From NCBI GenBank assembly GCA_964498075.1, contig CAZCGA010000013.1, positions 8,665 to 72,664 on the forward strand: a DNA stretch of 64,000 bases, in the 5' to 3' direction. Every line of letters starts with the position of its first letter. The stretch's first letter is position 1. This document shows positions 1 to 64,000 of the stretch, piece by piece. Position numbers and translations under genes: made by a program. This DNA comes from an uncultured Candidatus Binatia bacterium. GTDB taxonomy: Bacteria > Desulfobacterota > Binatia > HRBIN30. The notes beneath the pieces were generated by a model. That model had not been told where the DNA came from, searched no databases, and worked only from the letters and a program-made list of their open reading frames with translations.

Positions 1-2
1 CG

Positions 3-908
3 CTGACCCTTCCGTATGGCGACAAAGCGCGGTTTCCCGAAGAGTCGCTCCGCGAGATCGAAGTCGCCTGCTTCACCGGCAACTTCGACGCCGACCCGGC
101 GTTCACGCGTCGTTTTCTGGGGAGCGCGCTGCACGCCCCCAACCTGCGCTGGATGCACCTGCCGAACGCCGGCATGGATCATCCGGTGTTCGGCCGACTC
201 CGTGAACAAGGGGTGCGGCTCACCACCTCGTCCGGCGCTGCCGCCGAGCCGATCGCGCAGACCGCCATCGGCGGGCTGTTGGCCCTGGCGCGCGGGTTGC
301 CGCGCTGGTGGGCGGCGCAGCGTCGCCACGAATGGGCGCCGCACCACGGCGCGCCGCGGCCGCGCGATCTGCGCGGGCAGACGCTGGTGGTCGTCGGCGT
401 CGGCGCGATCGGCAACCACGTCGCCCGCCTCGCCCGGGCGCTGGGCCTCCACGTCATCGGTGTTCGGCGCGGCCCGCGTACGCCGGACGATCACGTCGAC
501 GAGATGCATCCGCCGTCGGCGCTGCCGGACCTGTTGCCGCGCGCCGACTGGCTGGTCGTGGCGTGCCCGCTGACCGAGGCGACGCGTGGAGTGATCGATG
601 CCGCCGCGCTGGGTCGGTTGCCGGCGGGCGCACACGTGATCAACGTGGCGCGCGGGCAGATCATCAACGAGCCAGCGCTGATCGCGGAGTTACGCAGCGG
701 GCGGCTCGCCGGCGCCTACCTCGATGTCTTCGCGGCGGAGCCGCTGCCGGCCGACTCGCCGCTGTGGGATCTCCCCAACGTGATCCTCTCACCGCACGAC
801 TCGGCGGCGTCCGCCGGCAACGCGGCACGCGTCACCGAGATCTTCTTGCGCAACCTCGAACACTGGGGCCGCGGCGAGCCGCTGGAGAACGAGGTGCGGG
901 ACAGGTAG
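3..908 (+). CDS. D-isomer-specific 2-hydroxyacid dehydrogenase family protein (5' end outside window)
   Basis: Frame 3 is open from nt 3 (LTLPYGDKARF...), so the listed 153..908 ORF is only the 3' part. It has the Rossmann NAD motif 'GQTLVVVGVGAIGNHVARLARALG', plus 'INVARG' and the 'LSPHDS' catalytic-His region. Confidence 0.85.
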   Translation: MTLPYGDKARFPEESLREIEVACFTGNFDADPAFTRRFLGSALHAPNLRWMHLPNAGMDHPVFGRLREQGVRLTTSSGAAAEPIAQTAIGGLLALARGLPRWWAAQRRHEWAPHHGAPRPRDLRGQTLVVVGVGAIGNHVARLARALGLHVIGVRRGPRTPDDHVDEMHPPSALPDLLPRADWLVVACPLTEATRGVIDAAALGRLPAGAHVINVARGQIINEPALIAELRSGRLAGAYLDVFAAEPLPADSPLWDLPNVILSPHDSAASAGNAARVTEIFLRNLEHWGRGEPLENEVRDR

Positions 909-912
909 TGCG

Positions 913-1674
913 GTGGACGAGCTCCGGACTGGCCTGCATCTGAGCACCTTTCAGCTCGTCGTCTCCGCAGGGTTCGTGCTGGGCGCGGCCATGGTGCGCG
1001 GTTACAGTGGATTTGGTTTCTCGATGCTCGCCGTGACCGGCCTCTCGTTGTTGCGCCCACCCGCCGAAGTGGTCCCCATGGTTCTGCTGCTGGAGATCGC
1101 AGCCAGCGCACATCTCTTGCCGGGCGTATGGAGAGATGTCGACTGGCCGTCGTTGCAGTGGCTGCTCGCCGGCACGGTGTTGGCGACACCGCTCGGCGTA
1201 TTGGTGCTGGCCAGTGTTCCCGCCGATGTCATGCGGGTCCTCGTGTCGGTCGTGGTCCTGATCGCCGCGGTCCTTCTGTGGCGCGGTTTCACTCTGCATC
1301 GCATTCCCGGCCGCGGGCCCACGTTTGCGACCGGAGTCGTCGCCGGCCTGCTGAACGGCGGTGCCGCCATCGCGGGTCCGCCGGCGATCCTGTTCTACTT
1401 CTCATCTCCCGCCGGCGTCGCCGTCTCGCGCGCCTCGCTGATCACATACTTTCTCGGCACCGACGTCGTCGCCGCCGCCGTCGCCGCCTCGTACGGCTTG
1501 GTGACCGCGCAGGTTCTGCTCCGCACCGCGCTGCTGCTGGTTCCGCTGGCCGCCGGCATTGCGATCGGCAACCGTCGGTTCCTGCAGACCACGCCGGCGT
1601 CGTTCCGCCGTTTCGTGTTGGTGCTCTTGATGCTGCTCGCCCTGGCTGGTCTGATGCGCGCAGTGTCCGGATGA
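913..1674 (+). CDS. TauE/SafE (DUF81) family anion exporter
   Basis: GTG start lies 4 nt after the upstream stop. The protein is polytopic and hydrophobic, with the Gly-rich motifs 'GYSGFGFSM' and 'GLLNGGAAIAGPPAILF' typical of the family. Confidence 0.7.
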   Translation: MDELRTGLHLSTFQLVVSAGFVLGAAMVRGYSGFGFSMLAVTGLSLLRPPAEVVPMVLLLEIAASAHLLPGVWRDVDWPSLQWLLAGTVLATPLGVLVLASVPADVMRVLVSVVVLIAAVLLWRGFTLHRIPGRGPTFATGVVAGLLNGGAAIAGPPAILFYFSSPAGVAVSRASLITYFLGTDVVAAAVAASYGLVTAQVLLRTALLLVPLAAGIAIGNRRFLQTTPASFRRFVLVLLMLLALAGLMRAVSG

Positions 1675-1702
1675 CATTGCCGAGGCGCCGGGAGGTGAAG
1701 AC

Positions 1703-2347
1703 ATGACGTTGCAAGAGATCATCGAGTCCACCCACACGTGCCGTTTCTATCGACCCGATCCTATCCCGGACGACGTGCTCGGGCGCGTGCTCGATGCGGC
1801 GCGCTTCGCGCCGAGCGGCGGTAACCGCCAGCCGGTACGTTTCGTGGTCGTGCGCGATGCGGCGAAACGACGCAAGCTGAAGGAGTGGTATCTGCCCATC
1901 TGGAGCGCCTACGTCGGCCAGTCCAAGCAGAGCGGGACGCCGACGGGAGCGCGCGCCCGCCTGCTCGCGAACGCCGACCACTTCGCGCAGCACCTCGACG
2001 AAGTTCCGGTCATGCTCGTGGTCTGCGCCGTCCTGGCGGACGTCTATCCCACCGACCGCAACCTGGGCCGGCTCACCATCGTCGGCGGCGCCTCCGTGTA
2101 CCCCGCCGTGCAGAACCTGCTGCTCAAGGGGCGCGAGGAAGGTCTAGGAACGGCGCTCACCACGCTGCTGTGCGTGGCCGAGCCGCAGGTGAAGGAGCTG
2201 CTGTGCATTCCGGACGACATCGCCACCGCCGCCATGATCACCATCGGCTACCCGGCGCGCGGGTTTCCGAAACGGCTGCAGCGCCGGCCGCTCGCCGAGA
2301 TCGCCTTCGGCGACGAGTACGGCCGGCCGCTCGTGGCGCGGCGCTGA
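1703..2347 (+). CDS. Nitroreductase family protein
   Basis: 'RFYRPDPIPDDVLGRVLDAARFAPSGGNRQPVRFVVV' is the classic nitroreductase N-terminal FMN-binding signature. Length is 214 aa. Confidence 0.85.
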   Translation: MTLQEIIESTHTCRFYRPDPIPDDVLGRVLDAARFAPSGGNRQPVRFVVVRDAAKRRKLKEWYLPIWSAYVGQSKQSGTPTGARARLLANADHFAQHLDEVPVMLVVCAVLADVYPTDRNLGRLTIVGGASVYPAVQNLLLKGREEGLGTALTTLLCVAEPQVKELLCIPDDIATAAMITIGYPARGFPKRLQRRPLAEIAFGDEYGRPLVARR

Positions 2348-2357
2348 GTGTTGGGGT

Positions 2358-3194
2358 TTGGTGGCGAAGGTGAATCACGCGTGGTTGACGCCGCTTTCGT
2401 GGAACGTGCACGGCCTGCCGTTTCGCGCTACGCGTGAGCGCCTGCGCCGCGTCGCGGCTTGCATCGGCGGGCACCGGCCCGATCTCGTCCTCCTGCAGGA
2501 GGTCTGGTCGCGCGCCTACGCGCACATCCTCACCAGCGCCCTGGAACCGGACTATCACGCGGCGTTCGCGCCACGGCGCTTCGCCAGCGCGCCTCGCGGC
2601 GGGCTGGTCACCCTGGTCCGCCGCGAGAGCGGGTGGCACGCCGGCCCGGTGTGGTTTGAGCACTATCGAACGTCGGCGCCGTGGTTCCGCTTGCATGAGG
2701 GAGACGGCATCTCCGGAAAGGGAATCCTGGCCGTCGAGCTGCGCCGTTCGACGGAGCGTCTGGTCGCCGTCAACACGCACCTGCAGGCGCAGTACGGCGA
2801 CCGCCGTTACACCGACATCCGCCGCGCGCAGCTCGCGCAGCTGGCGGCGTTTCTGGAGCGTGCCGGCGCAGGATCGTCGCTCCTGCTCGCCGGCGACCTC
2901 AACACCGAAGCCGGCGAGGAGTTGTACCACAGCCACGTCGCGCCGCTCGGAGAAGACCTGACTGCCGAGGAACGGCGCCTGCACGGCGGAGGGACCTGCT
3001 TCGACCGCCGCGGGGCGAAGACGGAGTGGCTCGACTATGCAATTCTGCGCGGACCGCGCGCGTCGGCGTCACTGACCCGCGTCGAGAGCGACGCCCCGGA
3101 TCACCCCTACTCCGACCATGACGGTCTGATCGTGCGAATCGTCTCTTCGGTGTCGGGGACGGCACCAGCGGGCCTTCTGCCCGTGCGCGGTTGA
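2358..3194 (+). CDS. Endonuclease/exonuclease/phosphatase (EEP) family protein
   Basis: EEP motifs 'WNVHG', 'DLVLLQEVW', 'LLAGDLN' and 'SDHDGLIV' are present. Confidence 0.8.
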   Translation: MVAKVNHAWLTPLSWNVHGLPFRATRERLRRVAACIGGHRPDLVLLQEVWSRAYAHILTSALEPDYHAAFAPRRFASAPRGGLVTLVRRESGWHAGPVWFEHYRTSAPWFRLHEGDGISGKGILAVELRRSTERLVAVNTHLQAQYGDRRYTDIRRAQLAQLAAFLERAGAGSSLLLAGDLNTEAGEELYHSHVAPLGEDLTAEERRLHGGGTCFDRRGAKTEWLDYAILRGPRASASLTRVESDAPDHPYSDHDGLIVRIVSSVSGTAPAGLLPVRG

Positions 3195-3213
3195 TGCTAG
3201 CATCGTCCACCAG

Positions 3214-4302
3214 TTGGCTGGAGAGGGAATGGCTGCCGTCACCCCGATCGAGTATCCGTACGATGTCCGCACTCTGAACGGAGATGCGGACGGCGTACCG
3301 CTGGTCATCCATGCGCGCAACGACCGCGATCCGGTCCGCCTGGGCGCCTGGATTGCGGCGCACCACAGCTGGATCGAGGAGCGTTTGATGGTACACGGGG
3401 CGATCTTGTTCCGTGGCTTCGACGTTGGCGACGCGCCGGCGTTCGAGCGCGTGGCGCGGTCGATCGACGACGAGCTGAAGAACGAATACCTCGGCACCTC
3501 GCCGCGTAACGGCCTGACGGACTACGTCTTCACCGCCAGCGAGCTGCCGCCGTTCTATCCCATCCCGCAACACTGCGAGATGAGCTTCATCGCGCAGCCG
3601 CCGCGCCGGCTCTTCTTCTGCTGCCTGCAGCCGCCGGCGGAGGGTTCGGGCGAAACGCCGCTCGCCGACTTCCGCAAGGTGTTGCGCGACCTCGACCCCG
3701 CCGTGCGCCGGCGCTTCGAAGAGCGCGGTTTGCGCATCGTGCGCAACTACAGCGGCCCCGACGGCGGCAGCCGTTTCGACCTGTGGAAGCTGAAGCGCTG
3801 GGACGAGATGTTCCTGACCAGCGACCGTGCCGTCGTCGAAGCGAAGTGTCGTGCCGAAGGCTTCGAGCCGTCGTGGACGGCCGATGGCGGGCTGCGTCTG
3901 GTGAGCACGCAGGCGGTGACGCGGGCGCACCCGGTGACCGGTGCGCCGCTGTGGCACAACCACGTGACCACCTTCCATCTCTCCGCGGCCCCCGAGGAGT
4001 ACCGGCGGATCTACGCGCTACGGCCGACGCTGCGTCACTGGTTCTTCTGGCAGCTCGGGCGCGTCTTGACCGCAGTGCAGCGCCGCATGAAGGCGCGGGA
4101 CGAGCTGGCGATGCACTGCACGTATCGCGACGGCAGCGAGATTCCCGCGGCCGACATGGAGGCGGTGCGCGACGTCATCTGGAAGCACATGGTGATCTTC
4201 CCGTGGCGCCGGGGTGACGTGGTTGCCATCGACAACTACGCTGTGTCGCACGGCCGGCTGCCGTACCAGGGTCCCCGCGGCGTCGCGGTCTGCTGGGCGT
4301 GA
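3214..4302 (+). CDS. TauD/TfdA-like Fe(II)/2-oxoglutarate-dependent oxygenase
   Basis: 'AILFRGF', the HxE facial-triad segment 'IPQHCEMSF', and the C-terminal 'IDNYAVSHGR' distal His/Arg are present. Confidence 0.75.
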   Translation: MAGEGMAAVTPIEYPYDVRTLNGDADGVPLVIHARNDRDPVRLGAWIAAHHSWIEERLMVHGAILFRGFDVGDAPAFERVARSIDDELKNEYLGTSPRNGLTDYVFTASELPPFYPIPQHCEMSFIAQPPRRLFFCCLQPPAEGSGETPLADFRKVLRDLDPAVRRRFEERGLRIVRNYSGPDGGSRFDLWKLKRWDEMFLTSDRAVVEAKCRAEGFEPSWTADGGLRLVSTQAVTRAHPVTGAPLWHNHVTTFHLSAAPEEYRRIYALRPTLRHWFFWQLGRVLTAVQRRMKARDELAMHCTYRDGSEIPAADMEAVRDVIWKHMVIFPWRRGDVVAIDNYAVSHGRLPYQGPRGVAVCWA

Positions 4303-4415
4303 TGCCGCGCCGACGCGAGGCAGCGGGGGAGCCGTAACGGTACTGGCTCCCCTGCGCCGGCGATGCTACAAACGGCGCACTTCCGCTGCGGAGCGATGGG
4401 AGGAGCAAGCGGCGC

Positions 4416-6077
4416 ATGGCAGACGCGATCGGCCCGATGGACCTCGCCGGCGTGCACCAGTTGGTGACGAGCACAGACACCGTCGTGCGGGAGGCGCTCG
4501 ATGTGGCGCGCCAACGCACCCACGGCGGCAAAGGCATCGACGATGCGCAGGTACATTGCGAGCGACTCGCGTATGCCGCAACCGAGGTGTGCGCGGCGAA
4601 GGAGCTGCTGGCGTACGCACAGGCCGCCGCGCAGCACGGGCACGGCGATCCGGTGGTGGACGAGATGGCCGGCGCCTTCGCGGCCGAGGTAGCGCACCGA
4701 TTGGCGGGCAACGTCGATGCGCATGCCGACGCGTTCGGCCTGAGCGATGATCTGCTGAACAAGACGCTCGGCGCCAGCGCCACAAAGGCGCAGATCCGCA
4801 ACGGTCTCAGCGACGCGCGCCTATGCGCCATTGGCCGTCACGTCATCCAACATCGCGGTGCGAATCACTCGTGGATCGAGAGCGACATCGCCTTGATGAC
4901 ACGCGATTCGGTGCGCCAGTTCGCCGAGACCGAGGTCGCGCCGATCGCCGAGCACATTCACCGTCACGACGATCTCGTCCCCGAGTCGATCATTGCGAAG
5001 ATGAGCGAGCTGGGCTTCTTCGGCATGTCCGTTTCCGAGGAGTTCGGTGGCGGCGGCATGGGCAACCTGCCGATGATCATTACCACCGAAGAGCTGTCGC
5101 GCTGCTCGCTGGCGGCGGCGGGCAGTCTCATCACGCGACCCGAGATCCTCACCAAGGCGCTGCTCAAGGGCGGCACCGACGCACAAAAGAAGAAGTGGCT
5201 GCCGCCGATCGCAGCGGGAAAGATCATGGTCGGCATCGCGGTGACCGAACCGGACACCGGCTCTGATGTCGCCTCGGTGAAATGCCGCGCCGATGCCGCC
5301 GAGATCGGGGGTAAGCAGGGCTATCTCATCAACGGCGCCAAGGCGTGGTGCACGTTTGCGGGCCGCGCCAACGTGCTGGCCCTGCTGGCGCGCACTGATC
5401 CCGACGTCAAGAAGGGCGCGCGTGGCCTGTCGCTGTTCATCGTGGACAAGGACGCCTTCACCGGCCACACGTTCGAGATGAAGCAGCCGACCGGCGGCAT
5501 AGTCACCGGCAAGGCCGACGCGACGCCGGGCTATCGCGGCATGCACTCCTACACCCTCAGCTTCGACAACTACTTCGTCCCGGCCGCGAACCTTGTCGGC
5601 GAGCAGGGCGGCCTGAACAAGGGCTTCTATCTGCAGATGAACGGTTTCGCGGCGGGTCGCCTGCAGACGGGCGGGCGCGCCTCGGGCCTGGCCCAGGCGG
5701 CGCTCGAATGCACCGCGGAGTACGCCAACGACCGCAAACAGTTCGGCGAACCGATCGGCAACTTCCAACTCACGCAGCACAAGCTTGGACGCATGGCGAC
5801 GCACATCATGGCGGCACGGCAGCTCACGTACAGCGCAGCGTTGGCGATGGACCAGGACGAGTCGATCGCCATCGAGCCGGCAATGGCTAAGCTCTTCACC
5901 TCCGATGTCGCGGTGTGGACAACGCAGGAGGGACAACTGCTACACGGCGGCTGGGGCTACGCGGAAGAGTTCGCCATCTCGCGCTACGTCGTCGACGCGC
6001 AGGTGCTGCCCATCTTCGAAGGCGTCAAGCCGATCCTCGAGCTCAAGGTGATCGCCCGCAACCTGCTGGCCGCGTGA
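4416..6077 (+). CDS. Acyl-CoA dehydrogenase with ~150-aa N-terminal helical extension
   Basis: 'GIAVTEPDTGSDVAS', 'NGAKAWCTFA' and 'QLLHGGWGYAEEFAISRY' are present. The canonical ACAD core starts near 'MTRDSVRQFAETEVAP'. Confidence 0.9.
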   Translation: MADAIGPMDLAGVHQLVTSTDTVVREALDVARQRTHGGKGIDDAQVHCERLAYAATEVCAAKELLAYAQAAAQHGHGDPVVDEMAGAFAAEVAHRLAGNVDAHADAFGLSDDLLNKTLGASATKAQIRNGLSDARLCAIGRHVIQHRGANHSWIESDIALMTRDSVRQFAETEVAPIAEHIHRHDDLVPESIIAKMSELGFFGMSVSEEFGGGGMGNLPMIITTEELSRCSLAAAGSLITRPEILTKALLKGGTDAQKKKWLPPIAAGKIMVGIAVTEPDTGSDVASVKCRADAAEIGGKQGYLINGAKAWCTFAGRANVLALLARTDPDVKKGARGLSLFIVDKDAFTGHTFEMKQPTGGIVTGKADATPGYRGMHSYTLSFDNYFVPAANLVGEQGGLNKGFYLQMNGFAAGRLQTGGRASGLAQAALECTAEYANDRKQFGEPIGNFQLTQHKLGRMATHIMAARQLTYSAALAMDQDESIAIEPAMAKLFTSDVAVWTTQEGQLLHGGWGYAEEFAISRYVVDAQVLPIFEGVKPILELKVIARNLLAA

Positions 6078-6189
6078 TGCCGCCGGGCGCCCGGGAAATC
6101 GCCTTGAACCCTTGACTGCGCATGGTGCCGTGAGCCATATGGCAAGCGGTGATACGTGTGACAACCGACTACTGAGAGGGGAGGGGCTC

Positions 6190-7224
6190 ATGCGAAAGTT
6201 CGAAGACACACGCGTCGTTCCAGTGCACCGCTTCACACGCCGGCTACAGTGGTTCGCTGCCGCGGTCGTGTTGCTGCCGCTCGTCCTGAGCTCCAGCGCG
6301 CACGCCGGGGAACCGTTCGTGGGAGTTGACATCGGCGCATCCAAGCCGACGAACAACTTCTATCGCCGGCACGTGTCGAACGGCGCCACCGCCAATCCGT
6401 TCGCCGGCTACATGCTCAACAAATACCTCGGCGCTGAAGGGCAGCTCCATTTCACCTTCCAGGAGCCGAAGGAGGACTTCGACTACTCACGGTCGACCCA
6501 GACCACGTCGCTGTTCGGCTTCACGGTCGGCCCCCGGATCGCGCTGCCGCTCGACCAGAACTTCGAGTTCTATGGCACCGGCCAGGGCGGATTCTTCACG
6601 GGCATGAGTGGGGCGCTGACCCACACGTCGGGTGGTCTGTCTGCAGGAGGCGGCTTGGACTACAACCTGAGTCTGAACTGGAAGCTCGGCCTGTACGGAC
6701 GCTGGAACCACGCCTTCCAGTCGCCGCGTCCCACTACCCTGATGGTCCCGCCTGATCAGCAGGGTCCCACTGACGCGGAATGGGTGACCGGCGGCATCAG
6801 CGTCCGGTATCAGTTTGCGCAGCCGCCACCCGCCCTGCCACCGCCGCCGAAGGTTGCGGAAGCACCGCCGCCGCCACCTCCCGTCAAGAAGAAGATCGTG
6901 CTGCGTGCGGTGCACTTCGATACCGATAAGTCAGACATCCGCCAGGATGCCGTGCCCATTCTCGATGAGGCGGCGCAGATCCTGAAGGATGAGGGCACCG
7001 TGGCCGTCATCGTGGCGGGGCACACCGACAGTCGGGCGAGCGACGAGTACAACCAGAAGCTCTCCGAGCGGCGCGCCGACGCAGTGAAGAAATACCTGGT
7101 TGACCACGGCATCGCCGCCAGCCGCATCAAGTCCATCGGCTATGGCGAGACCAAACCGGTCGCCACGAACGACACTGCCGATGGACGCCAGCAGAACCGA
7201 CGAGTCGAGCTGGATGTTGAGTAG
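6190..7224 (+). CDS. OmpA family outer-membrane protein
   Basis: I chose the internal ATG at 6190 because it follows a 'gaggggagggg' RBS and gives the signal peptide '...VVLLPLVLSSSAHAGEP'. The protein has a beta-barrel-like N-terminal half, the Pro-rich linker 'PPPALPPPPKVAEAPPPPPP', and the OmpA_C motifs 'HTDSRASDEYNQKLSERRA' and 'NRRVEL'. Confidence 0.85.
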   Translation: MRKFEDTRVVPVHRFTRRLQWFAAAVVLLPLVLSSSAHAGEPFVGVDIGASKPTNNFYRRHVSNGATANPFAGYMLNKYLGAEGQLHFTFQEPKEDFDYSRSTQTTSLFGFTVGPRIALPLDQNFEFYGTGQGGFFTGMSGALTHTSGGLSAGGGLDYNLSLNWKLGLYGRWNHAFQSPRPTTLMVPPDQQGPTDAEWVTGGISVRYQFAQPPPALPPPPKVAEAPPPPPPVKKKIVLRAVHFDTDKSDIRQDAVPILDEAAQILKDEGTVAVIVAGHTDSRASDEYNQKLSERRADAVKKYLVDHGIAASRIKSIGYGETKPVATNDTADGRQQNRRVELDVE

Positions 7225-7237
7225 CCCGCGGCGCTTC

Positions 7238-8002
7238 TCAGCGGCGCAGCCCTAGCTTCTCTCGCTGCTTGCGCCGCGCGACACGGCTCTCCGGCGCGCT
7301 CCACACCGCTGTGGTGCGCGCCGCTTCGTCAGGGGTCTCGGCCTGCAGGCGCGCGATTGCCTCGGCAACGAGCGCTGCCTTGGCGTGCGCATAGGCGTCG
7401 CGGGGAAAGGCGCCCAAGCGTGCGGCACGCCGCAGCACGGTCGGCGCGAAGCTCTCGACGGGAAACAGCTCGTCGATGACTCCAAGGCGCAGCGCTTGGC
7501 TTGCCGGGTACAACGCGGCCCCCAGGATCAGCTCGCTGGCGCGCGCCTGCGCCAGGCGGAGCCGCACGATCTCGAACGCCGCCCGCGGGAATGCCGCACC
7601 GACGGCAACTTCGTTCAGACCGATCCGGTAGTCGCCCTCGACCCCGAGACGGTAATCGCACGCCAGGACGAGCACCAGCCCACCCGCAACGGCGTGGCCG
7701 TTCATCATCGCCACCGTGGGCTTTGGAAATGCCAGCAGCTGCAGATGGGCGTCGCGATAGAGCCAATACAGGCGTTGCTCCTGCCCTGCATCACGCCGCG
7801 GTGCCACGAAGTCGAACCCGCCGCTGAAGAACGCTCCCGCACCGGTCAGCACGACGGCGCGGACGCCGTCGTCGGCGCGGGCGTCGGCCAACGCCGCCGC
7901 CAGATCGGTGAGCAAGGTCTCGTCAATCGCGTTGGCAGGAGGACGGTCCAAGATGAGGACGCGCACGCCGCCCTCGCGATTCTCCACTCGTACGGCGCTC
8001 AT
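7238..8002 (-). CDS. Enoyl-CoA hydratase/isomerase (crotonase) family protein
   Basis: 'VVLTGAGAFFSGGFDF' and 'AMMNGHAVAGGLVLVLACDYR' are the crotonase oxyanion-hole motifs. Confidence 0.85.
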   Translation of the reverse strand: MSAVRVENREGGVRVLILDRPPANAIDETLLTDLAAALADARADDGVRAVVLTGAGAFFSGGFDFVAPRRDAGQEQRLYWLYRDAHLQLLAFPKPTVAMMNGHAVAGGLVLVLACDYRLGVEGDYRIGLNEVAVGAAFPRAAFEIVRLRLAQARASELILGAALYPASQALRLGVIDELFPVESFAPTVLRRAARLGAFPRDAYAHAKAALVAEAIARLQAETPDEAARTTAVWSAPESRVARRKQREKLGLRR

Positions 8003-8033
8003 GACGCGGCCTATACGTGCACCTCCGCGCGCA

Positions 8034-8480
8034 TCAGCGTTGTGGTTTCAGTTTTCCGGCGTGCTCGCCCAGGTACGTCTGCGCGCGCTGCGACTCCGCG
8101 GAAGGCCAGCGATCCTCGAGACGTCGAATGTGGTCTCCTTCGAAGACGGCCGTCTCCTCACCTTCGATGCGCAACGCCGGCGCGCCCGCTAGCGTGTAGA
8201 CCGCGGCCCAACGGAACCAGACGGTACCGTCGCGCTCCGTCGGACCTTCGAGCATCTCGACGCTGCGCGAGTCGAAGCGGCGGTCGAACGTGTCCAGCAC
8301 CTGCTTGAAGGACGCCATCAGCGCCTCACGTCCCTCAATCCGACCGCCGAACGGCAGGTCAGCGAACGTTTCGTACACTGCGTCCTCGGTGAAGAACGAG
8401 GCGACCTTCGACCAGTCGTCGGTTGCGTAGGCATCCTCGAAGGCTGCCGCGTAGCTCATGAACCGCTGCATGTTGCTCAT
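8034..8480 (-). CDS. NTF2/SnoaL-like small protein
   Basis: Length is 148 aa. 'AAFEDAYATDDWSKVASFFTEDAVYE' is typical of SnoaL-like folds. Confidence 0.55.
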   Translation of the reverse strand: MSNMQRFMSYAAAFEDAYATDDWSKVASFFTEDAVYETFADLPFGGRIEGREALMASFKQVLDTFDRRFDSRSVEMLEGPTERDGTVWFRWAAVYTLAGAPALRIEGEETAVFEGDHIRRLEDRWPSAESQRAQTYLGEHAGKLKPQR

Positions 8481-8668
8481 GTCTCGTTTTCCCTCCTCGG
8501 CGGTGCCATCTTATGTCAGCACGCGAGACGTGACTAGGCCTGCGGCCGGCGTCATTTCTATGGCCCGCTCCCCGTTGGGTCGCTGCAGACTGCCAAGTCC
8601 GACAGGCTGCTAGGCTACTCGATCGTTGGAACGCCGAGCCCGGCGGTCTTCGCAAAGGCCGCCGGTCT

Positions 8669-9301
8669 GTGCTTTGGTGTGTGGCCATGGGTACAGCGAC
8701 CGAGGTGAGAACAAGTCGCCGGATTGGCGGCCGTCTCGCCGGATGGCCGCTCGTCGGTTGGTCCGCGTTGGTCGTTGCGGCGCTGGTCGTTGCGATCCTC
8801 GCATCGCGCGGGGCGGCTGAGGCCGGCGTGCGAGCGATCATTCGGGGAACCGCCCTGACCTCGCTCATCCTGTTCAGCAGCGCCTTCGTGGCGGCGTCCC
8901 TCAACCGGACGTGGCCGAGTCCGCTGAGCCGATGGATGCTGGTGAACCGGCGTTATCTCGGCGTCTCGTTCGCCGTATCGCACTTCGTCCACCTCGTCGC
9001 CATCATCAGACTGACGACGACGTTGCCCGACTTCGAGCCCAATCCCGCCACGGTCGTCGGCGGCGGGCTGGCGTACGTCTTCATCGCGGCGATGACCGCC
9101 ACCTCCTTCGATCGCAGCGCCGCATGGATCGGCCGGCGCGCCTGGCGGGTGCTGCACACCACGGGGGTGTACTACATCTGGCTGATCTTCTTCATCACCT
9201 ACCTGCCGCGGGCGCTTCAATCGCCTGCGTATGTACCGTATCCGGCCGTACTCCTCGCGGCGCTGGCGCTGCGTACCTTTGGACGCGTGCGGCGCCCGTA
9301 G
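8669..9301 (+). CDS. Ferric-reductase-like (MsrQ-like) transmembrane protein
   Basis: About 6 TM helices. His-containing helices 'YLGVSFAVSHFVHLVAI' and 'TSFDRSAAWIGRRAWRVLHTTGVYY' resemble FRD/MsrQ haem-binding helices. Confidence 0.45.
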   Translation: MLWCVAMGTATEVRTSRRIGGRLAGWPLVGWSALVVAALVVAILASRGAAEAGVRAIIRGTALTSLILFSSAFVAASLNRTWPSPLSRWMLVNRRYLGVSFAVSHFVHLVAIIRLTTTLPDFEPNPATVVGGGLAYVFIAAMTATSFDRSAAWIGRRAWRVLHTTGVYYIWLIFFITYLPRALQSPAYVPYPAVLLAALALRTFGRVRRP

Positions 9302-9497
9302 GCAACGCGTACGACGCGATCCAACTCGCCGCATCAGCCGTGGCTGGGGGGGGCGCCGTGGAGGTCGCAATCATCGAGACCTTCTTCGGCGGGCAATGAG
9401 ATCACGGCCCTGGGTCTTGACCCTGAGTCTGCCGGACTGCCAGACTCGCTGAAACAGTCCTGAACCCGAGTTCCGAGCCCAAGAGGGAGGTTCAAGT

Positions 9498-10523
9498 ATG
9501 CAGAAGGGGATGAACCGCCAGATCCTGCTGGCCGCGCGGCCGGTGGGGATGGTGAAGGAAAGTGATTTCGCGCGCCGCGAAGTGCCGATTGCGGCGCCCA
9601 CGGACGGCGAGTTTCTGGTTCGCAACATCTACCTGTCGCTCGATCCGACTATCCGCGGCTGGATGAACGAGGCGGACACGTACATGGCGGCGATCAAGAT
9701 CGGCGAAGTGATGCGCGGCGGCGGCATCGGCGTGGTGGTCGAGTCGCGCAATCCGCAGTACGCCGCCGGCGACATCGTCTTCGGGATGTTCGGATGGCAG
9801 GACTACTTCCTGGCAAGTGCGGGCGATCCGATGCGCCCGATGACGCTACCGAAGGGCATACCGTTGACCGCCGCGATCAGCGTCTTCGGCATCACCGGCA
9901 TCACCGCCTACTTCGGCTTGCTCGACATCGGCCAGCCGAAGGCAGGAGAGACGGTCGTCGTCTCGGGTGCGGCCGGCGCGACGGGATCGGTTGCGGGGCA
10001 GATCGCCAAGATCAAAGGCTGCAGGGTCGTCGGCATCGCCGGGAGCGATGCGAAGTGCACATGGGTAACGAACGACCTCGGCTTCGATGCCTGCATCAAC
10101 TACAAGACCGAGAGCGTCGCCGCGCGCCTCAGGCAAACGTGTCCGCAGAGCATCGACGTCTACTTCGACAATGTCGGCGGCGAGATCCTCGATACGGTGC
10201 TCACGATGATCAACCTGCGCGCGCGCATCGTGCTCTGCGGCGCCATCTCGATGTACAACGCCGTCGAGCTGCCGCCCGGTCCGAAGAACTACATGGCGCT
10301 GATCATCAAGCGGGCGCGCATGGAGGGCTTCATCGTCTCGGACTTCATGCCACGCTTTCCAGAGGCCGCCATGCAGATCGCCCAGTGGGTCGGCGAGGGC
10401 AAAGTCAAGTACGCCGTCGACGTCGTCGAGGGCTTAGAGAACGCGACCACGGCGATCAATCGTCTGTTCACAGGTGCCAACATGGGCAAGCTGGTCGTCA
10501 AGGTTTCGGACGAGCCGGCGTAG
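9498..10523 (+). CDS. NADP-dependent oxidoreductase (MDR superfamily, YncB/CurA/LTB4-dehydrogenase-like)
   Basis: 'VVSGAAGATGSVAGQIAKIKGCRVVGIAGS' cofactor motif; 341 aa. Confidence 0.85.
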   Translation: MQKGMNRQILLAARPVGMVKESDFARREVPIAAPTDGEFLVRNIYLSLDPTIRGWMNEADTYMAAIKIGEVMRGGGIGVVVESRNPQYAAGDIVFGMFGWQDYFLASAGDPMRPMTLPKGIPLTAAISVFGITGITAYFGLLDIGQPKAGETVVVSGAAGATGSVAGQIAKIKGCRVVGIAGSDAKCTWVTNDLGFDACINYKTESVAARLRQTCPQSIDVYFDNVGGEILDTVLTMINLRARIVLCGAISMYNAVELPPGPKNYMALIIKRARMEGFIVSDFMPRFPEAAMQIAQWVGEGKVKYAVDVVEGLENATTAINRLFTGANMGKLVVKVSDEPA

Positions 10524-10572
10524 GACTGGAGCAACAGCAACCAGGGAAGGAGAATCGTGTGAAGGTGGGAGG

Positions 10573-11892
10573 TCAGATCGTCCCGATCACCGCGCCCTTG
10601 GGGACCACCACGACGCCGTTTTCGGTGACTGTGAAGCGCTGGCGGTCGTGCTCGAGGTCGTGGCCGATGACCTCACCTTCACCGATGATGGCACCCTTGT
10701 CGATGATGGTACGGCGGATGCGGGCGTGGCGACCGATCTCGACGTCATCGAAGATGACGCTGTCCTGTACGTGGGTCCAGCTGTGCACGATCACGTTCGG
10801 GCTGAGGATGGAGTGCTCGACGCGCCCACCGCTGATGATACAGCCGTTACTGACGAGGGAATCCAGGACCTCGCCTTGACGCTGGGCGCCGCGGAACACC
10901 GTCTTGGCGGGGGGCGCCTGGGGTTGGAACGTGCGGATGGGCCAGTCCTTGTCGTACAAGTTGAACATCGGGCTCACCGAGACGAGATCCATGTTCGCGT
11001 CGAAGTAGCTGTCGAGCGTGCCGATGTCGCGCCAGTACTTCACGGCACGGTTGCTGCGGTCGCGGAAGGGAAACGCATACACGTTTTCCTGGCTGCGGAT
11101 CATGTGCGGGATGATGTTCCTGCCGAAGTCGTGGCTGCTGGAGCGCTTGGCGTCCTCCATCACCTCGCGCACCAGGGCCGAGGTGTTGAAGACGTAGATG
11201 CCCATGGAGATGAGCGCGCAGTCCGCGTTCGTCGGCATCGGCTGCGGCGCCGGCGGCTTCTCGAGAAACTCGCACACCCGCCATCCGGCGTCCACGGTGA
11301 CCACGCCAAACCGCGTCGCGTCTTGGAGTGGGGCTTCGGCGCAGGCGATGGTCAGGTCGGCACCGGTGGCGACGTGCGCCGCGATCATCTCGCTGTAGTC
11401 CATCTTGTAGACGTGATCGCCGCCGAGGATGAGGACCAGCTCGGGGCGTTCCATCTCGATCGTGTAGATGTTTTGGAAGAGTGCGTCCGCCGTGCCCTCG
11501 TACCAGCGGTTGTCGGCGCGTTGCTGCGGCGGGATGACGTCGATGTACTCACCCATGCCACTGTGGAAGATGCTCCACGCTTCCTTGATGTGGCGGTCGA
11601 GCGAGTAGGACTTGTACTGGGTGAGGACGTGAATCTTGCGGATGCCGGAGTTGATGCAGTTGGAGAGCGTGAAGTCGATGATCCGGTAGATGCCGCCGAA
11701 CGGTACGGCGGGCTTGGCGCGGTCGCGGGTGAGTGGATAGAGGCGTTCGCCCTGTCCGCCGGCCAAGACCATGGCCACCGTGCGCCTCAGCTCACGGCTG
11801 AGCTGCGCGGGTTGTGACGAGCTGAGCCAGGCGGCTTTGCTGCCCTCGTGTTCCTCAGGTGCGTTCGCTTCCGCATCCAGGCTATATGCCAT
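10573..11892 (-). CDS. glgC: Glucose-1-phosphate adenylyltransferase
   Basis: 'LAGGQGERLYPLTRDRAKPAVPFGGIYRIIDFTLSNCINSGIRKIHVLTQYKSYSLDRHI' is near-canonical GlgC. A C-terminal left-handed beta-helix follows. Confidence 0.9.
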   Translation of the reverse strand: MAYSLDAEANAPEEHEGSKAAWLSSSQPAQLSRELRRTVAMVLAGGQGERLYPLTRDRAKPAVPFGGIYRIIDFTLSNCINSGIRKIHVLTQYKSYSLDRHIKEAWSIFHSGMGEYIDVIPPQQRADNRWYEGTADALFQNIYTIEMERPELVLILGGDHVYKMDYSEMIAAHVATGADLTIACAEAPLQDATRFGVVTVDAGWRVCEFLEKPPAPQPMPTNADCALISMGIYVFNTSALVREVMEDAKRSSSHDFGRNIIPHMIRSQENVYAFPFRDRSNRAVKYWRDIGTLDSYFDANMDLVSVSPMFNLYDKDWPIRTFQPQAPPAKTVFRGAQRQGEVLDSLVSNGCIISGGRVEHSILSPNVIVHSWTHVQDSVIFDDVEIGRHARIRRTIIDKGAIIGEGEVIGHDLEHDRQRFTVTENGVVVVPKGAVIGTI

Positions 11893-12092
11893 TCACAGCT
11901 CGCCACGGGCGGACTCGGTTTCCACCGTGGCCACCGCAAACTAGGCAGAAGTCTTCGCCGCGTCAATCATGACGCGGGTCGCGACCTCGGGGTGGAACCC
12001 GGCATGACCCACGGCAGGAATTAGGTCAATCGCTTGACTGGAGCAGTTGCTCCCGGTAAGCGATCGGGCGGCAGCTTGGGTCAGAGAACACG

Positions 12093-13277
12093 ATGAACGA
12101 CGTCCCGGCGGATCTCTTCGTGGAGAACTCGATCGTCTCCGAGATGCGCGACACCTACGCGATGTTCGCCGAGATGCGGCGCGCGCAACCCGTGGCGCGT
12201 ATCGATCTGCCGGTGCGCACCGTTTACATCGTCTTGCGCTATGATGACGTGTCGGCGGTGCTGCGCGATCCCGACACGTATTCGTCCCGCATCATGAGCG
12301 CCGTCATGGGACCGGTGATGGGCCGCACCATCCTCGAGATGGGTGGCCAGGAGCACACCACCTATCGCGGGCTGGCGTCGCACGCCTTCCGCCCCAAGGA
12401 GATCGAACGCTACAGCGTGCAGCTGATCGAACCGCTGGTACACGAGATGATCGACGCGATCGTGAAGGGCGGAGGTCGGGCCGAGCTGGTCAGCCAGCTC
12501 ACGACGCACTTCCCGCTCACCATCATCGCGCGCATGCTGGGCGTGCCGATCCGCGACTACGCGCAGTTTCAGAAGTGGTCGCTCGATCTCATCGCCTACA
12601 ACCCGCGCAACCCGGAAACCGGCTTGGCCGCATCGCGGGCGCTGAAGGAGTACCTGGCACCGGTCGTCGCGCAGCGGAAGGTCGAGCCGCAGGCAGACCT
12701 GATCAGCGAGCTGCTGGCGGCGCACGTCGACGGCCGGCGCCTGAGTGACGATGAGATCTTCGGCTTTCTGCTGTTGCTGCTGCCGGCGGGTGCGGAGACG
12801 ACGTTCCGACTGCTCGGCAACGTGCTGTTCGCGTTGCTGTCGCATCCCGATCAGCTCGACGAGGTGCGCGCCGATCTGGACGGGCAGCTGCCATGGGCGC
12901 TGGAGGAAACCCTGCGCTGGGAACCACCGTTGATCGGTACGGCGCGCGAGACCACGCGCGCCGTGACGCTGCGCGGCGTGGAGATTCCCGCCGACGCGCT
13001 GGTCTCCGCCATGATCGGTCCGGCGAATCACGACGAGGAGCACTATCCAGAGCCCGATCGTTTCGACCTGCATCGTCACGCCGACGATCACCTGTCCTTC
13101 GGGCTCGGCAAGCACTTCTGCCTCGGCTACCACCTGGCACGGATCGAGGTGCTCACCGCCGTGCGCGCCACGCTGCAGCGCCTGCGCAACCTGCGTCTCG
13201 ACCAGTCGCGGGAGTCGTACATCCGTGGCATCAGCTTCCGGTCGCCGAACTGCCTCCCGGTGCTGTTCGATTCATGA
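12093..13277 (+). CDS. Cytochrome P450
   Basis: Haem-thiolate loop 'FGLGKHFCLGYHLAR', ExxR 'ETLRWEPP', and I-helix 'LLLLPAGAETT'. Confidence 0.9.
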   Translation: MNDVPADLFVENSIVSEMRDTYAMFAEMRRAQPVARIDLPVRTVYIVLRYDDVSAVLRDPDTYSSRIMSAVMGPVMGRTILEMGGQEHTTYRGLASHAFRPKEIERYSVQLIEPLVHEMIDAIVKGGGRAELVSQLTTHFPLTIIARMLGVPIRDYAQFQKWSLDLIAYNPRNPETGLAASRALKEYLAPVVAQRKVEPQADLISELLAAHVDGRRLSDDEIFGFLLLLLPAGAETTFRLLGNVLFALLSHPDQLDEVRADLDGQLPWALEETLRWEPPLIGTARETTRAVTLRGVEIPADALVSAMIGPANHDEEHYPEPDRFDLHRHADDHLSFGLGKHFCLGYHLARIEVLTAVRATLQRLRNLRLDQSRESYIRGISFRSPNCLPVLFDS

Positions 13278-13313
13278 AGCGGTGCGCCACCAAATGACGG
13301 TCGCCGCCGATTT

Positions 13314-14228
13314 GTGATATGCAACGGCGGCATGACGGTCATCGAGCTCGGCAACTCCCTTCTCCGGTTGCGGTTCATCCCTGAGGTCGGCGGCAGCGTC
13401 ACGGATCTCTCGGTGCGCCGCGGCGGCGACTGGGTCGCGCTGATGCGCCGCGGACCCGAGCCGCTGCCGCGCTCGTCGGACGGCGCCAGCTTCACGCTCG
13501 CCCCCTACTCGAACCGCCTGCGCAACGGTGCGTTCGCGTTCGAAGGCAAGGCCTACCAGCTGCGCCACGCCGAGAAGCACGCCAGCCACGGCGACGTCCG
13601 CGACCGGCCGTGGCAGCTCGCGAAGCAGACGGCGAGGGACGCGCTCCTGACCTTCGACTCGCGGGCGTTTCCGGACGTGAACTTCCCGTTTCCGTTCGGC
13701 GCGCAGGTCCACTATGTGCTGGAGGACAACCGGCTGCACACACAGCTCACCATCACCAACACCGGCAGCACGCGCATGCCTGCAGGCGGCGGCTTCCACC
13801 CGTACTTCAACCGCGCGCTCGGCGGTCAAGACGAGAACGTCGAGCTGGAGGTTGCGGTGGGCGGCGTCTACCCGACGGGCGACCTGCCGCTGCCCAGCGG
13901 TCCGATGATCGCGGTACCGCCCGAGCAGGACTTCAGTCGGCTGCGACCCCTCGACGTCACCCTCGATCACTGCTTCGGCGGGTGGAACGGCCGCGCGGTC
14001 ATGCACTGGCCGAAGAGCCGTACCCGTCTGCTCATGGAGGCCACTGCGTCGATGCGGCACGTCATCATCTACTCGCCCCACGGCCAGCCCTTCTTTGCCC
14101 TCGAGCCCGTGATCAACGTCAACGACGGCTTCAACCTCATGGCGCGGGGCCAGCGCGACACCGGAGTGGTCGTTCTCGAGCCGGGTGACAAGGTCGCCGC
14201 CGCGTTCACGCTCACGTTCGAAGCATGA
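13314..14228 (+). CDS. Aldose 1-epimerase (galactose mutarotase-like) family protein
   Basis: 'APYSNRL', 'HGDVRDRPW' and 'GGGFHPYFN' are mutarotase-fold motifs. The true start may be the ATG at 13332. Confidence 0.7.
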   Translation: MICNGGMTVIELGNSLLRLRFIPEVGGSVTDLSVRRGGDWVALMRRGPEPLPRSSDGASFTLAPYSNRLRNGAFAFEGKAYQLRHAEKHASHGDVRDRPWQLAKQTARDALLTFDSRAFPDVNFPFPFGAQVHYVLEDNRLHTQLTITNTGSTRMPAGGGFHPYFNRALGGQDENVELEVAVGGVYPTGDLPLPSGPMIAVPPEQDFSRLRPLDVTLDHCFGGWNGRAVMHWPKSRTRLLMEATASMRHVIIYSPHGQPFFALEPVINVNDGFNLMARGQRDTGVVVLEPGDKVAAAFTLTFEA

Positions 14229-14962
14229 TCCTTCAGGAACACGCGACGGACATCCAGACCCCGACCGGCCCGATGCGGACGTACGTCTTGCGGCCGGTTG
14301 CGTCCGGCACGTATCCGGGCGTCGTCTTCTACTCCGAGATCTTTCAGGTGACCGCACCCGTTCGTCGCGCCGCGGCGATGCTCGCCGGCAACGGTTTCGT
14401 GGTCGCGGTGCCGGAGGTCTACCACGAGTTGGAGCCGCGGGGCACGGTGCTCGCGTACGACAACGCCGGCAAGGATCGCGGCAACGCCGACAAGTTTGCC
14501 AAGTCGGTATCGGCGTACGACAGCGACGCGCGCGCGACTCTCGACCACCTGCAGTCGCAGCCGTACTGCACGGGCAAGCTCGGCGTGATGGGTATCTGCC
14601 TCGGCGGTCATCTCGCCTTTCGCGCTTGCATGAACCCCGACGTGCTCGCGGGTGCCTGCTTCTATGCCACCGACATCCACACGCGCACCCTCGGGAAGGG
14701 CCAGCGTGACAACACCTTGGATCGTCTCGGCGAGATCCGCTGCGAGCTGCTGATGGTCTGGGGCCGCCAGGATCCGCACATCCCACGCGAGGGGCGGGCG
14801 CTGATCTACAATGCCATGACGGATGCGGGTTTGAGCTTCACCTGGCACGAGTTCAACGCCGCACACGCCTTCATGCGCGACGAGGGCGAGCGCTACGACC
14901 CGGCCTTGGCACACGTCTGCTACGCGCTGGTCTTCGAGCTGTTCAAGCGTCGGCTTGGGTGA
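14225..14962 (+). CDS. Dienelactone hydrolase family protein
   Basis: Start overlaps the upstream stop. It has the Cys nucleophile elbow 'GVMGICLGGHLA', 'PGVVFYSEIFQVT' and the C-terminal 'AHAF'. Confidence 0.8.
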   Translation: MILQEHATDIQTPTGPMRTYVLRPVASGTYPGVVFYSEIFQVTAPVRRAAAMLAGNGFVVAVPEVYHELEPRGTVLAYDNAGKDRGNADKFAKSVSAYDSDARATLDHLQSQPYCTGKLGVMGICLGGHLAFRACMNPDVLAGACFYATDIHTRTLGKGQRDNTLDRLGEIRCELLMVWGRQDPHIPREGRALIYNAMTDAGLSFTWHEFNAAHAFMRDEGERYDPALAHVCYALVFELFKRRLG

Positions 14963-14971
14963 GACGGCCGG

Positions 14972-15355
14972 TCAGAGCGACGGCAGCACCGCCGCCGGGT
15001 TCCAGTATTCTCGCCAGCTGTAGATCAAGCCGTCACGGATTTCGGCGACGCTCATGCCGTGCCAGTGGATCTGCTGGCCGCCGTCGCGGCGCTCGATGGC
15101 GATCTCCCACTCGGCCAGCACCATCGCGCCGTGCACCGCAATGTGGTCGAAGTCGAACCGCACCGGCCGCGAGAACGCAAACGACTGGCGCACGAGGTCG
15201 GCGAACGCCGGGCGCCCGCGCAACGGTTCGGCGTGCACCGGTGACTGAAAGCTCATGTCCTCGGCCCAGAGATCCAGGTACGCATCGAGGTCCTCGCGCA
15301 GCCAGGCTTGGCGGCGCCGCTCGAAGAGCGCGACCGCGTCATCTCGCGTCAGCAC
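14972..15355 (-). CDS. NTF2/SnoaL-like small protein
   Basis: 127 aa; 'DLDAYLDLWAEDMSFQSP...' SnoaL-like pattern. Confidence 0.55.
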   Translation of the reverse strand: MLTRDDAVALFERRRQAWLREDLDAYLDLWAEDMSFQSPVHAEPLRGRPAFADLVRQSFAFSRPVRFDFDHIAVHGAMVLAEWEIAIERRDGGQQIHWHGMSVAEIRDGLIYSWREYWNPAAVLPSL

Positions 15356-15370
15356 GGCACACTCCTGAGC

Positions 15371-16306
15371 TCACCGGAAGGCGGGGATCACTTCGCGGCC
15401 GAATAGCTCGGTGGCTTCGAGGCGATCGACGCGGCCGAACATGGCGATGAAGTGCGTGACGCCGACCGCCACGAACTCCTTGATGCGCGCGATCACCTGC
15501 TCCGGCGTGCCGGCGATCATACGCTGATCGAGCTGCTCGGCGGCGGCGCCGAAGCGTTCCGCCCGCTTCGCCAGGCGGTACTGCAGCCGCTCTTCCGTGG
15601 CCTCGATGAGCAGGTTGCCGAACCAGCTCTTTTCGATTGCCGCCGCATCGCGCCCGACGGCGCGGCAATGTGCCTCCAACACGGGGATCTTGTCCGCGAA
15701 ATCACTCAGGCTGCCGCCGAAGTTCCAGCGGTCAGCGTGCTCGGCGACGATGCGGAGCAGGACCTTCTCGCCGCCGCCGCCGACCATGATGGGCGGGTGC
15801 GGCTTCTGTACCGGCTTCGGATTGCACCACGCGTCCTGCACGCGGTAGTGCTTGCCCACGAACCTGGCCTTCTCCTCTGTCCACATCAGCTTGCAGATGC
15901 GCAGCGCCTCGTCGAGCTGGCGGAGCCGAGTGCCGATGGTTGGGAAGTCATAGCCGTAGGCGGTGAACTCTTGCTCGTACCAGCCGGCGCCGAGGCCGAA
16001 CTCCAAACGGCCGTTGCTGATGTGATCGACGCTGGCGGCCATCTTCGCCACCAACGCCGGATGCCGGTAGCCGTTGCAGGCAACGAGGGTTCCGAAGCGT
16101 AAGCTCGAGGTCTCGCGCGCCAGCGCCGCCATCAACGTCCAGCACTCGAGCGAATCATCCCAGGCGGGGGTGACCACGCCGTAGAAGTGATCGTCGAGCC
16201 ACACCGAGTCGTAGCCGAGTCTCTCCGCCGCTTGCCAGTGGCGCGCCAGGACTTCGAACGGTGCCCCTTCGAGCGGCGTCTGGATGCTGAAGCGGATGCG
16301 CGTCAT
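15371..16306 (-). CDS. LLM-class (luciferase-like) flavin/F420-dependent oxidoreductase
   Basis: 'GYDSVWLDDHF' and 'GRLEFGLGAGWYEQEF' are typical LLM motifs; 311 aa. Confidence 0.85.
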   Translation of the reverse strand: MTRIRFSIQTPLEGAPFEVLARHWQAAERLGYDSVWLDDHFYGVVTPAWDDSLECWTLMAALARETSSLRFGTLVACNGYRHPALVAKMAASVDHISNGRLEFGLGAGWYEQEFTAYGYDFPTIGTRLRQLDEALRICKLMWTEEKARFVGKHYRVQDAWCNPKPVQKPHPPIMVGGGGEKVLLRIVAEHADRWNFGGSLSDFADKIPVLEAHCRAVGRDAAAIEKSWFGNLLIEATEERLQYRLAKRAERFGAAAEQLDQRMIAGTPEQVIARIKEFVAVGVTHFIAMFGRVDRLEATELFGREVIPAFR

Positions 16307-16480
16307 CGCCGTACGTCTCCCGTGCTGGTTGCGCGTGGACCATTACTCGACTCTGCAGCGCCGGTCCAGCCCCGTCTTGCTACCGCGACAACCATCTGGT
16401 ATCCGGCGTCTTCCTACAGCGGCCCCAATGGAGTATCCATGGAGCCTCACGGCACCCTACAGCTGCAACGGAGGACAATC

Positions 16481-17263
16481 ATGCGTGCATGGTGCGACGG
16501 AATCCGCAAGTATGTCTCGATTGTGGCCTTCGCGGGTTTGGCGGCGCCGGCATACGCGGGGGGTGACGGCGTCATTGAAATCAATCAAGCCAGCGCACTG
16601 GCCGGCGGGGTGACACCAGGCGACACCCCAGGCTTCCCGATCACTATTGACGCGACCTTTACGGTCTCCAATCCCGCTCCGCCAACAAGCTTTCGCCTCA
16701 CGGGCAACCTCTCGGTCAGCCAATTCTTGAACGGCAACGCCATCGACGTGGTGGCTCCGAATGTGACGATCGATCTCAATGGATTCACGATCAGCTGCTT
16801 CATTGGGTCATGCTCTGCCAACGGAATTGGATCCCTGCAGGATAACGTCGCCGTTGTGAACGGCGTCGTACGCGGCATGAATAACGGCGTATCGCTTACC
16901 GGCAAAGGGGTACGCGTCGAGCGGGTCCGCGCATTCGACAACCAGGTCGACGGCATCCTGGTGGGGAACGACTGCCTGATCGCAGGCAACATTGCGAACG
17001 GCAATACTTCCGATGGCATCCGCACCGCAATCGGGTGCACAATCAGTGGAAACACGGCAAACGATAACGGCAACGACGGCATTTGTACGCTCGGAGGGTG
17101 CAACGTTACTGGGAACACAGTGAGTGGCAACACGGTCAAAGGACTGTTCCTCAGCGGCACCACCGGCTACAGCAACAACGTCATCAACGGCAACGGCATC
17201 ACGGTACAGAGCGGGGTCCCGACCGGCCTGAATCTGTGTAACGGAAGCACGACCTGCCCCTAG
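16481..17263 (+). CDS. Secreted right-handed parallel beta-helix repeat protein
   Basis: I chose the ATG at 16481 (RBS 'ggagga') because it gives the signal peptide '[17 protein letters not shown]' and avoids overlap with the LLM gene. Repeated turns '[14 protein letters not shown]', '[14 protein letters not shown]' and '[14 protein letters not shown]' are present. Confidence 0.6.
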
Positions 17264-17295
17264 CAAGGGCTGTCTCGAGGCTGGCCACGGCGCGG

Positions 17296-18834
17296 ATGCT
17301 CAGCACGGGGGAACAGGTGAGCGGCCCATTTCAGACTGCACGGCGGATTGCGACGCTGGCGGCGCTCTGCACCATGCCGCTCGCGACGCACGCCGCGACG
17401 CCGTTGGGTGAGCTGCGCTACGCCCCAGACATCACCGTCGTGCTCGGGGCGAATGGGGTGACGGTCCGTGGCGGGAGCCTGGCGACGGAAATCAGTGGCA
17501 CCGTCAGCCCCCTCACCCTCTCTCCATTCCCTCTCGGCGGCTATATCAATGCCTACACGGAGGACGCGGGGGACCCGCTGTTGGTCTTCGATACCACCGT
17601 CGATCTGTCCGCGTTCGCAGCGACGACGCTGATCGTCGAACCTCGGGACGTCGTGCGCTTGCACGGTACAACCTACACCCTGGAGTTCCGCGGCGCCGAT
17701 AACGGCGTGCCGGCCGGCGCGAAGATCGACGCCATCACGCGCATTGCGGACGACTACCTGGCCTTCTCATTCGAGACCACCGTCACCCTGGCTGGCGCGA
17801 CGTTTGCCGATGAGGACCTCGTCGGCTTCGACGGCAGCACGCGGAGCGTTGAATTCAGAGGCGCCGATGCCGGCATTGCAGCGGGGCTCGATCTCGATGC
17901 GGCCTTCTGGTTACCCAACGGCCACTTGCTGCTGTCATTCGACGGGAGCGGCAGCGTGGGCGGCGTCTCTTTCGATGATGAAGACGTGCTCGAGTATGAC
18001 AGAGTCGCAAACACTTGGGAGCTGGCCTACCGCGGCTCCGCCGCGCCGCACAACTGGCCCGCTGGCGCCGATCTCATGGCGGTATACGCCCTCCTTGCGG
18101 CGACGCCGACGCCGACGCTCACCCTCACACAGACGCCGACGCTGACCCCGACCGAGACACCCACGGATACCTTCACCGCCACGCCGACGTCGACCGAAAC
18201 GTTTTCTTCGCCGCCGACTCCAACCCTCACGCTGACCTTCACACCGGCCTCAACCGAAACCTTCACCCCGACTTCGACCCTGACGCAGACGCCCTCCCTC
18301 ACTGCAACCCCGACGCCAACCGAAACCCAGACCTCCACCTCCACACCAACGTCGACCGCAACGTTGACTCCGACAGTCGTCCCAACCGAGACGCCGACCG
18401 AGACCCCCACCCAGACGTCAACTGAGACACTGACGTTCACTCCGACGCCGTCGCCAACTGACACACCGACCGCCACGCCGACAAGCACCCCTACGCTGGA
18501 GGCTACCGCTGCACCGAGCCCCACGCTCACGGCAACGGGAACGCTGCCGTCCACAGAGACCCCGACCGCCACCCCGACGTTGAGCGTAACGGGCGTGCAG
18601 ACTCCGACGACGACCCCGACCGCAACAGCATCGCCGCTGCCGACCGAGGGATGCGTCGGCGATTGCGGGGGGAACATGACGGTTTCCACGGAGGACCTGA
18701 TCGCCATGGTGGACATCGCCCTTGGTCATGCACCGATAGCCGACTGTGCCAACGGTGATCGCAATGGCGACGCCACAATCACCGTGGATGAGATTGTGGC
18801 GGCGACGAACAACGCCTCCGGAGAATGCCCGTGA
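17296..18834 (+). CDS. Secreted protein: triple ~60-aa repeat domain, ~180-aa Thr/Pro-rich linker, dockerin/EF-hand-like C-terminus
   Basis: Signal-like '[17 protein letters not shown]'. It has three '...F.DED.V..D......E.RG...G.PAG...DA' repeats and a TP-rich tract at nt 18100-18645. The C-terminus contains '[14 protein letters not shown]' (Dx[ND]xDG-type Ca loop) flanked by Cys. Confidence 0.6.
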
Positions 18835-18873
18835 GCTGAGAGTTTCCCGCCGCGTACGAGTAAATGGGTACGG

Positions 18874-19878
18874 ATGGAGCTTGCTGAGCAACTCGGAAAC
18901 TACCTCCGCGCGCAGATGCCGGAGGCTGGTGATCTGCGGGTGACCGGGCTGGTGCGCAAGTCCGGCGGCGCCTCGCGTGAGACCTGGCTGTTCACTGCGA
19001 GCTGGCGGCAGAATGGCGCGGGCGGCGGGGGTGAGTTCGTGCTGCGCCGCGATCCGACCGGCAGCGTTCTCGAATCCGACCGCGCCCGCGAGTTCCAGGT
19101 CCTCAAGGCGTTGCACGGCAGCGGCATCCCGGTGCCGCGCATGCACTGGCTGGAGCTGGGCACGCAGTGGCTCGAGCGGCCCTTCTTCATCATGGAACGC
19201 GTCGACGGGCAGGCGCCGGTGGGCACCTTTCCAGCCGGCTATCCGCCCGCCGTGCAAGCACGCGTCGCCGAGCAGTTCATCGACATCCTGGCGCGCATCC
19301 ATCGGCTCGATTGGCAGGCACACGGTCTCGCTTCGCTGGGTGTGCCCGCACCCGGCATCGATGCAGCACGCACCCAGCTGGGGACTTGGCGCCGCATCTA
19401 CCAGCAAGAGTGCTTGGAGCCACACCCCATCTTGGAGGACGCGTTCCTATGGCTCTCCGCGCACCTGCCGTCGACCGAGCGCGTTGCGCTGGTGCACGGT
19501 GACTACCGCTCGGGCAACTATCTGTTCACCGACGACGGCACGGTCACCGCGATGCTCGATTGGGAGATGGTACACCTCGGTGATCCGATGGAGGACCTGG
19601 GCTGGGCGTGCATGCCGTTCTGGAGCGGGCGCGGCCTCGTCGTCGGCCTGACGACGCGCGCAGACTTCCTGGCGCGCTACGAGCGCACCAGTGGGATCCC
19701 GGTCGACGAGCAGCACGTGTTCTTCTATGAGATCCTCGGCACGGTGAAGATGGCGGTGATTGCGTTGACCGGCGTCCGGACGTTTGTGGACGGCAGGACC
19801 TCTGAGGCTTCGATGCCGCTCATCGGCTTCCTGGTCCCACGGCTGCTGCGCGATCTGACGACGCAGCTCGAACTGTGA
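18874..19878 (+). CDS. Phosphotransferase (APH/choline-kinase-like) family protein
   Basis: Catalytic loop 'VHGDYRSGNYLF' and 'LDWEMVHLGDPMEDLG'. Confidence 0.8.
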   Translation: MELAEQLGNYLRAQMPEAGDLRVTGLVRKSGGASRETWLFTASWRQNGAGGGGEFVLRRDPTGSVLESDRAREFQVLKALHGSGIPVPRMHWLELGTQWLERPFFIMERVDGQAPVGTFPAGYPPAVQARVAEQFIDILARIHRLDWQAHGLASLGVPAPGIDAARTQLGTWRRIYQQECLEPHPILEDAFLWLSAHLPSTERVALVHGDYRSGNYLFTDDGTVTAMLDWEMVHLGDPMEDLGWACMPFWSGRGLVVGLTTRADFLARYERTSGIPVDEQHVFFYEILGTVKMAVIALTGVRTFVDGRTSEASMPLIGFLVPRLLRDLTTQLEL

Positions 19879-19882
19879 GGCG

Positions 19883-20386
19883 GTGATGCGTCCCGACATT
19901 GGCGATCTCATCCAAGGGATCAAACGGACATTGACCGAAGAGATCCTGCCCACGGTCAGCAGTGACTTTGCGCGCGAGCAGCTCGCCTACACCTTATTCC
20001 TCTGCGAGCACCTGGCGACGCGATGGGACCGGGCGCACATCTCCACGGCTGAGGAGCACGCCGACCTGCGTGCGACGCTGACGGCCGCGGTGGAGATCGG
20101 ACGCCGCGCCGGCGCCGCGCCGCCCGGTGTACATGCGATCCTCGACGCGACCGCGGTCGTACTGGCTGCCGAAGAGGCGGCAGGTCCGCGGCCGCTCAGT
20201 GTCACGACAGCCTCCGTCACCGATCTCAAGCGGGCGCTCGTCCGCATTCTCGACGCCTGCGCGACTGCGGAAGCCGCAGCAATCGATGCGTGCGCCGAGA
20301 TCCGCGACACGCTCCGGGGGTTCATGAAGCGGCAGCTGGTTCGCGATGAGGAGTGGGTCAACACCGCACAGATCGGGTGGTGGTAG
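19883..20386 (+). CDS. Hypothetical helical protein
   Basis: Tightly spaced after the phosphotransferase gene (4 nt). I recognise no motif. Confidence 0.4.
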   Translation: MMRPDIGDLIQGIKRTLTEEILPTVSSDFAREQLAYTLFLCEHLATRWDRAHISTAEEHADLRATLTAAVEIGRRAGAAPPGVHAILDATAVVLAAEEAAGPRPLSVTTASVTDLKRALVRILDACATAEAAAIDACAEIRDTLRGFMKRQLVRDEEWVNTAQIGWW

Positions 20387-20402
20387 ACGCCGGACTAAAC
20401 CA

Positions 20403-21770
20403 ATGGCACGCCCTACACACGGTGATCCCGCAACTCTCTATCGCGCCAAGCACAAGACGCTGCGCGAGGCGGTCGATCTGATTCGTCGGGACGACACGCT
20501 GGCCGCACCCATTGCCACGGGACAGCCGGCGGCGTTTCTTGGCGCGCTTGGGGAGCGCAGCGACTACAACGGTCTCACGATCTTCACGGGTCTGCTCATC
20601 GAGCCCTACGCGGTGTTCCAGCAACCGGGGGTGCGCCTGATCAGCGGCTTTTACGGACCGATCGATCGGATGCTGAAGTCGGCCGGCGCCAACGTGCAGT
20701 ACCTGCCCGCGGATTTTCTCGGCTGGGAGCGCTACGCGCTCCTGTCGCGGCCGCGCGTCGTCGTCTCCGCGTTGGCGCCGATGGATGAACGCGGCTTCCT
20801 CAGCTTCGGGCTGCACGCCGGCGCATCGTTCAACGCTTTCATGGAGGCGGCACGCGACCCGCACCGATTGGCGATCGGCGAAATCAATCGTGGTATGCCG
20901 ACCGTGTTGGGGCTCGGACGACTCGGCGGGCATCGCATCCACATCTCGGAGATCGACTGCGTCGTCGAGTCGGACCGCCCGGTCTTCGAGCTTCCGGAGG
21001 TCCCGATGACGGACGAGGACCGCGCCATCGCCCAGCATGTGGAGCGACTGATCGAGGACGGGGCGACGCTACAGATCGGCATCGGCTCGATTCCCAACAG
21101 CGTGGCGCAGCTGCTGGCGGACGGGAAGAAGGGCGACTTCGGGATCCATACCGAGATGCTGGTGGACGGCATCATGCGGCTGCACCAGGCGGGCAAGGTG
21201 ACCAATCACAAGGGCGTCTACGACGGCTTCTCCGTCGCCACGTTCGGCGCCGGCAGCAAGCAGCTCTACGAGTGGATGGATCACAACCCCGAGGTGCGCA
21301 TGCTGCCGGTCGCCGCGGTCAACGATCCGGCCATCATCCGGCGCAACCGGCGCATGGTCAGCATCAACGGCGCGCTGGCGATCGACCTGTCCGGCCAGGT
21401 CATGGCCGACACCATCGGGCAGCGGCAGTACTCGGGTGTCGGCGGACACGAGCTGTTCGTCATCGGCGCGCACGACAGCCACGAAGGCCGTAGCATCATC
21501 TGTCTGCACTCCACGGCAACCGTCGGCGGCAAACGACTCTCCAGTATCGTCGCCAGCCTGCCGTTGGGGACACCGGTGACGACGCCGCGGCATCACGTGC
21601 AGTTCGTCATCACCGAGTACGGCGTTGCCAATCTCGGTATGCTCACCGACACGGAGCGCGCGCGAGCGTTGGTCGAGGTCGCGCACACGGACTTCCGGGA
21701 GGAGCTGCGCGCCGCGGCCCGCGAAGGCTACCCTCTCCCAAGCGACGACTCTTGCGGTACGCATGCGTGA
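20403..21770 (+). CDS. Acetyl-CoA hydrolase/transferase family protein (4-hydroxybutyrate CoA-transferase-like)
   Basis: Start is the ATG at 20403 ('MARPTHGD...'). 'LQIGIGSIPNSV', 'GIHTEML' and 'YSGVGGHELF' match the family. Confidence 0.85.
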   Translation: MARPTHGDPATLYRAKHKTLREAVDLIRRDDTLAAPIATGQPAAFLGALGERSDYNGLTIFTGLLIEPYAVFQQPGVRLISGFYGPIDRMLKSAGANVQYLPADFLGWERYALLSRPRVVVSALAPMDERGFLSFGLHAGASFNAFMEAARDPHRLAIGEINRGMPTVLGLGRLGGHRIHISEIDCVVESDRPVFELPEVPMTDEDRAIAQHVERLIEDGATLQIGIGSIPNSVAQLLADGKKGDFGIHTEMLVDGIMRLHQAGKVTNHKGVYDGFSVATFGAGSKQLYEWMDHNPEVRMLPVAAVNDPAIIRRNRRMVSINGALAIDLSGQVMADTIGQRQYSGVGGHELFVIGAHDSHEGRSIICLHSTATVGGKRLSSIVASLPLGTPVTTPRHHVQFVITEYGVANLGMLTDTERARALVEVAHTDFREELRAAAREGYPLPSDDSCGTHA

Positions 21771-22557
21771 CGTCATCGACATGTGGGGCAACACGCGGAT
21801 GGTCGTGCTCACGGCGATGAGCGCGTCGCTGTACGCAGCGATTCTGATCCCCTTCAAGGTGCTGCCCATCATTCCGGGCGTCACCGAGTTCCGGCCGGCG
21901 AACGCGGTCCCGGTGGTGTGCTCGTTCCTGTTCGGCCCCGCAGGCGCATGGGGCGCAGCGATCGGCAACGTCATCGGCGACTTCTTCGGTGGCATCGGCC
22001 CGGGCGATCTCTTCGGCTTCGCCGGCAACTTCATGTACGGTCTCATCCCATACAAGGCGTGGGAAGCGCTGACCGACGCCGATCCGGTGCCGCACACGCT
22101 GCCGGCGTGGATCGCGTTCGTCGCGGTGGTGCTGTTGTCGAGCGCCGCGTGCGCCTTGACCGTCGCGTGGGGCATCAACCTGCTCGGCTTCGTGCCGTTC
22201 TCCGTGCTCGCCAACATCATCCTGATCAACAACTTTGTGGTCGCCGTCGTGCTGACGCCGTTTCTGCTCGCGGTGATGTATCCGCGCGTCAAGCGCGCCC
22301 GGCTCCTGTACCGCGACGTGCTGCGGCGACCCGCGGAACGCACCCCGCGACGTCGCGCGTTGAGTCGCTTCGGGTTGTTGCTGGTGGTGGTGGCAACGCT
22401 GGGGGGAATGGTCGCGGGCAACCTGCTGTCGACCGGCCGTCTCAACGTGCCGTTCTTTGCCCCGGCCGCTATGGCGAACGCCACGCACAACGCGGATGTG
22501 GGCTTCGGCTTGCTCCCGCTGATCGCGCTGCTGCTCATCGGCGTCGCTCTGATGTAG
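21763..22557 (+). CDS. ECF transporter S (substrate-capture) component, QueT-like
   Basis: The ATG at 21763 overlaps the upstream stop (ATGCGTGA). The protein is hydrophobic: 'MVVLTAMSASLYAAILIPFKV...FRPANAVPVVCSFLFGPAGAWGAAIGNVIGDF'. It is followed directly by the EcfA and EcfT genes. Confidence 0.6.
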   Translation: MRDVIDMWGNTRMVVLTAMSASLYAAILIPFKVLPIIPGVTEFRPANAVPVVCSFLFGPAGAWGAAIGNVIGDFFGGIGPGDLFGFAGNFMYGLIPYKAWEALTDADPVPHTLPAWIAFVAVVLLSSAACALTVAWGINLLGFVPFSVLANIILINNFVVAVVLTPFLLAVMYPRVKRARLLYRDVLRRPAERTPRRRALSRFGLLLVVVATLGGMVAGNLLSTGRLNVPFFAPAAMANATHNADVGFGLLPLIALLLIGVALM

Positions 22558-22558
22558 C

Positions 22559-24400
22559 GTGCTGCGCGCCGGTCTCACGGAGGCCATTCGCCTCCAGCAG
22601 GTGTCCTTCAGTTATCCGCACCAGCCAGGCGCTGCGCTGCGCGATGTCTCGCTCAGCGTCGGACACGGCGAAATGATCGTCGTGATGGGCGCGACCGGCG
22701 CCGGGAAGACCACACTCGCCAAGTGCCTCAACCGGACCATTCCCGCGTTCCAGCCGGGAGCGCTCAGCGGCGAAGTCTGCATCGCCGGTCGTGTGCTGCG
22801 CGACGAGGGGGTTGCGGAGTTGGCCGGCATCGTCGGGCTGGTCTCGCAGGATTTCGAAGCGCAGCTCTTCGCCACCAATGTGTTGCAAGAGGTCGTCTTC
22901 GGTATGGAGCAGCTCGGTGTGCCGGCCGACGAGATGCGACGGCGCGTGCCGGCGGCGTTACACGCCGTCGGGTTGCAGGGGTTCGAGGGCCGCGACCCGG
23001 CGACGTTGTCGGGTGGCGAGAAGCAGCGTCTGGCAATCGCGGCGACCTTGGCGCTGCAGCCGCAGATCCTCGTCTTCGATGAGCCCACCACCGACTTGGA
23101 CCCGCTCGGCAAGCTGGAGATCTTCGAGGTGCTCGCCGGCATGCGGCGCGCCGGCTACACGCTGGTGGTGATCGAGCACGAGACCGCGGCGGCCGAGAAG
23201 GCGGATCGGGTGATCGTGATGAGTGGCGGCCGGATCGTCGCCGACGACGTTCCCGCACGCGTGTTGGCGCGCGTGGACTTTCTGCACGAGCACGGCGTGC
23301 GCCCACCCGACCTGAGTCGGCTCGGAGCCCGGCTCGGATTGAGCCCACCGCCGCGTTCGCTGGACGAGGCTGAAGCGGCGGTGCGGGGATTGGGGGTTCT
23401 TCCCGCTCCGTTGGACCAACCTTCCCCTAGCCCCCTCCTTGGTAAGGAGACTGTCGATTTTCTCGCAAACAGTGCTTCGACAAGCTCAGCACGAGCGGTT
23501 GGGGATTCAATTTCAAAGAAGAATTCCGCTCACCCTGAGCTTGTCGAAGGGTCTGCCTCGCGTTTATCGACAGTCTCTAAGGAGGGGGGACAGGCAACGG
23601 CTCTCGTGCAAGCCGAGGCCATCGAGTTCCGCTACGACTCCGGGACGCCGGCGCTGCGCGGCGTATCGATGCGCATTGAGCCCGGCGAGTTCCTGGCGTT
23701 GATCGGTCAGAACGGCTCGGGAAAGACGACGCTGGCAAAGCACCTGAACGGGCTCTTGCGACCGCGCAGTGGGAGCGTCCGGCTGCACGGTGCCGATATC
23801 AGTACGCTGCCCCTCAACCGCGTCGCCGGCGACGTTGGGTACGTCTTTCAAAACCCCGATCATCAGATCTTTGCGGCCACGGTGTTCGATGAAGTCGCCT
23901 TTGGACCGCGTAATTTCGGTCTCGCGCCCGCGGAGATCGACGAGCGCGTGCAGGCCGCACTGCATGCGGTGGGGTTGGTCGACTGCGAGCAGGACGATCC
24001 GTTCCTCTTGAGCAAGGGACATCGGCAGCGTCTGGCCGTCGCGTCGTTGCTGGCGCTACGACCGCTGCTGCTCATTCTCGATGAGCCGACGACCGGTCTG
24101 GACTACCTGGAGCAGCGTCACATGATGGAGCTGCTCGGCCGACTGCATGCGCAGGGCATGGCCATCGTCATCATCACGCACAGCCCGTGGGTGGTTGCGG
24201 AGTACGCGCAGCGCGGTGTGTTGATGGGCGAGGGGCGCATTCTGTTCGATGGCCCGCTGCGCGCGCTCTTCGCGCAAGAGGCCTTGCTGCAGCAATCGCA
24301 CTTCCGCGCCCCCGACGTGACGCGTCTCGGTCGCCGCTTCGGATTCACGCCGTTGTCGGTCGAAGAGTTCATTGCGGCAATTGGAGGTCGGACAAGCTGA
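22559..24400 (+). CDS. Fused EcfA1-EcfA2 ABC ATPase (two nucleotide-binding domains)
   Basis: Walker A 'GATGAGKTT' and 'GQNGSGKTT'. Signatures 'LSGGEKQRLAIA' and 'LSKGHRQRLAVA'. Walker B 'LVFDEPTTDLD' and 'LILDEPTTGLD'. The interdomain linker contains a 159-bp palindromic element (separate feature). Confidence 0.85.
   Translation: MLRAGLTEAIRLQQVSFSYPHQPGAALRDVSLSVGHGEMIVVMGATGAGKTTLAKCLNRTIPAFQPGALSGEVCIAGRVLRDEGVAELAGIVGLVSQDFEAQLFATNVLQEVVFGMEQLGVPADEMRRRVPAALHAVGLQGFEGRDPATLSGGEKQRLAIAATLALQPQILVFDEPTTDLDPLGKLEIFEVLAGMRRAGYTLVVIEHETAAAEKADRVIVMSGGRIVADDVPARVLARVDFLHEHGVRPPDLSRLGARLGLSPPPRSLDEAEAAVRGLGVLPAPLDQPSPSPLLGKETVDFLANSASTSSARAVGDSISKKNSAHPELVEGSASRLSTVSKEGGQATALVQAEAIEFRYDSGTPALRGVSMRIEPGEFLALIGQNGSGKTTLAKHLNGLLRPRSGSVRLHGADISTLPLNRVAGDVGYVFQNPDHQIFAATVFDEVAFGPRNFGLAPAEIDERVQAALHAVGLVDCEQDDPFLLSKGHRQRLAVASLLALRPLLLILDEPTTGLDYLEQRHMMELLGRLHAQGMAIVIITHSPWVVAEYAQRGVLMGEGRILFDGPLRALFAQEALLQQSHFRAPDVTRLGRRFGFTPLSVEEFIAAIGGRTS
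23431..23589. repeat. Nested-palindrome (MITE-like) element, 159 bp, in frame inside ecfA
   Basis: Terminal inverted repeats are 'ccccctccttggtaaggagactgtcgat' (23431-23458) and 'atcgacagtctctaaggagggggg' (23566-23589). The inner palindrome is 'gcttcgacaagctcagcacgagcgg' / 'ccgctcaccctgagcttgtcgaagg'. Confidence 0.8.
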
Positions 24401-24428
24401 CCGCTGAGAGCTGACCGCTGAGAGCTGA
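24396..24428. repeat. Tandem 14-nt repeat (2.4 copies of gctgaccgctgaga) in the ecfA-ecfT spacer
   Basis: Read directly. The ecfA stop codon lies in unit 1. The reverse complement 'tctcagcggtcagc' resembles the 'actcagctgtcagc' core of the repeats at 38393 and 39536. Confidence 0.8.
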
Positions 24429-24433
24429 AACCC

Positions 24434-25219
24434 ATGCCCCTCTTTCTCTACATCGATCGCACCACCTTCCTGCACCGGCTCAACCCGATCGTGAAGGTGC
24501 TGGGCATGGTTTGCTTCTTCGTCGCCGCGTTTGTGAGCCAGCGTCCGAGCGTCGTGTTGCCGGTGGCCGCCGGCATCGCGGTGCTCGTCGTCCTGGCCGG
24601 AGCGTTGCCGAACGTGCGCCGGCTGCGGCTGCTCTTCGTGATGGTCTTCATGATGACGTTCATCATCTGGAGCCTGTTCTATCGCGGTGGTGTCCCGCTG
24701 TTCGCCTGGGGGCCGATCGGTGTCAGCGTCGAAGGGATGCACTTCGCGCTGGGCATGGCGATCAAGCTCGCCACTTTCCTCGGTGTGGGCACGCTCTTCC
24801 TGTCGACGACGAAGATCGAGGAGTTCGCCTACGCGCTGACGCGCGTCGGGATGCCCTACAAGCTGGGCTTCACCATGACGCTGGCGTTCCGGCTCGTGCC
24901 GGTCTTTCTTGACGCCGCCGTCACCGTCGTGCAAGCGCAGCGTTGTCGCGGCTTCAGCTTCGACGAGGGCAATCTCTGGCAGCGGATGCGGCGTTACGTG
25001 CCGGTGATCGTGCCGGTGTTCATGGGCGCGTTGCGGCGCGCCGACGGCATGGCGATGGCGCTCGAAGCCCGCGGCTTCCAATCATCGCATCCGCGCACCA
25101 GCTTCGAGCACTACCGCTTCGGCGCCAGCGATGCCGTCGCGTTGCTCCTCGCCGTGGCGGTGGCAGGTCTCTACGTCCTCCTGTGGCACAGCGGCTACAC
25201 GGCGGTGGCGGCGGCGTAG
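24434..25219 (+). CDS. ECF transporter transmembrane (T) component, EcfT/CbiQ family
   Basis: 261-aa polytopic protein following the ATPase. 'LAFRLVPVFLDAAVTVVQAQRCRG' and 'ADGMAMALEARGF' are the conserved Ala-Arg-Gly coupling-helix motifs. Confidence 0.8.
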   Translation: MPLFLYIDRTTFLHRLNPIVKVLGMVCFFVAAFVSQRPSVVLPVAAGIAVLVVLAGALPNVRRLRLLFVMVFMMTFIIWSLFYRGGVPLFAWGPIGVSVEGMHFALGMAIKLATFLGVGTLFLSTTKIEEFAYALTRVGMPYKLGFTMTLAFRLVPVFLDAAVTVVQAQRCRGFSFDEGNLWQRMRRYVPVIVPVFMGALRRADGMAMALEARGFQSSHPRTSFEHYRFGASDAVALLLAVAVAGLYVLLWHSGYTAVAAA

Positions 25220-25400
25220 GAATTGAGAGGCTTCGAGCGCCTCCTCATGGAAGACGACCTTCATCGGCGCAAGGCATTGCGGGCCTTGGCAAAGGCTTCC
25301 TCTGCTGGCACCCCTGCGTCTTGCCAGATCGCAATTCTTCGAGACGACGCTCCGCCTCGGCGAGCCACAGCTCTTCGACGTCCGCCTTGCCACCACGTTC
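25219..25400 (-). pseudogene. Decayed toxin-antitoxin remnant (addiction-module antitoxin C-terminus, frameshifted, plus first ~15 codons of a RelE/ParE-like toxin)
   Basis: The minus strand reads '...ADVEELWLAEAERRLEELRSGKTQG'. After a 1-nt shift in a G-run it reads 'VPAEEAFAKARNALRR*'. An overlapping ATGA starts 'MKVVFHEEALE...', which then runs into the ecfT 3' end. Confidence 0.4.
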
Positions 25401-25410
25401 GGCCTCGCGC

Positions 25411-25614
25411 CTACGTTCGACCCACCACTTCCTGATACGAGAACTCCTGCAGGCGCGCGTTCGTGCGCGCATGCTCAATGGTCATGCTCACGAGGTTCCC
25501 TTGGCGGTCGAGATCGACGTAGATGTTCTCGCTGATCTCCTTGGTTTCAGCGACCTCGTTGTCGGTGAACTCCATGAGGGCAGTGTCCGTGTCCGGGAAG
25601 TACTTGACTCTCAT
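25411..25614 (-). CDS. DUF2283-family small protein (putative antitoxin partner)
   Basis: 'MRVKYFPDTDTALMEFTDNEVAETKEISENIYVDLDRQGNLVSMTIEHA' matches the DUF2283 pattern. The ATGA overlaps the upstream gene. Confidence 0.7.
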   Translation of the reverse strand: MRVKYFPDTDTALMEFTDNEVAETKEISENIYVDLDRQGNLVSMTIEHARTNARLQEFSYQEVVGRT

Positions 25615-25874
25615 CTCTTGCTCTCCTTGAACGACCTGTCGAAGAACGCATTGTGCACTGTCTGGCCATCCTCCAACAGAATGACCCGCAGGAACTTTCC
25701 CGTCTCGGCGATTCGTGCCCACTTGCGTATACGTCCGTCCGACTGGACCTCGGTCTTCTCTGTGTGATCCGGCACGTGGCTGATCCATTCATCGCGGATC
25801 GTAGCGCGGTCCGGCCGCTTGCGCACGTGCTCAAAGTACTGCGTCGTCTTCACCACCATTCTCACGTCCGGCAC
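25611..25874 (-). CDS. DUF4258-like small protein (putative toxin partner)
   Basis: 87 aa; '...GKFLRVILLEDGQTVHNAFFDR'. Translationally coupled to the DUF2283 gene. Confidence 0.5.
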   Translation of the reverse strand: MPDVRMVVKTTQYFEHVRKRPDRATIRDEWISHVPDHTEKTEVQSDGRIRKWARIAETGKFLRVILLEDGQTVHNAFFDRSFKESKR

Positions 25875-26059
25875 GCTTGTGGGCCAACGACTCGCGCTTG
25901 AGCGGCCGGCGCAGAAACGCTGACGACGAGCAATCGAGTCTTGAGCCGGCCGGCTCGAAGCGCTTGATCCTCATCAAGGCCTCCTCCCCGTCTGCCCGGC
26001 GGGGTACGGTGGCTGTAACCCACAACGACCTCCCCACCGGGGAGAGAGGAGGAGCCTTG

Positions 26060-26704
26060 ATGAACTTCTACACACAGCAACACCGACACTACTGCGGAAT
26101 CGATTTGCATGCACGCGCCATGTACGTGTGCATCCTCGATTCCGCAGGCACCGTGCTGGTGCACCGCGACCTGAGCACGACACCCGACGCCTTCCTGCAG
26201 GTGGTGGCGCCCTACCGCGCGGACCTCGTGGTCGCCGTCGAGTGCATGTTCACGTGGTACTGGCTGGCGGATCTGTGCGCGCGCGAAGGGATCGCCTTCG
26301 TGCTCGGGCACGCGCTCTACATGAAAGCGATCCACGGTGGCAAGGCGAAGAACGATCGGATCGACGCCCACAAGGCCGCGGTGCTGCTGCGCGGGAGCAT
26401 GCTGCCGCAGGCGTACGTGTACCCGGCGGCGCTGCGCGCCACCCGCGACCTGCTGCGCCGACGCTGCCACCTCACGCGCAAGCGCGCCGAGCTGCTGGCC
26501 CACATCCAGAACACCACCAGCCAGTACAATCTGCCCGCGCTGGGGAAAAAGATCGCCTACAAGGCCAATCGCGCCGGCGTCGCCGAACGCTTTGCAGATC
26601 CCAGCGTCCGCACGAGCATCGCGCTGGACCTGGCCCTGATCGACCACTACGACACGCTGCTGACCGCGGTCGAGCTCACCATCATCCGCGCCTACTGTCG
26701 ATGA
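26060..26704 (+). mobile_element. IS110-family transposase gene, 3'-truncated (N-terminal DEDD domain only)
   Basis: The ATG at 26060 follows the RBS 'ggagagaggagg'. 'YCGIDLHARAMYVCILDSAGTVL', 'VAVECMFTWYWLADL' and 'KNDRIDA' are present. The ORF stops after ~214 aa with no Transposase_20/HhH C-terminal domain in any frame downstream. Confidence 0.7.
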
Positions 26705-27136
26705 CCTTTCGATGCGCAACTCAATGCTTGCCTCCCAGACGTGCTTCCCACCTCCGCGTCGATACGAAGCGCATCCCGCTTGCTATCGCCCGATCCGATG
26801 GTCGGCCTGTGCCCTGGCTTGCCTGCGTGACCATGACCTGCCTCTGGCGATGCGACGCGAAGCTAGCGCGAGCGCCGATCAGACGTCAAGACCGTTCGAG
26901 GCCTGCACACCCGGCTCAGACACGCGAGATCCATCTCGTGGCGGACGCCTGGTTTCTGCGTCGGTCGGCTCCTTTCTTTTACACCTCCCGCGCCGGCTGT
27001 TAACCGAAGGAAACACAGTGCGCTGGGCGCACCGGCGCCGCTCTCCACGTCCGTGCTCACGCGGCGTGGCACCGACTGTGCTCACACGTTTCGCTGCACA
27101 AGCGAGTCGAACCGAGAAATCAGCGGAGGAGCAACC

Positions 27137-27646
27137 ATGGCGATTCGAAAGAGCGTGTCGTCTCTCAGCACCGCGAAGCTGACCCAGCTGCGGGCGCTAC
27201 TCGACAAGTACATCAGCAAGCCAACCGACAACCCTGTCGCCGAGCACAAGGCGGCGGGCCAGGATCCTTCCCTCATGATTCATGACATGGGGTTCATCGC
27301 CTGGCACCAGCACTTCGTCGCCAAGCTCGAGAACTGGCTGGTCATGAATGGCGGCGAAAAGTTCGTGCCGCTGCCGTATTGGGATCCCGCGAAGCCGATC
27401 CCAGCGGCGCTGAACAAAGGCAACACCGCGGTGAACCTGCCGTTGCCGGCAAGCCTCAAGCCGGCCGCGCTCAAGAAGATCAAGGGGTACGCGGCGCTCA
27501 CCAAGCGCATGGTGCCGTATCACAACAGCGTGCACAACGCCGCCGGGGGGCAGATGCCGAACGCGGATACCTCGCCATCGGATCCGATCTTCTGGCCCTT
27601 TCACGCCCTCTTGGTCGCGGTCTACGAACGCTGGCGCAATGGGTAG
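27137..27646 (+). CDS. Minimal tyrosinase-like type-3 copper protein (169 aa)
   Basis: RBS 'ggagga'. CuA-like segment 'IHDMGFIAWHQHFVAKLENW'. CuB-like segment 'YHNSVHNAAGGQM...DPIFWPFHALLVAVYERW'. Confidence 0.65.
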   Translation: MAIRKSVSSLSTAKLTQLRALLDKYISKPTDNPVAEHKAAGQDPSLMIHDMGFIAWHQHFVAKLENWLVMNGGEKFVPLPYWDPAKPIPAALNKGNTAVNLPLPASLKPAALKKIKGYAALTKRMVPYHNSVHNAAGGQMPNADTSPSDPIFWPFHALLVAVYERWRNG

Positions 27647-27674
27647 CCGGGCGCGCTGAGAAGGGAAGTGTTGC

Positions 27675-28395
27675 ATGGCCACGATAGAGTTCTGGATTCA
27701 GCTCGAGAACAACCCGTGGGACATCTGTCCGAGCGGAAAAGACCGGATGAGCGGCATGGACGTCAAAGACCTTCGCGGCGGGAAGCCGCCGGAGACGAAC
27801 GTGACGCTGCGATCACCGGTGACGGGTCTCACCCGCACCGTTGCGCAGATGTTCCAGCCCGTGCGAGACGAGAACGGCAAGGTCACCGATGCGCTCATCC
27901 TGCGCCGTTACACCGCGAGCTGGGCGGCACCGGACGATCGTAAAAGTAAATCCATGGGACCTGAACGAGCACGACCCGACCGACAATGGAACGATGGGGA
28001 CAATCCCTGGGCCGGTGATCGAGTGCAACGTCGGCGATCAGGTGATCGTCCACTTCCGCAACATGGACAACCGGACCCAGCCGGTGACCAAGACCATTCA
28101 GTTGCACCTGCCGTTACGCGGCGGGGGCACTACGACGGTTCCGTGGCCGGTCACGCTCGACGAACCCCTCCCGGTTGAGAGCCGCGCGCATAGCCTGCAT
28201 CCGCACGGCTTCGTCTTCGCGCCGGCGCACGATGGTGCGTACCCGCTTTCCCCACCCGACACGACGGATGATCCGCTGAATCCCGGACAGAAGCTGAATC
28301 CCATCGCGCCAAGAAGGGGAGCAAGTACGTCGAGACTGAGCGCTTGTAGCGGCGCAACGCAGTCGAGGCGTGCGCATCGTGACCGAGGACGTTGA
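27675..28395 (+). pseudogene. Ceruloplasmin-like multicopper-oxidase cupredoxin domain gene, frameshifted
   Basis: The N-terminal part 'IEFWIQLENNPWDICPSGKDRMSG' (frame of 27675) continues as 'NPWDLNEHD...GTIPGPVIECNVGDQVIVHFRN...HSLHPHG' in the frame of 27841. The switch needs removal of one A from the a4 run at 27942-27945. Confidence 0.55.
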
Positions 28396-29473
28396 CGTTT
28401 TCGTCCTTGGCGGAGGACCGGCCGGCTGCGCGACCGCCGTGTCGCTGGCCCGCGCCGGCCACTCGGTCGTGGTCGTCGAACGTGGTGCATACGACGACGT
28501 ACGCCTCGGCGAAACACTTCCGCCGGCAGCCCAACCGTTGCTCAGCACGCTTGGCGTGTGGGACCAGTTTCTCGACGACGGACACGCCGCGTCACCCGGC
28601 ATCCAATCCGTATGGGGACGAGCGCAACGCTCCCACAACGACTTCATATTCAACCCGTACGGCACCGGGTGGCACATCGACCGCCGGCGCTTCGATGCGA
28701 TGCTGGCCCACGCCGCCGAGGACGCGGGCGCGACCGTGCTGCGCGAGGCGTGTGTGGTGGCGTCGGCGGCTGACGCGAACGGCGACTGGGAGATCGGCGT
28801 GATCCGCGGCGACGTGCGGCGTCGCTGGCGCACGAAGTTCCTCATCGACGCAACCGGCCGCGCCTCGACGATCGCCCGCAAGCGCGGCGGACGGAGGCGC
28901 TCCTGCGATCATCTGATCGGGGCCGTCGGATTTCTGCCTGCAGGCTCGCCTCACCGCACGCCGAATCAGTGCACGTTGGTCGAAGCTGTCGAGGAGGGTT
29001 GGTGGTATTCGGCGTTCCTGCCCGACACGCGCTGCGTGGTCGCCTACATGACGGACGCGGACCTCTACGCACGCGGCGTGCTGCGCTCTGATTGCTTCTG
29101 GCAGGAGCAGCTGGACAAGGCGAGGTTCACGCGGGCACGTGTGCCGGCGGTGCGGCTCGAGTCGCCCCCGATCGTCGTTGCGGCAAACAGCTTCCGAACG
29201 GACCCGCCATCCGGACGCAACTGGCTGGCCGTTGGCGACGCGGCGGTGGCATTCGATCCGCTGTCCTCACAAGGTATCTCGAAAGCGCTGCAGTCGGGCC
29301 TCGAAGGCGCCCGCGCCGCAGCCGGCCACCTGAGCGGTGACGACACGCTGCTGCACGACTACTCCGCGCGGATCAGCGGCGGGTTCGAGCGCTACCTGCA
29401 GGTCCGCCGAGCCTACTACGGCAAGGAGGGCCGATGGCGGCGGTCCGCCTTCTGGTGGCGGCGCCGGGGCTAG
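28370..29473 (+). CDS. FAD-dependent oxidoreductase (halogenase/LodB/geranylgeranyl-reductase-like)
   Basis: 'DVFVLGGGPAGCATAVSLARAGHSVVVVER' dinucleotide fold and 'GDAAVAFDPLSSQGISKAL'. Confidence 0.75.
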   Translation: MRIVTEDVDVFVLGGGPAGCATAVSLARAGHSVVVVERGAYDDVRLGETLPPAAQPLLSTLGVWDQFLDDGHAASPGIQSVWGRAQRSHNDFIFNPYGTGWHIDRRRFDAMLAHAAEDAGATVLREACVVASAADANGDWEIGVIRGDVRRRWRTKFLIDATGRASTIARKRGGRRRSCDHLIGAVGFLPAGSPHRTPNQCTLVEAVEEGWWYSAFLPDTRCVVAYMTDADLYARGVLRSDCFWQEQLDKARFTRARVPAVRLESPPIVVAANSFRTDPPSGRNWLAVGDAAVAFDPLSSQGISKALQSGLEGARAAAGHLSGDDTLLHDYSARISGGFERYLQVRRAYYGKEGRWRRSAFWWRRRG

Positions 29474-29513
29474 GCCTCGGATACCCTAGCCCCGTCTGCT
29501 ACAGCGTCACTGC

Positions 29514-31451
29514 ATGCCTCCGGTACGTTCCAGCCCATTCGGCTCGTGGAAGTCGCCGATCACCGCCGACCTGATCGTCTCGGCCACAATCGGTCTCGGG
29601 CAGATCGCGCTCGACGGCGACGATGTGTACTGGATCGAGACGCGGCCGCAGGAAGGTGGACGGAACGTCGTCGTGCGGTGCACCTCGGACGGACAGCGCA
29701 GCGATGTGACGCCCGCACCGCTGAGCGCACGCACTCGGGTGCACGAGTACGGCGGCGGTGACTTTGTCGTCAGCGACGGGTCGGTCTACTTTTCGAACTT
29801 CGCCGATCAACGCCTGTATCGCCAATCCTTCGGAGCACCGCCGCAACCGATCACCCCGGAGTCGAGCTGCCGCTACGCCGACGCCGTCGTCGACGCGCGT
29901 CGAAGGCGCCTCATCTGCGTGCGGGAAGATCACACGAGCGGCGCGCATGAGCCGACCAACACGCTGGTCGGCGTCGACCTGCAAGACGGTCGCGGCTGCA
30001 ACGTACTGGTCTCCGGACACGACTTCTACGCAGCGCCGCGTTTCAGCCCGGACGGGTCGCGGCTCGCGTGGCTTGCATGGAACCACCCGAACATGCCGTG
30101 GGACGGAACGGAGCTCTGGGTCGCCGAGCTGAATGCCGACGGCTCGCTCAGTCGGACGCAATGCGTCGCCGGCGGCGTGGCGGAATCGATCTTCCAGCCG
30201 GAGTGGTCGCCCGACGGCGTGCTGCACTTCGTCTCGGACCGCACGGGTTGGTGGAATCTCTACAGCTGGCGCGATGGAGGTGTCGAAGCGCTCTGCGAGA
30301 TGACGGCGGAGTTTGGGCGCGCCCAGTGGGTGTTCGGCATGTCGGCGTACGGCTTCGAGTCGGCGCACGTCATCATCTGCTCGTACACACAGAATGGGAG
30401 GTGGTTCCTGGCGCGGCTCGATACTGCGACCCGGAAGCTCGAGCGGATCGACACCCCGTTCTCGGAGATCGCCCAGCTGCGCGTGGCCGCGGGTGGTGCG
30501 GTGATGCACGCCGGCTCGCCCTCTGAGCCGCCGGCCATCGTGCGCTTGGACCTCGCGACCCGTCGGATCACCACACTGCGGCGCCCCAGCGAGACGCCGC
30601 TCGATCCGGGATACATCTCGACTCCCGAACCGATCGAGTTCCCCACCGAGCACGGGCGTACGGCGCACGCGTTCCTCTATCCGCCCTGCAATCACGATTG
30701 CACGGGTGCGGCAGGGACGCTGCCGCCACTGCTGGTCAAAGGCCACGGTGGGCCGACCGCAGCAGCGTCGAGCGTCCTCGATCTGAAGACGCAGTATTGG
30801 ACCAGCCGAGGGTTTGCCGTGGTCGACGTGAACTATGGCGGCAGCACCGGATATGGACGAGCCTATCGCCGCCGTCTCGACGGGCAGTGGGGTGTCGTCG
30901 ACGTCGACGATTGCGTCAACGCGGCGCGCTACCTGGTGGAGCGGGGTCGCGTCGATGCGAGTCGCTTGGCGATCAGTGGGCGCAGCGCCGGCGGCTACAC
31001 GACATTGTGCTGCCTCACCTTCCGGACCGCGTTCAAGGCCGGCGCCAGCTACTACGGCATCGGCGATCTCGAAGCGTTGGCCCGCGACACCCACAAGTTC
31101 GAAGCGCATTACACGGACCGGCTCATTGGACCCTATCCGGAGCGCCGTGATCTGTATCGGGAGCGTTCGCCGATCCACTTCACCGAGCGGCTGTCGTGCC
31201 CGGTCATCTTCTTCCAGGGATTGGACGACAGCGTCGTTCCGCCGAGCCAGGCCGAAGCGATGGTCGCGGCCCTGCGCGCCAAGCAGCTGCCGGTTGCGTA
31301 CGTGAGGTTTCCCGGCGAGCAGCACGGCTTCCGGCGCGCCGAGAACATCAAGCGCGCACTCGAAGCCGAGCTCTACTTCTACTCCCGCGTCTTCGGTTTC
31401 CTGCTCGCAGACCCCGTAGAGCCAGTGGCGATCGAGAACATCGGCGGCTGA
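29514..31451 (+). CDS. S9 family serine peptidase (prolyl oligopeptidase/acylaminoacyl-peptidase-like)
   Basis: N-terminal beta-propeller ('[13 protein letters not shown]', '[13 protein letters not shown]'). Catalytic '[12 protein letters not shown]', 'QGLDDSVVP' and 'GEQHGF'. Confidence 0.9.
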
Positions 31452-31560
31452 TGGGGCCTCCTCCCTAGCCCTCCTCCGCTCACGGAGATGTTCGTAGAGG
31501 AGGGGACCACATCGCGTTGGCGGGGTTGAGCCGGCGGGACGACTGGCGTGGAACGAGCGG

Positions 31561-31596
31561 CTCACCAGTGGTGGATTACATACTGTGGCGGCGCGG
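31561..31596. repeat. Left copy of 36-bp perfect direct repeat (island boundary)
   Basis: 'ctcaccagtggtggattacatactgtggcggcgcgg' is identical to 39813-39848. On the minus strand it encodes '...APPQYVIHHW*', the C-terminus of the DinB-family gene. Confidence 0.9.
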
Positions 31597-31646
31597 CGTC
31601 CCCCTTGCACCTGTCTGCCGGATCGTGACAATGCAATGCTGACTTG

Positions 31647-34600
31647 ATGCAGCCGCATGTAAATCCAAGCCTGCCACCGCCGTTCCACGAGCTCGGCGAG
31701 TATCCGTTCCAAGAGTTGTGTTGCGACCTCTTTGCGGAAGAAGAATCGGTCGCGAGCTGCGAAATATTCGGCACTCGGGGACAGATGCAGCGAGGAATTG
31801 ATTTGTTCGCTCCTCGGCGCGACGGCGACGGAAGCGAGGTGGCGCAATGCAAATGTTATCGAGGCCTTTCAGTTTCAAGAATCCCTGCGGCTTCTGACAA
31901 GTTCTTCGAGCACCTGGAATATTGGCGAGCTTGCAAAGTGAAACGGTTCGTCCTGATCGCGGCTTGCCCACTCGACCGAACCGAACACCATGAAGCGATC
32001 CAGGATCAGAAGGCGCGATTCGCTCAGCATGGAATTGCGTATGAGGCGTGGTCGGCGAGGACGCTGCGCCAGAAACTGGCGCCACACCGTGCGATTGCAG
32101 AGCGGTACATTTCATCTCGAGATCTGGTCAACAGCATTTGCGGCCGGAGTGCGGGAGACGTTGTCGAGCTGCCGTCAGGGGGCGCGCACCTTGCCCGTGC
32201 GCTGGACGCGGCCGGGTCGCAGATCGCGCAGCTTTCGTCGGCGCTTTCCCGAGAGAAGTCTGCACGGCTCGAAGAGGCGCGAACACTGATCAGACGCGGC
32301 CAGAGAAGCAGCGCGTACGCCTTGGTCCGCGCGATCCGCGACGATCCAACTTGGAGCACCCTAGAGAAGCCTCTCCAAGCGAGAGTCCTTCGCGTCCTCG
32401 CCGGCTGTGTTCTCGATGTTGATGGCGATGCAGCAAGAGTGCAGACGCTAGCCGACGAGGCGCAAGCCCTAGACCCTACGGCAGACGACTCCGTCATACG
32501 CGCGGCAATCCGGTATCACGAGAACGGTCCAAGAGCAGCACTCGCCGGCCTTCCCTCGGCCGACAACATCGACACGTTGAACTACCGGCTCGGGCTCTTG
32601 CTCGAACTCGGAGAGACCGAGCAGTTCCTGGCAATCCTGGCTAACGGACCCGACACGATCGAGGTGAACGCCGAAACGCTCCGCATACAAGCGCTGGCGT
32701 CGGTCACCACGAGAGATCTTGCCGGAGCTCGAAGGCTTGTCGACCGGGCACTGGCTCAGGAACCGGAATGGGAAAGCGTGCGAGTGGCTGCGGGCGTTGT
32801 CGAGTACTACTCGGCTTTGTCCGCGGCCGCCTTACCCGAGCAGCTCCCTCCCGTTCCCGGCCCCGTTCCGTGGGAATTCATTAAGCGGGATGACGAAAGC
32901 CGCGAGTATCTCCGAAGCGCAGAGAATCGGTTCCATCTCCTGTCAACAAGCCCTGAGCGCCCGCCGGAGTGGCGCCGCGTATTCTCCCTCTGGAGATTCG
33001 CCTGCTTGGCGAACGATCCGAATAGACAACCCGAAGCATCGGAACTCTGTCGCTCTCTTCTATCCGACGAACCTGGCGATCCGAGGGTTCTCATGTGGGC
33101 CTTGGCCCGCGGGTACGATGTCGATATTGCCGCGAGCCGGACGTTCGTCGAGGCGAGCTTGTCTGAGGCACCCGATGCGCCTGATGCTGCTTCACTTCTC
33201 GTGGCAATGTGCCTTTCGCAGGGTAAATCGGCTGAGGCGCTGGAGCTTCTGGACCGCACGAAGGACGTTTTCGTGCAGGCCGGGCTCCTGGAGCGATGGC
33301 TATTCTGGCGGGTTCAGGTGTTGTCGGCGCGTGGCGCTGTAGCGGAGGCGTTGCAGGTCGCGGATTCTTGCAAAGATGCGGCCGCTCGTCGCCAACTCCG
33401 CCAGCTCGCTCTGCAGGGAAAGTTCGAGCAGGACGGCCAATGGCAGGAGCTGTTGCAGCATCTCGAGTCTTCATTTGAAGAGACTGGCGACCCACGTCTG
33501 CTGTACGACGCTTGCAACCTCAAGGCTCGTCTTGAGGACTGGCCATATGTTGCGGATCGAGCGAACAGATTGCTCGAGTTGATCGGGACGCCGGCTGCCG
33601 TCCACCTCGCAGCTGGTAGTCTCTGGAACGCAAAGCGGTTCACGGCGTGCTTGAAGCTGCTAGACAACGGATCGCGAGTCTTCCCCGGCGGTTCCCTCCC
33701 GCGAGAGCTTCGCCGCCTCCGAATCTACTGCATGCAAGAGGTCGGGCTCGTTTCCAAGGCGGTCGTTGAGGCTGAGCACCTGAGTCATGAGGAACAGAAT
33801 ACTGACAATCTGCTCGCATTGATCCAGTCGCTAGTTCTCACCGGAGACCTCAAGCGAGTTGCGGTGTCGGCCCGGTCTCTATCGGCTCAAGATGACGTTC
33901 CAGCGCGGGATCTGTTACGCGTGGGGCGGCTGCTGGTGTCGGAGGATGTCAACCTGGGTCGCCAGCTCTGGCGCCGAGCCGTTCAGCTCGATCTCTCGGA
34001 CCCGACCACACTCACCGCGGCCGTCGATCTCGCCTATCGGCTCGGGCTCGAGGAAGAGGTGCGTCCCCTGCTGGAACGGATGCACGCGCTTGCGGCCGAG
34101 GGTTCTCCCGCCGTACGGAGAGTGGGGTTCGCCGAATTGATCTCGATGTCGCGCGCTTGGGCGGAGCAGCTGCCCGCAGTTGAAACCACATACCGATCAG
34201 GCCAGGTCCCCGTCCACGTTCTCGCCCAATTGCTGAAAGTGCCGCTCGTGAATCTAATTCCAGGAACCGGTAGGCGGAATCGAATTAGTCCCGATCCACG
34301 GCACCAATTACCTATGCTGATTCGCCACGGAAACCGGGGTGCGGGAGAGACATCCATCCTGGGAGATAACACGCGTCGGCTGCACATCGACATTACGGGC
34401 ATGCTGGCCGCGCACGACCTCGGAATACTTGACGCCGTCGAGCGCTGCTTCAAGGCTCTATGGATTTCACCCTCGGCCATGCCCGCCTTGGTCGTCCAGC
34501 TGGCCACCTTGGTTCCCCAGCAGCCCGTGCATCTTTCCGGTCAAAAGCATGTTCTCGAGCTGCTGGAGCGTCAAGGACTCTGCGCGACAGAGGCTCCTAC

Positions 34601-37600
34601 TGCGCCGCCTCGCGGAGATCCCCATCTCGTCCGCCGAATGGGAATCGAATGGATCGGCGTGCTGGAGAGAGCGGCGGCGCAAAACGGCTACCTCGTAGAG
34701 CACCTTCCGCTGACCAGCAACGACGACACGCGTTCCCTCGTCACGCTGAGCGAACGCGATGCCGCACGCATAGTCAACTGCCGAACTCTGGTCGACGCTC
34801 TCCGGCGCGATGGCGTTCTGTCGTCCGACGCACACAGCAAGGCCATCGACCGACTCGGCAACGAGGGCATTCAACGTTCCGATACAGTGCCCCCGGAGCG
34901 GGGATCGATTGTATATCTGGTCGCAAGTACGGCGGGCGTTTTGGCCGATTCGAATCTCCTGGACCTGATCTGTGATCACTTCGAGGTCTACGTAGACCGA
35001 CGATACGTGGAACAAATCCGTTCCGAGCTCGCCGGTGTCGATGCGGCGGGAGTCCTACGCGGTTGGCTCCAAACCCTGGTCGACAGAGTTCGAAACGGAT
35101 TGATGAGCGGCGTCTACCAAACCACGCAGGTCGATGACGAAGCACCAAAGCTACAAGCGGCGGAGAGGGGGGGCGTCAGCCTCGACGTTCGAGCACTGGG
35201 TGACCTCCTTGCATTCGCAGTTCAATCGGGTGACGCCATCTGGGTTGACGATCGCTATGTTACCTCGTTCTCGAATCGCGACGGAGCGCCCGTCGTGGGG
35301 ATACTGGAGGTGCTTCAAGAACTCCGTTCGCGCTGCGCGATTGACGAGCCTCAGTACTACGAGAAGCTGCTGCAACTCCGCGCGTCCAACGCGCGATACG
35401 TCGCTCTGACGCCTGAGGAGCTCCTCTACTACCTCAAGGACGCTCCAATCACCGAGGGTCGCCTGGTCGAGACCAACGCGCTGTCCACGCTGCGCCGGTA
35501 TGTTGCCGCCTGTCTTCTTGATCGCGCCCCCTTGCAACGTGGACCCGCACCGCAAGGCCGGGCCTCGCCATATGGCGAACTCAATTTCGTGTTCCAGACA
35601 TTGACCGCAGTGACCCTGACGCTCTGTCGCTGCTTCGGAGAAGCTCCATCCATCGAGAGCGCTCAAGCGTGGGCCGATTGGCTGTTGTACAACGTGTATA
35701 CCGGTACCTTCGGCGTGCGGGAGCTACTGGTTGCTGACATCAGTGGCGACGGCCTTGACTTCATCGGCCGGGACCTCGCAGTTGCAATCTGGGGTATGCT
35801 GACCGTCTTGGCTGACTCCGGCGCAGGCGCGACCGATGAGACGCGAAGTCGCTACATGCACTGGATCGAGGAACGCATTCTCCGCAGACGTTTCAAGGCG
35901 GACCCGGCCGTGATTCTGCCGACGTACCTCGCGTTGAAGGCAGTCGTGATCGACAAATTGAACGCCTACCCCGAGAGTACGCCTGAGGGCGCAGTCTACC
36001 GAATCGCGTTGCAGCGGATGTTCTTGGAAGCCCCGCCGGCGGTTCGAGACGAAGTCAAACGCGATCCCGAGCTGTTTCCTCGCATCGGGCTGGCCGTCAC
36101 TTGGACGATTCAGGTCGGACCCGTAACCTTTAGCGCGCCGGAGTTCTTTCGTGCAGCGGCGGATGCGATCAATGGGCGCGAAGCCGTGGTGTGTGCCCAG
36201 GGCGCGACATCGTCATTCACGGTGAGGAAGGCTTCCAGGCAAGGGGACGAGCGCCTCGCCATCGAAGTAGTCGAGCAACAAGGAAGCACGCAGTTGCGCG
36301 CATCCGACCCCATATTCCGCCTCTTGCAAGACTCGCCTGCCGAACGAGAGGCGGTGCTCCGCGAGAACCGAAACTGGTTCGATTGTGAGGCATCGCGGTG
36401 CGAAGCCGCGATCAATGAGATCATGAGCACGGCCGATCCGGCATTACGCATCGAACGGTTAGAGAGACGGCGGGCTTCTTCGGCGGCGTGCTACTACGAG
36501 CGCATCGCTGAGGAACTTGAGCATTCAAGAAGCTTCGACATCAACGACCTCTTGCCGCCGTCGGCCAGTGATCTGCTCAGCCACTTTAGGCTCGATATTT
36601 CAGAAGCAGGCAACGACCGGAGTTTCAAGGCGATGTTGTCCGAGGCTTCTGAGCAGTTGATCGCGGAGGAGGGGATCAAGGAAGCTCTCGGTCGTGTAGC
36701 ATCCTTCCCCGTTCCCACTCCAGCCCCACTTCTGCGGGAGCTAAAGAACCTGACAAGTTCCGCGCGCAACCAGATTATCGAGGCGCTGGAGAGGCAATGT
36801 CATTCACCTATAGGGCTCTTGCACGTGATTGAGCTCGCGGTGCCACTTTTGAGTGATGACGAGATACCACGCCAAATCGCGATTCGCGCCATGGATGCGC
36901 TATTCGACGAGCCCGCGGCCACAAGAGAATTCGAATTGTTTCACGCAATCCTAGAGAGGGTACACACGGAGCTGTCGAGCTGGGTGGACGTCAGCACGTG
37001 GCCGGCCTCGGTCAAGCTTGCCGTTGCTTGGGCCCACAGCCACAAGCTGCACGCCATATTCTCCAGCACCCTCGCGGATGCAGACAAGCTCGCGGAATGG
37101 ATCGAACAGGCAGGATCGCAGATGGGCAGCGAATCGCTGGGCCGACAACCGGAAACGTGGAACGACGCACTCCATCCCAGATTGCTTCGCCGAGAGGACA
37201 TTCTTACGCACGGTCTTGCGTCGGTGTTGCAGGGCAGCAGCGCAGAAACAATCGAGTCGCTGCGGATTCCGGAGCGAATCCGCTCAATCATTTTCGGCGG
37301 CCCGCTTGGGGCTCAGTTGCCGGGCGGGCCGCTATTGAGAGATCCAGCGTTGACGAGAAATTGCGCCGGCTCGATCTTCGGCGGTGACCGGGCCACTGTG
37401 TTGCGTGCGGTCGTCGGTGCCGAAGTGTCGGAGTCGGTCTCGTCTGCGTCTCTTCATGGCGTGGTTAGTCGCGCCCTCGACGTCCTCAAGTATGACGTCG
37501 CTTCTCAATATGCCTGGGTGGTTGTCACCTCCATTGTTTGTGATCTTCCCATCCACGAGGACTTGCGGGAAGAGCTGAGAGCTATCCTCTTCGCGGTGGA

Positions 37601-38033
37601 TCTAGAGGCACTGTGGTCGCGAGATGCGTTCTCGGGCTATCTCGCTATCCGTTTCGCTGCAGGGCAGGTAGCGCACATCGACGACTGTGCACTTCGCGCC
37701 AGCGTGGAAGAGGCTCTCGTCAAGATCGCGCACCATCTCGATGGGCTCGGGAAACGGCAGAATCAACTCAGCGCCCCTGTGAGCATCGAGGACCACGCCA
37801 TCAACCTGATTGACGCGGCATTGCGTATTGCCCACTACCCTGGCGAGGAACAGAAGACGAGCACCCGGTCGGCGCAACTGCTCATCAAGCTTCTCAATGC
37901 CTCATCCGCCGTCTCGGAATCAGTGAGGAGTACCGCGCCCCGACTCGTTTGGGAACTCCCCGCCAGACAGCTCCACGGGATGTGGCAAGTAGAGCTGGAG
38001 TTGCGGGCAAGGGCGGGTGGACAGGCCGTCTAG
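31647..38033 (+). CDS. Giant 2,128-aa multidomain protein: N-terminal Mrr-like PD-(D/E)xK nuclease signature, TPR-like repeats, PIN-like central region, long helical C-terminus
   Basis: Uninterrupted 6.4-kb ORF; I prefer the ATG at 31647 over the TTG at 31644. 'PFQELCCDLF...GIDLFAPRRDGDGSEVAQCKCY' gives an E...D...QxK pattern. Helical hairpin repeats span roughly aa 200-820. 'RRLHIDITGMLAA' and 'GDAIWVDDRY' are PIN-like acidic strands. There is no GxxxxGK[ST]. Confidence 0.7.
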   Translation: MQPHVNPSLPPPFHELGEYPFQELCCDLFAEEESVASCEIFGTRGQMQRGIDLFAPRRDGDGSEVAQCKCYRGLSVSRIPAASDKFFEHLEYWRACKVKRFVLIAACPLDRTEHHEAIQDQKARFAQHGIAYEAWSARTLRQKLAPHRAIAERYISSRDLVNSICGRSAGDVVELPSGGAHLARALDAAGSQIAQLSSALSREKSARLEEARTLIRRGQRSSAYALVRAIRDDPTWSTLEKPLQARVLRVLAGCVLDVDGDAARVQTLADEAQALDPTADDSVIRAAIRYHENGPRAALAGLPSADNIDTLNYRLGLLLELGETEQFLAILANGPDTIEVNAETLRIQALASVTTRDLAGARRLVDRALAQEPEWESVRVAAGVVEYYSALSAAALPEQLPPVPGPVPWEFIKRDDESREYLRSAENRFHLLSTSPERPPEWRRVFSLWRFACLANDPNRQPEASELCRSLLSDEPGDPRVLMWALARGYDVDIAASRTFVEASLSEAPDAPDAASLLVAMCLSQGKSAEALELLDRTKDVFVQAGLLERWLFWRVQVLSARGAVAEALQVADSCKDAAARRQLRQLALQGKFEQDGQWQELLQHLESSFEETGDPRLLYDACNLKARLEDWPYVADRANRLLELIGTPAAVHLAAGSLWNAKRFTACLKLLDNGSRVFPGGSLPRELRRLRIYCMQEVGLVSKAVVEAEHLSHEEQNTDNLLALIQSLVLTGDLKRVAVSARSLSAQDDVPARDLLRVGRLLVSEDVNLGRQLWRRAVQLDLSDPTTLTAAVDLAYRLGLEEEVRPLLERMHALAAEGSPAVRRVGFAELISMSRAWAEQLPAVETTYRSGQVPVHVLAQLLKVPLVNLIPGTGRRNRISPDPRHQLPMLIRHGNRGAGETSILGDNTRRLHIDITGMLAAHDLGILDAVERCFKALWISPSAMPALVVQLATLVPQQPVHLSGQKHVLELLERQGLCATEAPTAPPRGDPHLVRRMGIEWIGVLERAAAQNGYLVEHLPLTSNDDTRSLVTLSERDAARIVNCRTLVDALRRDGVLSSDAHSKAIDRLGNEGIQRSDTVPPERGSIVYLVASTAGVLADSNLLDLICDHFEVYVDRRYVEQIRSELAGVDAAGVLRGWLQTLVDRVRNGLMSGVYQTTQVDDEAPKLQAAERGGVSLDVRALGDLLAFAVQSGDAIWVDDRYVTSFSNRDGAPVVGILEVLQELRSRCAIDEPQYYEKLLQLRASNARYVALTPEELLYYLKDAPITEGRLVETNALSTLRRYVAACLLDRAPLQRGPAPQGRASPYGELNFVFQTLTAVTLTLCRCFGEAPSIESAQAWADWLLYNVYTGTFGVRELLVADISGDGLDFIGRDLAVAIWGMLTVLADSGAGATDETRSRYMHWIEERILRRRFKADPAVILPTYLALKAVVIDKLNAYPESTPEGAVYRIALQRMFLEAPPAVRDEVKRDPELFPRIGLAVTWTIQVGPVTFSAPEFFRAAADAINGREAVVCAQGATSSFTVRKASRQGDERLAIEVVEQQGSTQLRASDPIFRLLQDSPAEREAVLRENRNWFDCEASRCEAAINEIMSTADPALRIERLERRRASSAACYYERIAEELEHSRSFDINDLLPPSASDLLSHFRLDISEAGNDRSFKAMLSEASEQLIAEEGIKEALGRVASFPVPTPAPLLRELKNLTSSARNQIIEALERQCHSPIGLLHVIELAVPLLSDDEIPRQIAIRAMDALFDEPAATREFELFHAILERVHTELSSWVDVSTWPASVKLAVAWAHSHKLHAIFSSTLADADKLAEWIEQAGSQMGSESLGRQPETWNDALHPRLLRREDILTHGLASVLQGSSAETIESLRIPERIRSIIFGGPLGAQLPGGPLLRDPALTRNCAGSIFGGDRATVLRAVVGAEVSESVSSASLHGVVSRALDVLKYDVASQYAWVVVTSIVCDLPIHEDLREELRAILFAVDLEALWSRDAFSGYLAIRFAAGQVAHIDDCALRASVEEALVKIAHHLDGLGKRQNQLSAPVSIEDHAINLIDAALRIAHYPGEEQKTSTRSAQLLIKLLNASSAVSESVRSTAPRLVWELPARQLHGMWQVELELRARAGGQAV

Positions 38034-38392
38034 CGGCCCTCTCGGCGTTGCTATCCATGGCCTCGACAGAGTACTGGATCGGCTACGCAGACTGGCTCGA
38101 CTTCTCCTGTTCGTTGCTGGGCGATCGTCGCGCAGATCGAGAGGCCTGCCCGCACCCCGTGGTTGCGGGTCCTTGAAGCAGACTCGACGCGCCGGGGCGT
38201 TCTCCGCTTCACCACGAGCTTGCGACGCGGGCGCAAGGTCCTGACGGTCAAGTCTGGAAAGTAGAACTTCAAGCGTGAGCATTCGAGCTGTCGGCAGCGT
38301 TGTGGAATGGTGGACTTCCGCTTCATTCGACCGCGTCGACCCGAAGGGTGAGTCGTCAGCTTTCGGCGATCGGCGCCGGATCACACGGCTCG

Positions 38393-38480
38393 ATGCACAT
38401 AGGCTGTCAGCACTCAGCTGTCAGCCATCAGCTCGAAGCGGTTCACGTCCGCAGATGCTCAGAGGATTGCCGGGCGAATT
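38393..38480. repeat. ~85-bp dispersed repeat, copy 1
   Basis: 'atgcacataggctgtcagcactcagctgtcagccatcagctcgaagcggttcacgt...' aligns with 39536-39618. The core of ~55 bp is ~90 % identical apart from a 6-nt indel, and similarity is weaker beyond it. Confidence 0.75.
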
Positions 38481-38635
38481 CCTATGGATGACGGCTGGAC
38501 GCTGAGAACTCACCGCGGTGATGTCACCGTCACCGGGCTGACCCGCACGACCCGCACCCCCACGCTTGCCTTCAATCATGGGCGCCAAATGGAATGCGAC
38601 TTTCGAGGCCTCATCCAGGAGCCGGAAGATCAGCT

Positions 38636-39010
38636 CTAGACATCACGCGCAATCGGCAGCAGCCGAATGCGCACCGCGGCATCTTCGACGGTGACGATGG
38701 CGCCTTGGCGGAGCGAGTCTTCAATGTCCGCCCAGCATTCGCTGAACCTGCGAAACAGCGCCTCGGGGTGGGTATTGCGCACCCGAAAGATGATGACCGA
38801 CGGACCTGCTACGCCGGAGAAGGCGAGCAGATGGCCGTAGTCCAGGTCGTGGGTGACGATGACTTCGCCACCCGCCTTTGCTGCCTTGATGATCTCCGGG
38901 TCCTCGGCTCGCTCCAGCCCGATGTCTTGCGCGTGTCGGCATGGATGCCCAGCCGCCACCAATCGCGGAGCCAACTGGGGCAGCACGTTCATGTTCAGCA
39001 GCAGCTTCAC
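38636..39010 (-). CDS. DUF5615-family PIN-like protein (putative toxin)
   Basis: The GTG start at 39010 overlaps the DUF433 stop (GTGA). '[32 protein letters not shown]...[14 protein letters not shown]...PSVIIFR' is present. Confidence 0.7.
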
Positions 39011-39255
39011 GCCGCGGCCTCTGCGCGTGGCACAATGCGCTCCTCCATGGCCCACGCCGCGTAACCGAGTGCTTCGTAGACATCCTCACGCTCCAACTCG
39101 GGCCACTCGGCCAGGATCTCGTCGATCGTCATACCCGAGCTGAGATAGCTGAGGATCGAAGCCACCGGCATCCGCAGCCCGCGGATACAGGGCTTTCCAA
39201 AGCACTTGTTCGGGTCGAGTGTGATGCGCTGAAACCGATAATGACGGATCTCCAT
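39007..39255 (-). CDS. DUF433-family protein (putative antitoxin)
   Basis: '[57 protein letters not shown]' is the canonical DUF433 pattern. Confidence 0.8.
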
Positions 39256-39289
39256 GAGTCTTCTCCCGGTTGTGTCGCCAGTCTAGCAT

Positions 39290-39541
39290 GGCTGGCCCAC
39301 CGCGCAGCAACGAGCCGAACTTGTCGGTGAGCCTGCCGAAGCGGGCGCCCCAGAACGTCTCGTGGATTGCCATCCTGATCGTGCCGCCTTCACAGGGCTT
39401 GGCCCACACGCGGTTGTGTTTCTCGATGCTGTCGAGCGCTATGATCAACCCAATCGGCGAGCTGGGCGGCGCCGGCGGCTTTCCGAGCATGCCGTCAGAC
39501 GCCATGAACACCACGCCCTCGGCCTCGAACTCGGCATGCAC
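39290..39541 (-). pseudogene. 5'-truncated VOC/PhnB-like (glyoxalase-fold) gene fragment
   Basis: 'HAEFEAEGVVFMASD...EGGTIRMAIHETFWGARFGRLTDKFG' corresponds to the C-terminal two-thirds of PhnB-like proteins. The fragment begins exactly at repeat copy 2. Its 3' end reads through into the DUF433 gene. Confidence 0.45.
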
Positions 39542-39618
39542 ATATGCTGTCAGTACTCAGCTGTCAGCTCGGAGCGGTTCACGTTTCGCACAGGCGCGGA
39601 AGATTGCAGGCGAGATCG
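39536..39618. repeat. ~85-bp dispersed repeat, copy 2
   Basis: 'atgcacatatgctgtcagtactcagctgtcagctcggagcggttcacgt...' is in the same orientation as copy 1. Confidence 0.75.
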
Positions 39619-39812
39619 ACCAATCAACCACCGAGGCACCGAGCACGGAGAACCAGCCGTCCGCCTTCAGCAGTGCCCTTTAGCGGCAGGTCAGCCGGGC
39701 GCCGGTCTTTGAGAGCCCGCACTTCGGGCGGAGCGCGCCGCTCGGGTTGAACGCCAGGCTGCCGCACAGTCCGGCGTCAGTCTGCGCCGCTTCATCCAGC
39801 ACGACGAACACT

Positions 39813-39848
39813 CTCACCAGTGGTGGATTACATACTGTGGCGGCGCGG
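39813..39848. repeat. Right copy of 36-bp perfect direct repeat (island boundary)
   Basis: Identical to 31561-31596. Here it forms the authentic 3' end (last 11 codons plus stop) of the DinB-family CDS. Confidence 0.9.
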
Positions 39849-40386
39849 TCGCCTGGTCGTTGGCCTGAACCCGCTCGGACTGCGGCGGGCCCACCGGCGG
39901 CTTGCCCATCTCGGCGCAGATGCGGCGGATGTACTTGGTGTGCGAGTACTCGTGATTGATCATCCGCCGAAACACCTCCGCCGCTTCCATCGCGGCTTCG
40001 GGACTGCGGATGGCACGGAAACGCAGCCCCGCCAACCCCAGCGTGCGGGTACGCACGGCCTGCGCGTACTCGAGGATCGCCGCGCCTGACGGCAGGCGCG
40101 CGTCGCGGTTGTTGACGTTGTGCACACCGAACCCGTCCTGCAACGCTGGCGTCGCCAGCAGCAGCTGGCTGGCGGCGTTTGCCGCTTCCATGTCCTCGAC
40201 GAGCGCGATGTGGCCGAAATGGTAGCTGATACTGATCCCGTCCGGCCGCGGCGGCAGCCACAGCAGCTCGGCCTGCGACAGCGACTCGATCATGCTGTAC
40301 AAGTGCCCTCGCGCCGCGTGCAGCTCCTGGCAGAGGACGCTATAGGTCGGGGCAGCGGTTGCGTGCCCGGGTGACGTCTCGGCCAT
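39814..40386 (-). CDS. DinB-family (DinB_2-like) metal-dependent protein
   Basis: Start is the ATG at 40386 ('MAETSPGH...'). The His triad context is 'SYHFGHIALVED' and 'INHEYSHTKYI'. Confidence 0.65.
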   Translation of the reverse strand: MAETSPGHATAAPTYSVLCQELHAARGHLYSMIESLSQAELLWLPPRPDGISISYHFGHIALVEDMEAANAASQLLLATPALQDGFGVHNVNNRDARLPSGAAILEYAQAVRTRTLGLAGLRFRAIRSPEAAMEAAEVFRRMINHEYSHTKYIRRICAEMGKPPVGPPQSERVQANDQATAPPQYVIHHW

Positions 40387-40721
40387 TCGGCTACGCTTCC
40401 ACAACGCCGTGGCTCCAGCAAGCCTTCCGCCCCGGCGCTCGCACGATGTGTCAACCGATTCGGTGGCTGGTTCGTTCCACTCGTGAGGAGCGATCCGAAA
40501 TAGAAGCACGAATGCGCCTTCCCCCCCAACCCCCTTCGGACGCATTCTCAACCACGCGCCAGGCCCTGTCGGATGCCGTCGCCCCCCCGATACGTATTCG
40601 ACACCTGGCGCGTGGTCGTCCCGCCGGATCCTTCAGTGGAGGCGCGGCCGCGCCGATCGATCTGTCAACCGCCGCCGGCGCTCGTTCGCGTCCAACACCA
40701 AGCCGCGGAGAAGATCATCGG

Positions 40722-41252
40722 TTGAAAAACGCGACCGACAGTCCCGTGGACTACGACGACTTGTACCGAGCCCACCACGCGCGCGTCCTGCGGCTGTGCC
40801 GGCTCCTGCTCTCGGATCCCCACGAGGCCGACGACGTGAGTCAGGAAGTCTTCTTGAAGCTGCTGCGTCAGCAGCGAACCGTCGGACGGTCGTTTGCCTC
40901 GCACGCATCACCGCCGCGTGTGCTGCCGCGTCCAGTCTTCGGCGCGTCGGTGAGCTGGGCGACTGCGGCCGCGGCGCTCATACTGCTGGTCGGGTTCGCA
41001 TGGGGTGTGGGGTGGTGGGTGAGCGACGAGCCGGTGTCGCTGGCCACACGCACGGCCAACGTCTCGGCGTTCGCGGCGGACGTGTCTGCAGCGCTGTTTG
41101 CGACGAACGACGCGACCGGGCTCTTGCAGCTGGCCTCCGACGCACCAGACTTGCAAGCGGCGCTCGAAGCCGGATGGCCGTGCACGCAGGCGCGTTTCCT
41201 CAACGGAGAGTGTGATGACCAGGTGTCTGCCCTCTTCTTCGAGGGACAGTGA
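40722..41252 (+). pseudogene. ECF sigma-factor region-2 fragment fused to an anti-sigma-like TM/periplasmic segment
   Basis: A possible TTG start at 40722 follows 'ggag'. 'YDDLYRAHHARVLRLCRLLLSDPHEADDVSQEVFLKLLRQ' is sigma70_r2. There are no regions 2.3-4. A TM helix 'WATAAAALILLVGFAWGVGWWV' follows. Confidence 0.35.
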
Positions 41253-41268
41253 ACAAAGGAGTAGTCTC

Positions 41269-41769
41269 ATGAAGCGCTCGAATGCTTTGTTGGTCAGCCT
41301 GATTGCTGCCAGCCTGTGGTCGACGGCGGCTCACGCACAGCCGATGGGCCCGCCGCCAATGATGGGGCGGGGACACATGGGCCACATGGAGCTCGGGGAA
41401 GGCCCCGGCATGATGATGCCCCTGGTGCTCCAGCACGCGAATCTCACACCGGACCAGAGCGATCAGGTCCACAAGATCATGGAAGCGGATCATGAAACGC
41501 TGCGGACGCTGTTCGCGCAGTTGCATGCCGCCAACGATCAGTTCGGCGATAAGCTGTTTGCTCCTGGCAATCTGCAAGCGGCGGATCTGACGCCGCAGAT
41601 CCAACGCATCATGCAGCTGCGGCAGCAGCTCATGGAGCAAGGGATGAAGACGGCGCTGGCCATCCGCGCCGTGCTGACGCCGGAACAATTGGCCAAGGTG
41701 GCGCAGCTCAAGGACCGGATGCAGAAGCTGCAGACCGAGATGCGCAGTATCTTCGAAGCGAAGGACTAG
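41269..41769 (+). CDS. Spy/CpxP-family periplasmic protein (LTXXQ motifs)
   Basis: Signal peptide 'LLVSLIAASLWSTAAHAQP'. It has a Met/Gly/His-rich stretch and two LTXXQ motifs, 'LTPDQ' and 'LTPEQ'. Confidence 0.7.
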   Translation: MKRSNALLVSLIAASLWSTAAHAQPMGPPPMMGRGHMGHMELGEGPGMMMPLVLQHANLTPDQSDQVHKIMEADHETLRTLFAQLHAANDQFGDKLFAPGNLQAADLTPQIQRIMQLRQQLMEQGMKTALAIRAVLTPEQLAKVAQLKDRMQKLQTEMRSIFEAKD

Positions 41770-41821
41770 CGACGCGGCGGCATGATCGCAGGGGGAGCTG
41801 GGGCCGAAAGTCCTGAGTGAA

Positions 41822-44800
41822 CTAGCGGCACGTCAGCACGTTGCCGCCAAAGGAGAACTTGCAGGCTGGCTTCGGACCGCCCGTCGGGTTGAAAGCGCCG
41901 ATCGCGCATGGTCGCTGACCGCACTGCGCTCCCAGGATTGCTGAGACGCGCACCGGCGCCTCGCCGGCCGCGACCTGGAAATCGTTGCCCTTGCCGCGCA
42001 CGCTGATTGTGAATCGCCCCGGCGTCTTTGCGGTCTTGTCCCAAATCACCACGCGGCGGATGCCGCCGGCGAGCGTGCCGGCGCTATCGCCGAACGTCCA
42101 CCGGGTATGGGCCCTATTGACCACCCAGCCCGGAGCCTTGAGGCCCGGGCGCGCACCGGGCGGTACGGTGCGCGTGAAGAGCGGTACGCCGTTGCTGTCT
42201 TCCACCGTGAAGCTGAAGCCTTCGGTCACCGGATCGATCGGGGTCTTCGCCACACCCACCTTCACCTCGCCGGACAGCGACAGCGTCTCATCCCCGGAGG
42301 GGTCCAGATCCTTGCCGATACGTATCCGCTGTTTGCCCATCGGCACGCTCAGCGCATCGGCAGGATCAGTGCCCAGATCGACCTCATCGGTATCGAAGGT
42401 GCCATCTTCATCTCGATCCAAGGCCGCCCGCCGGCCGGATCCCGGCGGTACGCAGGTGTACGTCAGCTCTTGCCCGGGCGTGTTGGCGAGGGCGCGCAGG
42501 GAAGCGTCAGTCAGAAACAACTCGGAGGCACGATCGCTCTGGAAGTCCCCCAAGGCGAAGAGCTTCGTCCAGCCGCGCTGCTCACCGGCGACCGTGCCCT
42601 TGACGACGACCTCGCATTCAACCTTCGCGGCGCGGGCAAGCAGGAGATCGATGCGCGGACCCGCGACGGCGGCGTTGGTGCTGGTCAGCGTCACCTGCTG
42701 GCCGACGATCGGCGCCAGGTTGCTGTCGAACGCGAGCATGAACTCATCGACCTGACGGCGTTGGGGATCGCCGCCGGGGAATTGGAAGACTCCCCCATTG
42801 TGGAAGGTGAGCAGTGTGTCCACCGCACCGTCGTGGAGAAAGCCAAAGCCGCGCACTTGATCGCCCATGAAAGGGCCGCCGCCGGAGAAGCCGAACATGC
42901 CGACCTTCTGGTAGAGGTTGCGCAGGTGCGGAATCTTGAGGTGTTGAGGCTCTCCCTCGAAGGTGGAGAAGCCATCGCCGCCGAAGAAGCCCGCCGCGGG
43001 GTCCAGACGGTGACATCCGTTACAGTTGAAAACGGTGTCCGATATCGGTCCGAAAAAGAAGTCGTGCCCCGCTTGCTGGTCGGGTGTGAGCGAGTTGTCC
43101 AACGGACGCACCGGATTCGGCGGGTAGGTGACCTGCAGAATGAAATCCGTGAACGCTTGCATCTCTGGGTCCGTCAGCGGCCCGCTCCGTCCAAGCAGGC
43201 CGGCGAACGCGACGTTGAACTTCTTGAAGGCGGCGTTCTCATCGAGCGGGTTGCCGCCGGTATCGTTGCCGCCGGTGCGGTCGCCGCGCCAGTGCATCGG
43301 TCCGTGATTGGCCATCCCACGCAAGCTCTGCGTGGTCATCGGCCCCTTCATGGGATGGAAGTCCGGATTGCCGAACGGGCCGAGGCGAAATGGATTCGGA
43401 TTGTTCAACACGACGTCGTCGGGATTCCCTAGGTCCCAGGCCAGGCTGTCGAAGTCGCCGAAGATGTGGCAGCTGGCGCAGGCGGTCTCGCCGTTGCTCG
43501 AGGTCAAGAACGCGTCGTATAGAAAGCGCCGCCCATTGACGACGCTGGCGGGCTCGGGGTTATGCAAAGACACGTGCGCCTGCTCGCTACGACTCACGGT
43601 ATCGACCACCGAGACGGAGTTGTCGAAGCGGGTCATGACGTAGAGGCGGCTGCGGGCTTCGTCGAGAGCCAGTCCGCTCGGGCCGCCACCGCTGACGAGG
43701 ATGTGGTCTGCGGCGTTGGGTACGAACGAATCGGCTTCGAGCGCCGCTGTGCTGAAGACACCGACCTTACTCGAGCCGAAGGCCGCGACGTAGAGCGTCG
43801 CCCCGTCGTTGCTCACGGCCATGCCGAGCGGCGTTGCCAGGCTGTCGTCCTTCACACCGGCCGGGCTTGGGACAACGCTGTAGTTGATGTGCTTGTTCAG
43901 GTGCCGCGGCAGCACGCTGCTGCCGTCGAGGACAGTGATCCGTGCTTCATGCAGGTGACCACGCACCGTGCTGCCGCCGAAGATGCCGGGCCCTTCGAAG
44001 CGCACCTCGTTGCGCGCCTCGCCGTTGGTGACGTAAACCCTGCCGCTCACCGGGTTCGCCGCCATGTTGAAAATGATCGTCCCCACGCCGCTGAAGGAGC
44101 TCGCTTCCACCGGCGGGTTGGCGGTGGCGTCGATGGCAAAGACGTCTTTGTCCGGCAGCGAGAAGTGCACCGCATTGCTCCAGTTGCGGCCCAGCTCGTC
44201 CTCCCAATGACTGCTCCCGGGGTTGAACTTCACGATCAGCCCGGTCTCGGGGTGCGGGATGCCTTGCACGTTCACGTCGGGTCCCGGCGACCCGCCCGGC
44301 ATCGTTTGGCCACCGACGACGCACGGTCCGGCGCTCGCACCACCGTCGCAGACCGCGCCTTCAAAGACGGCCGTCGTTTGGTTGCCTGAGTGGAAGACGG
44401 CGGCGTAGACGGTGTTGCCGTCCGGGCTGACGGTCAGTGCCCGCGGCGTGTCGCCGAACAGGGTGACGATGCTGAGCGGCGTGCCGCCGAGCGAGGCGCC
44501 GAGGCTGAGGGCATCGAACACCCACACGTCGGCGCGGTCCACGCCGGGTGTCATCAGCTGCGGGTCGCCGGGACGGTTTTGTCCGCGATGCGCCGTCGTA
44601 ATGAAGGCGCGGTTGCCGCCCGGACCGGCGAAGACGATGTCACGCGGCTCGTCGCCGACGAGCAGGGTGCGGACGACACGCGGCGGTGTCGCCGCCACGT
44701 TCACGATGCTGACGCTGTCCGAGAGGTGATTGACGACCCAGACCTCGCCGTTCGTCCGCGCGGCGATGGCAACCGGCTCGAGACCAACCGCTACGGACCC

Positions 44801-45073
44801 GCTGTGCGTGATGCCGCCCGCGCCGACGGCGAATATCTCCAGCCGGTTGTCCGGAGTATTGACGGCGAACAGGCGGGTGCCGTCGGGCGACATGGTCAGC
44901 GGACGGACCTGGCCGCTTTCGAACGTGACGAACGAGCCCGCATGCGCTGGTCCGGCACCGACGAGCCCGCACGACAGCAACAGTAGGCCCGTGGCTCTTC
45001 TGAGTGCCGGACAACGCCCGCGTAATCGCATCATGCTCCTCCTGAACCCACGAAAATGTCGATGTATGTTCAT
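41822..45073 (-). CDS. Secreted 1,083-aa fusion: YVTN-type beta-propeller + di-haem cytochrome c peroxidase (CCP/MauG)-like module + TSP3-like/Cys-rich C-terminal region
   Basis: Signal '[18 protein letters not shown]'. Propeller blades include '[16 protein letters not shown]', '[12 protein letters not shown]' and '[15 protein letters not shown]'. Haem motifs are CASCH (nt ~43466-43480) and CNGCH (~43010-43024), with 'IPHLRNL...[10 protein letters not shown]'. '[21 protein letters not shown]' is also present. Confidence 0.75.
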
Positions 45074-45275
45074 CTACCATCGGACCACCGCATACGACAA
45101 TCCAGATTCGCGCTGCATGTCGAACCGCGAGTGCATCCTGGCGAAATTACGGTCTGTCCGTTGCACGCCCCCGCCACCATCGGTCTACAGACCTTCGCCG
45201 ATCCTTCAACATTCTAGCAGAACTACCGCCGGCAGCGCTGGTATTTTTCACGCGCTCGCCGCACTATGCGGAGCC

Positions 45276-46049
45276 ATGGCAGCGCAGCATGCGTGGCGCA
45301 CGGCAATCGTGACCGGGGCGGCGAGCGGGATCGGGCGATCGTTTGCCGAAACCCTCGCCGGTCAAGGCAGCGTGGTGGGACTGCTCGACGTGTCGGCCGC
45401 CGGACTCACGACGGTGGCGGAGGCGATTCGCGGCAAGGGTGGACGTGCGGAAACGCGCGTCGCGGACGTCAGTGCAGCGGAGCAAGTGCGCGACGCGGTC
45501 GCCGAGCTCACGTCCAAACTTGGTGGCCTGGACCTCGTCGTGCACTGCGCTGCGATCCTCGGGCCCGGGCATTTCGCGGAGCAGACGGCGGAAGCCTTCG
45601 AGCGGGTGCTGCGCATCGACCTGCTCGGCACCGCCAACGTTGTACGCGCCGCGCTGCCGGCGCTACGGCAGTCGCGCGGCTCGATTGCCTGCCTTGCCTC
45701 GACCGCTGCCGTGCACGGTTGGCCGGGGTTGGGTGCCTACTCCGCCGCCAAGTTCGGGGTGGCGGGTTTCTGCGATGCGGTGCGTCCGGAGCTGGCGCGC
45801 GACGGCGTGGCGCTCACGGCGGTGTTTCCGCTGCTGATCGACACACCGCTGCTGGCCGGCGCGGACATTCCGCCCATCTTGAAGCAGGGGCGGCGGCTGC
45901 CGCCCGCCGCGGTCGTACGGAAGACGCTGGCCGGCGTGGCGCGGCGGCGCCCGCGGGTTTTCATCCCGGGCAGCGTGCGGCTGGTCGCGGCGCTCCACGG
46001 CCTGGCCCCGTCGGTGCTCGATTGGTACGGGCGCCGGTTTGGGTTCTAA
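45276..46049 (+). CDS. SDR-family oxidoreductase
   Basis: The ATG at 45276 gives 'TAIVTGAASGIGRSFA' (TGxxxGxG). Catalytic 'YSAAKFGV' (YxxxK). Confidence 0.85.
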   Translation: MAAQHAWRTAIVTGAASGIGRSFAETLAGQGSVVGLLDVSAAGLTTVAEAIRGKGGRAETRVADVSAAEQVRDAVAELTSKLGGLDLVVHCAAILGPGHFAEQTAEAFERVLRIDLLGTANVVRAALPALRQSRGSIACLASTAAVHGWPGLGAYSAAKFGVAGFCDAVRPELARDGVALTAVFPLLIDTPLLAGADIPPILKQGRRLPPAAVVRKTLAGVARRRPRVFIPGSVRLVAALHGLAPSVLDWYGRRFGF

Positions 46050-46066
46050 CGCGGCGCGGTCGTATT

Positions 46067-46165
46067 GGCGAGGCATTTCCCCTCGGTCGCAGACGCAGCC
46101 GATGTCGCGCTGCGTCGCGTCGAACGAGCGGACGACGCAGCGAACCCGACCGGAAATGCCTCGCC
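46067..46165. terminator. Nested inverted repeats in a convergent intergenic region (possible bidirectional terminator or structured element)
   Basis: A perfect 14-bp inverted repeat, 'ggcgaggcatttcc' (46067-46080) / 'ggaaatgcctcgcc' (46152-46165), encloses the hairpin 'gacgcagc' (46092-46099) / 'gctgcgtc' (46109-46116). There is no U-tract. Confidence 0.3.
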
Positions 46166-46175
46166 CCTACTCGCC

Positions 46176-46529
46176 CTACGTCACCCAGCCCCACTTACGC
46201 TTGTTGGCTTCGATCTGCTCCGACGTCGGCTTCGGCAGCTGCTCATGCTTGCAGACCTCGAAGTCGCTCATCTGCTCCATGATCTTGTAGTTCAGCGGTG
46301 AGTCGTCCTTGAACACGTCCGGGACGGCGGCTTCTTCGAAGATCGTCTGCCACGGGCATTCAGGCTCGCACGCACCGCAGTCGATGCATTCGTCGGGGTG
46401 GATGTACAGCTGGTTTGGAAAGGTCGCCGCATCTTGCCCCGTGTAGCGGTAGATACAGTCGACCGGGCAGACCGCGACGCACGCGGTATCGACACAGTCT
46501 CTGCACAGCCGGGTAATAATGTACGTCAT
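46176..46529 (-). CDS. Ferredoxin (7Fe/2x[4Fe-4S]-type)
   Basis: '[27 protein letters not shown]' and '[12 protein letters not shown]' cluster motifs. Confidence 0.85.
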
Positions 46530-46540
46530 CGCCTCCTCCT

Positions 46541-47011
46541 TCAGGCCACTTTGGGAGCGGGTCCCACGCCGCGGGACGATCGAACGCGCAGACGTTGCAC
46601 CAACCCCTTGCGATCCGCGATGTCGCCGATGGAGATGTTATCGAGGTAGTTGCCCAACAGCTCCTGGGCGCCGCTCCACACGTCAATCTGGGTACACACA
46701 GATGCAAAACAGCAGAAGCCCTCGCGCCGGTCAACACACTCAATCAACGACAGACGTCCCTCGACGCCTTCGTAGACCGCGCGCACCGAGATCTGGGCGG
46801 CGGGGCGGCCGAGGCGGAAGCCGCCACGTGCGCCGGGCACGGAGGCGAGGAAGCCCGCGCCGACCAGGGCGCGCAGGATCTTCGAGAGAAAGTGCGGCGG
46901 GATGTTCTGCCGCCGCTGGATCTCGCTGCGCGGGATGACGCGTTCGGGCGGCTGCGCCGCCAGGTAGCAGAGGGCGCGGATGGCGTAGTCGACGCGCCGG
47001 CCGACGTTCAT
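46541..47011 (-). CDS. Rrf2-family transcriptional regulator (probable Fe-S cluster-binding)
   Basis: Start at the ATG at 47011 gives '[18 protein letters not shown]'. wHTH segment '[28 protein letters not shown]'. Cys cluster '[15 protein letters not shown]'. Confidence 0.8.
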
Positions 47012-47271
47012 GATCGAGCTGCGATGGACGTTCAGGCGTACCGGCGTGCCGCGCTGTCTGAGCTTCGGCAGCGGCTTCTTAGTGGGCAAGACCATCCTCC
47101 GGCAACGCCGCAGCGCGGCGCATCAGCTCTGGAACATCGAGCATCGGCGCGGAATATAGAGTCCTAAGCTCCGCAATGTCAACGCGCTGCGCGCTGTACA
47201 GCGACGCCCTTTATGAGTACTGTGCCGCGCGAACGGGAGTCTGCGAAGCCACCTGGTGGGAGGGAGGAACC

Positions 47272-47427
47272 ATGGAGAAGGGATCGTACACGTCCGGCCT
47301 CATCGGTGCGCTCTGCGGCGTGCTCATCGCGCTGCTGGCAATCAGCATGGGCGCCGCCAGCGTGCTGATGTTCGGCGGTGGGGACGAGGGCCACGCCGTG
47401 CACGGCGGCGCGAGCGAGCATCACTGA
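47272..47427 (+). CDS. Small (51-aa) membrane peptide with His-rich tail
   Basis: A strong RBS 'gggagggagg' lies 6 nt upstream. There is one TM helix 'LIGALCGVLIALLAISMGAASVLMF', then 'GGGDEGHAVHGGASEHH'. It is divergent from the Rrf2 operon. Confidence 0.35.
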   Translation: MEKGSYTSGLIGALCGVLIALLAISMGAASVLMFGGGDEGHAVHGGASEHH

Positions 47428-47441
47428 ACGCCGCGGGCTCG

Positions 47442-47987
47442 CTATTCCTCCGGCACGGCGAAGATCGTCATACCGTAGCCGACGTAGCCGAGCCCTACAG
47501 CACGCTGGTAGCCGATCTCTACGCGTTGAAACCTTGGGGGAGCATCGAGGGTGAAGCTTCCCGGCGGTCCAGTTCCCGTCAGCTCGACGTCGTCACCGCT
47601 GATGGTGACTCTCGCTGTCATGGTGAGCGGCGACGCCGGGTGGAGAGTGCTGACCGATATCGTCCCGACGTTCCCCTGACCTTGGATGAGGTACGGCCCA
47701 GCGCTGAACTCCAGGCGGGTGATGCGAAACGAGAACCGCGTGTTCGGGGAAGTCGGCTGGTTGCGGACCACCTCGAACGTTCCTCGGAGCGTGTATACGG
47801 CGGGCGGGCGCGTCGGCGATGGACCGGAAACTCCGAATCGGCTCCCGGTCCGATCGAAAGGCTGCCTTGCCTCCAGCAATCGGTATGTGATGACGCTGGA
47901 GGAAGTCTGATTGTCGTTGCCAGATTCATCACCACCCCATGCCGCGAGGAACAGGAGCGCGAGGATCAGTTTCGGTCGAGCGTTCAT
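47442..47987 (-). CDS. Small secreted hypothetical protein
   Basis: The ATG at 47987 overlaps the stop of the upstream repeat-protein gene. Signal-like 'MNARPKLILALLFLAAWGG'. The body is beta-rich and I recognise no motif. Confidence 0.5.
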   Translation of the reverse strand: MNARPKLILALLFLAAWGGDESGNDNQTSSSVITYRLLEARQPFDRTGSRFGVSGPSPTRPPAVYTLRGTFEVVRNQPTSPNTRFSFRITRLEFSAGPYLIQGQGNVGTISVSTLHPASPLTMTARVTISGDDVELTGTGPPGSFTLDAPPRFQRVEIGYQRAVGLGYVGYGMTIFAVPEE

Positions 47988-50830
47988 TCGCAAGGCGAAC
48001 TCTCTTTGCGGCCTCTGACCCATTGGCGCACGGCGAACAGCGCGATCACAACGATTGCGACGAGGCGCGCACGAGCGCCGTGATGCGGCGTCAAGGAGCA
48101 GCCGTCGGCGGATGAGCCCGTGTCGGGTGGCATCGCCAGCGCCGTGAAGCTCGTTCCGTCGCCTCCGTTGAGCTTCAAGACAGTGAAGTCCCAGCGGCCG
48201 GGCACGTTCTCCGTGAATCCCGCGGCCACCACGTCGCCGTGCGCGTCGACGGCGACCTGGAAACCGGCATCGGTCGGAGCGTTGGCGTCGCTGCTCATGC
48301 CGTTCACATCGCGCCGCCACTGCTCGATGCCGTCCAGCGCCGCGAGCTTGATGATGGTGAAGTCGAAACCCGTGGGGTTGAACGTGGTGCCGGTGGCCAC
48401 GGGGTCGCCCGAGGCATCCAACGCGAGGGAGACGGCGAGGTCGACATCGCCGCTGCCGTCACGCAACGCGCGCCACAGCTCGGCGCCCGACGCGCCGTCG
48501 AGCTTGACGACCGCCAGGTCGAGACTCGTGTTGGCGCTCGTGATGCCGCCAGCGGCGAGCACGTCGCCGGCGGCGTCGACGGCAACCGCGTGGGCGAGAT
48601 CGAACCCGTCAGCGCTGCCCTTGAGGGTGGCGCGCCACAGCTCCGCTCCACTCTGTCCGGCGAGCTTGATGACCGTGAAATCCGAGCCGGGCCTCGCGTT
48701 TTCGAGCGCGCCGCCGGCGATGACGTTGCCGGCGGCATCGAACGCGACGGCCAAGGCCTGATCCACACCGGCGGGGGCCGTGCCGGCGATCTCCTGCCGC
48801 CACCGCTCGGCGCCGCTGGCGGCCGCGAGCTTGACGACGAAGAAGTCGGAGCCGCTGCCGCGATTCTCGATCGTCCCGGCGGCGACGACGTCGCCGCGCG
48901 CGTCTACGGTCACGGCGTTGGCGATATCGACACCGTTCGCCGTGCCGTTGAACAGCTGGCGCCAGATCTCGGCGCCGGTGGTGCCGGCGACCTTGATCAC
49001 CGCGAAGTCGGAGTGCGTGGTCGCGTTCTCGATCTGGCCCGCCGCCACCACGTCGCGCCGCAGATCGACGGCTACGGCATTGGCGCGCTCCAGGCCGTCG
49101 GCGGTGCCGGTGAGGGTGTACTGCCAGCGGTCGCGGCCATCGGCGCCGCCGAGCTTTGCGACGGTGAAGTCGGAGCCGGTGTCGACGTTCTGGGTGACAC
49201 CCGCTGCCACAATGTCGCCCGCGGTGTCGACGGCGACGGCGCGCGCCTGATCGTTGCTGGCGATCGCCGTCCCGCTGATCTCACGCCGCCACACCACGGT
49301 TCCACTGGCGTTGCCGAGTTTCACGACGGCGAAGTCACGACTGGTGCCGGCGTTGCGGATCGAGCCGGCGCTCACCGCATCACCCTGGCGGTCGAGCGCG
49401 ATAGCGACGGATTGATCGCGGCTGAGGCTGGCACTGCCGTCGATCAGCGTCCGCCACAGCTCGGTTCCGTTTGTGCCGTCGAGCTTGGCGACCGTGAAGT
49501 CGCCGGGGCCCGAACCGATGTTCGCGGTGACGCCGGCGGCGGCGATGTCGCCGGTCGAGCTGAGCGCCAGCGCGATGGCCGAGTCGCGGCCGGGGGCGCT
49601 GCCCTCGATCATTTGGCACCAGACCTCCTGGCCCGTCGTGGCGGCGAGCTTGGTGACGGTGAAGTGGAGCGCCGTTCCTCCGGAGGGTGCGATCCGGCTG
49701 GTGGGAATGGTCCCGGCAGCCACGATGTCGCCTTCACCGTCTATGCTCACGGAGGAAGCGCTGAACGCCAAGTCGGTGCAGCGTCCGGTTCCGCGCCACA
49801 GCTCCTCACCCGTGGCGCCGGAGAGCTTCACGACGGCATCCTGTTGCGTCTCCGAAGTCGGGATGCCGCCCACGGCCAGCACGTCCCCGGCCGAATCCAC
49901 CGTCACAGCGCTCGCGGTTGCAGAATCTGCGGCGCCGATCTCCTGCTGCCACAACTCTGCACCGCTGGCACCCGCGAACTTGGCAACGAAGAAGCCGCTA
50001 CTTCCAGTAGCCACAATATCGCCTGCTCGGTCGACGACCAGACTGCTGAAGCCGAGCTCACGGGCGATCGTTGCACGCCAGATTTCCCTGCCGTCGAAGC
50101 CGGCGAGCTTGACGACCGCGAAGTCTGCACCACGAAACTGGCTGTTCACTAGGTAGCCTCCGGCGACGATGTCGCCAGTTCCATCCCAGGCAAGGGCAAC
50201 CGCACCCGAACCAAGGCCCCCTACCATACCGCGAACGACTCGGCGCCAGAGTTCGGCGCCGGTTTCGCCGGAGAACTTGAGCACGGTGAAATCACTGTCA
50301 CCGGTCTCGCTGTTCGAGGTCCCCCCTGCCGCGACCACGTCACCGGCCGCATCGATCACGAGTCCACGCGCCTCATCGGAGGATTCGCTACCACGGCCGC
50401 TGATCACTTGGCGCCACAGCTCGCTGCCATCGCTCCGCGATAGCTTGACGACGATGAAATCCCGAAACGTCTCTCGGTTCTCGACCGCGCCCGCGGCGAC
50501 AACATCGCCCGCGGCGTCGACCGCAAGAGCGTCAGCAACATCGACATCTCTGCTTGCTGTACCCTTGATGATGCGGCGCCAGAGTTGAGCACCCGACGCA
50601 GCAGAGAGCTTCACCACAGTAAACTCGCGAAGCAGCGGCGCTACGTTCTCGGTTCTGCCGAGGGCCACGATGTCGCCGGCTGAATCAACCACAACTGACC
50701 GGGCACGGTCGTTACTGTCCGTGGCCGTGCCCCGGAGATCAGTCTCCCACACCAGTGTTCGATTCGACCACACGCCGGCGATCATCCCTCCCGCTAGTAG
50801 TACCAGCACCGTTGTCGTTAGTCGGAGCAT
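47984..50830 (-). CDS. Secreted 948-aa tandem-repeat (beta-propeller-like, delta-60-like) protein with Cys-containing C-terminal sorting tail
   Basis: N-terminal anchor/signal 'TTVLVLLAGGMIAGVW'. I count 16 units of ~55-58 aa of the type '..AVAVD..GDVVAAG......SDF.VVKL.G.SGAELWR'. The C-terminus is 'DGCSLTPHHGARARLVAIVVIALFAVRQWVRGRK'. Confidence 0.75.
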   Translation of the reverse strand: MLRLTTTVLVLLAGGMIAGVWSNRTLVWETDLRGTATDSNDRARSVVVDSAGDIVALGRTENVAPLLREFTVVKLSAASGAQLWRRIIKGTASRDVDVADALAVDAAGDVVAAGAVENRETFRDFIVVKLSRSDGSELWRQVISGRGSESSDEARGLVIDAAGDVVAAGGTSNSETGDSDFTVLKFSGETGAELWRRVVRGMVGGLGSGAVALAWDGTGDIVAGGYLVNSQFRGADFAVVKLAGFDGREIWRATIARELGFSSLVVDRAGDIVATGSSGFFVAKFAGASGAELWQQEIGAADSATASAVTVDSAGDVLAVGGIPTSETQQDAVVKLSGATGEELWRGTGRCTDLAFSASSVSIDGEGDIVAAGTIPTSRIAPSGGTALHFTVTKLAATTGQEVWCQMIEGSAPGRDSAIALALSSTGDIAAAGVTANIGSGPGDFTVAKLDGTNGTELWRTLIDGSASLSRDQSVAIALDRQGDAVSAGSIRNAGTSRDFAVVKLGNASGTVVWRREISGTAIASNDQARAVAVDTAGDIVAAGVTQNVDTGSDFTVAKLGGADGRDRWQYTLTGTADGLERANAVAVDLRRDVVAAGQIENATTHSDFAVIKVAGTTGAEIWRQLFNGTANGVDIANAVTVDARGDVVAAGTIENRGSGSDFFVVKLAAASGAERWRQEIAGTAPAGVDQALAVAFDAAGNVIAGGALENARPGSDFTVIKLAGQSGAELWRATLKGSADGFDLAHAVAVDAAGDVLAAGGITSANTSLDLAVVKLDGASGAELWRALRDGSGDVDLAVSLALDASGDPVATGTTFNPTGFDFTIIKLAALDGIEQWRRDVNGMSSDANAPTDAGFQVAVDAHGDVVAAGFTENVPGRWDFTVLKLNGGDGTSFTALAMPPDTGSSADGCSLTPHHGARARLVAIVVIALFAVRQWVRGRKESSPCE

Positions 50831-50896
50831 CGACGCTCTCTGCAGCGCAAGAGCCGGTGCGCAGCTTCCAGCGCTAGCTCCTGCGGTTCCCAGCCT

Positions 50897-51547
50897 TCAG
50901 CACCCCGGCGCTGAGCGAACGTCCGGGTCAGGTTGCCCTCCCGTGAGTTGCCGCGTGTCGCCCCACGCCGCTGTGAAATTGACGTGCGTAGGGTTGGTGG
51001 CAACCAGACCGATGTAATCGCCGAAGTAGCAGTTGCCGAACACCTGGTCGAAATATGGATTGAGGTTGGGCAAGGGGTTGGGTGCATCGACATCGGTCCA
51101 TTGCTCGTTTCCCTGCCACGTGACCCCGCCGTCGAACGAGCTGTTCCCGTACACGTCATACTTCAGGTTCATTGCCGTGTCTCGGCGCCGGTCATACCAC
51201 ACCGACTTGATCTCGGTCATGGGCGGACTTGACTCCACCACGATGGTTGCGATGCGCGGCTGGAACTGATCCGTCGCCACGACATCGTTCAGTACGATCA
51301 CCGGGTTCGAGGTAAAGCTGAGAACGCTTCCACTGACTGTCCCGCGACGGAACTTGACGTCGCTGTTGTTGCTCCCCGCGGGGTCGAAGTCATTCCAGAC
51401 TGCATACACCTTGGTCGCGTCCATCGGGTCCGTCGCCAGGTTGGCGAAGGTCGCTTCCCGAATGTTGCCGTTCAATACCTCGGTACCAGGGTCTCCGGAG
51501 TAGCAGGTCGCGCGACCTGTCGGGAGCCTTGCGGTGCCGATATCCAC
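50897..51547 (-). CDS. BNR/Asp-box (sialidase-like) repeat protein, short and possibly a 5'-truncated remnant
   Basis: Asp-box 'SSFDGGVTW' (SxDxGxTW). There is a GTG start and no signal peptide. Only ~140 bp separate it from the upstream lgt stop. Confidence 0.45.
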   Translation of the reverse strand: MDIGTARLPTGRATCYSGDPGTEVLNGNIREATFANLATDPMDATKVYAVWNDFDPAGSNNSDVKFRRGTVSGSVLSFTSNPVIVLNDVVATDQFQPRIATIVVESSPPMTEIKSVWYDRRRDTAMNLKYDVYGNSSFDGGVTWQGNEQWTDVDAPNPLPNLNPYFDQVFGNCYFGDYIGLVATNPTHVNFTAAWGDTRQLTGGQPDPDVRSAPGC

Positions 51548-51688
51548 TTCAATGCAATCAATCGTATTTTCATCGCGTCACCTCGTTCCAGTTGCGAATA
51601 GGAGAGCCATACCTCTGTGCCGCCGGCTGCGGCGCGGGCGGTGCCCGGCATCGCCGTACGCGGTCCGACAACGCTGCCGGTGTGAGCT

Positions 51689-52540
51689 TCACGACGAAAC
51701 CCCAGCGCGTAAGGAACGTCGCCCTCCCGACGCTTCACCGCGAACCTTCGGCGCGCCGCGCTGATTCCCGGGTTCCTGTGACGCAAGTGTGCGCCCCACC
51801 AACGTCCCGGCTGCAACCGCGGCCGCTACCGGCACGAGCCAACTGTTGAGAGTCAGACGATTCTGCCGCAAGAGCTCCAAAGCTGCTGTGCTAGCGAAGA
51901 ACAGGGCATAGAACAGCAGCTGCGTATGACCTGGCGCCGCGTCGCGGCCGCGGTGACGGACGAGAATGAGCAGGATCAAGACCGCGGCACCGACGAAGTA
52001 GAGTTGCAATGGGTGGACAGGCAGCGACGCTTGCGCCGTTTCGGGTATCCAGCGTTGTGTGCGGTGATACCAGAAGACCCAGCTCCCGCGCGGGAAGGTT
52101 ACTGCCCAGGGCAGGCCCGAGACCTTCCCGAAGCAGCAGCCATTCAGGAAGCATCCCAAGCGGATGAAAACGAGTGCAAGCGCCGCCAGCGGGATCATCA
52201 CATCCCCGAAGCGCCGCCACGGCAACCGCAAGACGCGGCAGACGACCGGCATCGCCGCAGCCAACGCCAATATGCCGCCGGGGATGCGAAAGCCATGGAG
52301 TGCACCGCGGACCTGCTCGGGTACGTAGTCGTCGAATGGGAAGAACCGCGCCTCAGCGAGGTAGAGCAGCTTCGAGCCGCCGAGAATGCTCAACGCCAAC
52401 AACGCCAACGCGATCGCCGAAGGGGCCGGAGGGAAGCCCGCACGCGCGGCGACGCCCGTCCCCGCGCCGATCCCGACACCGGCGGCGCAAAGCCACATGA
52501 CGAAGTAGAGAGGAATCGAGTCGAAGAGCAAGGGATGCAT
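51689..52540 (-). CDS. lgt: Prolipoprotein diacylglyceryl transferase
   Basis: Polytopic protein. 'IRLGCFLNGCCFGKVSGLPWAVTFP' and 'VHPLQLY' correspond to Lgt signature regions. Confidence 0.7.
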   Translation of the reverse strand: MHPLLFDSIPLYFVMWLCAAGVGIGAGTGVAARAGFPPAPSAIALALLALSILGGSKLLYLAEARFFPFDDYVPEQVRGALHGFRIPGGILALAAAMPVVCRVLRLPWRRFGDVMIPLAALALVFIRLGCFLNGCCFGKVSGLPWAVTFPRGSWVFWYHRTQRWIPETAQASLPVHPLQLYFVGAAVLILLILVRHRGRDAAPGHTQLLFYALFFASTAALELLRQNRLTLNSWLVPVAAAVAAGTLVGRTLASQEPGNQRGAPKVRGEASGGRRSLRAGVSS

Positions 52541-52570
52541 TGAGCTTCCTCTTCGCGTGAAAGGTAACTG

Positions 52571-52601
52571 ATGCTATCTCCCCCCTTCAGGTAATTGTCA
52601 A
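52571..52601 (-). promoter_or_regulatory. Candidate sigma70-type promoter for lgt
   Basis: The minus strand reads 'TTGACA' (52601-52596), a 19-nt spacer, then 'TAGCAT' (52576-52571), in a locally AT-richer spacer ~30 nt upstream of the lgt ATG. The spacing is suboptimal. Confidence 0.3.
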
Positions 52602-52727
52602 TTGTCGTGGCCATGAAATTGCCTTTCGCGAATCGAACGGGAAAGCAAGTATAGCGACTCACTGCGACTCTACCGCGCCGCACGGCTCAGGCTATGAGGC
52701 GCTGGCCCAGCGACAACATCCACGTGT

Positions 52728-53627
52728 TCATCCGTCGCGAGTCACTCCCCGAATCGCCTCCGCGAGGCGTACGGCGTCGACGGTCGCGGCGACGTCGTGC
52801 GTGCGGATCAGCGCCGCACCGTTGTAGACGGCGATCGCGGTTGCGCTGAGTGAGCCGGGCAGCCGGTCGGCGGCGTCCTTGCGGCCCGTGAGCTTGCCGA
52901 TGAAGGACTTACGCGAGATGCCGACTAGCAGCGGCCGGCCGAGCCGGCGAAACCGGTGCAGCTGATCTAGCACCAGACAGTCGAGCTCATCCCACGGCAG
53001 CGCGGCGCGGCGGAAGAAGCCGATGCCGGGATCGAGAACGGTGCGCTCGCGTGCAATCTGCGCCCGTCGTGTGCGCACCAAACACTGCCGCAACAACGAC
53101 AGCAGCATCACGATCGGTGGCTGCAGGTTCGGTCCCCGCTCGCACGCCATGAGGATCACGCCGCCAGCGTCGCGTGCGACCTCGCCCATGTGAGGATCGT
53201 GACTCAGGCCACTGACGTCGTTGATGATCGCCGCGCCGGCTTGCAGGGCCGCGGCCGCGACCCGACTGCGCTGCGTGTCGGCGGAGATCGGCACGCTCGC
53301 CACCTGACGCACGGCACGTACCGCCGCCATCATCCGCCGAACTTCCTCGTCTTCGCTGATCGCTCCCTTCAGGTACGGCGCCGTCGACATGGCGCCGACG
53401 TCGAGGATGTCGGCACCCTCTTCGACCATCCGCACCGCAAGCCGCTGCAGCGCCCGACGGCCCGTCGCTACAGAACCTCTGTAAAAGGACTCCGGGCTGA
53501 CGTTGATGGCGCCGACAATGCGCACCGGAAAGCCGTCGCCGACCTCGACCCCGGCCAGATTGGCGTGGAGACTGCGAGGAGATCTCGGTGTTTGCGACAT
53601 TCCACACGCACGCGACAGCGGTTTCAT
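52728..53627 (-). CDS. folP: Dihydropteroate synthase
   Basis: 'IVGAINVSPESFYRGS', 'GADILDVGAMSTAPY', 'ISADT' and 'IINDVSG' are DHPS motifs. Confidence 0.85.
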   Translation of the reverse strand: MKPLSRACGMSQTPRSPRSLHANLAGVEVGDGFPVRIVGAINVSPESFYRGSVATGRRALQRLAVRMVEEGADILDVGAMSTAPYLKGAISEDEEVRRMMAAVRAVRQVASVPISADTQRSRVAAAALQAGAAIINDVSGLSHDPHMGEVARDAGGVILMACERGPNLQPPIVMLLSLLRQCLVRTRRAQIARERTVLDPGIGFFRRAALPWDELDCLVLDQLHRFRRLGRPLLVGISRKSFIGKLTGRKDAADRLPGSLSATAIAVYNGAALIRTHDVAATVDAVRLAEAIRGVTRDG

Positions 53628-53676
53628 GATCGCGAGCCGGTTGGCGAGCCTTGCGCAGCGCGCACCGCACGCGCCG

Positions 53677-53798
53677 CCGGGGAATGGAATTCCCCGGCTA
53701 CGTCATGCCGAAGTCGTCTGGAAGACGACTCTAGCTCGACCTGCAGTCGTCTTCAGACGACTTCTTTCCAGCCGTAGCCGGAGAATTCGATTCCCCGG
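53677..53798. repeat. 122-bp nested-palindrome element
   Basis: 26-bp terminal inverted repeats 'ccggggaatggaattccccggctacg' / 'cgtagccggagaattcgattccccgg' have 3 mismatches. They enclose two hairpins, 'gtcgtct-gga-agacgac' and 'gtcgtct-tc-agacgac'. Confidence 0.8.
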
Positions 53799-53873
53799 CG
53801 GTGCCACCACCTCCGACCAGTGCCTCATGCACAATGACTCAATGACCCATTGGCTCTCAATGGCTCAACTCCC

Positions 53874-54653
53874 TCACTTCCCCTTCCACTCCGGCTTGCG
53901 CTTCTGCGCGAAGGCCATGACCCCTTCCGTCATGTCCTCGGAGCCGAACAGCGCGCCGACCAGCGGATACGACTTGTGCAGCGCGTCTTCGAGCGGCATG
54001 CCCTGACTGAGCATCGCGACCTGCTTGGTCGTGCGCACCGAGATCGGCGAGCACTCCAGGATCTCGTTGGCCCAGCGCTCGGCCGCGGCCGGCAGGTCCT
54101 TCAGCGGCACGACCTCGTTGACAATGCCCAGCCGATACGCCTCGTCGGCCATGATGTGCTTGCCGGTGAGCATCATGCCCATCGCCAGCTTCGGCGGGAT
54201 GTGCCTGGGAAGGCGTTGCATGCCGCCGGCCAGCGCCGCCAATCCAACGCGCGGCTCGGGCAGACCGAAGCGGGCGTGATCTGCGGCGACGATGATGTCG
54301 CACGCCAGCGCGATCTCGAAGCCACCACCGAGCGCAAAGCCGTTCACCGCCGCGATCACCGGCTTGAACAGATCGAAGCGCGTCGTGATGCCGCCGAAAC
54401 CGCCCTTCCCAAAGGTGGTCGCGCCCATGCCGTGCTGCGCCGAGTACTTCAGATCGTTGCCTGCGGAGAACGCCTTCTCTCCGGCACCGCTCAGGATCGC
54501 CACCCAACACTCGGCGTCGTCAGCGAAGTCGTCGAAGACCGACGACAGCTCTTGGTTGGCCGCCGGATGCAGCGCATTCAGCACCTCCGGCCGGTTGATG
54601 GTGATGCGCGCAATGCGCCCTTGCTTCTCGTACTTGATGAACTCGCACCCCAT
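53874..54653 (-). CDS. Enoyl-CoA hydratase/carnitinyl-CoA dehydratase-like crotonase
   Basis: 'ILSGAGEKAFSAGNDL' and 'IAAVNGFALGGGFEIALACDI'. Confidence 0.85.
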   Translation of the reverse strand: MGCEFIKYEKQGRIARITINRPEVLNALHPAANQELSSVFDDFADDAECWVAILSGAGEKAFSAGNDLKYSAQHGMGATTFGKGGFGGITTRFDLFKPVIAAVNGFALGGGFEIALACDIIVAADHARFGLPEPRVGLAALAGGMQRLPRHIPPKLAMGMMLTGKHIMADEAYRLGIVNEVVPLKDLPAAAERWANEILECSPISVRTTKQVAMLSQGMPLEDALHKSYPLVGALFGSEDMTEGVMAFAQKRKPEWKGK

Positions 54654-54678
54654 GTCTGGCCTCCTCGCTTGACCGTGA

Positions 54679-55335
54679 CTACTGTGTGTTGATCCGCGAT
54701 TGCATCTCCTTCATCGCCTCCAGCATCTCGGCGTGCACCCGCTCCACGGATGGACGTTGCCGCACCTGCTCCCACCATGCGGCGAGCTTCGGGCGGTTCT
54801 CCGTGAGCGGTGGCGCGCCGAACAGTGCCAAGGTGAACTCGGTGTACAACATCGTCGGCGCCAGCGAGCAATCCGCCAGCGTGAAGGCGCCGCCGACCGC
54901 GTAGGGGCCCGGCGACAGCATCGCTTCCAACTGATCGAGTCGCGTACCGACCTCCGCGAGCTTCGCGACGATCAGCTGCTGATCCCGTTGCGGTGCGACG
55001 AGCTGCAAGAACAGCTCGTAGAGCGGCGGCGCCAAGTACAGGTCATGGAACCGCCCGAAGCCGCGGGCGCGGGCGCGGCCCTCCGGATCGCGCGGCAGCA
55101 GCGGCGGCGCGGAAAACTTCTCGTCCAGGTACGCGTTGATGATCTCCGACTCACCGATGATCGTACCGTCTACCTCCAGCGCCGGCGTCTTGCCGAGCGG
55201 ATAGATCCGCAGGTACTCGGGCGACTTCAGGTCGCCGCCGGGAATCGGCACGATGTCGACCGGCGCGCCCTTCTCGTAGATCGCCACGCGGCACTTCGAG
55301 GCGAAATGGCTGCCGTTCTGGTTGTAGAGCTTCAT
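54679..55335 (-). CDS. Glutathione S-transferase
   Basis: The ATG at 55335 gives 'MKLYNQNGSHFASKCRVAIYEKG'. 'YPLGKTPALEVDGTIIGESEIINAYLDEKF' is the GST N-terminal G-site pattern. Confidence 0.8.
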   Translation of the reverse strand: MKLYNQNGSHFASKCRVAIYEKGAPVDIVPIPGGDLKSPEYLRIYPLGKTPALEVDGTIIGESEIINAYLDEKFSAPPLLPRDPEGRARARGFGRFHDLYLAPPLYELFLQLVAPQRDQQLIVAKLAEVGTRLDQLEAMLSPGPYAVGGAFTLADCSLAPTMLYTEFTLALFGAPPLTENRPKLAAWWEQVRQRPSVERVHAEMLEAMKEMQSRINTQ

Positions 55336-55415
55336 CGGCCGGCCTCCGTGGCGCAACTATCAGTGAGCATCAGGGCTAGTGCAAGTGCGGCGCCGCAAGG
55401 CCGGAGCGAAGGCGT

Positions 55416-55642
55416 GCTTCGAGAACCTCAGCACGAGCGGTGTCAGGTGCATTTCATTCAAAATGAAGGAATCTCCCGCTCACCCTGAGATTCGGACCAG
55501 CGCTGTGGCGCTGGTCTGTTGGGCCAATGAACCCCCTCCTTACCAAGGAGGGGGCCAGGGGGAGGTTGCTGACGCGCCGTTGCAAAACCTCCCCTGACCC
55601 CTCCTTGGTAAGGAGGGGAACCCTCGACGAACGGTTCATTGG
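55416..55642. repeat. Composite nested-palindrome element (related to the element inside ecfA)
   Basis: 'gcttcgagaacctcagcacgagcgg...ccgctcaccctgagattcgg' is homologous to the 23474-23550 core. It is followed by the hairpins 'ccccctccttaccaaggaggggg', 'ggggaggtt...aacctcccc' and 'cccctccttggtaaggagggg', bracketed by 'ccaatgaacc'/'ggttcattgg'. Confidence 0.8.
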
Positions 55643-55661
55643 TAGGCTCTCGAAGGGTGTT

Positions 55662-57185
55662 CTACGCCAAGCCGAGGCGGATGAGCTGGTCGTCCGGCGC
55701 TTCGATCGCCTGCAGCGCCGCGCGTAGCTGATCGGCCATGTCCTTCTCGACGCGCGACCCGGCAAGGTTATGTTCTTCTTTAGGGTCGTCACCGAGGTCG
55801 TAGAGGTGGTTGCCGCTGAAACGCCCGTAGGCCCAGTACGGCAGGAAGTCGCTGACGTCGAACGGCTGGCGGATCACCGGGACGCCGCTCCCCGGCATGC
55901 GATCGAGCCGGGCGCGGTCGTCGGGCAGCGGCAGGCGCAGGTTGAACTTGCCGTGGACGGGCATTGTCGACCAGCGGTTCGACCACATCGACAGCGGCGC
56001 GTTCGGTCCCGCCGGCGCGCGTGCGTACTTGTAGCGCCCGTCGATCAGGTGCACTTCACGTCCCCACACGCCGGCCAGCGCCGATTCGCGGACCGAGGTC
56101 GTCTCGCCCCGAATGAGCGGCACGAGCGAGCGTCCATGCGTGCGGTGCTGCACGCTGACGCCGAAGATGTCCAGAAGCGTCGCGCACAGATCGACGCTGG
56201 TGGTGAGCGCAGACCGGTTCCCCGGCGTCACGCCCGGCCACGCGATGAGCAGCGGAATGTGTCCCAGTGGCTCGTACACCGGCACCGGCGGCTTGCCCCA
56301 GATCTCCTTCTCACCGAGGTAGTGCCCGTGGTCGGTACAGACGATCACTGCGGTCGTGTCCCAAAGCTGCTGGCGATCGATGGCGTCGAGGATGCGGCCG
56401 AACCATGCATCGATCATCGTCAGCTTGGCGCCGTAGCAAGCGCGGATCTGCTGCGCCTGGCGCGGCGTGAGGACGCCGCGGGTGAACGCCTCGTCGGTGT
56501 AGGGCGGCCAGATGAGGTGTGGGCCCTCCCAGGTGGCGTCGTACATCGAAGCGTACGGCTCGGGAGTGTCGAACGGCTCATGCGGATCGAACTCGTCGAC
56601 GAACAGGAAGAACCGATCGTGGAGGCGCGCGTGCGCGTCGATCCAGCGTGCCGCCGCCGCCATCGTGCGCGGCCCCGGAAAATCCGCTGCGTCGCGAAAG
56701 TAGCCGCGCGAGTTGTCGTACGGCATGTGGCCACGGCCGAACGACGGCGCGCCGATCCAACTCGCGTCGGGCCGCGTCTTCCACGGGTCACTCTCGTGCC
56801 CGCGCAGATAGTCCCACGCCGTGAAGTCGGTGTGATAGTTCTCGCCGCCGGTCTCGAAGAGGTGCGGATGATCGGAGATCAGCACCGTCGTGACCTGGGC
56901 GTCACGCAGGTGCGCCGTGATCGCATGCTCCCAGATCTCGATGGAGCCCCACGGCTTCCAGAGGAAGTCGAGTGCGCCGCAGAGGATGTCGTGCCGCGCC
57001 GGCATGCACGGCAACGAGCCGGCGTAGTGCCTCTCGAAGCGCAGCGCCCGTTGCGCGAAACGATCGAGGTTCGGTGTGGCGAACTCGCTGCCGCCGTACG
57101 CACCCAGCAGGAGCCGGTTCAAGCTGTCCAGCAGCACGACGACGGCGTTCGTCGGCTGTGGCGGAGTCGTCTGCAGCTCGCTCAT
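55662..57185 (-). CDS. Sulfatase (formylglycine-dependent type), apparently cytoplasmic
   Basis: 'VVVLLDSLN' and the CxPxR motif 'LPCMPARHDIL'. No signal peptide is seen. Confidence 0.85.
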   Translation of the reverse strand: MSELQTTPPQPTNAVVVLLDSLNRLLLGAYGGSEFATPNLDRFAQRALRFERHYAGSLPCMPARHDILCGALDFLWKPWGSIEIWEHAITAHLRDAQVTTVLISDHPHLFETGGENYHTDFTAWDYLRGHESDPWKTRPDASWIGAPSFGRGHMPYDNSRGYFRDAADFPGPRTMAAAARWIDAHARLHDRFFLFVDEFDPHEPFDTPEPYASMYDATWEGPHLIWPPYTDEAFTRGVLTPRQAQQIRACYGAKLTMIDAWFGRILDAIDRQQLWDTTAVIVCTDHGHYLGEKEIWGKPPVPVYEPLGHIPLLIAWPGVTPGNRSALTTSVDLCATLLDIFGVSVQHRTHGRSLVPLIRGETTSVRESALAGVWGREVHLIDGRYKYARAPAGPNAPLSMWSNRWSTMPVHGKFNLRLPLPDDRARLDRMPGSGVPVIRQPFDVSDFLPYWAYGRFSGNHLYDLGDDPKEEHNLAGSRVEKDMADQLRAALQAIEAPDDQLIRLGLA

Positions 57186-58135
57186 GCGAGACTCAAGACG
57201 CGCTCCATGAAGTGCGTGCGAAAGCGTGTCGCGTCGACCGCCGTCGCGCAGCGCATGCGCCGCGTCGCCGGGCTCGCTCGATCACGCTCGAGCGTCCGGA
57301 ACACGCCATCCACGATAGCCGGCTCGATGTCGAGGTCCTCGAAGGTGCAGAACGACTCGTCGTACGCGCAAGCGAACGCCAGCGGATCGTGCAAGAAGGC
57401 GACGTTGTCGTCGTCGATCGAGGCGCCGTTGCCACCGAAGATTCGGCGCATGATCGGCGTCCAGGCGCGCACCGCGCGCGCCAGGGCTTGATGCAGCGGG
57501 GCGCGACTCGCCTCCAGTTGCGCCACGTCCGCTTGCGTTAGCCACACCTGCAGCGTGACGTCAGCGGTCACCAACCGCGTCGGGATGCCAGCCCGCAGCA
57601 CGGCGACCGACGCCTCCGGATCCGAGCACAAGTTGTAATCGACGCCCGGCGGGAACACGTGGCCGCCGTACGCAACGCGACGAATGTGGCCACCCATGAT
57701 CGTCAGACGCGCGATGCGCGGCGCGGCATCGGGGTGGCGGGCCAGCAGCATCGCGATGTTGGTCAGCGGTCCGACAGCGACGACCTCGAGCCCAGAATGG
57801 TCGTGCAAGAGCCGCGCGAGGGCATCGACCGCGGGCTCGGCGCTGATGTCGAGCGGCACGTCCGGATCCAGAATGCCCTTGCCTTCGTTGCCGAACCAGA
57901 CAAAGCGGTCCTCTCCGGCCACCGGGCCCTGGCACCCTGCGTACACCGCAATGTCTGCTCGGCCCGCCAGGTCGAGCAGCCGTCGCGAGATGCGGGCACG
58001 CAGCTGTGTGTCGCGGGTCACATGCGTGAGCGCCACGAGCTCGACGTCCGGCGCGGCCAGCGCCAAGGCCAAGCACAGCGAGTCATCGACGTCCGAGCCC
58101 ATGTCGGTATCGAGAATGATGATTCGACGGTTCAT
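57182..58135 (-). CDS. Nucleoside hydrolase (IUNH family)
   Basis: The N-terminal 'IILDTDMGSDVDDSLCLALAL' is the DxDxxxDD Ca/ribose-binding motif. Start and stop overlap both neighbouring genes. Confidence 0.85.
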   Translation of the reverse strand: MNRRIIILDTDMGSDVDDSLCLALALAAPDVELVALTHVTRDTQLRARISRRLLDLAGRADIAVYAGCQGPVAGEDRFVWFGNEGKGILDPDVPLDISAEPAVDALARLLHDHSGLEVVAVGPLTNIAMLLARHPDAAPRIARLTIMGGHIRRVAYGGHVFPPGVDYNLCSDPEASVAVLRAGIPTRLVTADVTLQVWLTQADVAQLEASRAPLHQALARAVRAWTPIMRRIFGGNGASIDDDNVAFLHDPLAFACAYDESFCTFEDLDIEPAIVDGVFRTLERDRASPATRRMRCATAVDATRFRTHFMERVLSLA

Positions 58136-59181
58136 CGCTCCTCCAGGTCGTCTGGGGTGTCCGGCGGATGACGCATCAGCCGCACGGCGAGATCGACGGC
58201 CGCCAGGGCAGTGTCGAGTCGGTCGACGGCTGCGACGCGAGCCGCGCCGATCGTGCGCCGCATGACCTCGATGCCGGCGTAGCGGGCGGCGTCGCGAAAC
58301 GCCGGCGGCAGCGTGTCCGCAAACGCCCTACCGTAGGCGCCCCACAGCGTCGCGGCCGCGGCGATTGCCGGACGGAGGTCGCCCTGTGCGATCGCCGGAA
58401 GCAGCAGGTGTGCGAGCAGCATGCCGACGTCGAACGCCGGATCGCCGACGTGCGCGATCTCGGCGTCGAGCAGCTTCGGCCCGGCCGACGCGAGCAGTAC
58501 GTTGCCTGCCTGCACATCGGCGTGTACGAGCGCGCCGTGCGGCTCGAGGTAGCGCGCGTAGGCGGCGTCGGCGATCGAGCGCAGGGCAGCATCGCGTTGC
58601 ACGGCTTCGGCACGCGCCCGCAGCTCGGGTGGCAGTGGAAAGTCATTGGGCCGAAAGGGCAGAAGGAAGATGTGGTCACCGTGCAGGCGGCGCATGTTGT
58701 CGTTGCGAAAGCGTGCAGCGAGGCCTGCGTCACGCGTCCCGGCATGCACCGCGCCGAGGAACACGCCCAGCGCACGCGCGGTGCCGTTGGCGTCGGCGCC
58801 ACGCAGGAGTGCGCAGTCCAGGCGCTCCGCATCGCCGAGGTCTTCGAGCACGAGCACCCGCTGCGTCGCGTCGAAGTGCAGCACCTCCGGGCACACGCGC
58901 TGCGCATCGAGGCGACTCGCAATCGCGAAGTAGCGCGCCTCGAAGACGATGCGCTCCGTGCTGGCTTGATACTGCGGAAACCGCTCGAGCGCGGGACGCG
59001 CCTGCTTGACGATCCACGAGCGCCCGGTGCGTGGCGCACGCACGCGCCGCACCCAATTGATGTTGCCGTCCCCGGCCGCTTCGACGTGCAGCTCGTCCGT
59101 TGCCGACGTCAGACCGAGTTGCCGCACGTAGCCGGGGAGGCTCGCATCGGTGAGCGATGTCTGGCCGTCGTCGGCACGCAT
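58132..59181 (-). CDS. MtnK-like (5-methylthioribose kinase family) phosphotransferase
   Basis: Start at the ATG at 59181. 'EAAGDGNINWVRRV', 'LVHADVQAGNVLL' and 'LLDAEIAHVGDPAFDVGMLLAHLLL' resemble MtnK motifs. Confidence 0.6.
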   Translation of the reverse strand: MRADDGQTSLTDASLPGYVRQLGLTSATDELHVEAAGDGNINWVRRVRAPRTGRSWIVKQARPALERFPQYQASTERIVFEARYFAIASRLDAQRVCPEVLHFDATQRVLVLEDLGDAERLDCALLRGADANGTARALGVFLGAVHAGTRDAGLAARFRNDNMRRLHGDHIFLLPFRPNDFPLPPELRARAEAVQRDAALRSIADAAYARYLEPHGALVHADVQAGNVLLASAGPKLLDAEIAHVGDPAFDVGMLLAHLLLPAIAQGDLRPAIAAAATLWGAYGRAFADTLPPAFRDAARYAGIEVMRRTIGAARVAAVDRLDTALAAVDLAVRLMRHPPDTPDDLEER

Positions 59182-59236
59182 GTCGTCGTTGGTTGTGGCC
59201 GAGTCATCTCGCCGATGCAAGCCGGCGCGTGGCACG

Positions 59237-60443
59237 CTAGCGGCGTTCGGACTCTGGAGTGTGATTGTCGCTGGGCATCGCCAGCGGCTTTTCCAAGACG
59301 CGTTCGGCGTGCGGCATTTCCACCTCGGTCTTCGTCCACTTGGCGATGAGGACCGACGTTGACCCGCGCTCGGAGTGCTCCAGGACGAGGTTGACGCTCC
59401 CTGAGGGTGGAAGCTGCTCGATGTCCGCCGCGCCCGCGAGCCCCCCGTGTATACGCCGCAGTGAACCTTGCGTCGGCACAAGCTCGACCGTTTCCGAGCT
59501 CTCGGACCCTTCGAGAATGACGTGGTCACCGACCATGATGCGGACGGTGCCGGCTTGCTGTGCCATGGCACGCGACACGGTCTGGTTGCCGCGGAGCAAG
59601 AGTCGCATTTGGTTGACGCAGTCGATGCCGTCGATGTCGACGGACCCGATGTTCACGCCGTCGGCGATCGGTCGAACCCGCCCTAGCGCGTAGCGGGCGC
59701 TCTGCAACCGCGTCCCCGCCTTCAGCTCCACCTCCGCGTTCGCCGGCAGGGGGAATTCGAGCGGCACGAAGCAGGCGTGGATCAGCTCCGTTCCACGCTC
59801 CTTGACGGCCAGCAGCGCCACCACCGGGCTGCCTTTGAGATCGGAGGGCATGTCGGACCGTTGTTGCCGGTCCGCCCTGCTGATGAACCCGGTAGGCGTA
59901 TCGTCCAGTCTCACGTCAATCCGGTCGTAGCTGGAGAGCGGCGGTGCGTCGCCGGCGGTCACGCCGCTGCCCTCGAAGGCGACGTCCTTTATCTCCAGCT
60001 TCGTCAGCCTGCCGTCGCGCTCGCCGGTGATACGGGCGTAGAACTGCCGGGCGATGCTCTGGTAGCCGTAGGCGCTGTAGTGGTCATGCGTCGCGACGTC
60101 GGGGAAGCCGCGAAAGGGATACGTCCCGACGGCGATCAGGTTGGGGCGGGCGACTTGGTTCGCAATGTCCACGATCGCCGCGGTGGGATGCAGCAGGACG
60201 ATCTGGCTGCCGCTGTCGGCCAGTTTGCGCAGGAGGATGCGGTACGTCGCAAACGCCTCCGCATCGATCGAGCCAGGGGTGCGTGTCCGGCGCAACATGC
60301 ACCGGTTTGTTCGCCACGCGCATCCGCTTCACGTACGGCCGCCAGCGAAACACGTAGTGCACCGCCAACAGGAACGCTAGCAAGTAGAGCCCGTAGAGCG
60401 GCACGAAGCCAATGCGCGCCGCGAGTCTGCGTCCGGCGTCCAT
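59237..60443 (-). pseudogene. Decayed paralogue 1 of the SGNH-like family (TM anchor joined out of frame to the C-terminal two-fifths; catalytic domain deleted)
   Basis: The ATG at 60443 gives 'MDAGRRLAARIGFVPLYGLYLLAFLLAVHYVFRWRPYVKRMR', which matches the N-termini of paralogues 2 and 3. From 60298, in another frame, '...GSIDAEAFATYRILLRKLADSGSQIVLLH...' aligns with residues ~235 onward of paralogue 2. There is no GDS block. Confidence 0.55.
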
Positions 60444-60516
60444 GTCCGGAGTGAGGTTCTTGCCGAGTCGCCGCGCGGATGCAAGCGGGTGAGAGGCGCT
60501 GCACGCGCCGAGTCGC

Positions 60517-62286
60517 TCACTGGCCGGCCGGTTGCGACCCGTCCGCAATCGACAACGGCTTCTCCAAGACGCGTTCGGCGCGCGGCATTTCCTCCACCCC
60601 TTTCTTCCACCTGCCGATACGAACCGACGTTGTTCCGTACTGGCGGTGGTGAAGAACGAGATTGATGTCGCCGGATGACTTGAGGTCGTCAACGTCCCCA
60701 GACGTCGCAAGCCCCGCCCGAATACGCCGTAGGGCCCCCTTGGCCGGTAGCAGCTCGACGCCTTCGGCTCCCATAAACCCTTTCAGCACGGCGTGCGCAC
60801 CGACCATGATCGTGAACGTACCGGCCTCCGCCGCTTGCCGCGACACGGTCCTGTTGCCCCGGAAGAAGAGCCGCCGTTGTGCCTTGCAGTCGATGCCCTC
60901 GATGTCGACGACGCCGATGTTCAACCCGTCGCCGATGAGTCGAACGTTTCCCAACGGATGGCCCACGGCGTTCCAGAGCATTCCCGCCTTCAGCACCACG
61001 TCCGCGTTTGCGTGCAGGCCAAAGTCGAGCGGCACGAAGCAAGCGTCGACCAGTTTCGTCTCAGGGGTCTTGAGGGCCAGCAACGCAACGATACCCTGTC
61101 CCTTCAAACTGGACGATGTGCCGGCACCTCGTTCCCAAAGCGGCGTGATGAAGAATCCGACGGGAGGATCGTCCAGCCTAACCTCGACCTCGTCATAGCT
61201 GGCGAGGGATGGCGCGTCGCGTCCACTCGCGACACTCTGGTTGAAGGGGACATCTTCGGTCTCCAAGACTGTGAGCTTGGTGTCGCGCTCGCCGGCAATG
61301 CGGGCGTAGAACTGCTCTGCAATGCTCTGATAGCCGTACGCGTTGTAGTGGTCGAACGAGGCGCGGTAGGGGAAGCGGCCCAGGCGATGAGTCTGGGCGG
61401 CGACGAAGTTCGGCATCCCAACCTGGTTGCCAAGGTCGACGACGGCTTCCTCCGAATGCAGCAGGACCACTTGCACGCCACTCGCGGCGAGCTTGCGAAA
61501 GAGAATGCGGTAGGTGGCGAAGGCTTCCTGCTGGATCGTTCCCCGGAAATAGTAGAAGGGGTTGCGAATCGTCTGCTCTCGCGGCAGCGCGGCGCGCAGC
61601 ACCGGCGGTGCGTTGCGGTCGTAGCGCAGGTACGTCCAGCGCGGGAAGAATCTGAAGTACTCGTCGAAGCGTTCCTGATGGGTGACGCCGAGTACCGGGA
61701 CGAAGCGCACGTCGTCGCCATCGAGGACGTAGCGTGCGTGCAAGAAGTAGGGGTGCCCCAGGTCGGTGTGGTTGAAGGTCACCTCACGCTCCCGGTAGAA
61801 GTTCCCTGGGCCGAGCAGCACGTAGTCGCACGAGAAGTGTCGTGCCACCGAGTCCCACAGCATGTACGTCTGGTGAAAGCCGTGCCAGGGGCCGCCGAAG
61901 TTGATGACCTCGACGCGCGCGCCGCCGCGCTCGTCGAAGAGTCTCTGGAGAGACGAAGGATAGTCATGGGTCTCGTCGACCTCGCTGCCGTAGGTGAACG
62001 AATCGCCCAAGGCGCACACGCGCACCGTCCCCGCGGCCTTGGCCGGCTCGAAGTGGATGAACGAGCTGTGCTTGTCGTGGAGCAGGCTCCCCAGCTGCCG
62101 CGCGACGTCGGCGTTGACGTAGCGGGTGGTCTCCGGTGCGCGCGTGGCCGGCCGCTGGACGTCGCGCATGCGCTTCACGAACGGCCGCCAGAGGAAGGCG
62201 TAGTGGACGGCCAACAAGAACGACACCAGGTAGAGGGCATAGAGCAACGCGGAGCCGATGCTCTTCGCCCACCGCCGCCTCTGCAT
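60517..62286 (-). CDS. Membrane-anchored SGNH/GDSL-like hydrolase or acyltransferase with ~250-aa beta-rich C-terminal domain (paralogue 2)
   Basis: TM anchor 'LLYALYLVSFLLAVHYAFLW'. Block I is 'VCALGDSFTYGSEV'. Block V-like is 'FDHYNAYGYQSIAEQF'. Length is 589 aa. Confidence 0.7.
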   Translation of the reverse strand: MQRRRWAKSIGSALLYALYLVSFLLAVHYAFLWRPFVKRMRDVQRPATRAPETTRYVNADVARQLGSLLHDKHSSFIHFEPAKAAGTVRVCALGDSFTYGSEVDETHDYPSSLQRLFDERGGARVEVINFGGPWHGFHQTYMLWDSVARHFSCDYVLLGPGNFYREREVTFNHTDLGHPYFLHARYVLDGDDVRFVPVLGVTHQERFDEYFRFFPRWTYLRYDRNAPPVLRAALPREQTIRNPFYYFRGTIQQEAFATYRILFRKLAASGVQVVLLHSEEAVVDLGNQVGMPNFVAAQTHRLGRFPYRASFDHYNAYGYQSIAEQFYARIAGERDTKLTVLETEDVPFNQSVASGRDAPSLASYDEVEVRLDDPPVGFFITPLWERGAGTSSSLKGQGIVALLALKTPETKLVDACFVPLDFGLHANADVVLKAGMLWNAVGHPLGNVRLIGDGLNIGVVDIEGIDCKAQRRLFFRGNRTVSRQAAEAGTFTIMVGAHAVLKGFMGAEGVELLPAKGALRRIRAGLATSGDVDDLKSSGDINLVLHHRQYGTTSVRIGRWKKGVEEMPRAERVLEKPLSIADGSQPAGQ

Positions 62287-62306
62287 CTCCGCGCTCGACC
62301 GCAGCG

Positions 62307-64000
62307 CTACTGCGGGGCCACGGCGGCGGACAACGGTATCTGCAGCGGCCGTCCCAGCGGTGCGATCTCCACTTCGGTCTTCATCCAGCGCGCGATCGGC
62401 ACTCGGGTCACGCCGTGCCGCGCGTCCTCGAGCACGAGGTTGATGTCCCCGGACGCCGGTAGCGTGTCGGGCATAGCAAAACCGAACTCGCCGGCACGAA
62501 TGAGTTGGATGTCACCGTTGACGGGTGAGAGCACGAGCCCCTCGGCATCGCCGGACCCCTTCAAGACCGGATGGTCGCCGACAAGAATCGTCACGCGGCG
62601 ACTGCCGGTGGACAGGTGCCGATGGTCGCGCAGGGTCAGTCGCTTCTGCCTGTCGATGCCGAAGCCGTCAATGTCTGCGACGCCGATGTTCACGGCTGCA
62701 TCGAGGCGCTGCACCCTGGCGAGCGGATGGCGATCCGCGGCGTCCGGGCCGCTGCTCGCGACGACCTCCATGTCCGGTTGCAGCGCAAAGTCGAGGGGCA
62801 GAAAGACCGCGTTCAACAGACTCATCTGCGGCTCTTTGATCGCCAAGAGCGACACCGCTCCACTGTGCTTCAGGCTGGACGCGGTTCCCTGCCCGCCGCT
62901 CAGAGTCTGCTCGCGGCGCGCGGAGACGAAGACGCCGACGGGGATATCGCCGACCCGTACGTCGATGCTAGCGTAGCTGGACACTGCAGGCGCGTCGGGC
63001 GCCGCCGAGCCGGCGGCGTTGCGCGGTATGTCACCCGTGCGCAGCACCGTCAGCGTGGCGTGCGTTTGGCCGGTGAGATGCGCATAGAACTGCTCGGCGA
63101 CGAGGTGATAGCCCCACGCGCTGCAATGGCCCTTTGGCGCGACATAGGGAAAGCTCTGCTGACGGAAGCCCTGCGCGCCGGTGACGTTGGGCATCTGCAC
63201 TCGATCGGCGAGCGCGACGATTGCATCTCGCCAGTGGAGCAGCACGATCTGGCTGCCGCCCTGCGCCAGCTTGCGCAGCAGGATGCGATAGGTGGCCAGC
63301 GCCTCCTCGTCCATCGTCCCCGGATAGTAGTAGAAGGGATTGGCAACCGTGCGGTCGCGCGGCAGCGCGGCACGCACGACCGGCGGCGCGTTGCTGTCGT
63401 AGCGCAGGTACTGCCAATGTGGAACGAATCGGAAGTACTCGTCGAAGCGCTCCAGGAGCGTGTTGCCGAGCACCGGGATGAGGCGGACATCGTCGCCGTC
63501 GAGGATGAAGCGTGCGTGCAGGTAGAAGGGCTCAAAGAGATTGGTGTGGTTGAAGGTGACATCCCGGTCGCTTTGGAAGCAGGAGGGACCGAGCAGGACA
63601 TAGTCGCACGAGAAGTGGCGGCCGACGAGATCCCACATGAGGTAGGCCTGGTGAAAGCCGTACCAGCCGTTGCCGAAGTTGAGGACCTCGACGTGTGCCG
63701 GGCCGCGCTGATCGAAGAGCTGCTGCAGCAGCGTCGGAAAGTCGTGGGTGTTGTCGACCTCCTCGCCGTGCGTGAAGGAGTCGCCGAAGGCGCACACGCG
63801 CGTGACGCCCGGCGGCTTCCTCTTGGGGAAGCGGACGAACGAGCTGTGCTTGTCAGGCCACACGCTGCCCAGCTGCCGCCAGGCGGCCGGGTCGACGTAT
63901 GACTGTGGGTGGTCGCCGCCCTTCAGATGGCGGTGGGCTTTGACGTATGGGCGCCAGAAGAAGACGTAGTGGACCGCCGCCAGGAACGCGAGCAGGTAGA
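62307..64000 (-). CDS. Membrane-anchored SGNH/GDSL-like protein (paralogue 3; 5' end beyond window)
   Basis: The frame stays open to nt 64000 ('...YLLAFLAAVHYVFFWRPYVKAHR...'). 'VCAFGDSFTHGEEV' and 'GHCSAWGYHLVAEQF' are present. It is collinear with paralogue 2 throughout. Confidence 0.7.
   Translation of the reverse strand, partial: YLLAFLAAVHYVFFWRPYVKAHRHLKGGDHPQSYVDPAAWRQLGSVWPDKHSSFVRFPKRKPPGVTRVCAFGDSFTHGEEVDNTHDFPTLLQQLFDQRGPAHVEVLNFGNGWYGFHQAYLMWDLVGRHFSCDYVLLGPSCFQSDRDVTFNHTNLFEPFYLHARFILDGDDVRLIPVLGNTLLERFDEYFRFVPHWQYLRYDSNAPPVVRAALPRDRTVANPFYYYPGTMDEEALATYRILLRKLAQGGSQIVLLHWRDAIVALADRVQMPNVTGAQGFRQQSFPYVAPKGHCSAWGYHLVAEQFYAHLTGQTHATLTVLRTGDIPRNAAGSAAPDAPAVSSYASIDVRVGDIPVGVFVSARREQTLSGGQGTASSLKHSGAVSLLAIKEPQMSLLNAVFLPLDFALQPDMEVVASSGPDAADRHPLARVQRLDAAVNIGVADIDGFGIDRQKRLTLRDHRHLSTGSRRVTILVGDHPVLKGSGDAEGLVLSPVNGDIQLIRAGEFGFAMPDTLPASGDINLVLEDARHGVTRVPIARWMKTEVEIAPLGRPLQIPLSAAVAPQ

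Follow-up and report, generated by a model that had tools for sequence, protein, structure and literature searches.

At the locus described here, an S9 prolyl-oligopeptidase-family gene and an intact DinB_2 gene are separated by an islet that holds one giant open reading frame, a pair of small overlapping genes and a gene fragment, and that is bracketed by two identical direct copies of the 36-mer CTCACCAGTGGTGGATTACATACTGTGGCGGCGCGG (Table 1). These are the only two copies in the window (the whole stretch of DNA analysed, 64 kb); allowing up to three mismatches adds no further match, 100 shuffles of the sequence yielded none, and none is expected. The copies are spaced 8252 nt from start to start, and the islet unit accordingly comprises 8,252 bp, i.e. 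one 36-mer plus 8,216 bp (31597-39848). The perfect repeat named in the original prediction is real and lies where it had been placed. Of its right copy, the assignment to the end and stop codon of the DinB gene stands as well: by translation of the minus strand it spans the final 10 codons with their stop, preceded by 2 nt of the codon before and followed by 1 nt. The C-terminal tail A-P-P-Q-Y-x-I-x-H-W is conserved in 14 DinB homologues, which identifies the right 36-mer as the native end of this gene. The left copy is, as had been proposed, an orphan gene tail shortly past the stop codon of the S9 gene. Islands inserted at gene 3' ends usually show this geometry, a perfect repeat with one copy forming the conserved terminus of an intact gene. 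The similarity had been thought to extend by some 5 nt if a 1-nt indel is allowed; however, beyond the 36 nt the flanks of the two copies are no more similar than chance, and identity breaks off abruptly on both sides, ending 1 nt past the DinB stop codon. The same structure is present in a separately assembled JGI contig (L001), which differs by 5 SNPs across 13.4 kb, and we count this in favour of an att-flanked islet.

Table 1. Features of the islet and its flanks (window coordinates)
Feature	Position	Strand	Remarks
S9 prolyl-oligopeptidase-family gene	29514..31451	+	left chromosomal flank; same strand as giant gene
Left 36-nt direct repeat, attL-like	31561..31596	-	orphan DinB tail (last 10 codons and stop), 109 nt past S9 stop
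Giant gene, 2128 aa	31647..38033	+	ATG 50 nt past left repeat; GC3 0.68
Segment 90% nucleotide-identical to contigs L104-L108	38311..39472	-	apparently separately mobile TA cassette; unrelated context in these contigs
Inner repeat, left copy, 81 nt	38393..38473		GCTGAnn heptamers and imperfect hairpin
DUF5615 (PIN_10-like) putative toxin gene	38636..39010	-	PF18480, E 9e-22
DUF433 putative antitoxin gene	39007..39255	-	PF04255, E 3e-25; 4-nt overlap with toxin gene
5'-truncated VOC/PhnB-like gene fragment	39280..39541	-	PF06983 positions 47-110 of 116
Inner repeat, right copy, 75 nt	39536..39610		one heptamer fewer; abuts truncated VOC gene
Stretch of ~200 nt between inner repeat and right 36-mer	39611..39812		expected integrase position; no protein-family match
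Right 36-nt direct repeat, attR-like	39813..39848	-	native 3' end of intact DinB_2 gene
Intact native DinB_2 gene, target gene	39814..40386	-	PF12867, E 8e-9; GC3 0.87

Composition and gene content of the interior

The interior differs in composition from the rest of the window. Its GC content is 0.611 as compared to 0.657±0.006 for other 8.2-kb sliding windows, the minimum being reached by the one that starts at 31501, and its tetranucleotide distance is 0.253 as opposed to 0.116±0.011. The A/T-richness noted originally is thus borne out, but the departure is smaller than the 50-55% GC that had been quoted. A sharp edge moreover lies at the left repeat: a Markov log-odds score of -14 gives way to +24/+32 in the interval from 31.2 to 31.6 kb, so that composition switches within ~200 nt of the repeat. 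With its low GC3, against 0.78-0.87 in host genes, the giant gene lies far outside the host range and is foreign. The right 1.8 kb of the interior, which includes the TA cassette, is host-like, so that composition marks no clear edge on the right, and this counts against the att-islet reading.

The giant protein begins with a PD-(D/E)xK/Mrr-like nuclease domain, predicted from a sub-threshold Mrr_cat_2 match and a GIDL...QCK motif, followed by TPR repeats, an HTH_upst_double_PIN module (PF24407, significant with an E value of 7e-16), PIN-like domains and ~900 aa without annotation. Matches to TPR, PIN-TPR-GreABC (E 0.031) and Permuted_GreAB-C (E 0.17) are sub-threshold in the protein itself, and all three are on record for its homologues P0010, P0015 and P0018. 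The family is rare and patchy, with 34 matches that all share at most 36% identity, and its N-terminal effector domain varies, DUF4365 or a caspase taking the place of the REase-like domain in homologues. Some relatives are located on conjugative and other cyanobacterial plasmids; elsewhere homologues sit among housekeeping genes, and neither flanking repeats nor integrases were found at the homologues' loci. A PADLOC search returned no match for the giant gene and a PDB sequence search nothing informative. Structure models of aa 820-1650 and aa 905-1250 reached a pLDDT of 85.5 and 89.8, respectively, and Foldseek searches with both gave no significant and no recombinase-like match, the weak ones being to the PIN protein PAE2754. 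Two PIN aspartates, D96 and D383 in the numbering of the 820-1650 segment, are invariant.

By its domain arrangement the giant protein resembles the TPR-GreAB-C-PIN (TGP) conflict proteins described by Kaur et al. 2021 (PMC8195603), and we predict that it is an anti-phage gene product; the Agp/Bab system of E. coli ECOR25 defends against phage T5 (bioRxiv 10.1101/2024.11.07.622273). Like TGP genes it stands alone and encodes a variable N-terminal effector followed by TPR and PIN-type domains, and its homologues carry the Pfam PIN-TPR-GreABC and Permuted_GreAB-C matches. Different from TGP proteins however, it is about twice as large (2128 as compared to ~1100 aa), contains the HTH and 'double PIN' module as well as the long unannotated C-terminal region, matches the GreAB-C and PIN families only below threshold and is not matched by PADLOC. 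The start codon of its gene lies at the predicted distance from the left repeat, from which it had been concluded that the promoter must lie in or at the junction. This conclusion is unnecessary: the giant gene is co-oriented with the S9 gene and begins 195 nt downstream of it, and no terminator-like site was seen in these 195 nt, so that transcriptional read-through is possible; a candidate promoter of the gene's own would lie at 31605-31632.

The remaining content agrees with what had been expected of the interior, namely a TA pair and gene debris beside the giant gene. The adjacent, overlapping small genes belong to the DUF433 and DUF5615 families and thus form a putative type II toxin-antitoxin pair, and a 5'-truncated VOC/PhnB gene travels along with it. 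The 90%-identity cluster to which the DUF433 antitoxin belongs has 54 members and extends to other phyla, with proteins from Latescibacterota and Chloroflexota MAGs among them, and the segment recurs in an unrelated context in other contigs (Table 1). We take the cassette to be an independently mobile module, judging from these sequence matches, and it may stabilise the islet. The direct repeats around it have diverged (83-94% identity, with an indel). They are no candidates for integron attC sites, since the RYYYAAC and GTTRRRY boundary motifs are absent and the folding z-scores are weak (-2.1 and -0.7).

Relatives of the locus and the search for mobility machinery

Only one syntenic relative (L082) was found, and the collections searched contain none that is closer. 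It has the order QueT-ABC-CbiQ-S9 followed directly by a beta-propeller gene, contains neither the giant gene nor the TA genes, and carries its DinB gene beyond the beta-propeller gene and in reversed orientation. The two closest DinB homologues have a CBS gene as 3' neighbour. The altered position and orientation of DinB in L082 and the different 3' neighbours in the closest homologues indicate that rearrangements other than a simple insertion have happened around DinB, and another contig (L095) has a breakpoint inside a DinB homologue. The comparison with an empty site that had been envisaged was therefore answered only by a relative without the islet whose DinB gene lies elsewhere; a true empty site, with the S9 gene adjoining DinB and a single 36-mer, was found in none of the genome and metagenome collections searched, which counts against the att-islet reading. 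The genome collection queried with the S9 peptidase returned matches of at most 70% identity from many phyla with no neighbours in common, and none of the closest homologues of the beta-propeller gene is syntenic, their settings being the dnaN-gyrB interval or others. Scanning metagenomes with the DinB profile yielded 12 short contigs, none syntenic; the scan for any DNA that encodes APPQYVIHHW and a stop codon gave 0 matches, a weak negative as the collection lacks the known source contig, and the DinB-tail pattern had no match in viral collections. L082 likewise lacks a nearby 4.3-kb stretch (25.2-29.5 kb) in which a TA pair accompanies a truncated IS110 gene.

Searches of the islet ORFs against Pfam, NCBIfam and PHROGs revealed no recombinase. 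Neither the islet nor the ~200 nt beside attR, the usual place of such a gene, nor the ORFs scanned across the 64-kb window yielded an integrase or a piece of one. No tRNA was found inside the islet or across the 64 kb, Rfam gave no match, and the ORFs scanned across the window include no intact transposase. ORF scans and Rfam thus concur with the original prediction that integrase, transposase and tRNA are missing within and at the edges of the islet. Arm-type repeats and inverted core sites were not seen either, apart from a 5-1-5 palindrome that is imposed by the coding sequence. Both the missing integrase and the missing att-type features count against the att-islet reading. A 43-aa ORF adjoining attR has no exact match on record.

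The truncated IS110 gene (26060-26704, positions 1-207 of 343 of the profile) was rejected as the agent. It lies 4.9 kb outside the islet; an IS110/bridge-RNA element has an intact recombinase and a non-coding RNA, and its insertion is flanked by a 2-nt core only, so that the scar is the wrong one, and there is no Rfam match. A transposon with target-site duplication does not agree with a repeat of 36 bp, with the lack of terminal inverted repeats common to the islet ends and with the lack of a transposase inside.

Origin of the islet

We give about an even chance to the reading that the locus is a horizontally acquired, mosaic islet without integrase at the 3' end of DinB_2, att-flanked and either decayed or mobilised in trans. 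A site-specific recombinase of the tyrosine type would have joined a circular element to the end of DinB in a Campbell-type att x att event, the element having 36 bp in common with the final 10 codons and stop codon of the gene. Such a single-step acquisition would preserve the DinB gene at attR and place the orphan tail at attL, beside the S9 peptidase gene, and the recombinase would since have been lost by decay, or would be supplied in trans from elsewhere in the genome. As cargo the element would have brought the DUF433/DUF5615 cassette together with a conflict or defence protein akin to the TGP class and encoded by a single gene; if it works as has been proposed for TGP proteins, the giant protein may detect infection and respond by means of its nuclease domains. 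The relatives of both modules support a cargo drawn from the mobile gene pool. The integration scar suggested originally is partly supported: it is in keeping with this cargo, with the foreign interior, with the intact DinB gene and with the lack of the islet in L082; the true empty site that would complete the picture was not found in the collections searched.

But must a dedicated recombinase have been involved at all? A RecA single crossover via the 36-bp homology, or template switching or break repair that re-copied the end of DinB, might have captured a circular or linear piece of foreign DNA instead, in which case the repeat would be a by-product of repair and the islet never a dedicated mobile element. 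Such a capture would be consistent with the lack of a recombinase and of arm-type or inverted binding-site repeats, with a patchwork interior of giant gene, separately mobile TA cassette and broken VOC gene, and with the homologues that sit among housekeeping genes without repeats or integrases. The nested direct repeats around the cassette moreover suggest that repeat-flanked insertion can occur here without a dedicated enzyme, and the abrupt end of identity at both edges of the 36-mer, past which no degenerate similarity continues, fits as well; it also fits a de novo duplication and counts against the att-islet reading. We nevertheless consider capture unlikely: 36 bp is at the lower homology limit of RecA-mediated crossover, the repeat spans exactly the gene end and preserves the gene, as evolved att sites do and as random repair would only by coincidence, and a donor that already had the same 36 nt implies an earlier residence at the site, which is the att model again. 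Under a local rearrangement, the orphan tail would be what a duplication, inversion or deletion had left of a second or relocated DinB copy, and the DNA between the repeats would have built up piecemeal in a variable region. This we regard as quite unlikely, since a leftover duplicate would be expected to have its downstream flank in common with the intact copy, whereas identity ends directly past the stop codon; since the composition switch matches the left repeat to ~200 nt; and since the 36-mer is perfect while the older inner repeat has diverged, which argues for one recent event. What speaks for rearrangement is the instability of the surroundings, that is, the different position and orientation of DinB in L082, its poorly conserved neighbourhood among homologues, the further breakpoint in L095 and the absence of the 25.2-29.5 kb stretch from L082, together with the host-like right 1.8 kb, whose origin differs from that of the giant gene.

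A slim chance remains that the 36-nt duplication is the working site of a mobile defence cassette without recombinase, served by an unlinked recombinase that recognises the DinB tail or arising through a mechanism that makes 36-nt duplications, conceivably via the nuclease and HTH domains of the giant protein; an unlinked recombinase would make this DinB family a dedicated hotspot for insertion in Binatia-like bacteria, and a new one. Target-site duplication by unrecognised transposition or insertion machinery, encoded elsewhere or provided by the nuclease domains of the giant protein, stands a very slim chance. The repeat is perfect and sharply bounded, and a protein with a PD-(D/E)xK-like nuclease motif, HTH and PIN-like domains is encoded directly beside one islet end; however, 36 nt far exceeds the ~2-15 nt of known prokaryotic target-site duplications, the ends lack terminal inverted repeats, the loci of homologues lack flanking duplications, the fold searches gave no recombinase-like match, and an N-terminal domain that varies among homologues is effector-like, unlike a conserved transposase. 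Hardly any weight attaches to an assembly artefact in which a separate molecule was threaded into the chromosome at the shared 36-mer. The sequence does stem from a metagenome-assembled genome, but the structure is the same in two separate assemblies (a 76.6-kb NCBI contig and the 25-kb JGI contig), the final k-mer sizes and the read lengths with which current assemblers work exceed a 36-nt repeat, and a separate molecule would still carry the DinB tail and hence be an attP-bearing element.

If the locus is an att-flanked islet, which known elements does it resemble? IMEX elements are integrative, have no recombinase of their own, exploit the host XerCD at dif and are flanked by direct repeats of ~28-30 bp. 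The islet likewise lacks a recombinase and is flanked by short direct repeats, yet it sits at the end of a gene instead of at a chromosome dimer-resolution site; an Xer/dif site was rejected, as the 36-mer resembles E. coli dif no more than expected by chance. Cis-mobilizable elements (CIMEs) are known from Streptococcus thermophilus, for example, where they lie at the fda 3' end. CIMEs are decayed ICE or IME remnants that keep attL and attR but have no integration and transfer genes (PMC5704250). Similarly, the islet consists of foreign DNA between direct repeats, one of which takes in the 3' terminus of an intact protein-coding gene, and has accessory cargo and both att-like ends but neither integrase nor transfer genes; with its recombinase lost by decay, it would be a CIME-like remnant. 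It differs in that neither an autonomous relative nor a cognate integrase is known for the DinB site, in that no tandem accretion is seen and in its uncultivated, probably Binatia-like host. With the tyrosine-integrase islands at tRNA, tmRNA or gene 3' ends, such as the ssrA-targeted islands of Dehalococcoides (PMC3146451), it shares the duplicated target 3' end, the restored gene, the deviant composition and the accessory cargo, though not their defining integrase beside the att site.

On the att-islet reading the islet is a known kind of genomic island rather than a new one, and by itself it reveals no new mobility principle. If the att-islet reading is right, it would be a tidy case, in a poorly known lineage, of single-gene defence systems and TA modules that enter at a gene end and outlast their integration machinery. 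The giant gene makes an intact and very large TGP relative available as a candidate for expression and phage-defence work. The small TA cassette, flanked by repeats of its own and apparently moving between distant genomes, is a side lead.

The 36-nt repeat and the composition of the islet

The 36-mer CTCACCAGTGGTGGATTACATACTGTGGCGGCGCGG occurs at exactly two sites in the window when up to three mismatches are allowed, and it had no match in 100 dinucleotide-preserving shuffles. The original prediction of a perfect repeat with copies about 8.2 kb apart is thereby borne out, whereas the further 5 nt of similarity that it allowed for across an indel is not, since the flanks of the two copies show no similarity above chance beyond the 36 nt. 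The right copy, read on the minus strand, is the end of an ORF that matches Pfam DinB_2: it spans the ten final codons (APPQYVIHHW) and the stop, together with 2 nt of the codon before them and 1 nt after the stop. The tail A-P-P-Q-Y-x-I-x-H-W is kept across the family (alignment of 14 homologues), and the end at the right copy is accordingly native to the gene rather than brought by the insert. It does form the native tail of an intact DinB gene as proposed, but with ten full codons plus 2 nt rather than 11 codons. The left copy is the expected orphan tail, which lies 109 nt past the stop of the prolyl-oligopeptidase-family S9 gene and, again in line with the prediction, 50 nt ahead of the ATG of a giant gene. 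Within the repeat (39817-39846) three of the ten DinB codons end in A or T (CCA, TAT, GTA) in a gene with an overall GC3 of 0.87; homologues have G/C-ending codons there, which alone is not significant (hand estimate, P about 0.13). An identical structure, with 5 SNPs over 13.4 kb, is present in the independent assembly L001, a JGI metagenome contig, and the repeat-flanked structure is unlikely to be an assembly artefact. Both giant-gene SNPs (31920 and 37426; L001:3839 and 9345) are nonsynonymous, so that 2 of 2129 amino acids differ, and the S9 and DUF5615 SNPs are silent.

Features of the islet and of other parts of the window
Feature	Position	Strand	Remark
Left 36-mer (attL-like)	31561-31596
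Right 36-mer (attR-like)	39813-39848
Giant gene	31647-38033	+	2128 codons
DUF433/DUF5615 pair	39255-38636	-	genes overlap by 4 nt
Inner repeats	38393-38473 and 39536-39610		GCTGAnn heptamers
VOC/PhnB fragment	39280-39541	-	5'-truncated, PF06983 positions 47-110 of 116
IS110-family ORF	26060-26704		3'-truncated, profile positions 1-207 of 343
Two small ORFs adjoining the IS110 gene	25411-25874	-
Three long ORFs	58132-63863	-	479, 589, 518 aa; GC3 0.79-0.85

The sliding-window GC and tetranucleotide check distinguishes the DNA between the copies, taken as a whole, from its flanks. Its GC content is 0.611 as compared to 0.657±0.006 in 158 other 8.2-kb windows (minimum 0.648), and the lowest-GC 8.2-kb window of the 64 kb starts at 31501; the interior is indeed A/T-richer, but the 50-55% GC first given for it overstates the difference. 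Measured against the remainder of the window, its tetranucleotide distance is 0.253 versus 0.116±0.011, and the GC3 of the giant gene is 0.68 versus 0.78-0.87 in flanking genes (DinB 0.87, S9 0.82). The Markov log-odds profile changes sign between 31.2 and 31.6 kb, that is at the left repeat. Composition thereby establishes the giant gene as foreign and locates the left boundary. Between 38.0 and 39.8 kb the log-odds are intermediate to host-like; composition does not locate the right boundary, and the evidence for foreignness of the right part is its 90% identity to DNA in another context.

The giant gene and its relatives

The single significant Pfam match of the giant protein is PF24407, HTH_upst_double_PIN (E 7e-16). 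Scanning in pieces gave sub-threshold matches in the order Mrr_cat_2 (N-terminus), TPR families, PIN-TPR-GreABC and Permuted_GreAB-C, the Mrr match being accompanied by a GIDL...QCK motif typical of PD-(D/E)xK enzymes. In its variable N-terminal effector and its TPR/GreAB-C/PIN order, mostly sub-threshold here, the protein resembles the TPR-GreAB-C-PIN (TGP) conflict proteins of Kaur et al. 2021 (PMC8195603), a mostly standalone class that combines a variable N-terminal effector with a rapidly evolving TPR-GreA/B-C-PIN core and one member of which, E. coli Agp/Bab, confers protection from phage T5 (bioRxiv 10.1101/2024.11.07.622273). Different from the described class, however, it is twice as long and carries about 900 C-terminal residues without annotation. 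The AlphaFold models made for residues 820-1650 (pLDDT 85.5) and 905-1250 (pLDDT 89.8) are both confident; Foldseek against the PDB found no significant match and nothing recombinase-like for either, only weak matches to PAE2754, a PIN protein. Nothing was returned by PADLOC, by PHROGs or by a sequence search of the PDB.

A search of large databases yielded 34 relatives, all at 36% identity or less and 1240-2316 aa in length (most about 2000-2300 aa), some with an N-terminal DUF4365 or caspase domain and some with precomputed PF20698 or PF24388 matches. Relatives are found on cyanobacterial plasmids, for instance adjoining parAB on the conjugative plasmid pMIC7113.01; others stand singly among housekeeping genes, one of them beside the BrnT gene of a TA pair. 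The homologue P0014 (L102:8001-15691) has ligA on one side and spoIID on the other, and immediately downstream of it are a BrnT-family toxin gene and a small adjacent ORF; this locus has neither an integrase nor flanking repeats and shows the same pairing of giant gene and TA genes as the window.

How would the giant gene be expressed? The promoter had been said to lie necessarily at the junction. This does not hold, as the gene starts 195 nt downstream of S9 on the same strand with no terminator-like site between, and it therefore need not rely on a junction promoter. A weak TTGCAC-N16-GACAAT match at 31605-31632 is below the scan threshold.

The toxin-antitoxin cassette

The TA pair and gene fragments predicted for the interior are present as a DUF433/DUF5615 pair and a truncated VOC/PhnB gene. 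The DUF433 antitoxin falls into a cluster of 54 sequences at 90% identity, of which some are labelled Latescibacterota or Chloroflexota, and the identical protein is also encoded on contigs L104-L110. Window positions 38311-39472 match these contigs over 1165 nt at 90% DNA identity (L104:5714-6943), in surroundings that differ, where it stands between a PhdYeFM antitoxin gene and a beta-lactamase-family gene. Here as in the window, the cassette is bracketed by a repeat of about 75-110 nt with GCTGAnn heptamers and is accompanied by the VOC/PhnB fragment, eroded to varying extent on the other contigs. Judged from these alignments, the TA pair and the broken VOC gene may form a small mobile cassette flanked by repeats. 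The inner repeats were rejected as integron attC sites, as attC motifs are missing and folding shows no strong structure. The point at which the inner repeat meets the VOC fragment differs between contexts, and L109 and L110 have lost most of the toxin gene. Most worthwhile to follow up are the TGP-like gene, intact and very large, and this repeat-flanked cassette recurring in other genomes.

Proposed integration at the DinB gene and its alternatives

The interior contains no tRNA, Rfam family or recombinase, which agrees with the prediction of no integrase, transposase or tRNA in or at the islet, and Pfam scans found no tyrosine or serine recombinase among the likely genes of the whole window. 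Its sole transposase-like gene is an IS110-family ORF which stops at profile position 207 and thus has no catalytic C-terminal part. Host-like genes separate it from the islet, which begins 4.9 kb to its right. IS110 elements are not known to leave long duplications, and we rejected this gene as the agent for its missing catalytic part, its distance and the wrong scar. The two adjoining small ORFs resemble by eye a DUF4258/DUF2283 toxin-antitoxin pair; one of them, scanned against NCBIfam, gave no relevant match. The three long ORFs at the right end of the window have no Pfam match, nor do the plus-strand ORFs overlapping them.

The geometry, in which foreign DNA is enclosed by a perfect repeat that covers ten codons of an intact gene and runs 1 nt past its stop, with an orphan tail on the far side, suggests Campbell-type site-specific integration at the 3' end of the DinB gene, by a recombinase that would now be missing from the islet or be supplied from elsewhere. 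With the recombinase missing, the closest described category is the cis-mobilizable element (CIME), in which it is likewise lacking. We give about even chances to an att-type integration that is CIME-like or used a recombinase encoded elsewhere. Recombinase-independent capture via short homology or template switching would account for the abrupt end of identity at the repeat edges, the lack of att-type sub-sites and the patchy interior, and we consider it fairly unlikely. An unusual 36-nt target-site duplication would be very improbable, and misassembly extremely so.

A local rearrangement around DinB is suggested by L082, the sole syntenic relative. In a species-level genome collection, hits to the S9 peptidase reach at most 70% identity and none shares neighbours, and in the 90% clusters the proteins of S9, DinB and the sigma factor come only from the two known contigs, the window's own and L001. 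Roughly 55-85% identical in amino acids over matched segments, L082 has the order QueT, ABC, CbiQ, S9(+), beta-propeller(-), DinB(+), Fer4(-), Rrf2(-). The window has QueT, ABC, CbiQ, a 4.3-kb extra stretch, S9(+), the islet and DinB(-), followed by ECF sigma(+), LTXXQ(+), beta-propeller(-), SDR(+), Fer4(-) and Rrf2(-). L082 lacks the islet, the ECF sigma/LTXXQ pair and the extra stretch (about 25.2-29.5 kb), which includes the IS110 gene and its small ORFs (25411-26704). Relative to the window, however, its DinB gene is inverted and stands on the other side of the 1083-aa beta-propeller gene (window 39814-45073, L082:5762-10696), and L082 is therefore not a clean empty site; the search for one gave an islet-free relative and no more. 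Since identity ends 1 nt past the stop and the switch in composition falls at the left repeat, such a rearrangement is nevertheless quite unlikely. Site-specific integration remains a reasonable reading in view of the repeat, the foreign giant gene and the sharp left edge, weakened by the right boundary and the want of a clean empty site. The repeat-flanked arrangement itself is real, and the original interpretation is supported in part. We see in the element a small, mosaic, presumably defensive islet that has no integrase, lies at a gene end and is of a known kind.

The two closest DinB homologues (74% identity) have a CBS-domain gene at the DinB 3' end, and contig L095 (1-420) retains only the last 50 codons of a homologue, from nt 263 onward 97.8% identical to the full-length copy of L087. 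The DinB neighbourhood is generally variable. L095 adds an independent breakpoint, the second within this DinB family. The closest beta-propeller homologues (78%; L096:1089-9847, L097:2485-10874), unlike the window copy, lie between dnaN and gyrB in a replication-origin cluster.

Follow-up and report, generated by a model that had tools for sequence, protein, structure and literature searches.

The window analysed here, 64,000 nt of a contig from an uncultured Candidatus Binatia bacterium, contains a giant gene that lies within a horizontally acquired insertion of 8.25 kb. The insertion is bounded by two 36-nt direct repeats (100% identical, start-to-start spacing 8,252 nt), the right one of which overlaps the stop and last codons of a DinB_2-family gene (39814-40551, minus strand). 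GC3 is 0.68 in the giant ORF vs 0.82 in the flanking genes. The insertion also carries a DUF5615/DUF433 gene pair, which is itself bracketed by a second pair of repeats (38393-38448 and 39536-39584, families D4 and D5). The original prediction, made from the sequence, of a repeat-bounded, toxin-antitoxin-carrying and compositionally deviant insertion is borne out by these features.

Table 1. Features of the insertion and predicted domains of the giant protein (window coordinates).
Feature	Position (nt)	Strand	Residues and remarks	Evidence
Left 36-nt direct repeat	31561..31596		Perfect; att-like insertion boundary, 50 nt upstream of the start codon	Family D1
Giant gene	31647..38033	+	2,128 codons and stop codon	ORF listing, homologues, dN/dS, GC3
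Mrr-type PD-(D/E)xK nuclease head (predicted)	31647..32156	+	aa 1-170; D27, D52, Q67-x-K69	AlphaFold, Foldseek, conservation, Mrr_cat link via NACHT-fused copies
TPR-like α-solenoid	32229..34118	+	aa ~195-824 (~630 aa); constant region	Sub-threshold Pfam matches, profile alignment
HTH_upstream_double_PIN	34128..34337	+	aa 828-897	PF24407
PIN-like domain A (putative)	34359..34901	+	aa ~905-1085; D915 after strand 1, E1018 after strand 4	PF20698, model, conservation
PIN-like domain B (putative)	34902..35351	+	aa ~1086-1235; invariant D1201-D1202-R1203	hhalign, conservation
Helical spacer	35352..36095	+	aa ~1236-1483; invariant R1245, E1275, E1311	AlphaFold secondary structure, conservation
Small β-rich domain	36096..36311	+	aa ~1484-1555; candidate circularly permuted GreA/B C-terminal domain	PF24388, model
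C-terminal helical region	36312..38030	+	~570 aa; constant, no recognised family	Family alignment
DUF5615 (PIN-like toxin family) and DUF433 gene pair	38639..39255	-	Inside insertion	PF18480 E 9e-22; PF04255 E 3e-25
Right 36-nt direct repeat	39813..39848			Family D1

The giant gene is a single intact ORF (31644..38033 in the ORF listing, plus strand), and translation from the ATG at 31647 gives the 2,128-aa protein originally predicted. The N-terminus set by this ATG aligns with the starts of the homologues, 14 of which are full length (2,000-2,140 aa). As such homologues exist, and as dN/dS is 0.14 between two of them that share 84% identity, the ORF is a real coding sequence. No P-loop was detected in the protein by Pfam or by a scan for strict or loose Walker A motifs, in agreement with the earlier claim that it contains no NTPase. 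PADLOC v2 and NCBIfam searches with the protein returned no match, and the sole above-threshold match in Pfam is to HTH_upstream_double_PIN (PF24407).

From the N-terminus the protein is predicted to consist of an Mrr-type nuclease, a TPR solenoid, the HTH_upstream_double_PIN domain, PIN-like domains A and B, a helical spacer, a small β domain and a helical C-terminus. All of the peptides quoted in the original prediction were located, with coordinates that differ from it by small amounts. PFQELCCDLF (aa 20-29), GIDLFA (nt 31794-31811), VAQCKCY (nt 31839-31859, previously given as 31842-31853) and KRFVLIAACP (aa 99-108) lie in the head. The peptides RRLHIDITGMLAA (nt 34374-34412), IVYLVASTAGVLADS (nt 34908-34952) and GDAIWVDDRY (nt 35229-35258) lie in the PIN-like region, and VTWTIQVGPVTFSAPEF (nt 36096-36146) and AVVCAQGATSSFTV (nt 36183-36224) in the β domain.

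The assignment of the N-terminal head as a predicted Mrr-type nuclease domain is well supported by its modelled fold and by sequence profiles. The AlphaFold model (pLDDT 89.5, pTM 0.83) has an αβββαβ core, and a Foldseek search with it, as proposed with the original prediction, retrieved the restriction enzymes EcoT38I and EcoO109I together with Avs4, Can2 and Cap4. The highest TM-score is to the head of Avs4 (TM 0.52, probability 1.00). In the giant protein itself the match to Pfam Mrr_cat_2 is weak (E 0.018); with the head profile, NACHT proteins are found to carry this domain too (E 1e-34 to 1e-37), and these NACHT-fused copies pass the Pfam thresholds for both Mrr_cat and Mrr_cat_2. The same restriction endonuclease (REase) head is elsewhere fused to NACHT or nSTAND NTPases. 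A profile search of PDB sequences with the head gave chance matches only. Over ~160 representatives sharing ≤50% identity, the set also used for the PIN residues below, D52 and Q67-x-K69 are almost invariant. The D and QxK elements of the predicted E...D...QxK signature are thus retained, and the conserved helix acid is D27 rather than E23.

The solenoid that follows shows repeated sub-threshold matches to ANAPC3, TPR_14 and TPR_19, families that recur in the relatives, which agrees with the TPR-like repeats noted earlier. Members of the family with other N-terminal heads align with a profile of the solenoid over its full length. The HTH_upstream_double_PIN domain (E 7e-16, 58.7 bits against a cut-off of 27) is present in 13/15 and 23/23 relatives in the two sets scanned. 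In the AlphaFold model of the core (pLDDT 82) it is formed from three helices, and the model also contains two α/β modules and then the β domain.

PIN-like domain A, modelled with an α/β pattern, matches the TGP-type PIN model PF20698 with an E of 0.03, and 19/38 scanned relatives match it at homologous positions, below threshold. Domains A and B align with one another over 148 columns (hhalign probability 89%, E 2e-6), which supports a duplication of the PIN. The conserved acids are divided between the two copies, neither of which has the full four-acid PIN site. Domain A contains D915 (D in 155/158 representatives) and E1018 (D or E in 130/156). Domain B lacks the strand-1 Asp and contains D1201 (159/161) and D1202 (161/161), followed by R1203 (160/161). 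One relative (P0008) lacks ~180 aa between the PIN copies, yet D915 and the DDR motif are both present and are spaced as is usual within one PIN. The predicted PIN-like centre is upheld by PF24407, PF20698 and the near invariance of D915, D1201 and D1202; the strand IVYLVAS, however, is strand 1 of the second copy and contains no conserved acid. Foldseek with the whole core model found nothing in the PDB (best E 0.16), and the PIN region gave only chance matches in a profile search of PDB sequences, with no solved PIN matched at sequence level.

The small β domain, previously noted as a β-rich patch, is modelled as ββαββββ with conserved F1495 and F1500. Its match to Permuted_GreAB-C (PF24388) has an E of 0.14 in the giant protein, and the same model is found in 16/38 relatives (7/15, best 8e-4, and 9/23, best 3e-5), never above threshold. 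The putative PIN and GreA/B-C assignments both rest on sub-threshold profile matches. Nearly every family member has a tail of ~550 aa after the core; in the giant protein this helical region has no match in Pfam, NCBIfam or PADLOC.

At a cut-off of E≤1e-3 the constant-core family has 2,449 clusters of 50% identity, a number that falls to 1,480 at E≤1e-30, so that its size is at least 1,480 clusters. The REase head is found on 68/111 complete N-termini. Other heads include PNP_UDP_1 (8e-15), an α/β hydrolase of the DUF676 type, SMEK_N (5e-43), NNH2, NNH5 (6e-33) and caspase. The family is patchily distributed over many phyla and includes plasmid copies. Its members are standalone genes, most of which adjoin restriction or mobile-element genes, and no conserved neighbour or cognate antitoxin or immunity gene was found across the homologue loci examined. 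The neighbourhoods are variable and include McrBC with a type IIG restriction-modification gene; Fic, TIR_2, DUF433 and DUF5615; integrases with MoxR-vWA; an integrase with ATPase_2; and, on a plasmid, a multiubiquitin/E1 system with UvrD helicase and IS110. One locus (L001) has no defence genes. These neighbourhoods and the swapped heads support the conflict role first suggested.

The domain content supports the view that the giant protein is related, in rearranged form, to the published TGP (TPR-GreA/B-C-PIN) conflict systems, in which REase is among 13 alternative heads (Kaur, Iyer, Burroughs & Aravind, eLife 2021, PMC8195603). Both are mostly standalone genes in which the N-terminal effector varies and the body, with its TPR, PIN-type and GreA/B-C-type domains, stays constant; neither has an NTPase, and family members match the TGP-specific PIN model, below threshold. 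The likeness to TGP originally proposed does not extend to domain order, which in TGP is TPR, GreA/B-C, PIN and here TPR, HTH, PIN, PIN, GreA/B-C-like. In addition the PIN is duplicated, the GreA/B-C-like domain fits the permuted model rather than a standard one, and an additional HTH and a ~570-aa helical tail are present. The protein, whose subfamily is known from sequence and models, is also about twice as long as the TGP protein Agp (2,128 vs 1,094 aa). Agp, from the Bab/Agp system, defends E. coli against phage T5, an effect that is lost when the GreA/B-C domain of Agp is mutated; the PIN-domain mutation D762N destabilised Agp (bioRxiv 10.1101/2024.11.07.622273). The novelty of the giant protein is modest, as its kind has already been described and Pfam holds domain models for this variant.

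Other systems share parts of this arrangement. Avs4 (AVAST type 4; Mrr-like nuclease, STAND NTPase, TPR; PDB 8dgf) similarly has an Mrr-type head before long helical-repeat sensor arrays, and NACHT fusions of the window head family itself occur in other genomes; the giant protein, in contrast, lacks the P-loop NTPase and has the double-PIN and GreA/B-C-like module at its centre. Bacterial NLR-like (NACHT) proteins have the head types NNH2, NNH5, SMEK_N, REase, caspase and PNP_UDP in common with the family, which is without their central oligomerisation NTPase. VapC-type PIN toxins share the α/β pattern, the Asp after strand 1 in D-[IV]-[TS] and further conserved Asp residues, whereas here the acids are divided between the two copies, no antitoxin accompanies the protein and no solved PIN is matched by sequence.

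Taken together, the giant protein is probably a standalone, NTPase-free immunity protein against phages or plasmids, with a swappable effector on a constant TPR/PIN/GreA/B-C-like body, of the subfamily marked by an HTH, a tandem pair of PIN-like domains, a GreA/B-C-like domain of the permuted type and an extended helical tail. We infer the immunity function by analogy. On the analogy of the TGP model and the Bab/Agp experiments, the TPR array, helical tail and GreA/B-C-like domain of the body would sense infection and may dock on RNA polymerase, the latter purely by analogy. Because there is no NTPase, the trigger would be a bound ligand or oligomerisation and not nucleotide exchange. By analogy the PIN module would cut RNA, and the activated Mrr-type head would cut DNA, so that the invader is stopped or the cell dies (abortive infection).

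It is possible, though we think unlikely, that enzymatic activity is confined to the Mrr head and that the PIN-like and GreA/B-C-like domains form a non-catalytic scaffold or bind a ligand. The protein would then work as an NTPase-less NLR or Avs, its helical arrays binding a phage protein and inducing oligomerisation. This would suit the partial acidic set of each PIN copy, a head that is common to NACHT/STAND proteins and structurally nearest to Avs4, and the non-enzymatic NNH2/NNH5 heads, typical of bacterial NLRs, of some family members; the destabilising effect of D762N also means that PIN catalysis was never cleanly demonstrated in Agp. However, the 98-100% conservation of D915, D1201, D1202 and R1203 over ~160 diverged representatives is beyond the usual need of a scaffold, and P0008 retains these motifs at single-PIN-like spacing.

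A housekeeping or regulatory role in transcription or RNA turnover is highly improbable: the HTH and GreA/B-C-like domains point to an interaction with nucleic acid or RNA polymerase and the L001 neighbourhood is free of defence genes, but the patchy spread over phyla and plasmids, the exchange of heads (nucleases, caspase and NLR-type helical domains included), the lack of a conserved neighbour and the recent insertion of the window copy, with its deviant composition, all argue against it. It is likewise highly improbable that the giant protein is a toxin carried by a selfish or addiction element and serves, with DUF5615/DUF433, to stabilise the 8-kb insertion rather than to defend the host, since in spite of the toxin-antitoxin-type pair in the same repeat-bounded insertion and the plasmid-borne relatives, family members have no conserved cognate antitoxin or immunity gene beside them at the loci examined, no copy was found in 50,697 phage records, and the DUF5615/DUF433 pair, with flanking repeats of its own, resembles a separate cassette.

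The giant gene is a single ORF that runs uninterrupted on the forward strand and, from its ATG, encodes a protein of 2,128 residues (the window protein). The word-indexed homology search returned full-length relatives of 2,000–2,144 aa, the ATG start agrees with their aligned N-termini, and between two of them (P0005 and P0006, 84% identity) dN/dS is 0.14, which marks the ORF as a genuine gene. Each of the nine peptide motifs cited in the original prediction is found in the protein, no more than a few nucleotides from where it had been placed, and the overall reading, a nuclease-TPR-PIN-like candidate conflict protein, proves essentially correct. This includes the claim that the protein has no NTPase: no Walker A motif is observed under a strict or a loose pattern, and no NTPase family is matched in Pfam, NCBIfam or PADLOC. 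As the P-loop is absent, membership of the STAND/Avs NTPases is ruled out. The positions of the domains and of the features surrounding the gene are collected in the table.

Positions of features in the window (nucleotides) and in the window protein (residues)
Feature	Nucleotides	Strand	Residues	Remarks
IS110-type transposase fragment (PF01548) and short tyrosinase-domain ORF	25877-27646			ORFs of 275 and 197 aa
36-nt direct repeat, left copy	31561-31596			perfect
Giant ORF	31644/31647-38033	+	1-2128	ATG at 31647
Mrr-type head			1-170
Mrr_cat_2 match			45-73	E 0.018; 15.4 bits, cut-off 22
TPR family matches			340-540	below threshold
PF24407 match			828-897	above threshold
PIN-like copy A			~905-1085
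PF20698 match			~914-953	E 0.03, sub-threshold
PIN-like copy B			~1086-1235	from ~1083 in the profile-profile alignment
GreA/B-C-like domain			~1484-1555	1487-1553 in the model
PF24388 match			~1491-1513	E 0.14, sub-threshold
Second direct repeat, left copy	38393-38448			~55 nt, 83-94% identical
DUF5615/DUF433 pair	38639-39255	-
Second direct repeat, right copy	39536-39584
36-nt direct repeat, right copy	39813-39848			perfect

A Pfam scan of the whole protein gives one match above threshold, PF24407 (HTH_upstream_double_PIN; 58.7 bits against 27). Scanning by segments adds weak matches, and these coincide with the places indicated by eye beforehand: Mrr_cat_2 in the head, the TPR families ANAPC3, TPR_14 and TPR_19 in the region that follows, PF20698 (‘PIN domain associated with the TPR-GreAB-C-PIN system’) in the centre and PF24388 (‘Permuted GreAB-C’) further downstream. 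The TPR-like repeats predicted after the head are borne out in the relatives, where the matches are stronger (TPR_19 to 1e-9, ANAPC3 to 2e-8). PF24407 is found in 13 of the 15 closest relatives and in all 23 further family members examined. PF24388 is found in 7 and 9 of these (best 8e-4 and 3.2e-5), PF20698 in 5 and 14 (best 4e-4 and 1.3e-4), and Mrr_cat or Mrr_cat_2 in 3 and 1, the further members having been picked mostly for their non-REase heads. The totals for PF20698 (19/38) and PF24388 (16/38) consist of matches below the Pfam cut-offs. Taken singly, none of the weak matches in the window protein would carry weight; the recurrence of the same few families at homologous positions, in proteins of 25–45% identity, is hard to ascribe to chance.

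The core (residues 825–1570, 746 aa) was modelled with AlphaFold from nine aligned sequences (mean pLDDT 82, pTM 0.73). The model begins with three helices that form the HTH. A first α/β module follows, whose strand 1 ends at D915, and then a second, whose fourth strand ends at D1201-D1202 before a helical stretch. Near its end the model contains a ββαββββ domain that is compatible with a GreA/B-C-like assignment. A profile-profile comparison aligns the two α/β modules with each other (probability 89%, E 2e-6, 148 columns), pairing RLHIDIT with IVYLVAS and YLVEHLPL with AIWVDDRY. The modules therefore appear to be a tandem duplication, as the Pfam name ‘double PIN’ implies. In one relative, P0008, ~180 residues are missing, namely the latter half of copy A together with the opening half of copy B (columns ~960–1200 of alignment A1). 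Its D915 and DDR motif are both present, as far apart as in one PIN domain. This could point to one PIN interrupted by an insertion; the profile match between the modules speaks for tandem duplication instead, and for P0008 as the product of a deletion joining the copies. As a natural ‘fused’ variant it could show how the two PIN-like copies cooperate.

We infer that each module has a PIN fold. The PIN-like centre that had been proposed from acidic strands is supported by the α/β modules and conserved aspartates, but PF20698 stays sub-threshold and no PIN emerges from the PDB searches: Foldseek of the 746-aa core against the PDB, for which a multi-domain query is unsuitable, returned only spurious helical-repeat matches (best E 0.16), and a PDB sequence profile search with the PIN region gave no PIN. 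That search and its counterpart with the N-terminal head yielded chance matches only (GAR domain, Rab1, PBP2X), and a PDB sequence search with the whole protein had no match. Conservation was assessed over 161 sequences (50%-cluster representatives plus the window protein). D915, which lies within a D-[IV]-[TS] motif, is kept in 155/158, and position 1018 is D or E in 130/156. D1201 (159/161), D1202 (161/161) and R1203 (160/161) form the DDR motif, and R1245, E1275 and E1311 are nearly invariant. From this per-position conservation, the acidic set of catalytic-type residues is divided between the copies, copy A keeping the strand-1 and strand-4 acids and copy B having the DD pair and no strand-1 acid. 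The main rival to a catalytic PIN module is that both copies have a structural role, which would make the Mrr head the sole enzyme. For genome annotation, the giant gene gains a concrete domain map and candidate residues for point mutants.

The head of the window protein was modelled with good confidence (pLDDT 89.5, pTM 0.83) and has the order helix, three strands, helix, strand, which corresponds to an αβββαβ core. Foldseek matches it in the PDB to the restriction enzymes EcoT38I and EcoO109I and to Avs4, Can2, N.BspD6I and Cap4, with probabilities of 0.77–1.00 and E-values of only 1e-3 to 7e-2; the Avs4 match has a TM score of 0.52, an rmsd of 4.2 Å and 20% identity. The D...(E/Q)-x-K catalytic motif is present as D52 and Q67-x-K69, and across 75 aligned heads these positions are near-invariant (D52 in 74/74, Q67 in 71/75, K69 in 72/75). 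An E...D...QxK motif had been proposed from the sequence. Its D and QxK stand, whereas the helix acid E23 is variable across heads and D27 takes its place (D or E in 67/72). The predicted fold, the restriction-enzyme matches and the near-invariant residues establish the Mrr-type PD-(D/E)xK assignment at the level of modelled fold and motif, and the head would presumably be enzymatically active.

A search of genome contigs with the window protein as single query found no relative, and a hand-made DNA pattern for GQxQxGID-14 aa-QCKC was used instead, which located 23 loci in species-representative genomes. A profile of the head (alignment A3, residues 1–185) matches at these loci with E-values down to 1e-87. 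Three of the matches are ORFs that lack the core: L025 from Verrucomicrobiia (1e-34), L031 from Planctomycetes (1e-36) and L013 from Deinococcales (7e-37). In L025 and L031 the head exceeds the Mrr_cat and the Mrr_cat_2 gathering thresholds and a NACHT NTPase comes after it, and in L013 it precedes an NTPase of the nSTAND5 type. As the same head family occurs on these proteins, the Mrr-type head moves between NTPase-based and NTPase-free immune scaffolds.

The word-indexed search found only 14 relatives, which gave the impression of a rare protein. This was corrected by an exhaustive profile search with the core alignment over 1.84 billion cluster representatives, which found 2,449 clusters at E≤1e-3, 2,044 at E≤1e-10 and 1,480 at E≤1e-30. 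For this fast-evolving family, a judgement of rarity from the word-indexed search alone would have been badly wrong. It is a large family of at least 1,480 clusters (50% identity) and is absent from PADLOC v2. Its members are spread over cyanobacteria, Acidobacteriota, Verrucomicrobiota, Myxococcota, Planctomycetota and other groups.

The best matches of the core-profile search and the 14 word-search relatives made up 160 family proteins for closer analysis. The TPR region (630 aa) can be aligned over its whole length, and nearly all of them have a tail of ~550 aa after the core, so that the constant body is ~1,930 aa; shorter N-termini are mostly truncated gene calls. The REase head is carried by 68 of the 111 complete N-termini and the remainder fall into at least 20 unrelated groups. 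These include PNP_UDP_1 (8e-15), an alpha/beta hydrolase of the DUF676/PGAP1 type, SMEK_N (5e-43), the NACHT N-terminal helical domains NNH2 (6e-8) and NNH5 (6e-33), a weak HNH_2, several short Gly/Asn-rich segments of 70–110 aa, and some heads without any match. A copy on a Leptolyngbya boryana plasmid is annotated as a caspase family protein. Such swapping of heads that otherwise occur on bacterial NLR/STAND proteins is a classical signature of immune and conflict proteins. Since the family borrows the effector heads of NLR and Avs proteins and the NTPase is missing, it lends itself well to asking how an immune protein made of one giant chain can be switched on without nucleotide exchange.

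In six members (P0017, P0066, P0070, P0072, P0137 and P0149) the N-terminal 70–110 aa are rich in Gly, Asn and Ile and there is no enzymatic head. By eye, segments such as ‘INTGDVQINVG’ and ‘IINTGDNASIIV’ look like bacterial amyloid signalling motifs of the kind reported for Agp/Bab. At one locus, L027 from a Nitrospinota MAG (681–7067), a member is broken up into four or more consecutive ORFs (the head, the first part of the core and two more core pieces) and is probably a pseudogene or a frameshifted assembly.

The closest known counterparts are the TPR-GreA/B-C-PIN (TGP) conflict systems, described as standalone genes that combine a constant TPR/GreA/B-C/PIN region with one of 13 alternative heads, REase among them (Kaur et al., 2021; PMC8195603). 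The family of the window protein similarly places a variable N-terminal head on a constant body, the window protein has TPR repeats in that body, and the gene stands alone, no neighbour being shared across the homologue loci examined. However, the published order is TPR, GreA/B-C and a single C-terminal PIN, whereas the window protein has TPR, HTH, PIN, PIN, spacer, GreA/B-C-like domain and helical tail. The TGP PIN type (PF20698) matches the family at sub-threshold scores only, and for GreA/B-C the family matches only the ‘permuted’ model PF24388, always sub-threshold. As for the PF24407 proteins, the window protein scores above the gathering score and has two PIN-like modules directly downstream. 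Neither PADLOC v2 nor NCBIfam gave a usable match, and a literature search found no paper on a double-PIN/permuted-GreA/B-C variant. Because the Pfam models PF24407 and PF24388 are named for exactly these features, the variant is already known to curators. The window protein is therefore a further member of a known, computationally predicted kind, and its family extends far beyond what the word-indexed search had implied.

In the published proposal for TGP systems, GreA/B-C engages RNA polymerase on viral DNA, PIN cuts the extruded transcript, and the head is unleashed on failure (PMC8195603). Phage protection is shown for Agp alone, a classical TGP protein: it protects against phage T5, and substitutions in its GreA/B-C that mimic polymerase-binding-defective GreA mutants abolish protection; an Agp PIN mutant is uninformative as the protein is destabilized (bioRxiv 10.1101/2024.11.07.622273). 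For the window protein, architecture, catalytic-type residue conservation, modularity, mobility, standalone status and lack of an NTPase are established here, and the mechanism is extrapolated from this model and from the experiments on classical relatives. By analogy, the TPR, tail and GreA/B-C-like parts of the window protein would sense infection, after which the PIN module would act on RNA and the Mrr head on DNA. A bolder version, which we regard as less likely than not, is that the double-PIN/permuted-GreA/B-C proteins are distinct, widespread, NTPase-independent NLR-like sensors guarding RNA polymerase. The GreA/B-C-like domain would dock on phage-captured polymerase, a composite site of two half-degenerate PIN copies would cleave the transcript, and failure would release the swappable head, here an Mrr DNase. 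If true, this would be a two-tier mechanism without a described structural precedent. The family also bears on whether surveillance of RNA polymerase by GreA/B-like domains is a general defence strategy.

No neighbour is common to the homologue loci examined, in keeping with a standalone gene. P0013 (L009) lies near McrB-McrC and an Eco57I-type methylase/restriction gene; P0014 (L004) near Fic, DUF433, DUF5615 and TIR_2; P0003 (L007) near three integrases, XisH/XisI and a MoxR-vWA pair; P0007 (L002/L003) near an integrase and an ATPase_2/DUF234 gene; and P0005 (L008) near an RHS toxin. The neighbourhood of P0006 (L001) contains nothing telling. A family copy is carried by 7 of 72,556 plasmids and is absent from all 50,697 phage records. 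Of two plasmid records inspected, one labels its member ‘hypothetical protein’ and the other ‘caspase family protein’. The copy at L034 is on a conjugative plasmid with ParA/ParB. The caspase-annotated copy is on plasmid p1 of L. boryana IU 594 (L033, 2764–12906), where genes for multiubiquitin, a ThiF-type E1, DUF6527 and a UvrD helicase lie directly upstream of the member and an IS110 transposase follows it.

The window copy lies in a compositionally deviant insertion, as had been predicted. GC is 0.60–0.62 over 31–39 kb against 0.65–0.69 around it, and GC3 is 0.68 in the giant ORF, and the S9-peptidase and DinB_2 genes on either side reach 0.82. The perfect 36-nt direct repeat brackets a low-GC3 insert of 8.25 kb, and its right copy extends over the final codons of the DinB_2-family gene, stop codon included; such a repeat at the 3′ end of a gene is an att-site-like footprint of site-specific integration. 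In a metagenome search the predicted empty site had no match, and the 36-nt repeat had none either, so the insertion is deduced only from the repeats and composition. The insert contains just the giant gene and the DUF5615/DUF433 pair (toxin-antitoxin type), with no integrase within the 8.25 kb. On either side lie ordinary chromosomal genes: the S9 peptidase upstream and, downstream, DinB_2 followed by genes for a metal-resistance and a beta-propeller protein. The second direct repeat brackets the DUF5615/DUF433 pair by itself, which suggests a small cassette of its own lying inside the larger insert. Some 5 kb upstream of the giant gene, between ECF/ABC transporter genes and an FAD-dependent halogenase-like gene, the IS110-type transposase fragment and the short tyrosinase-domain ORF make this region look rearranged as well.
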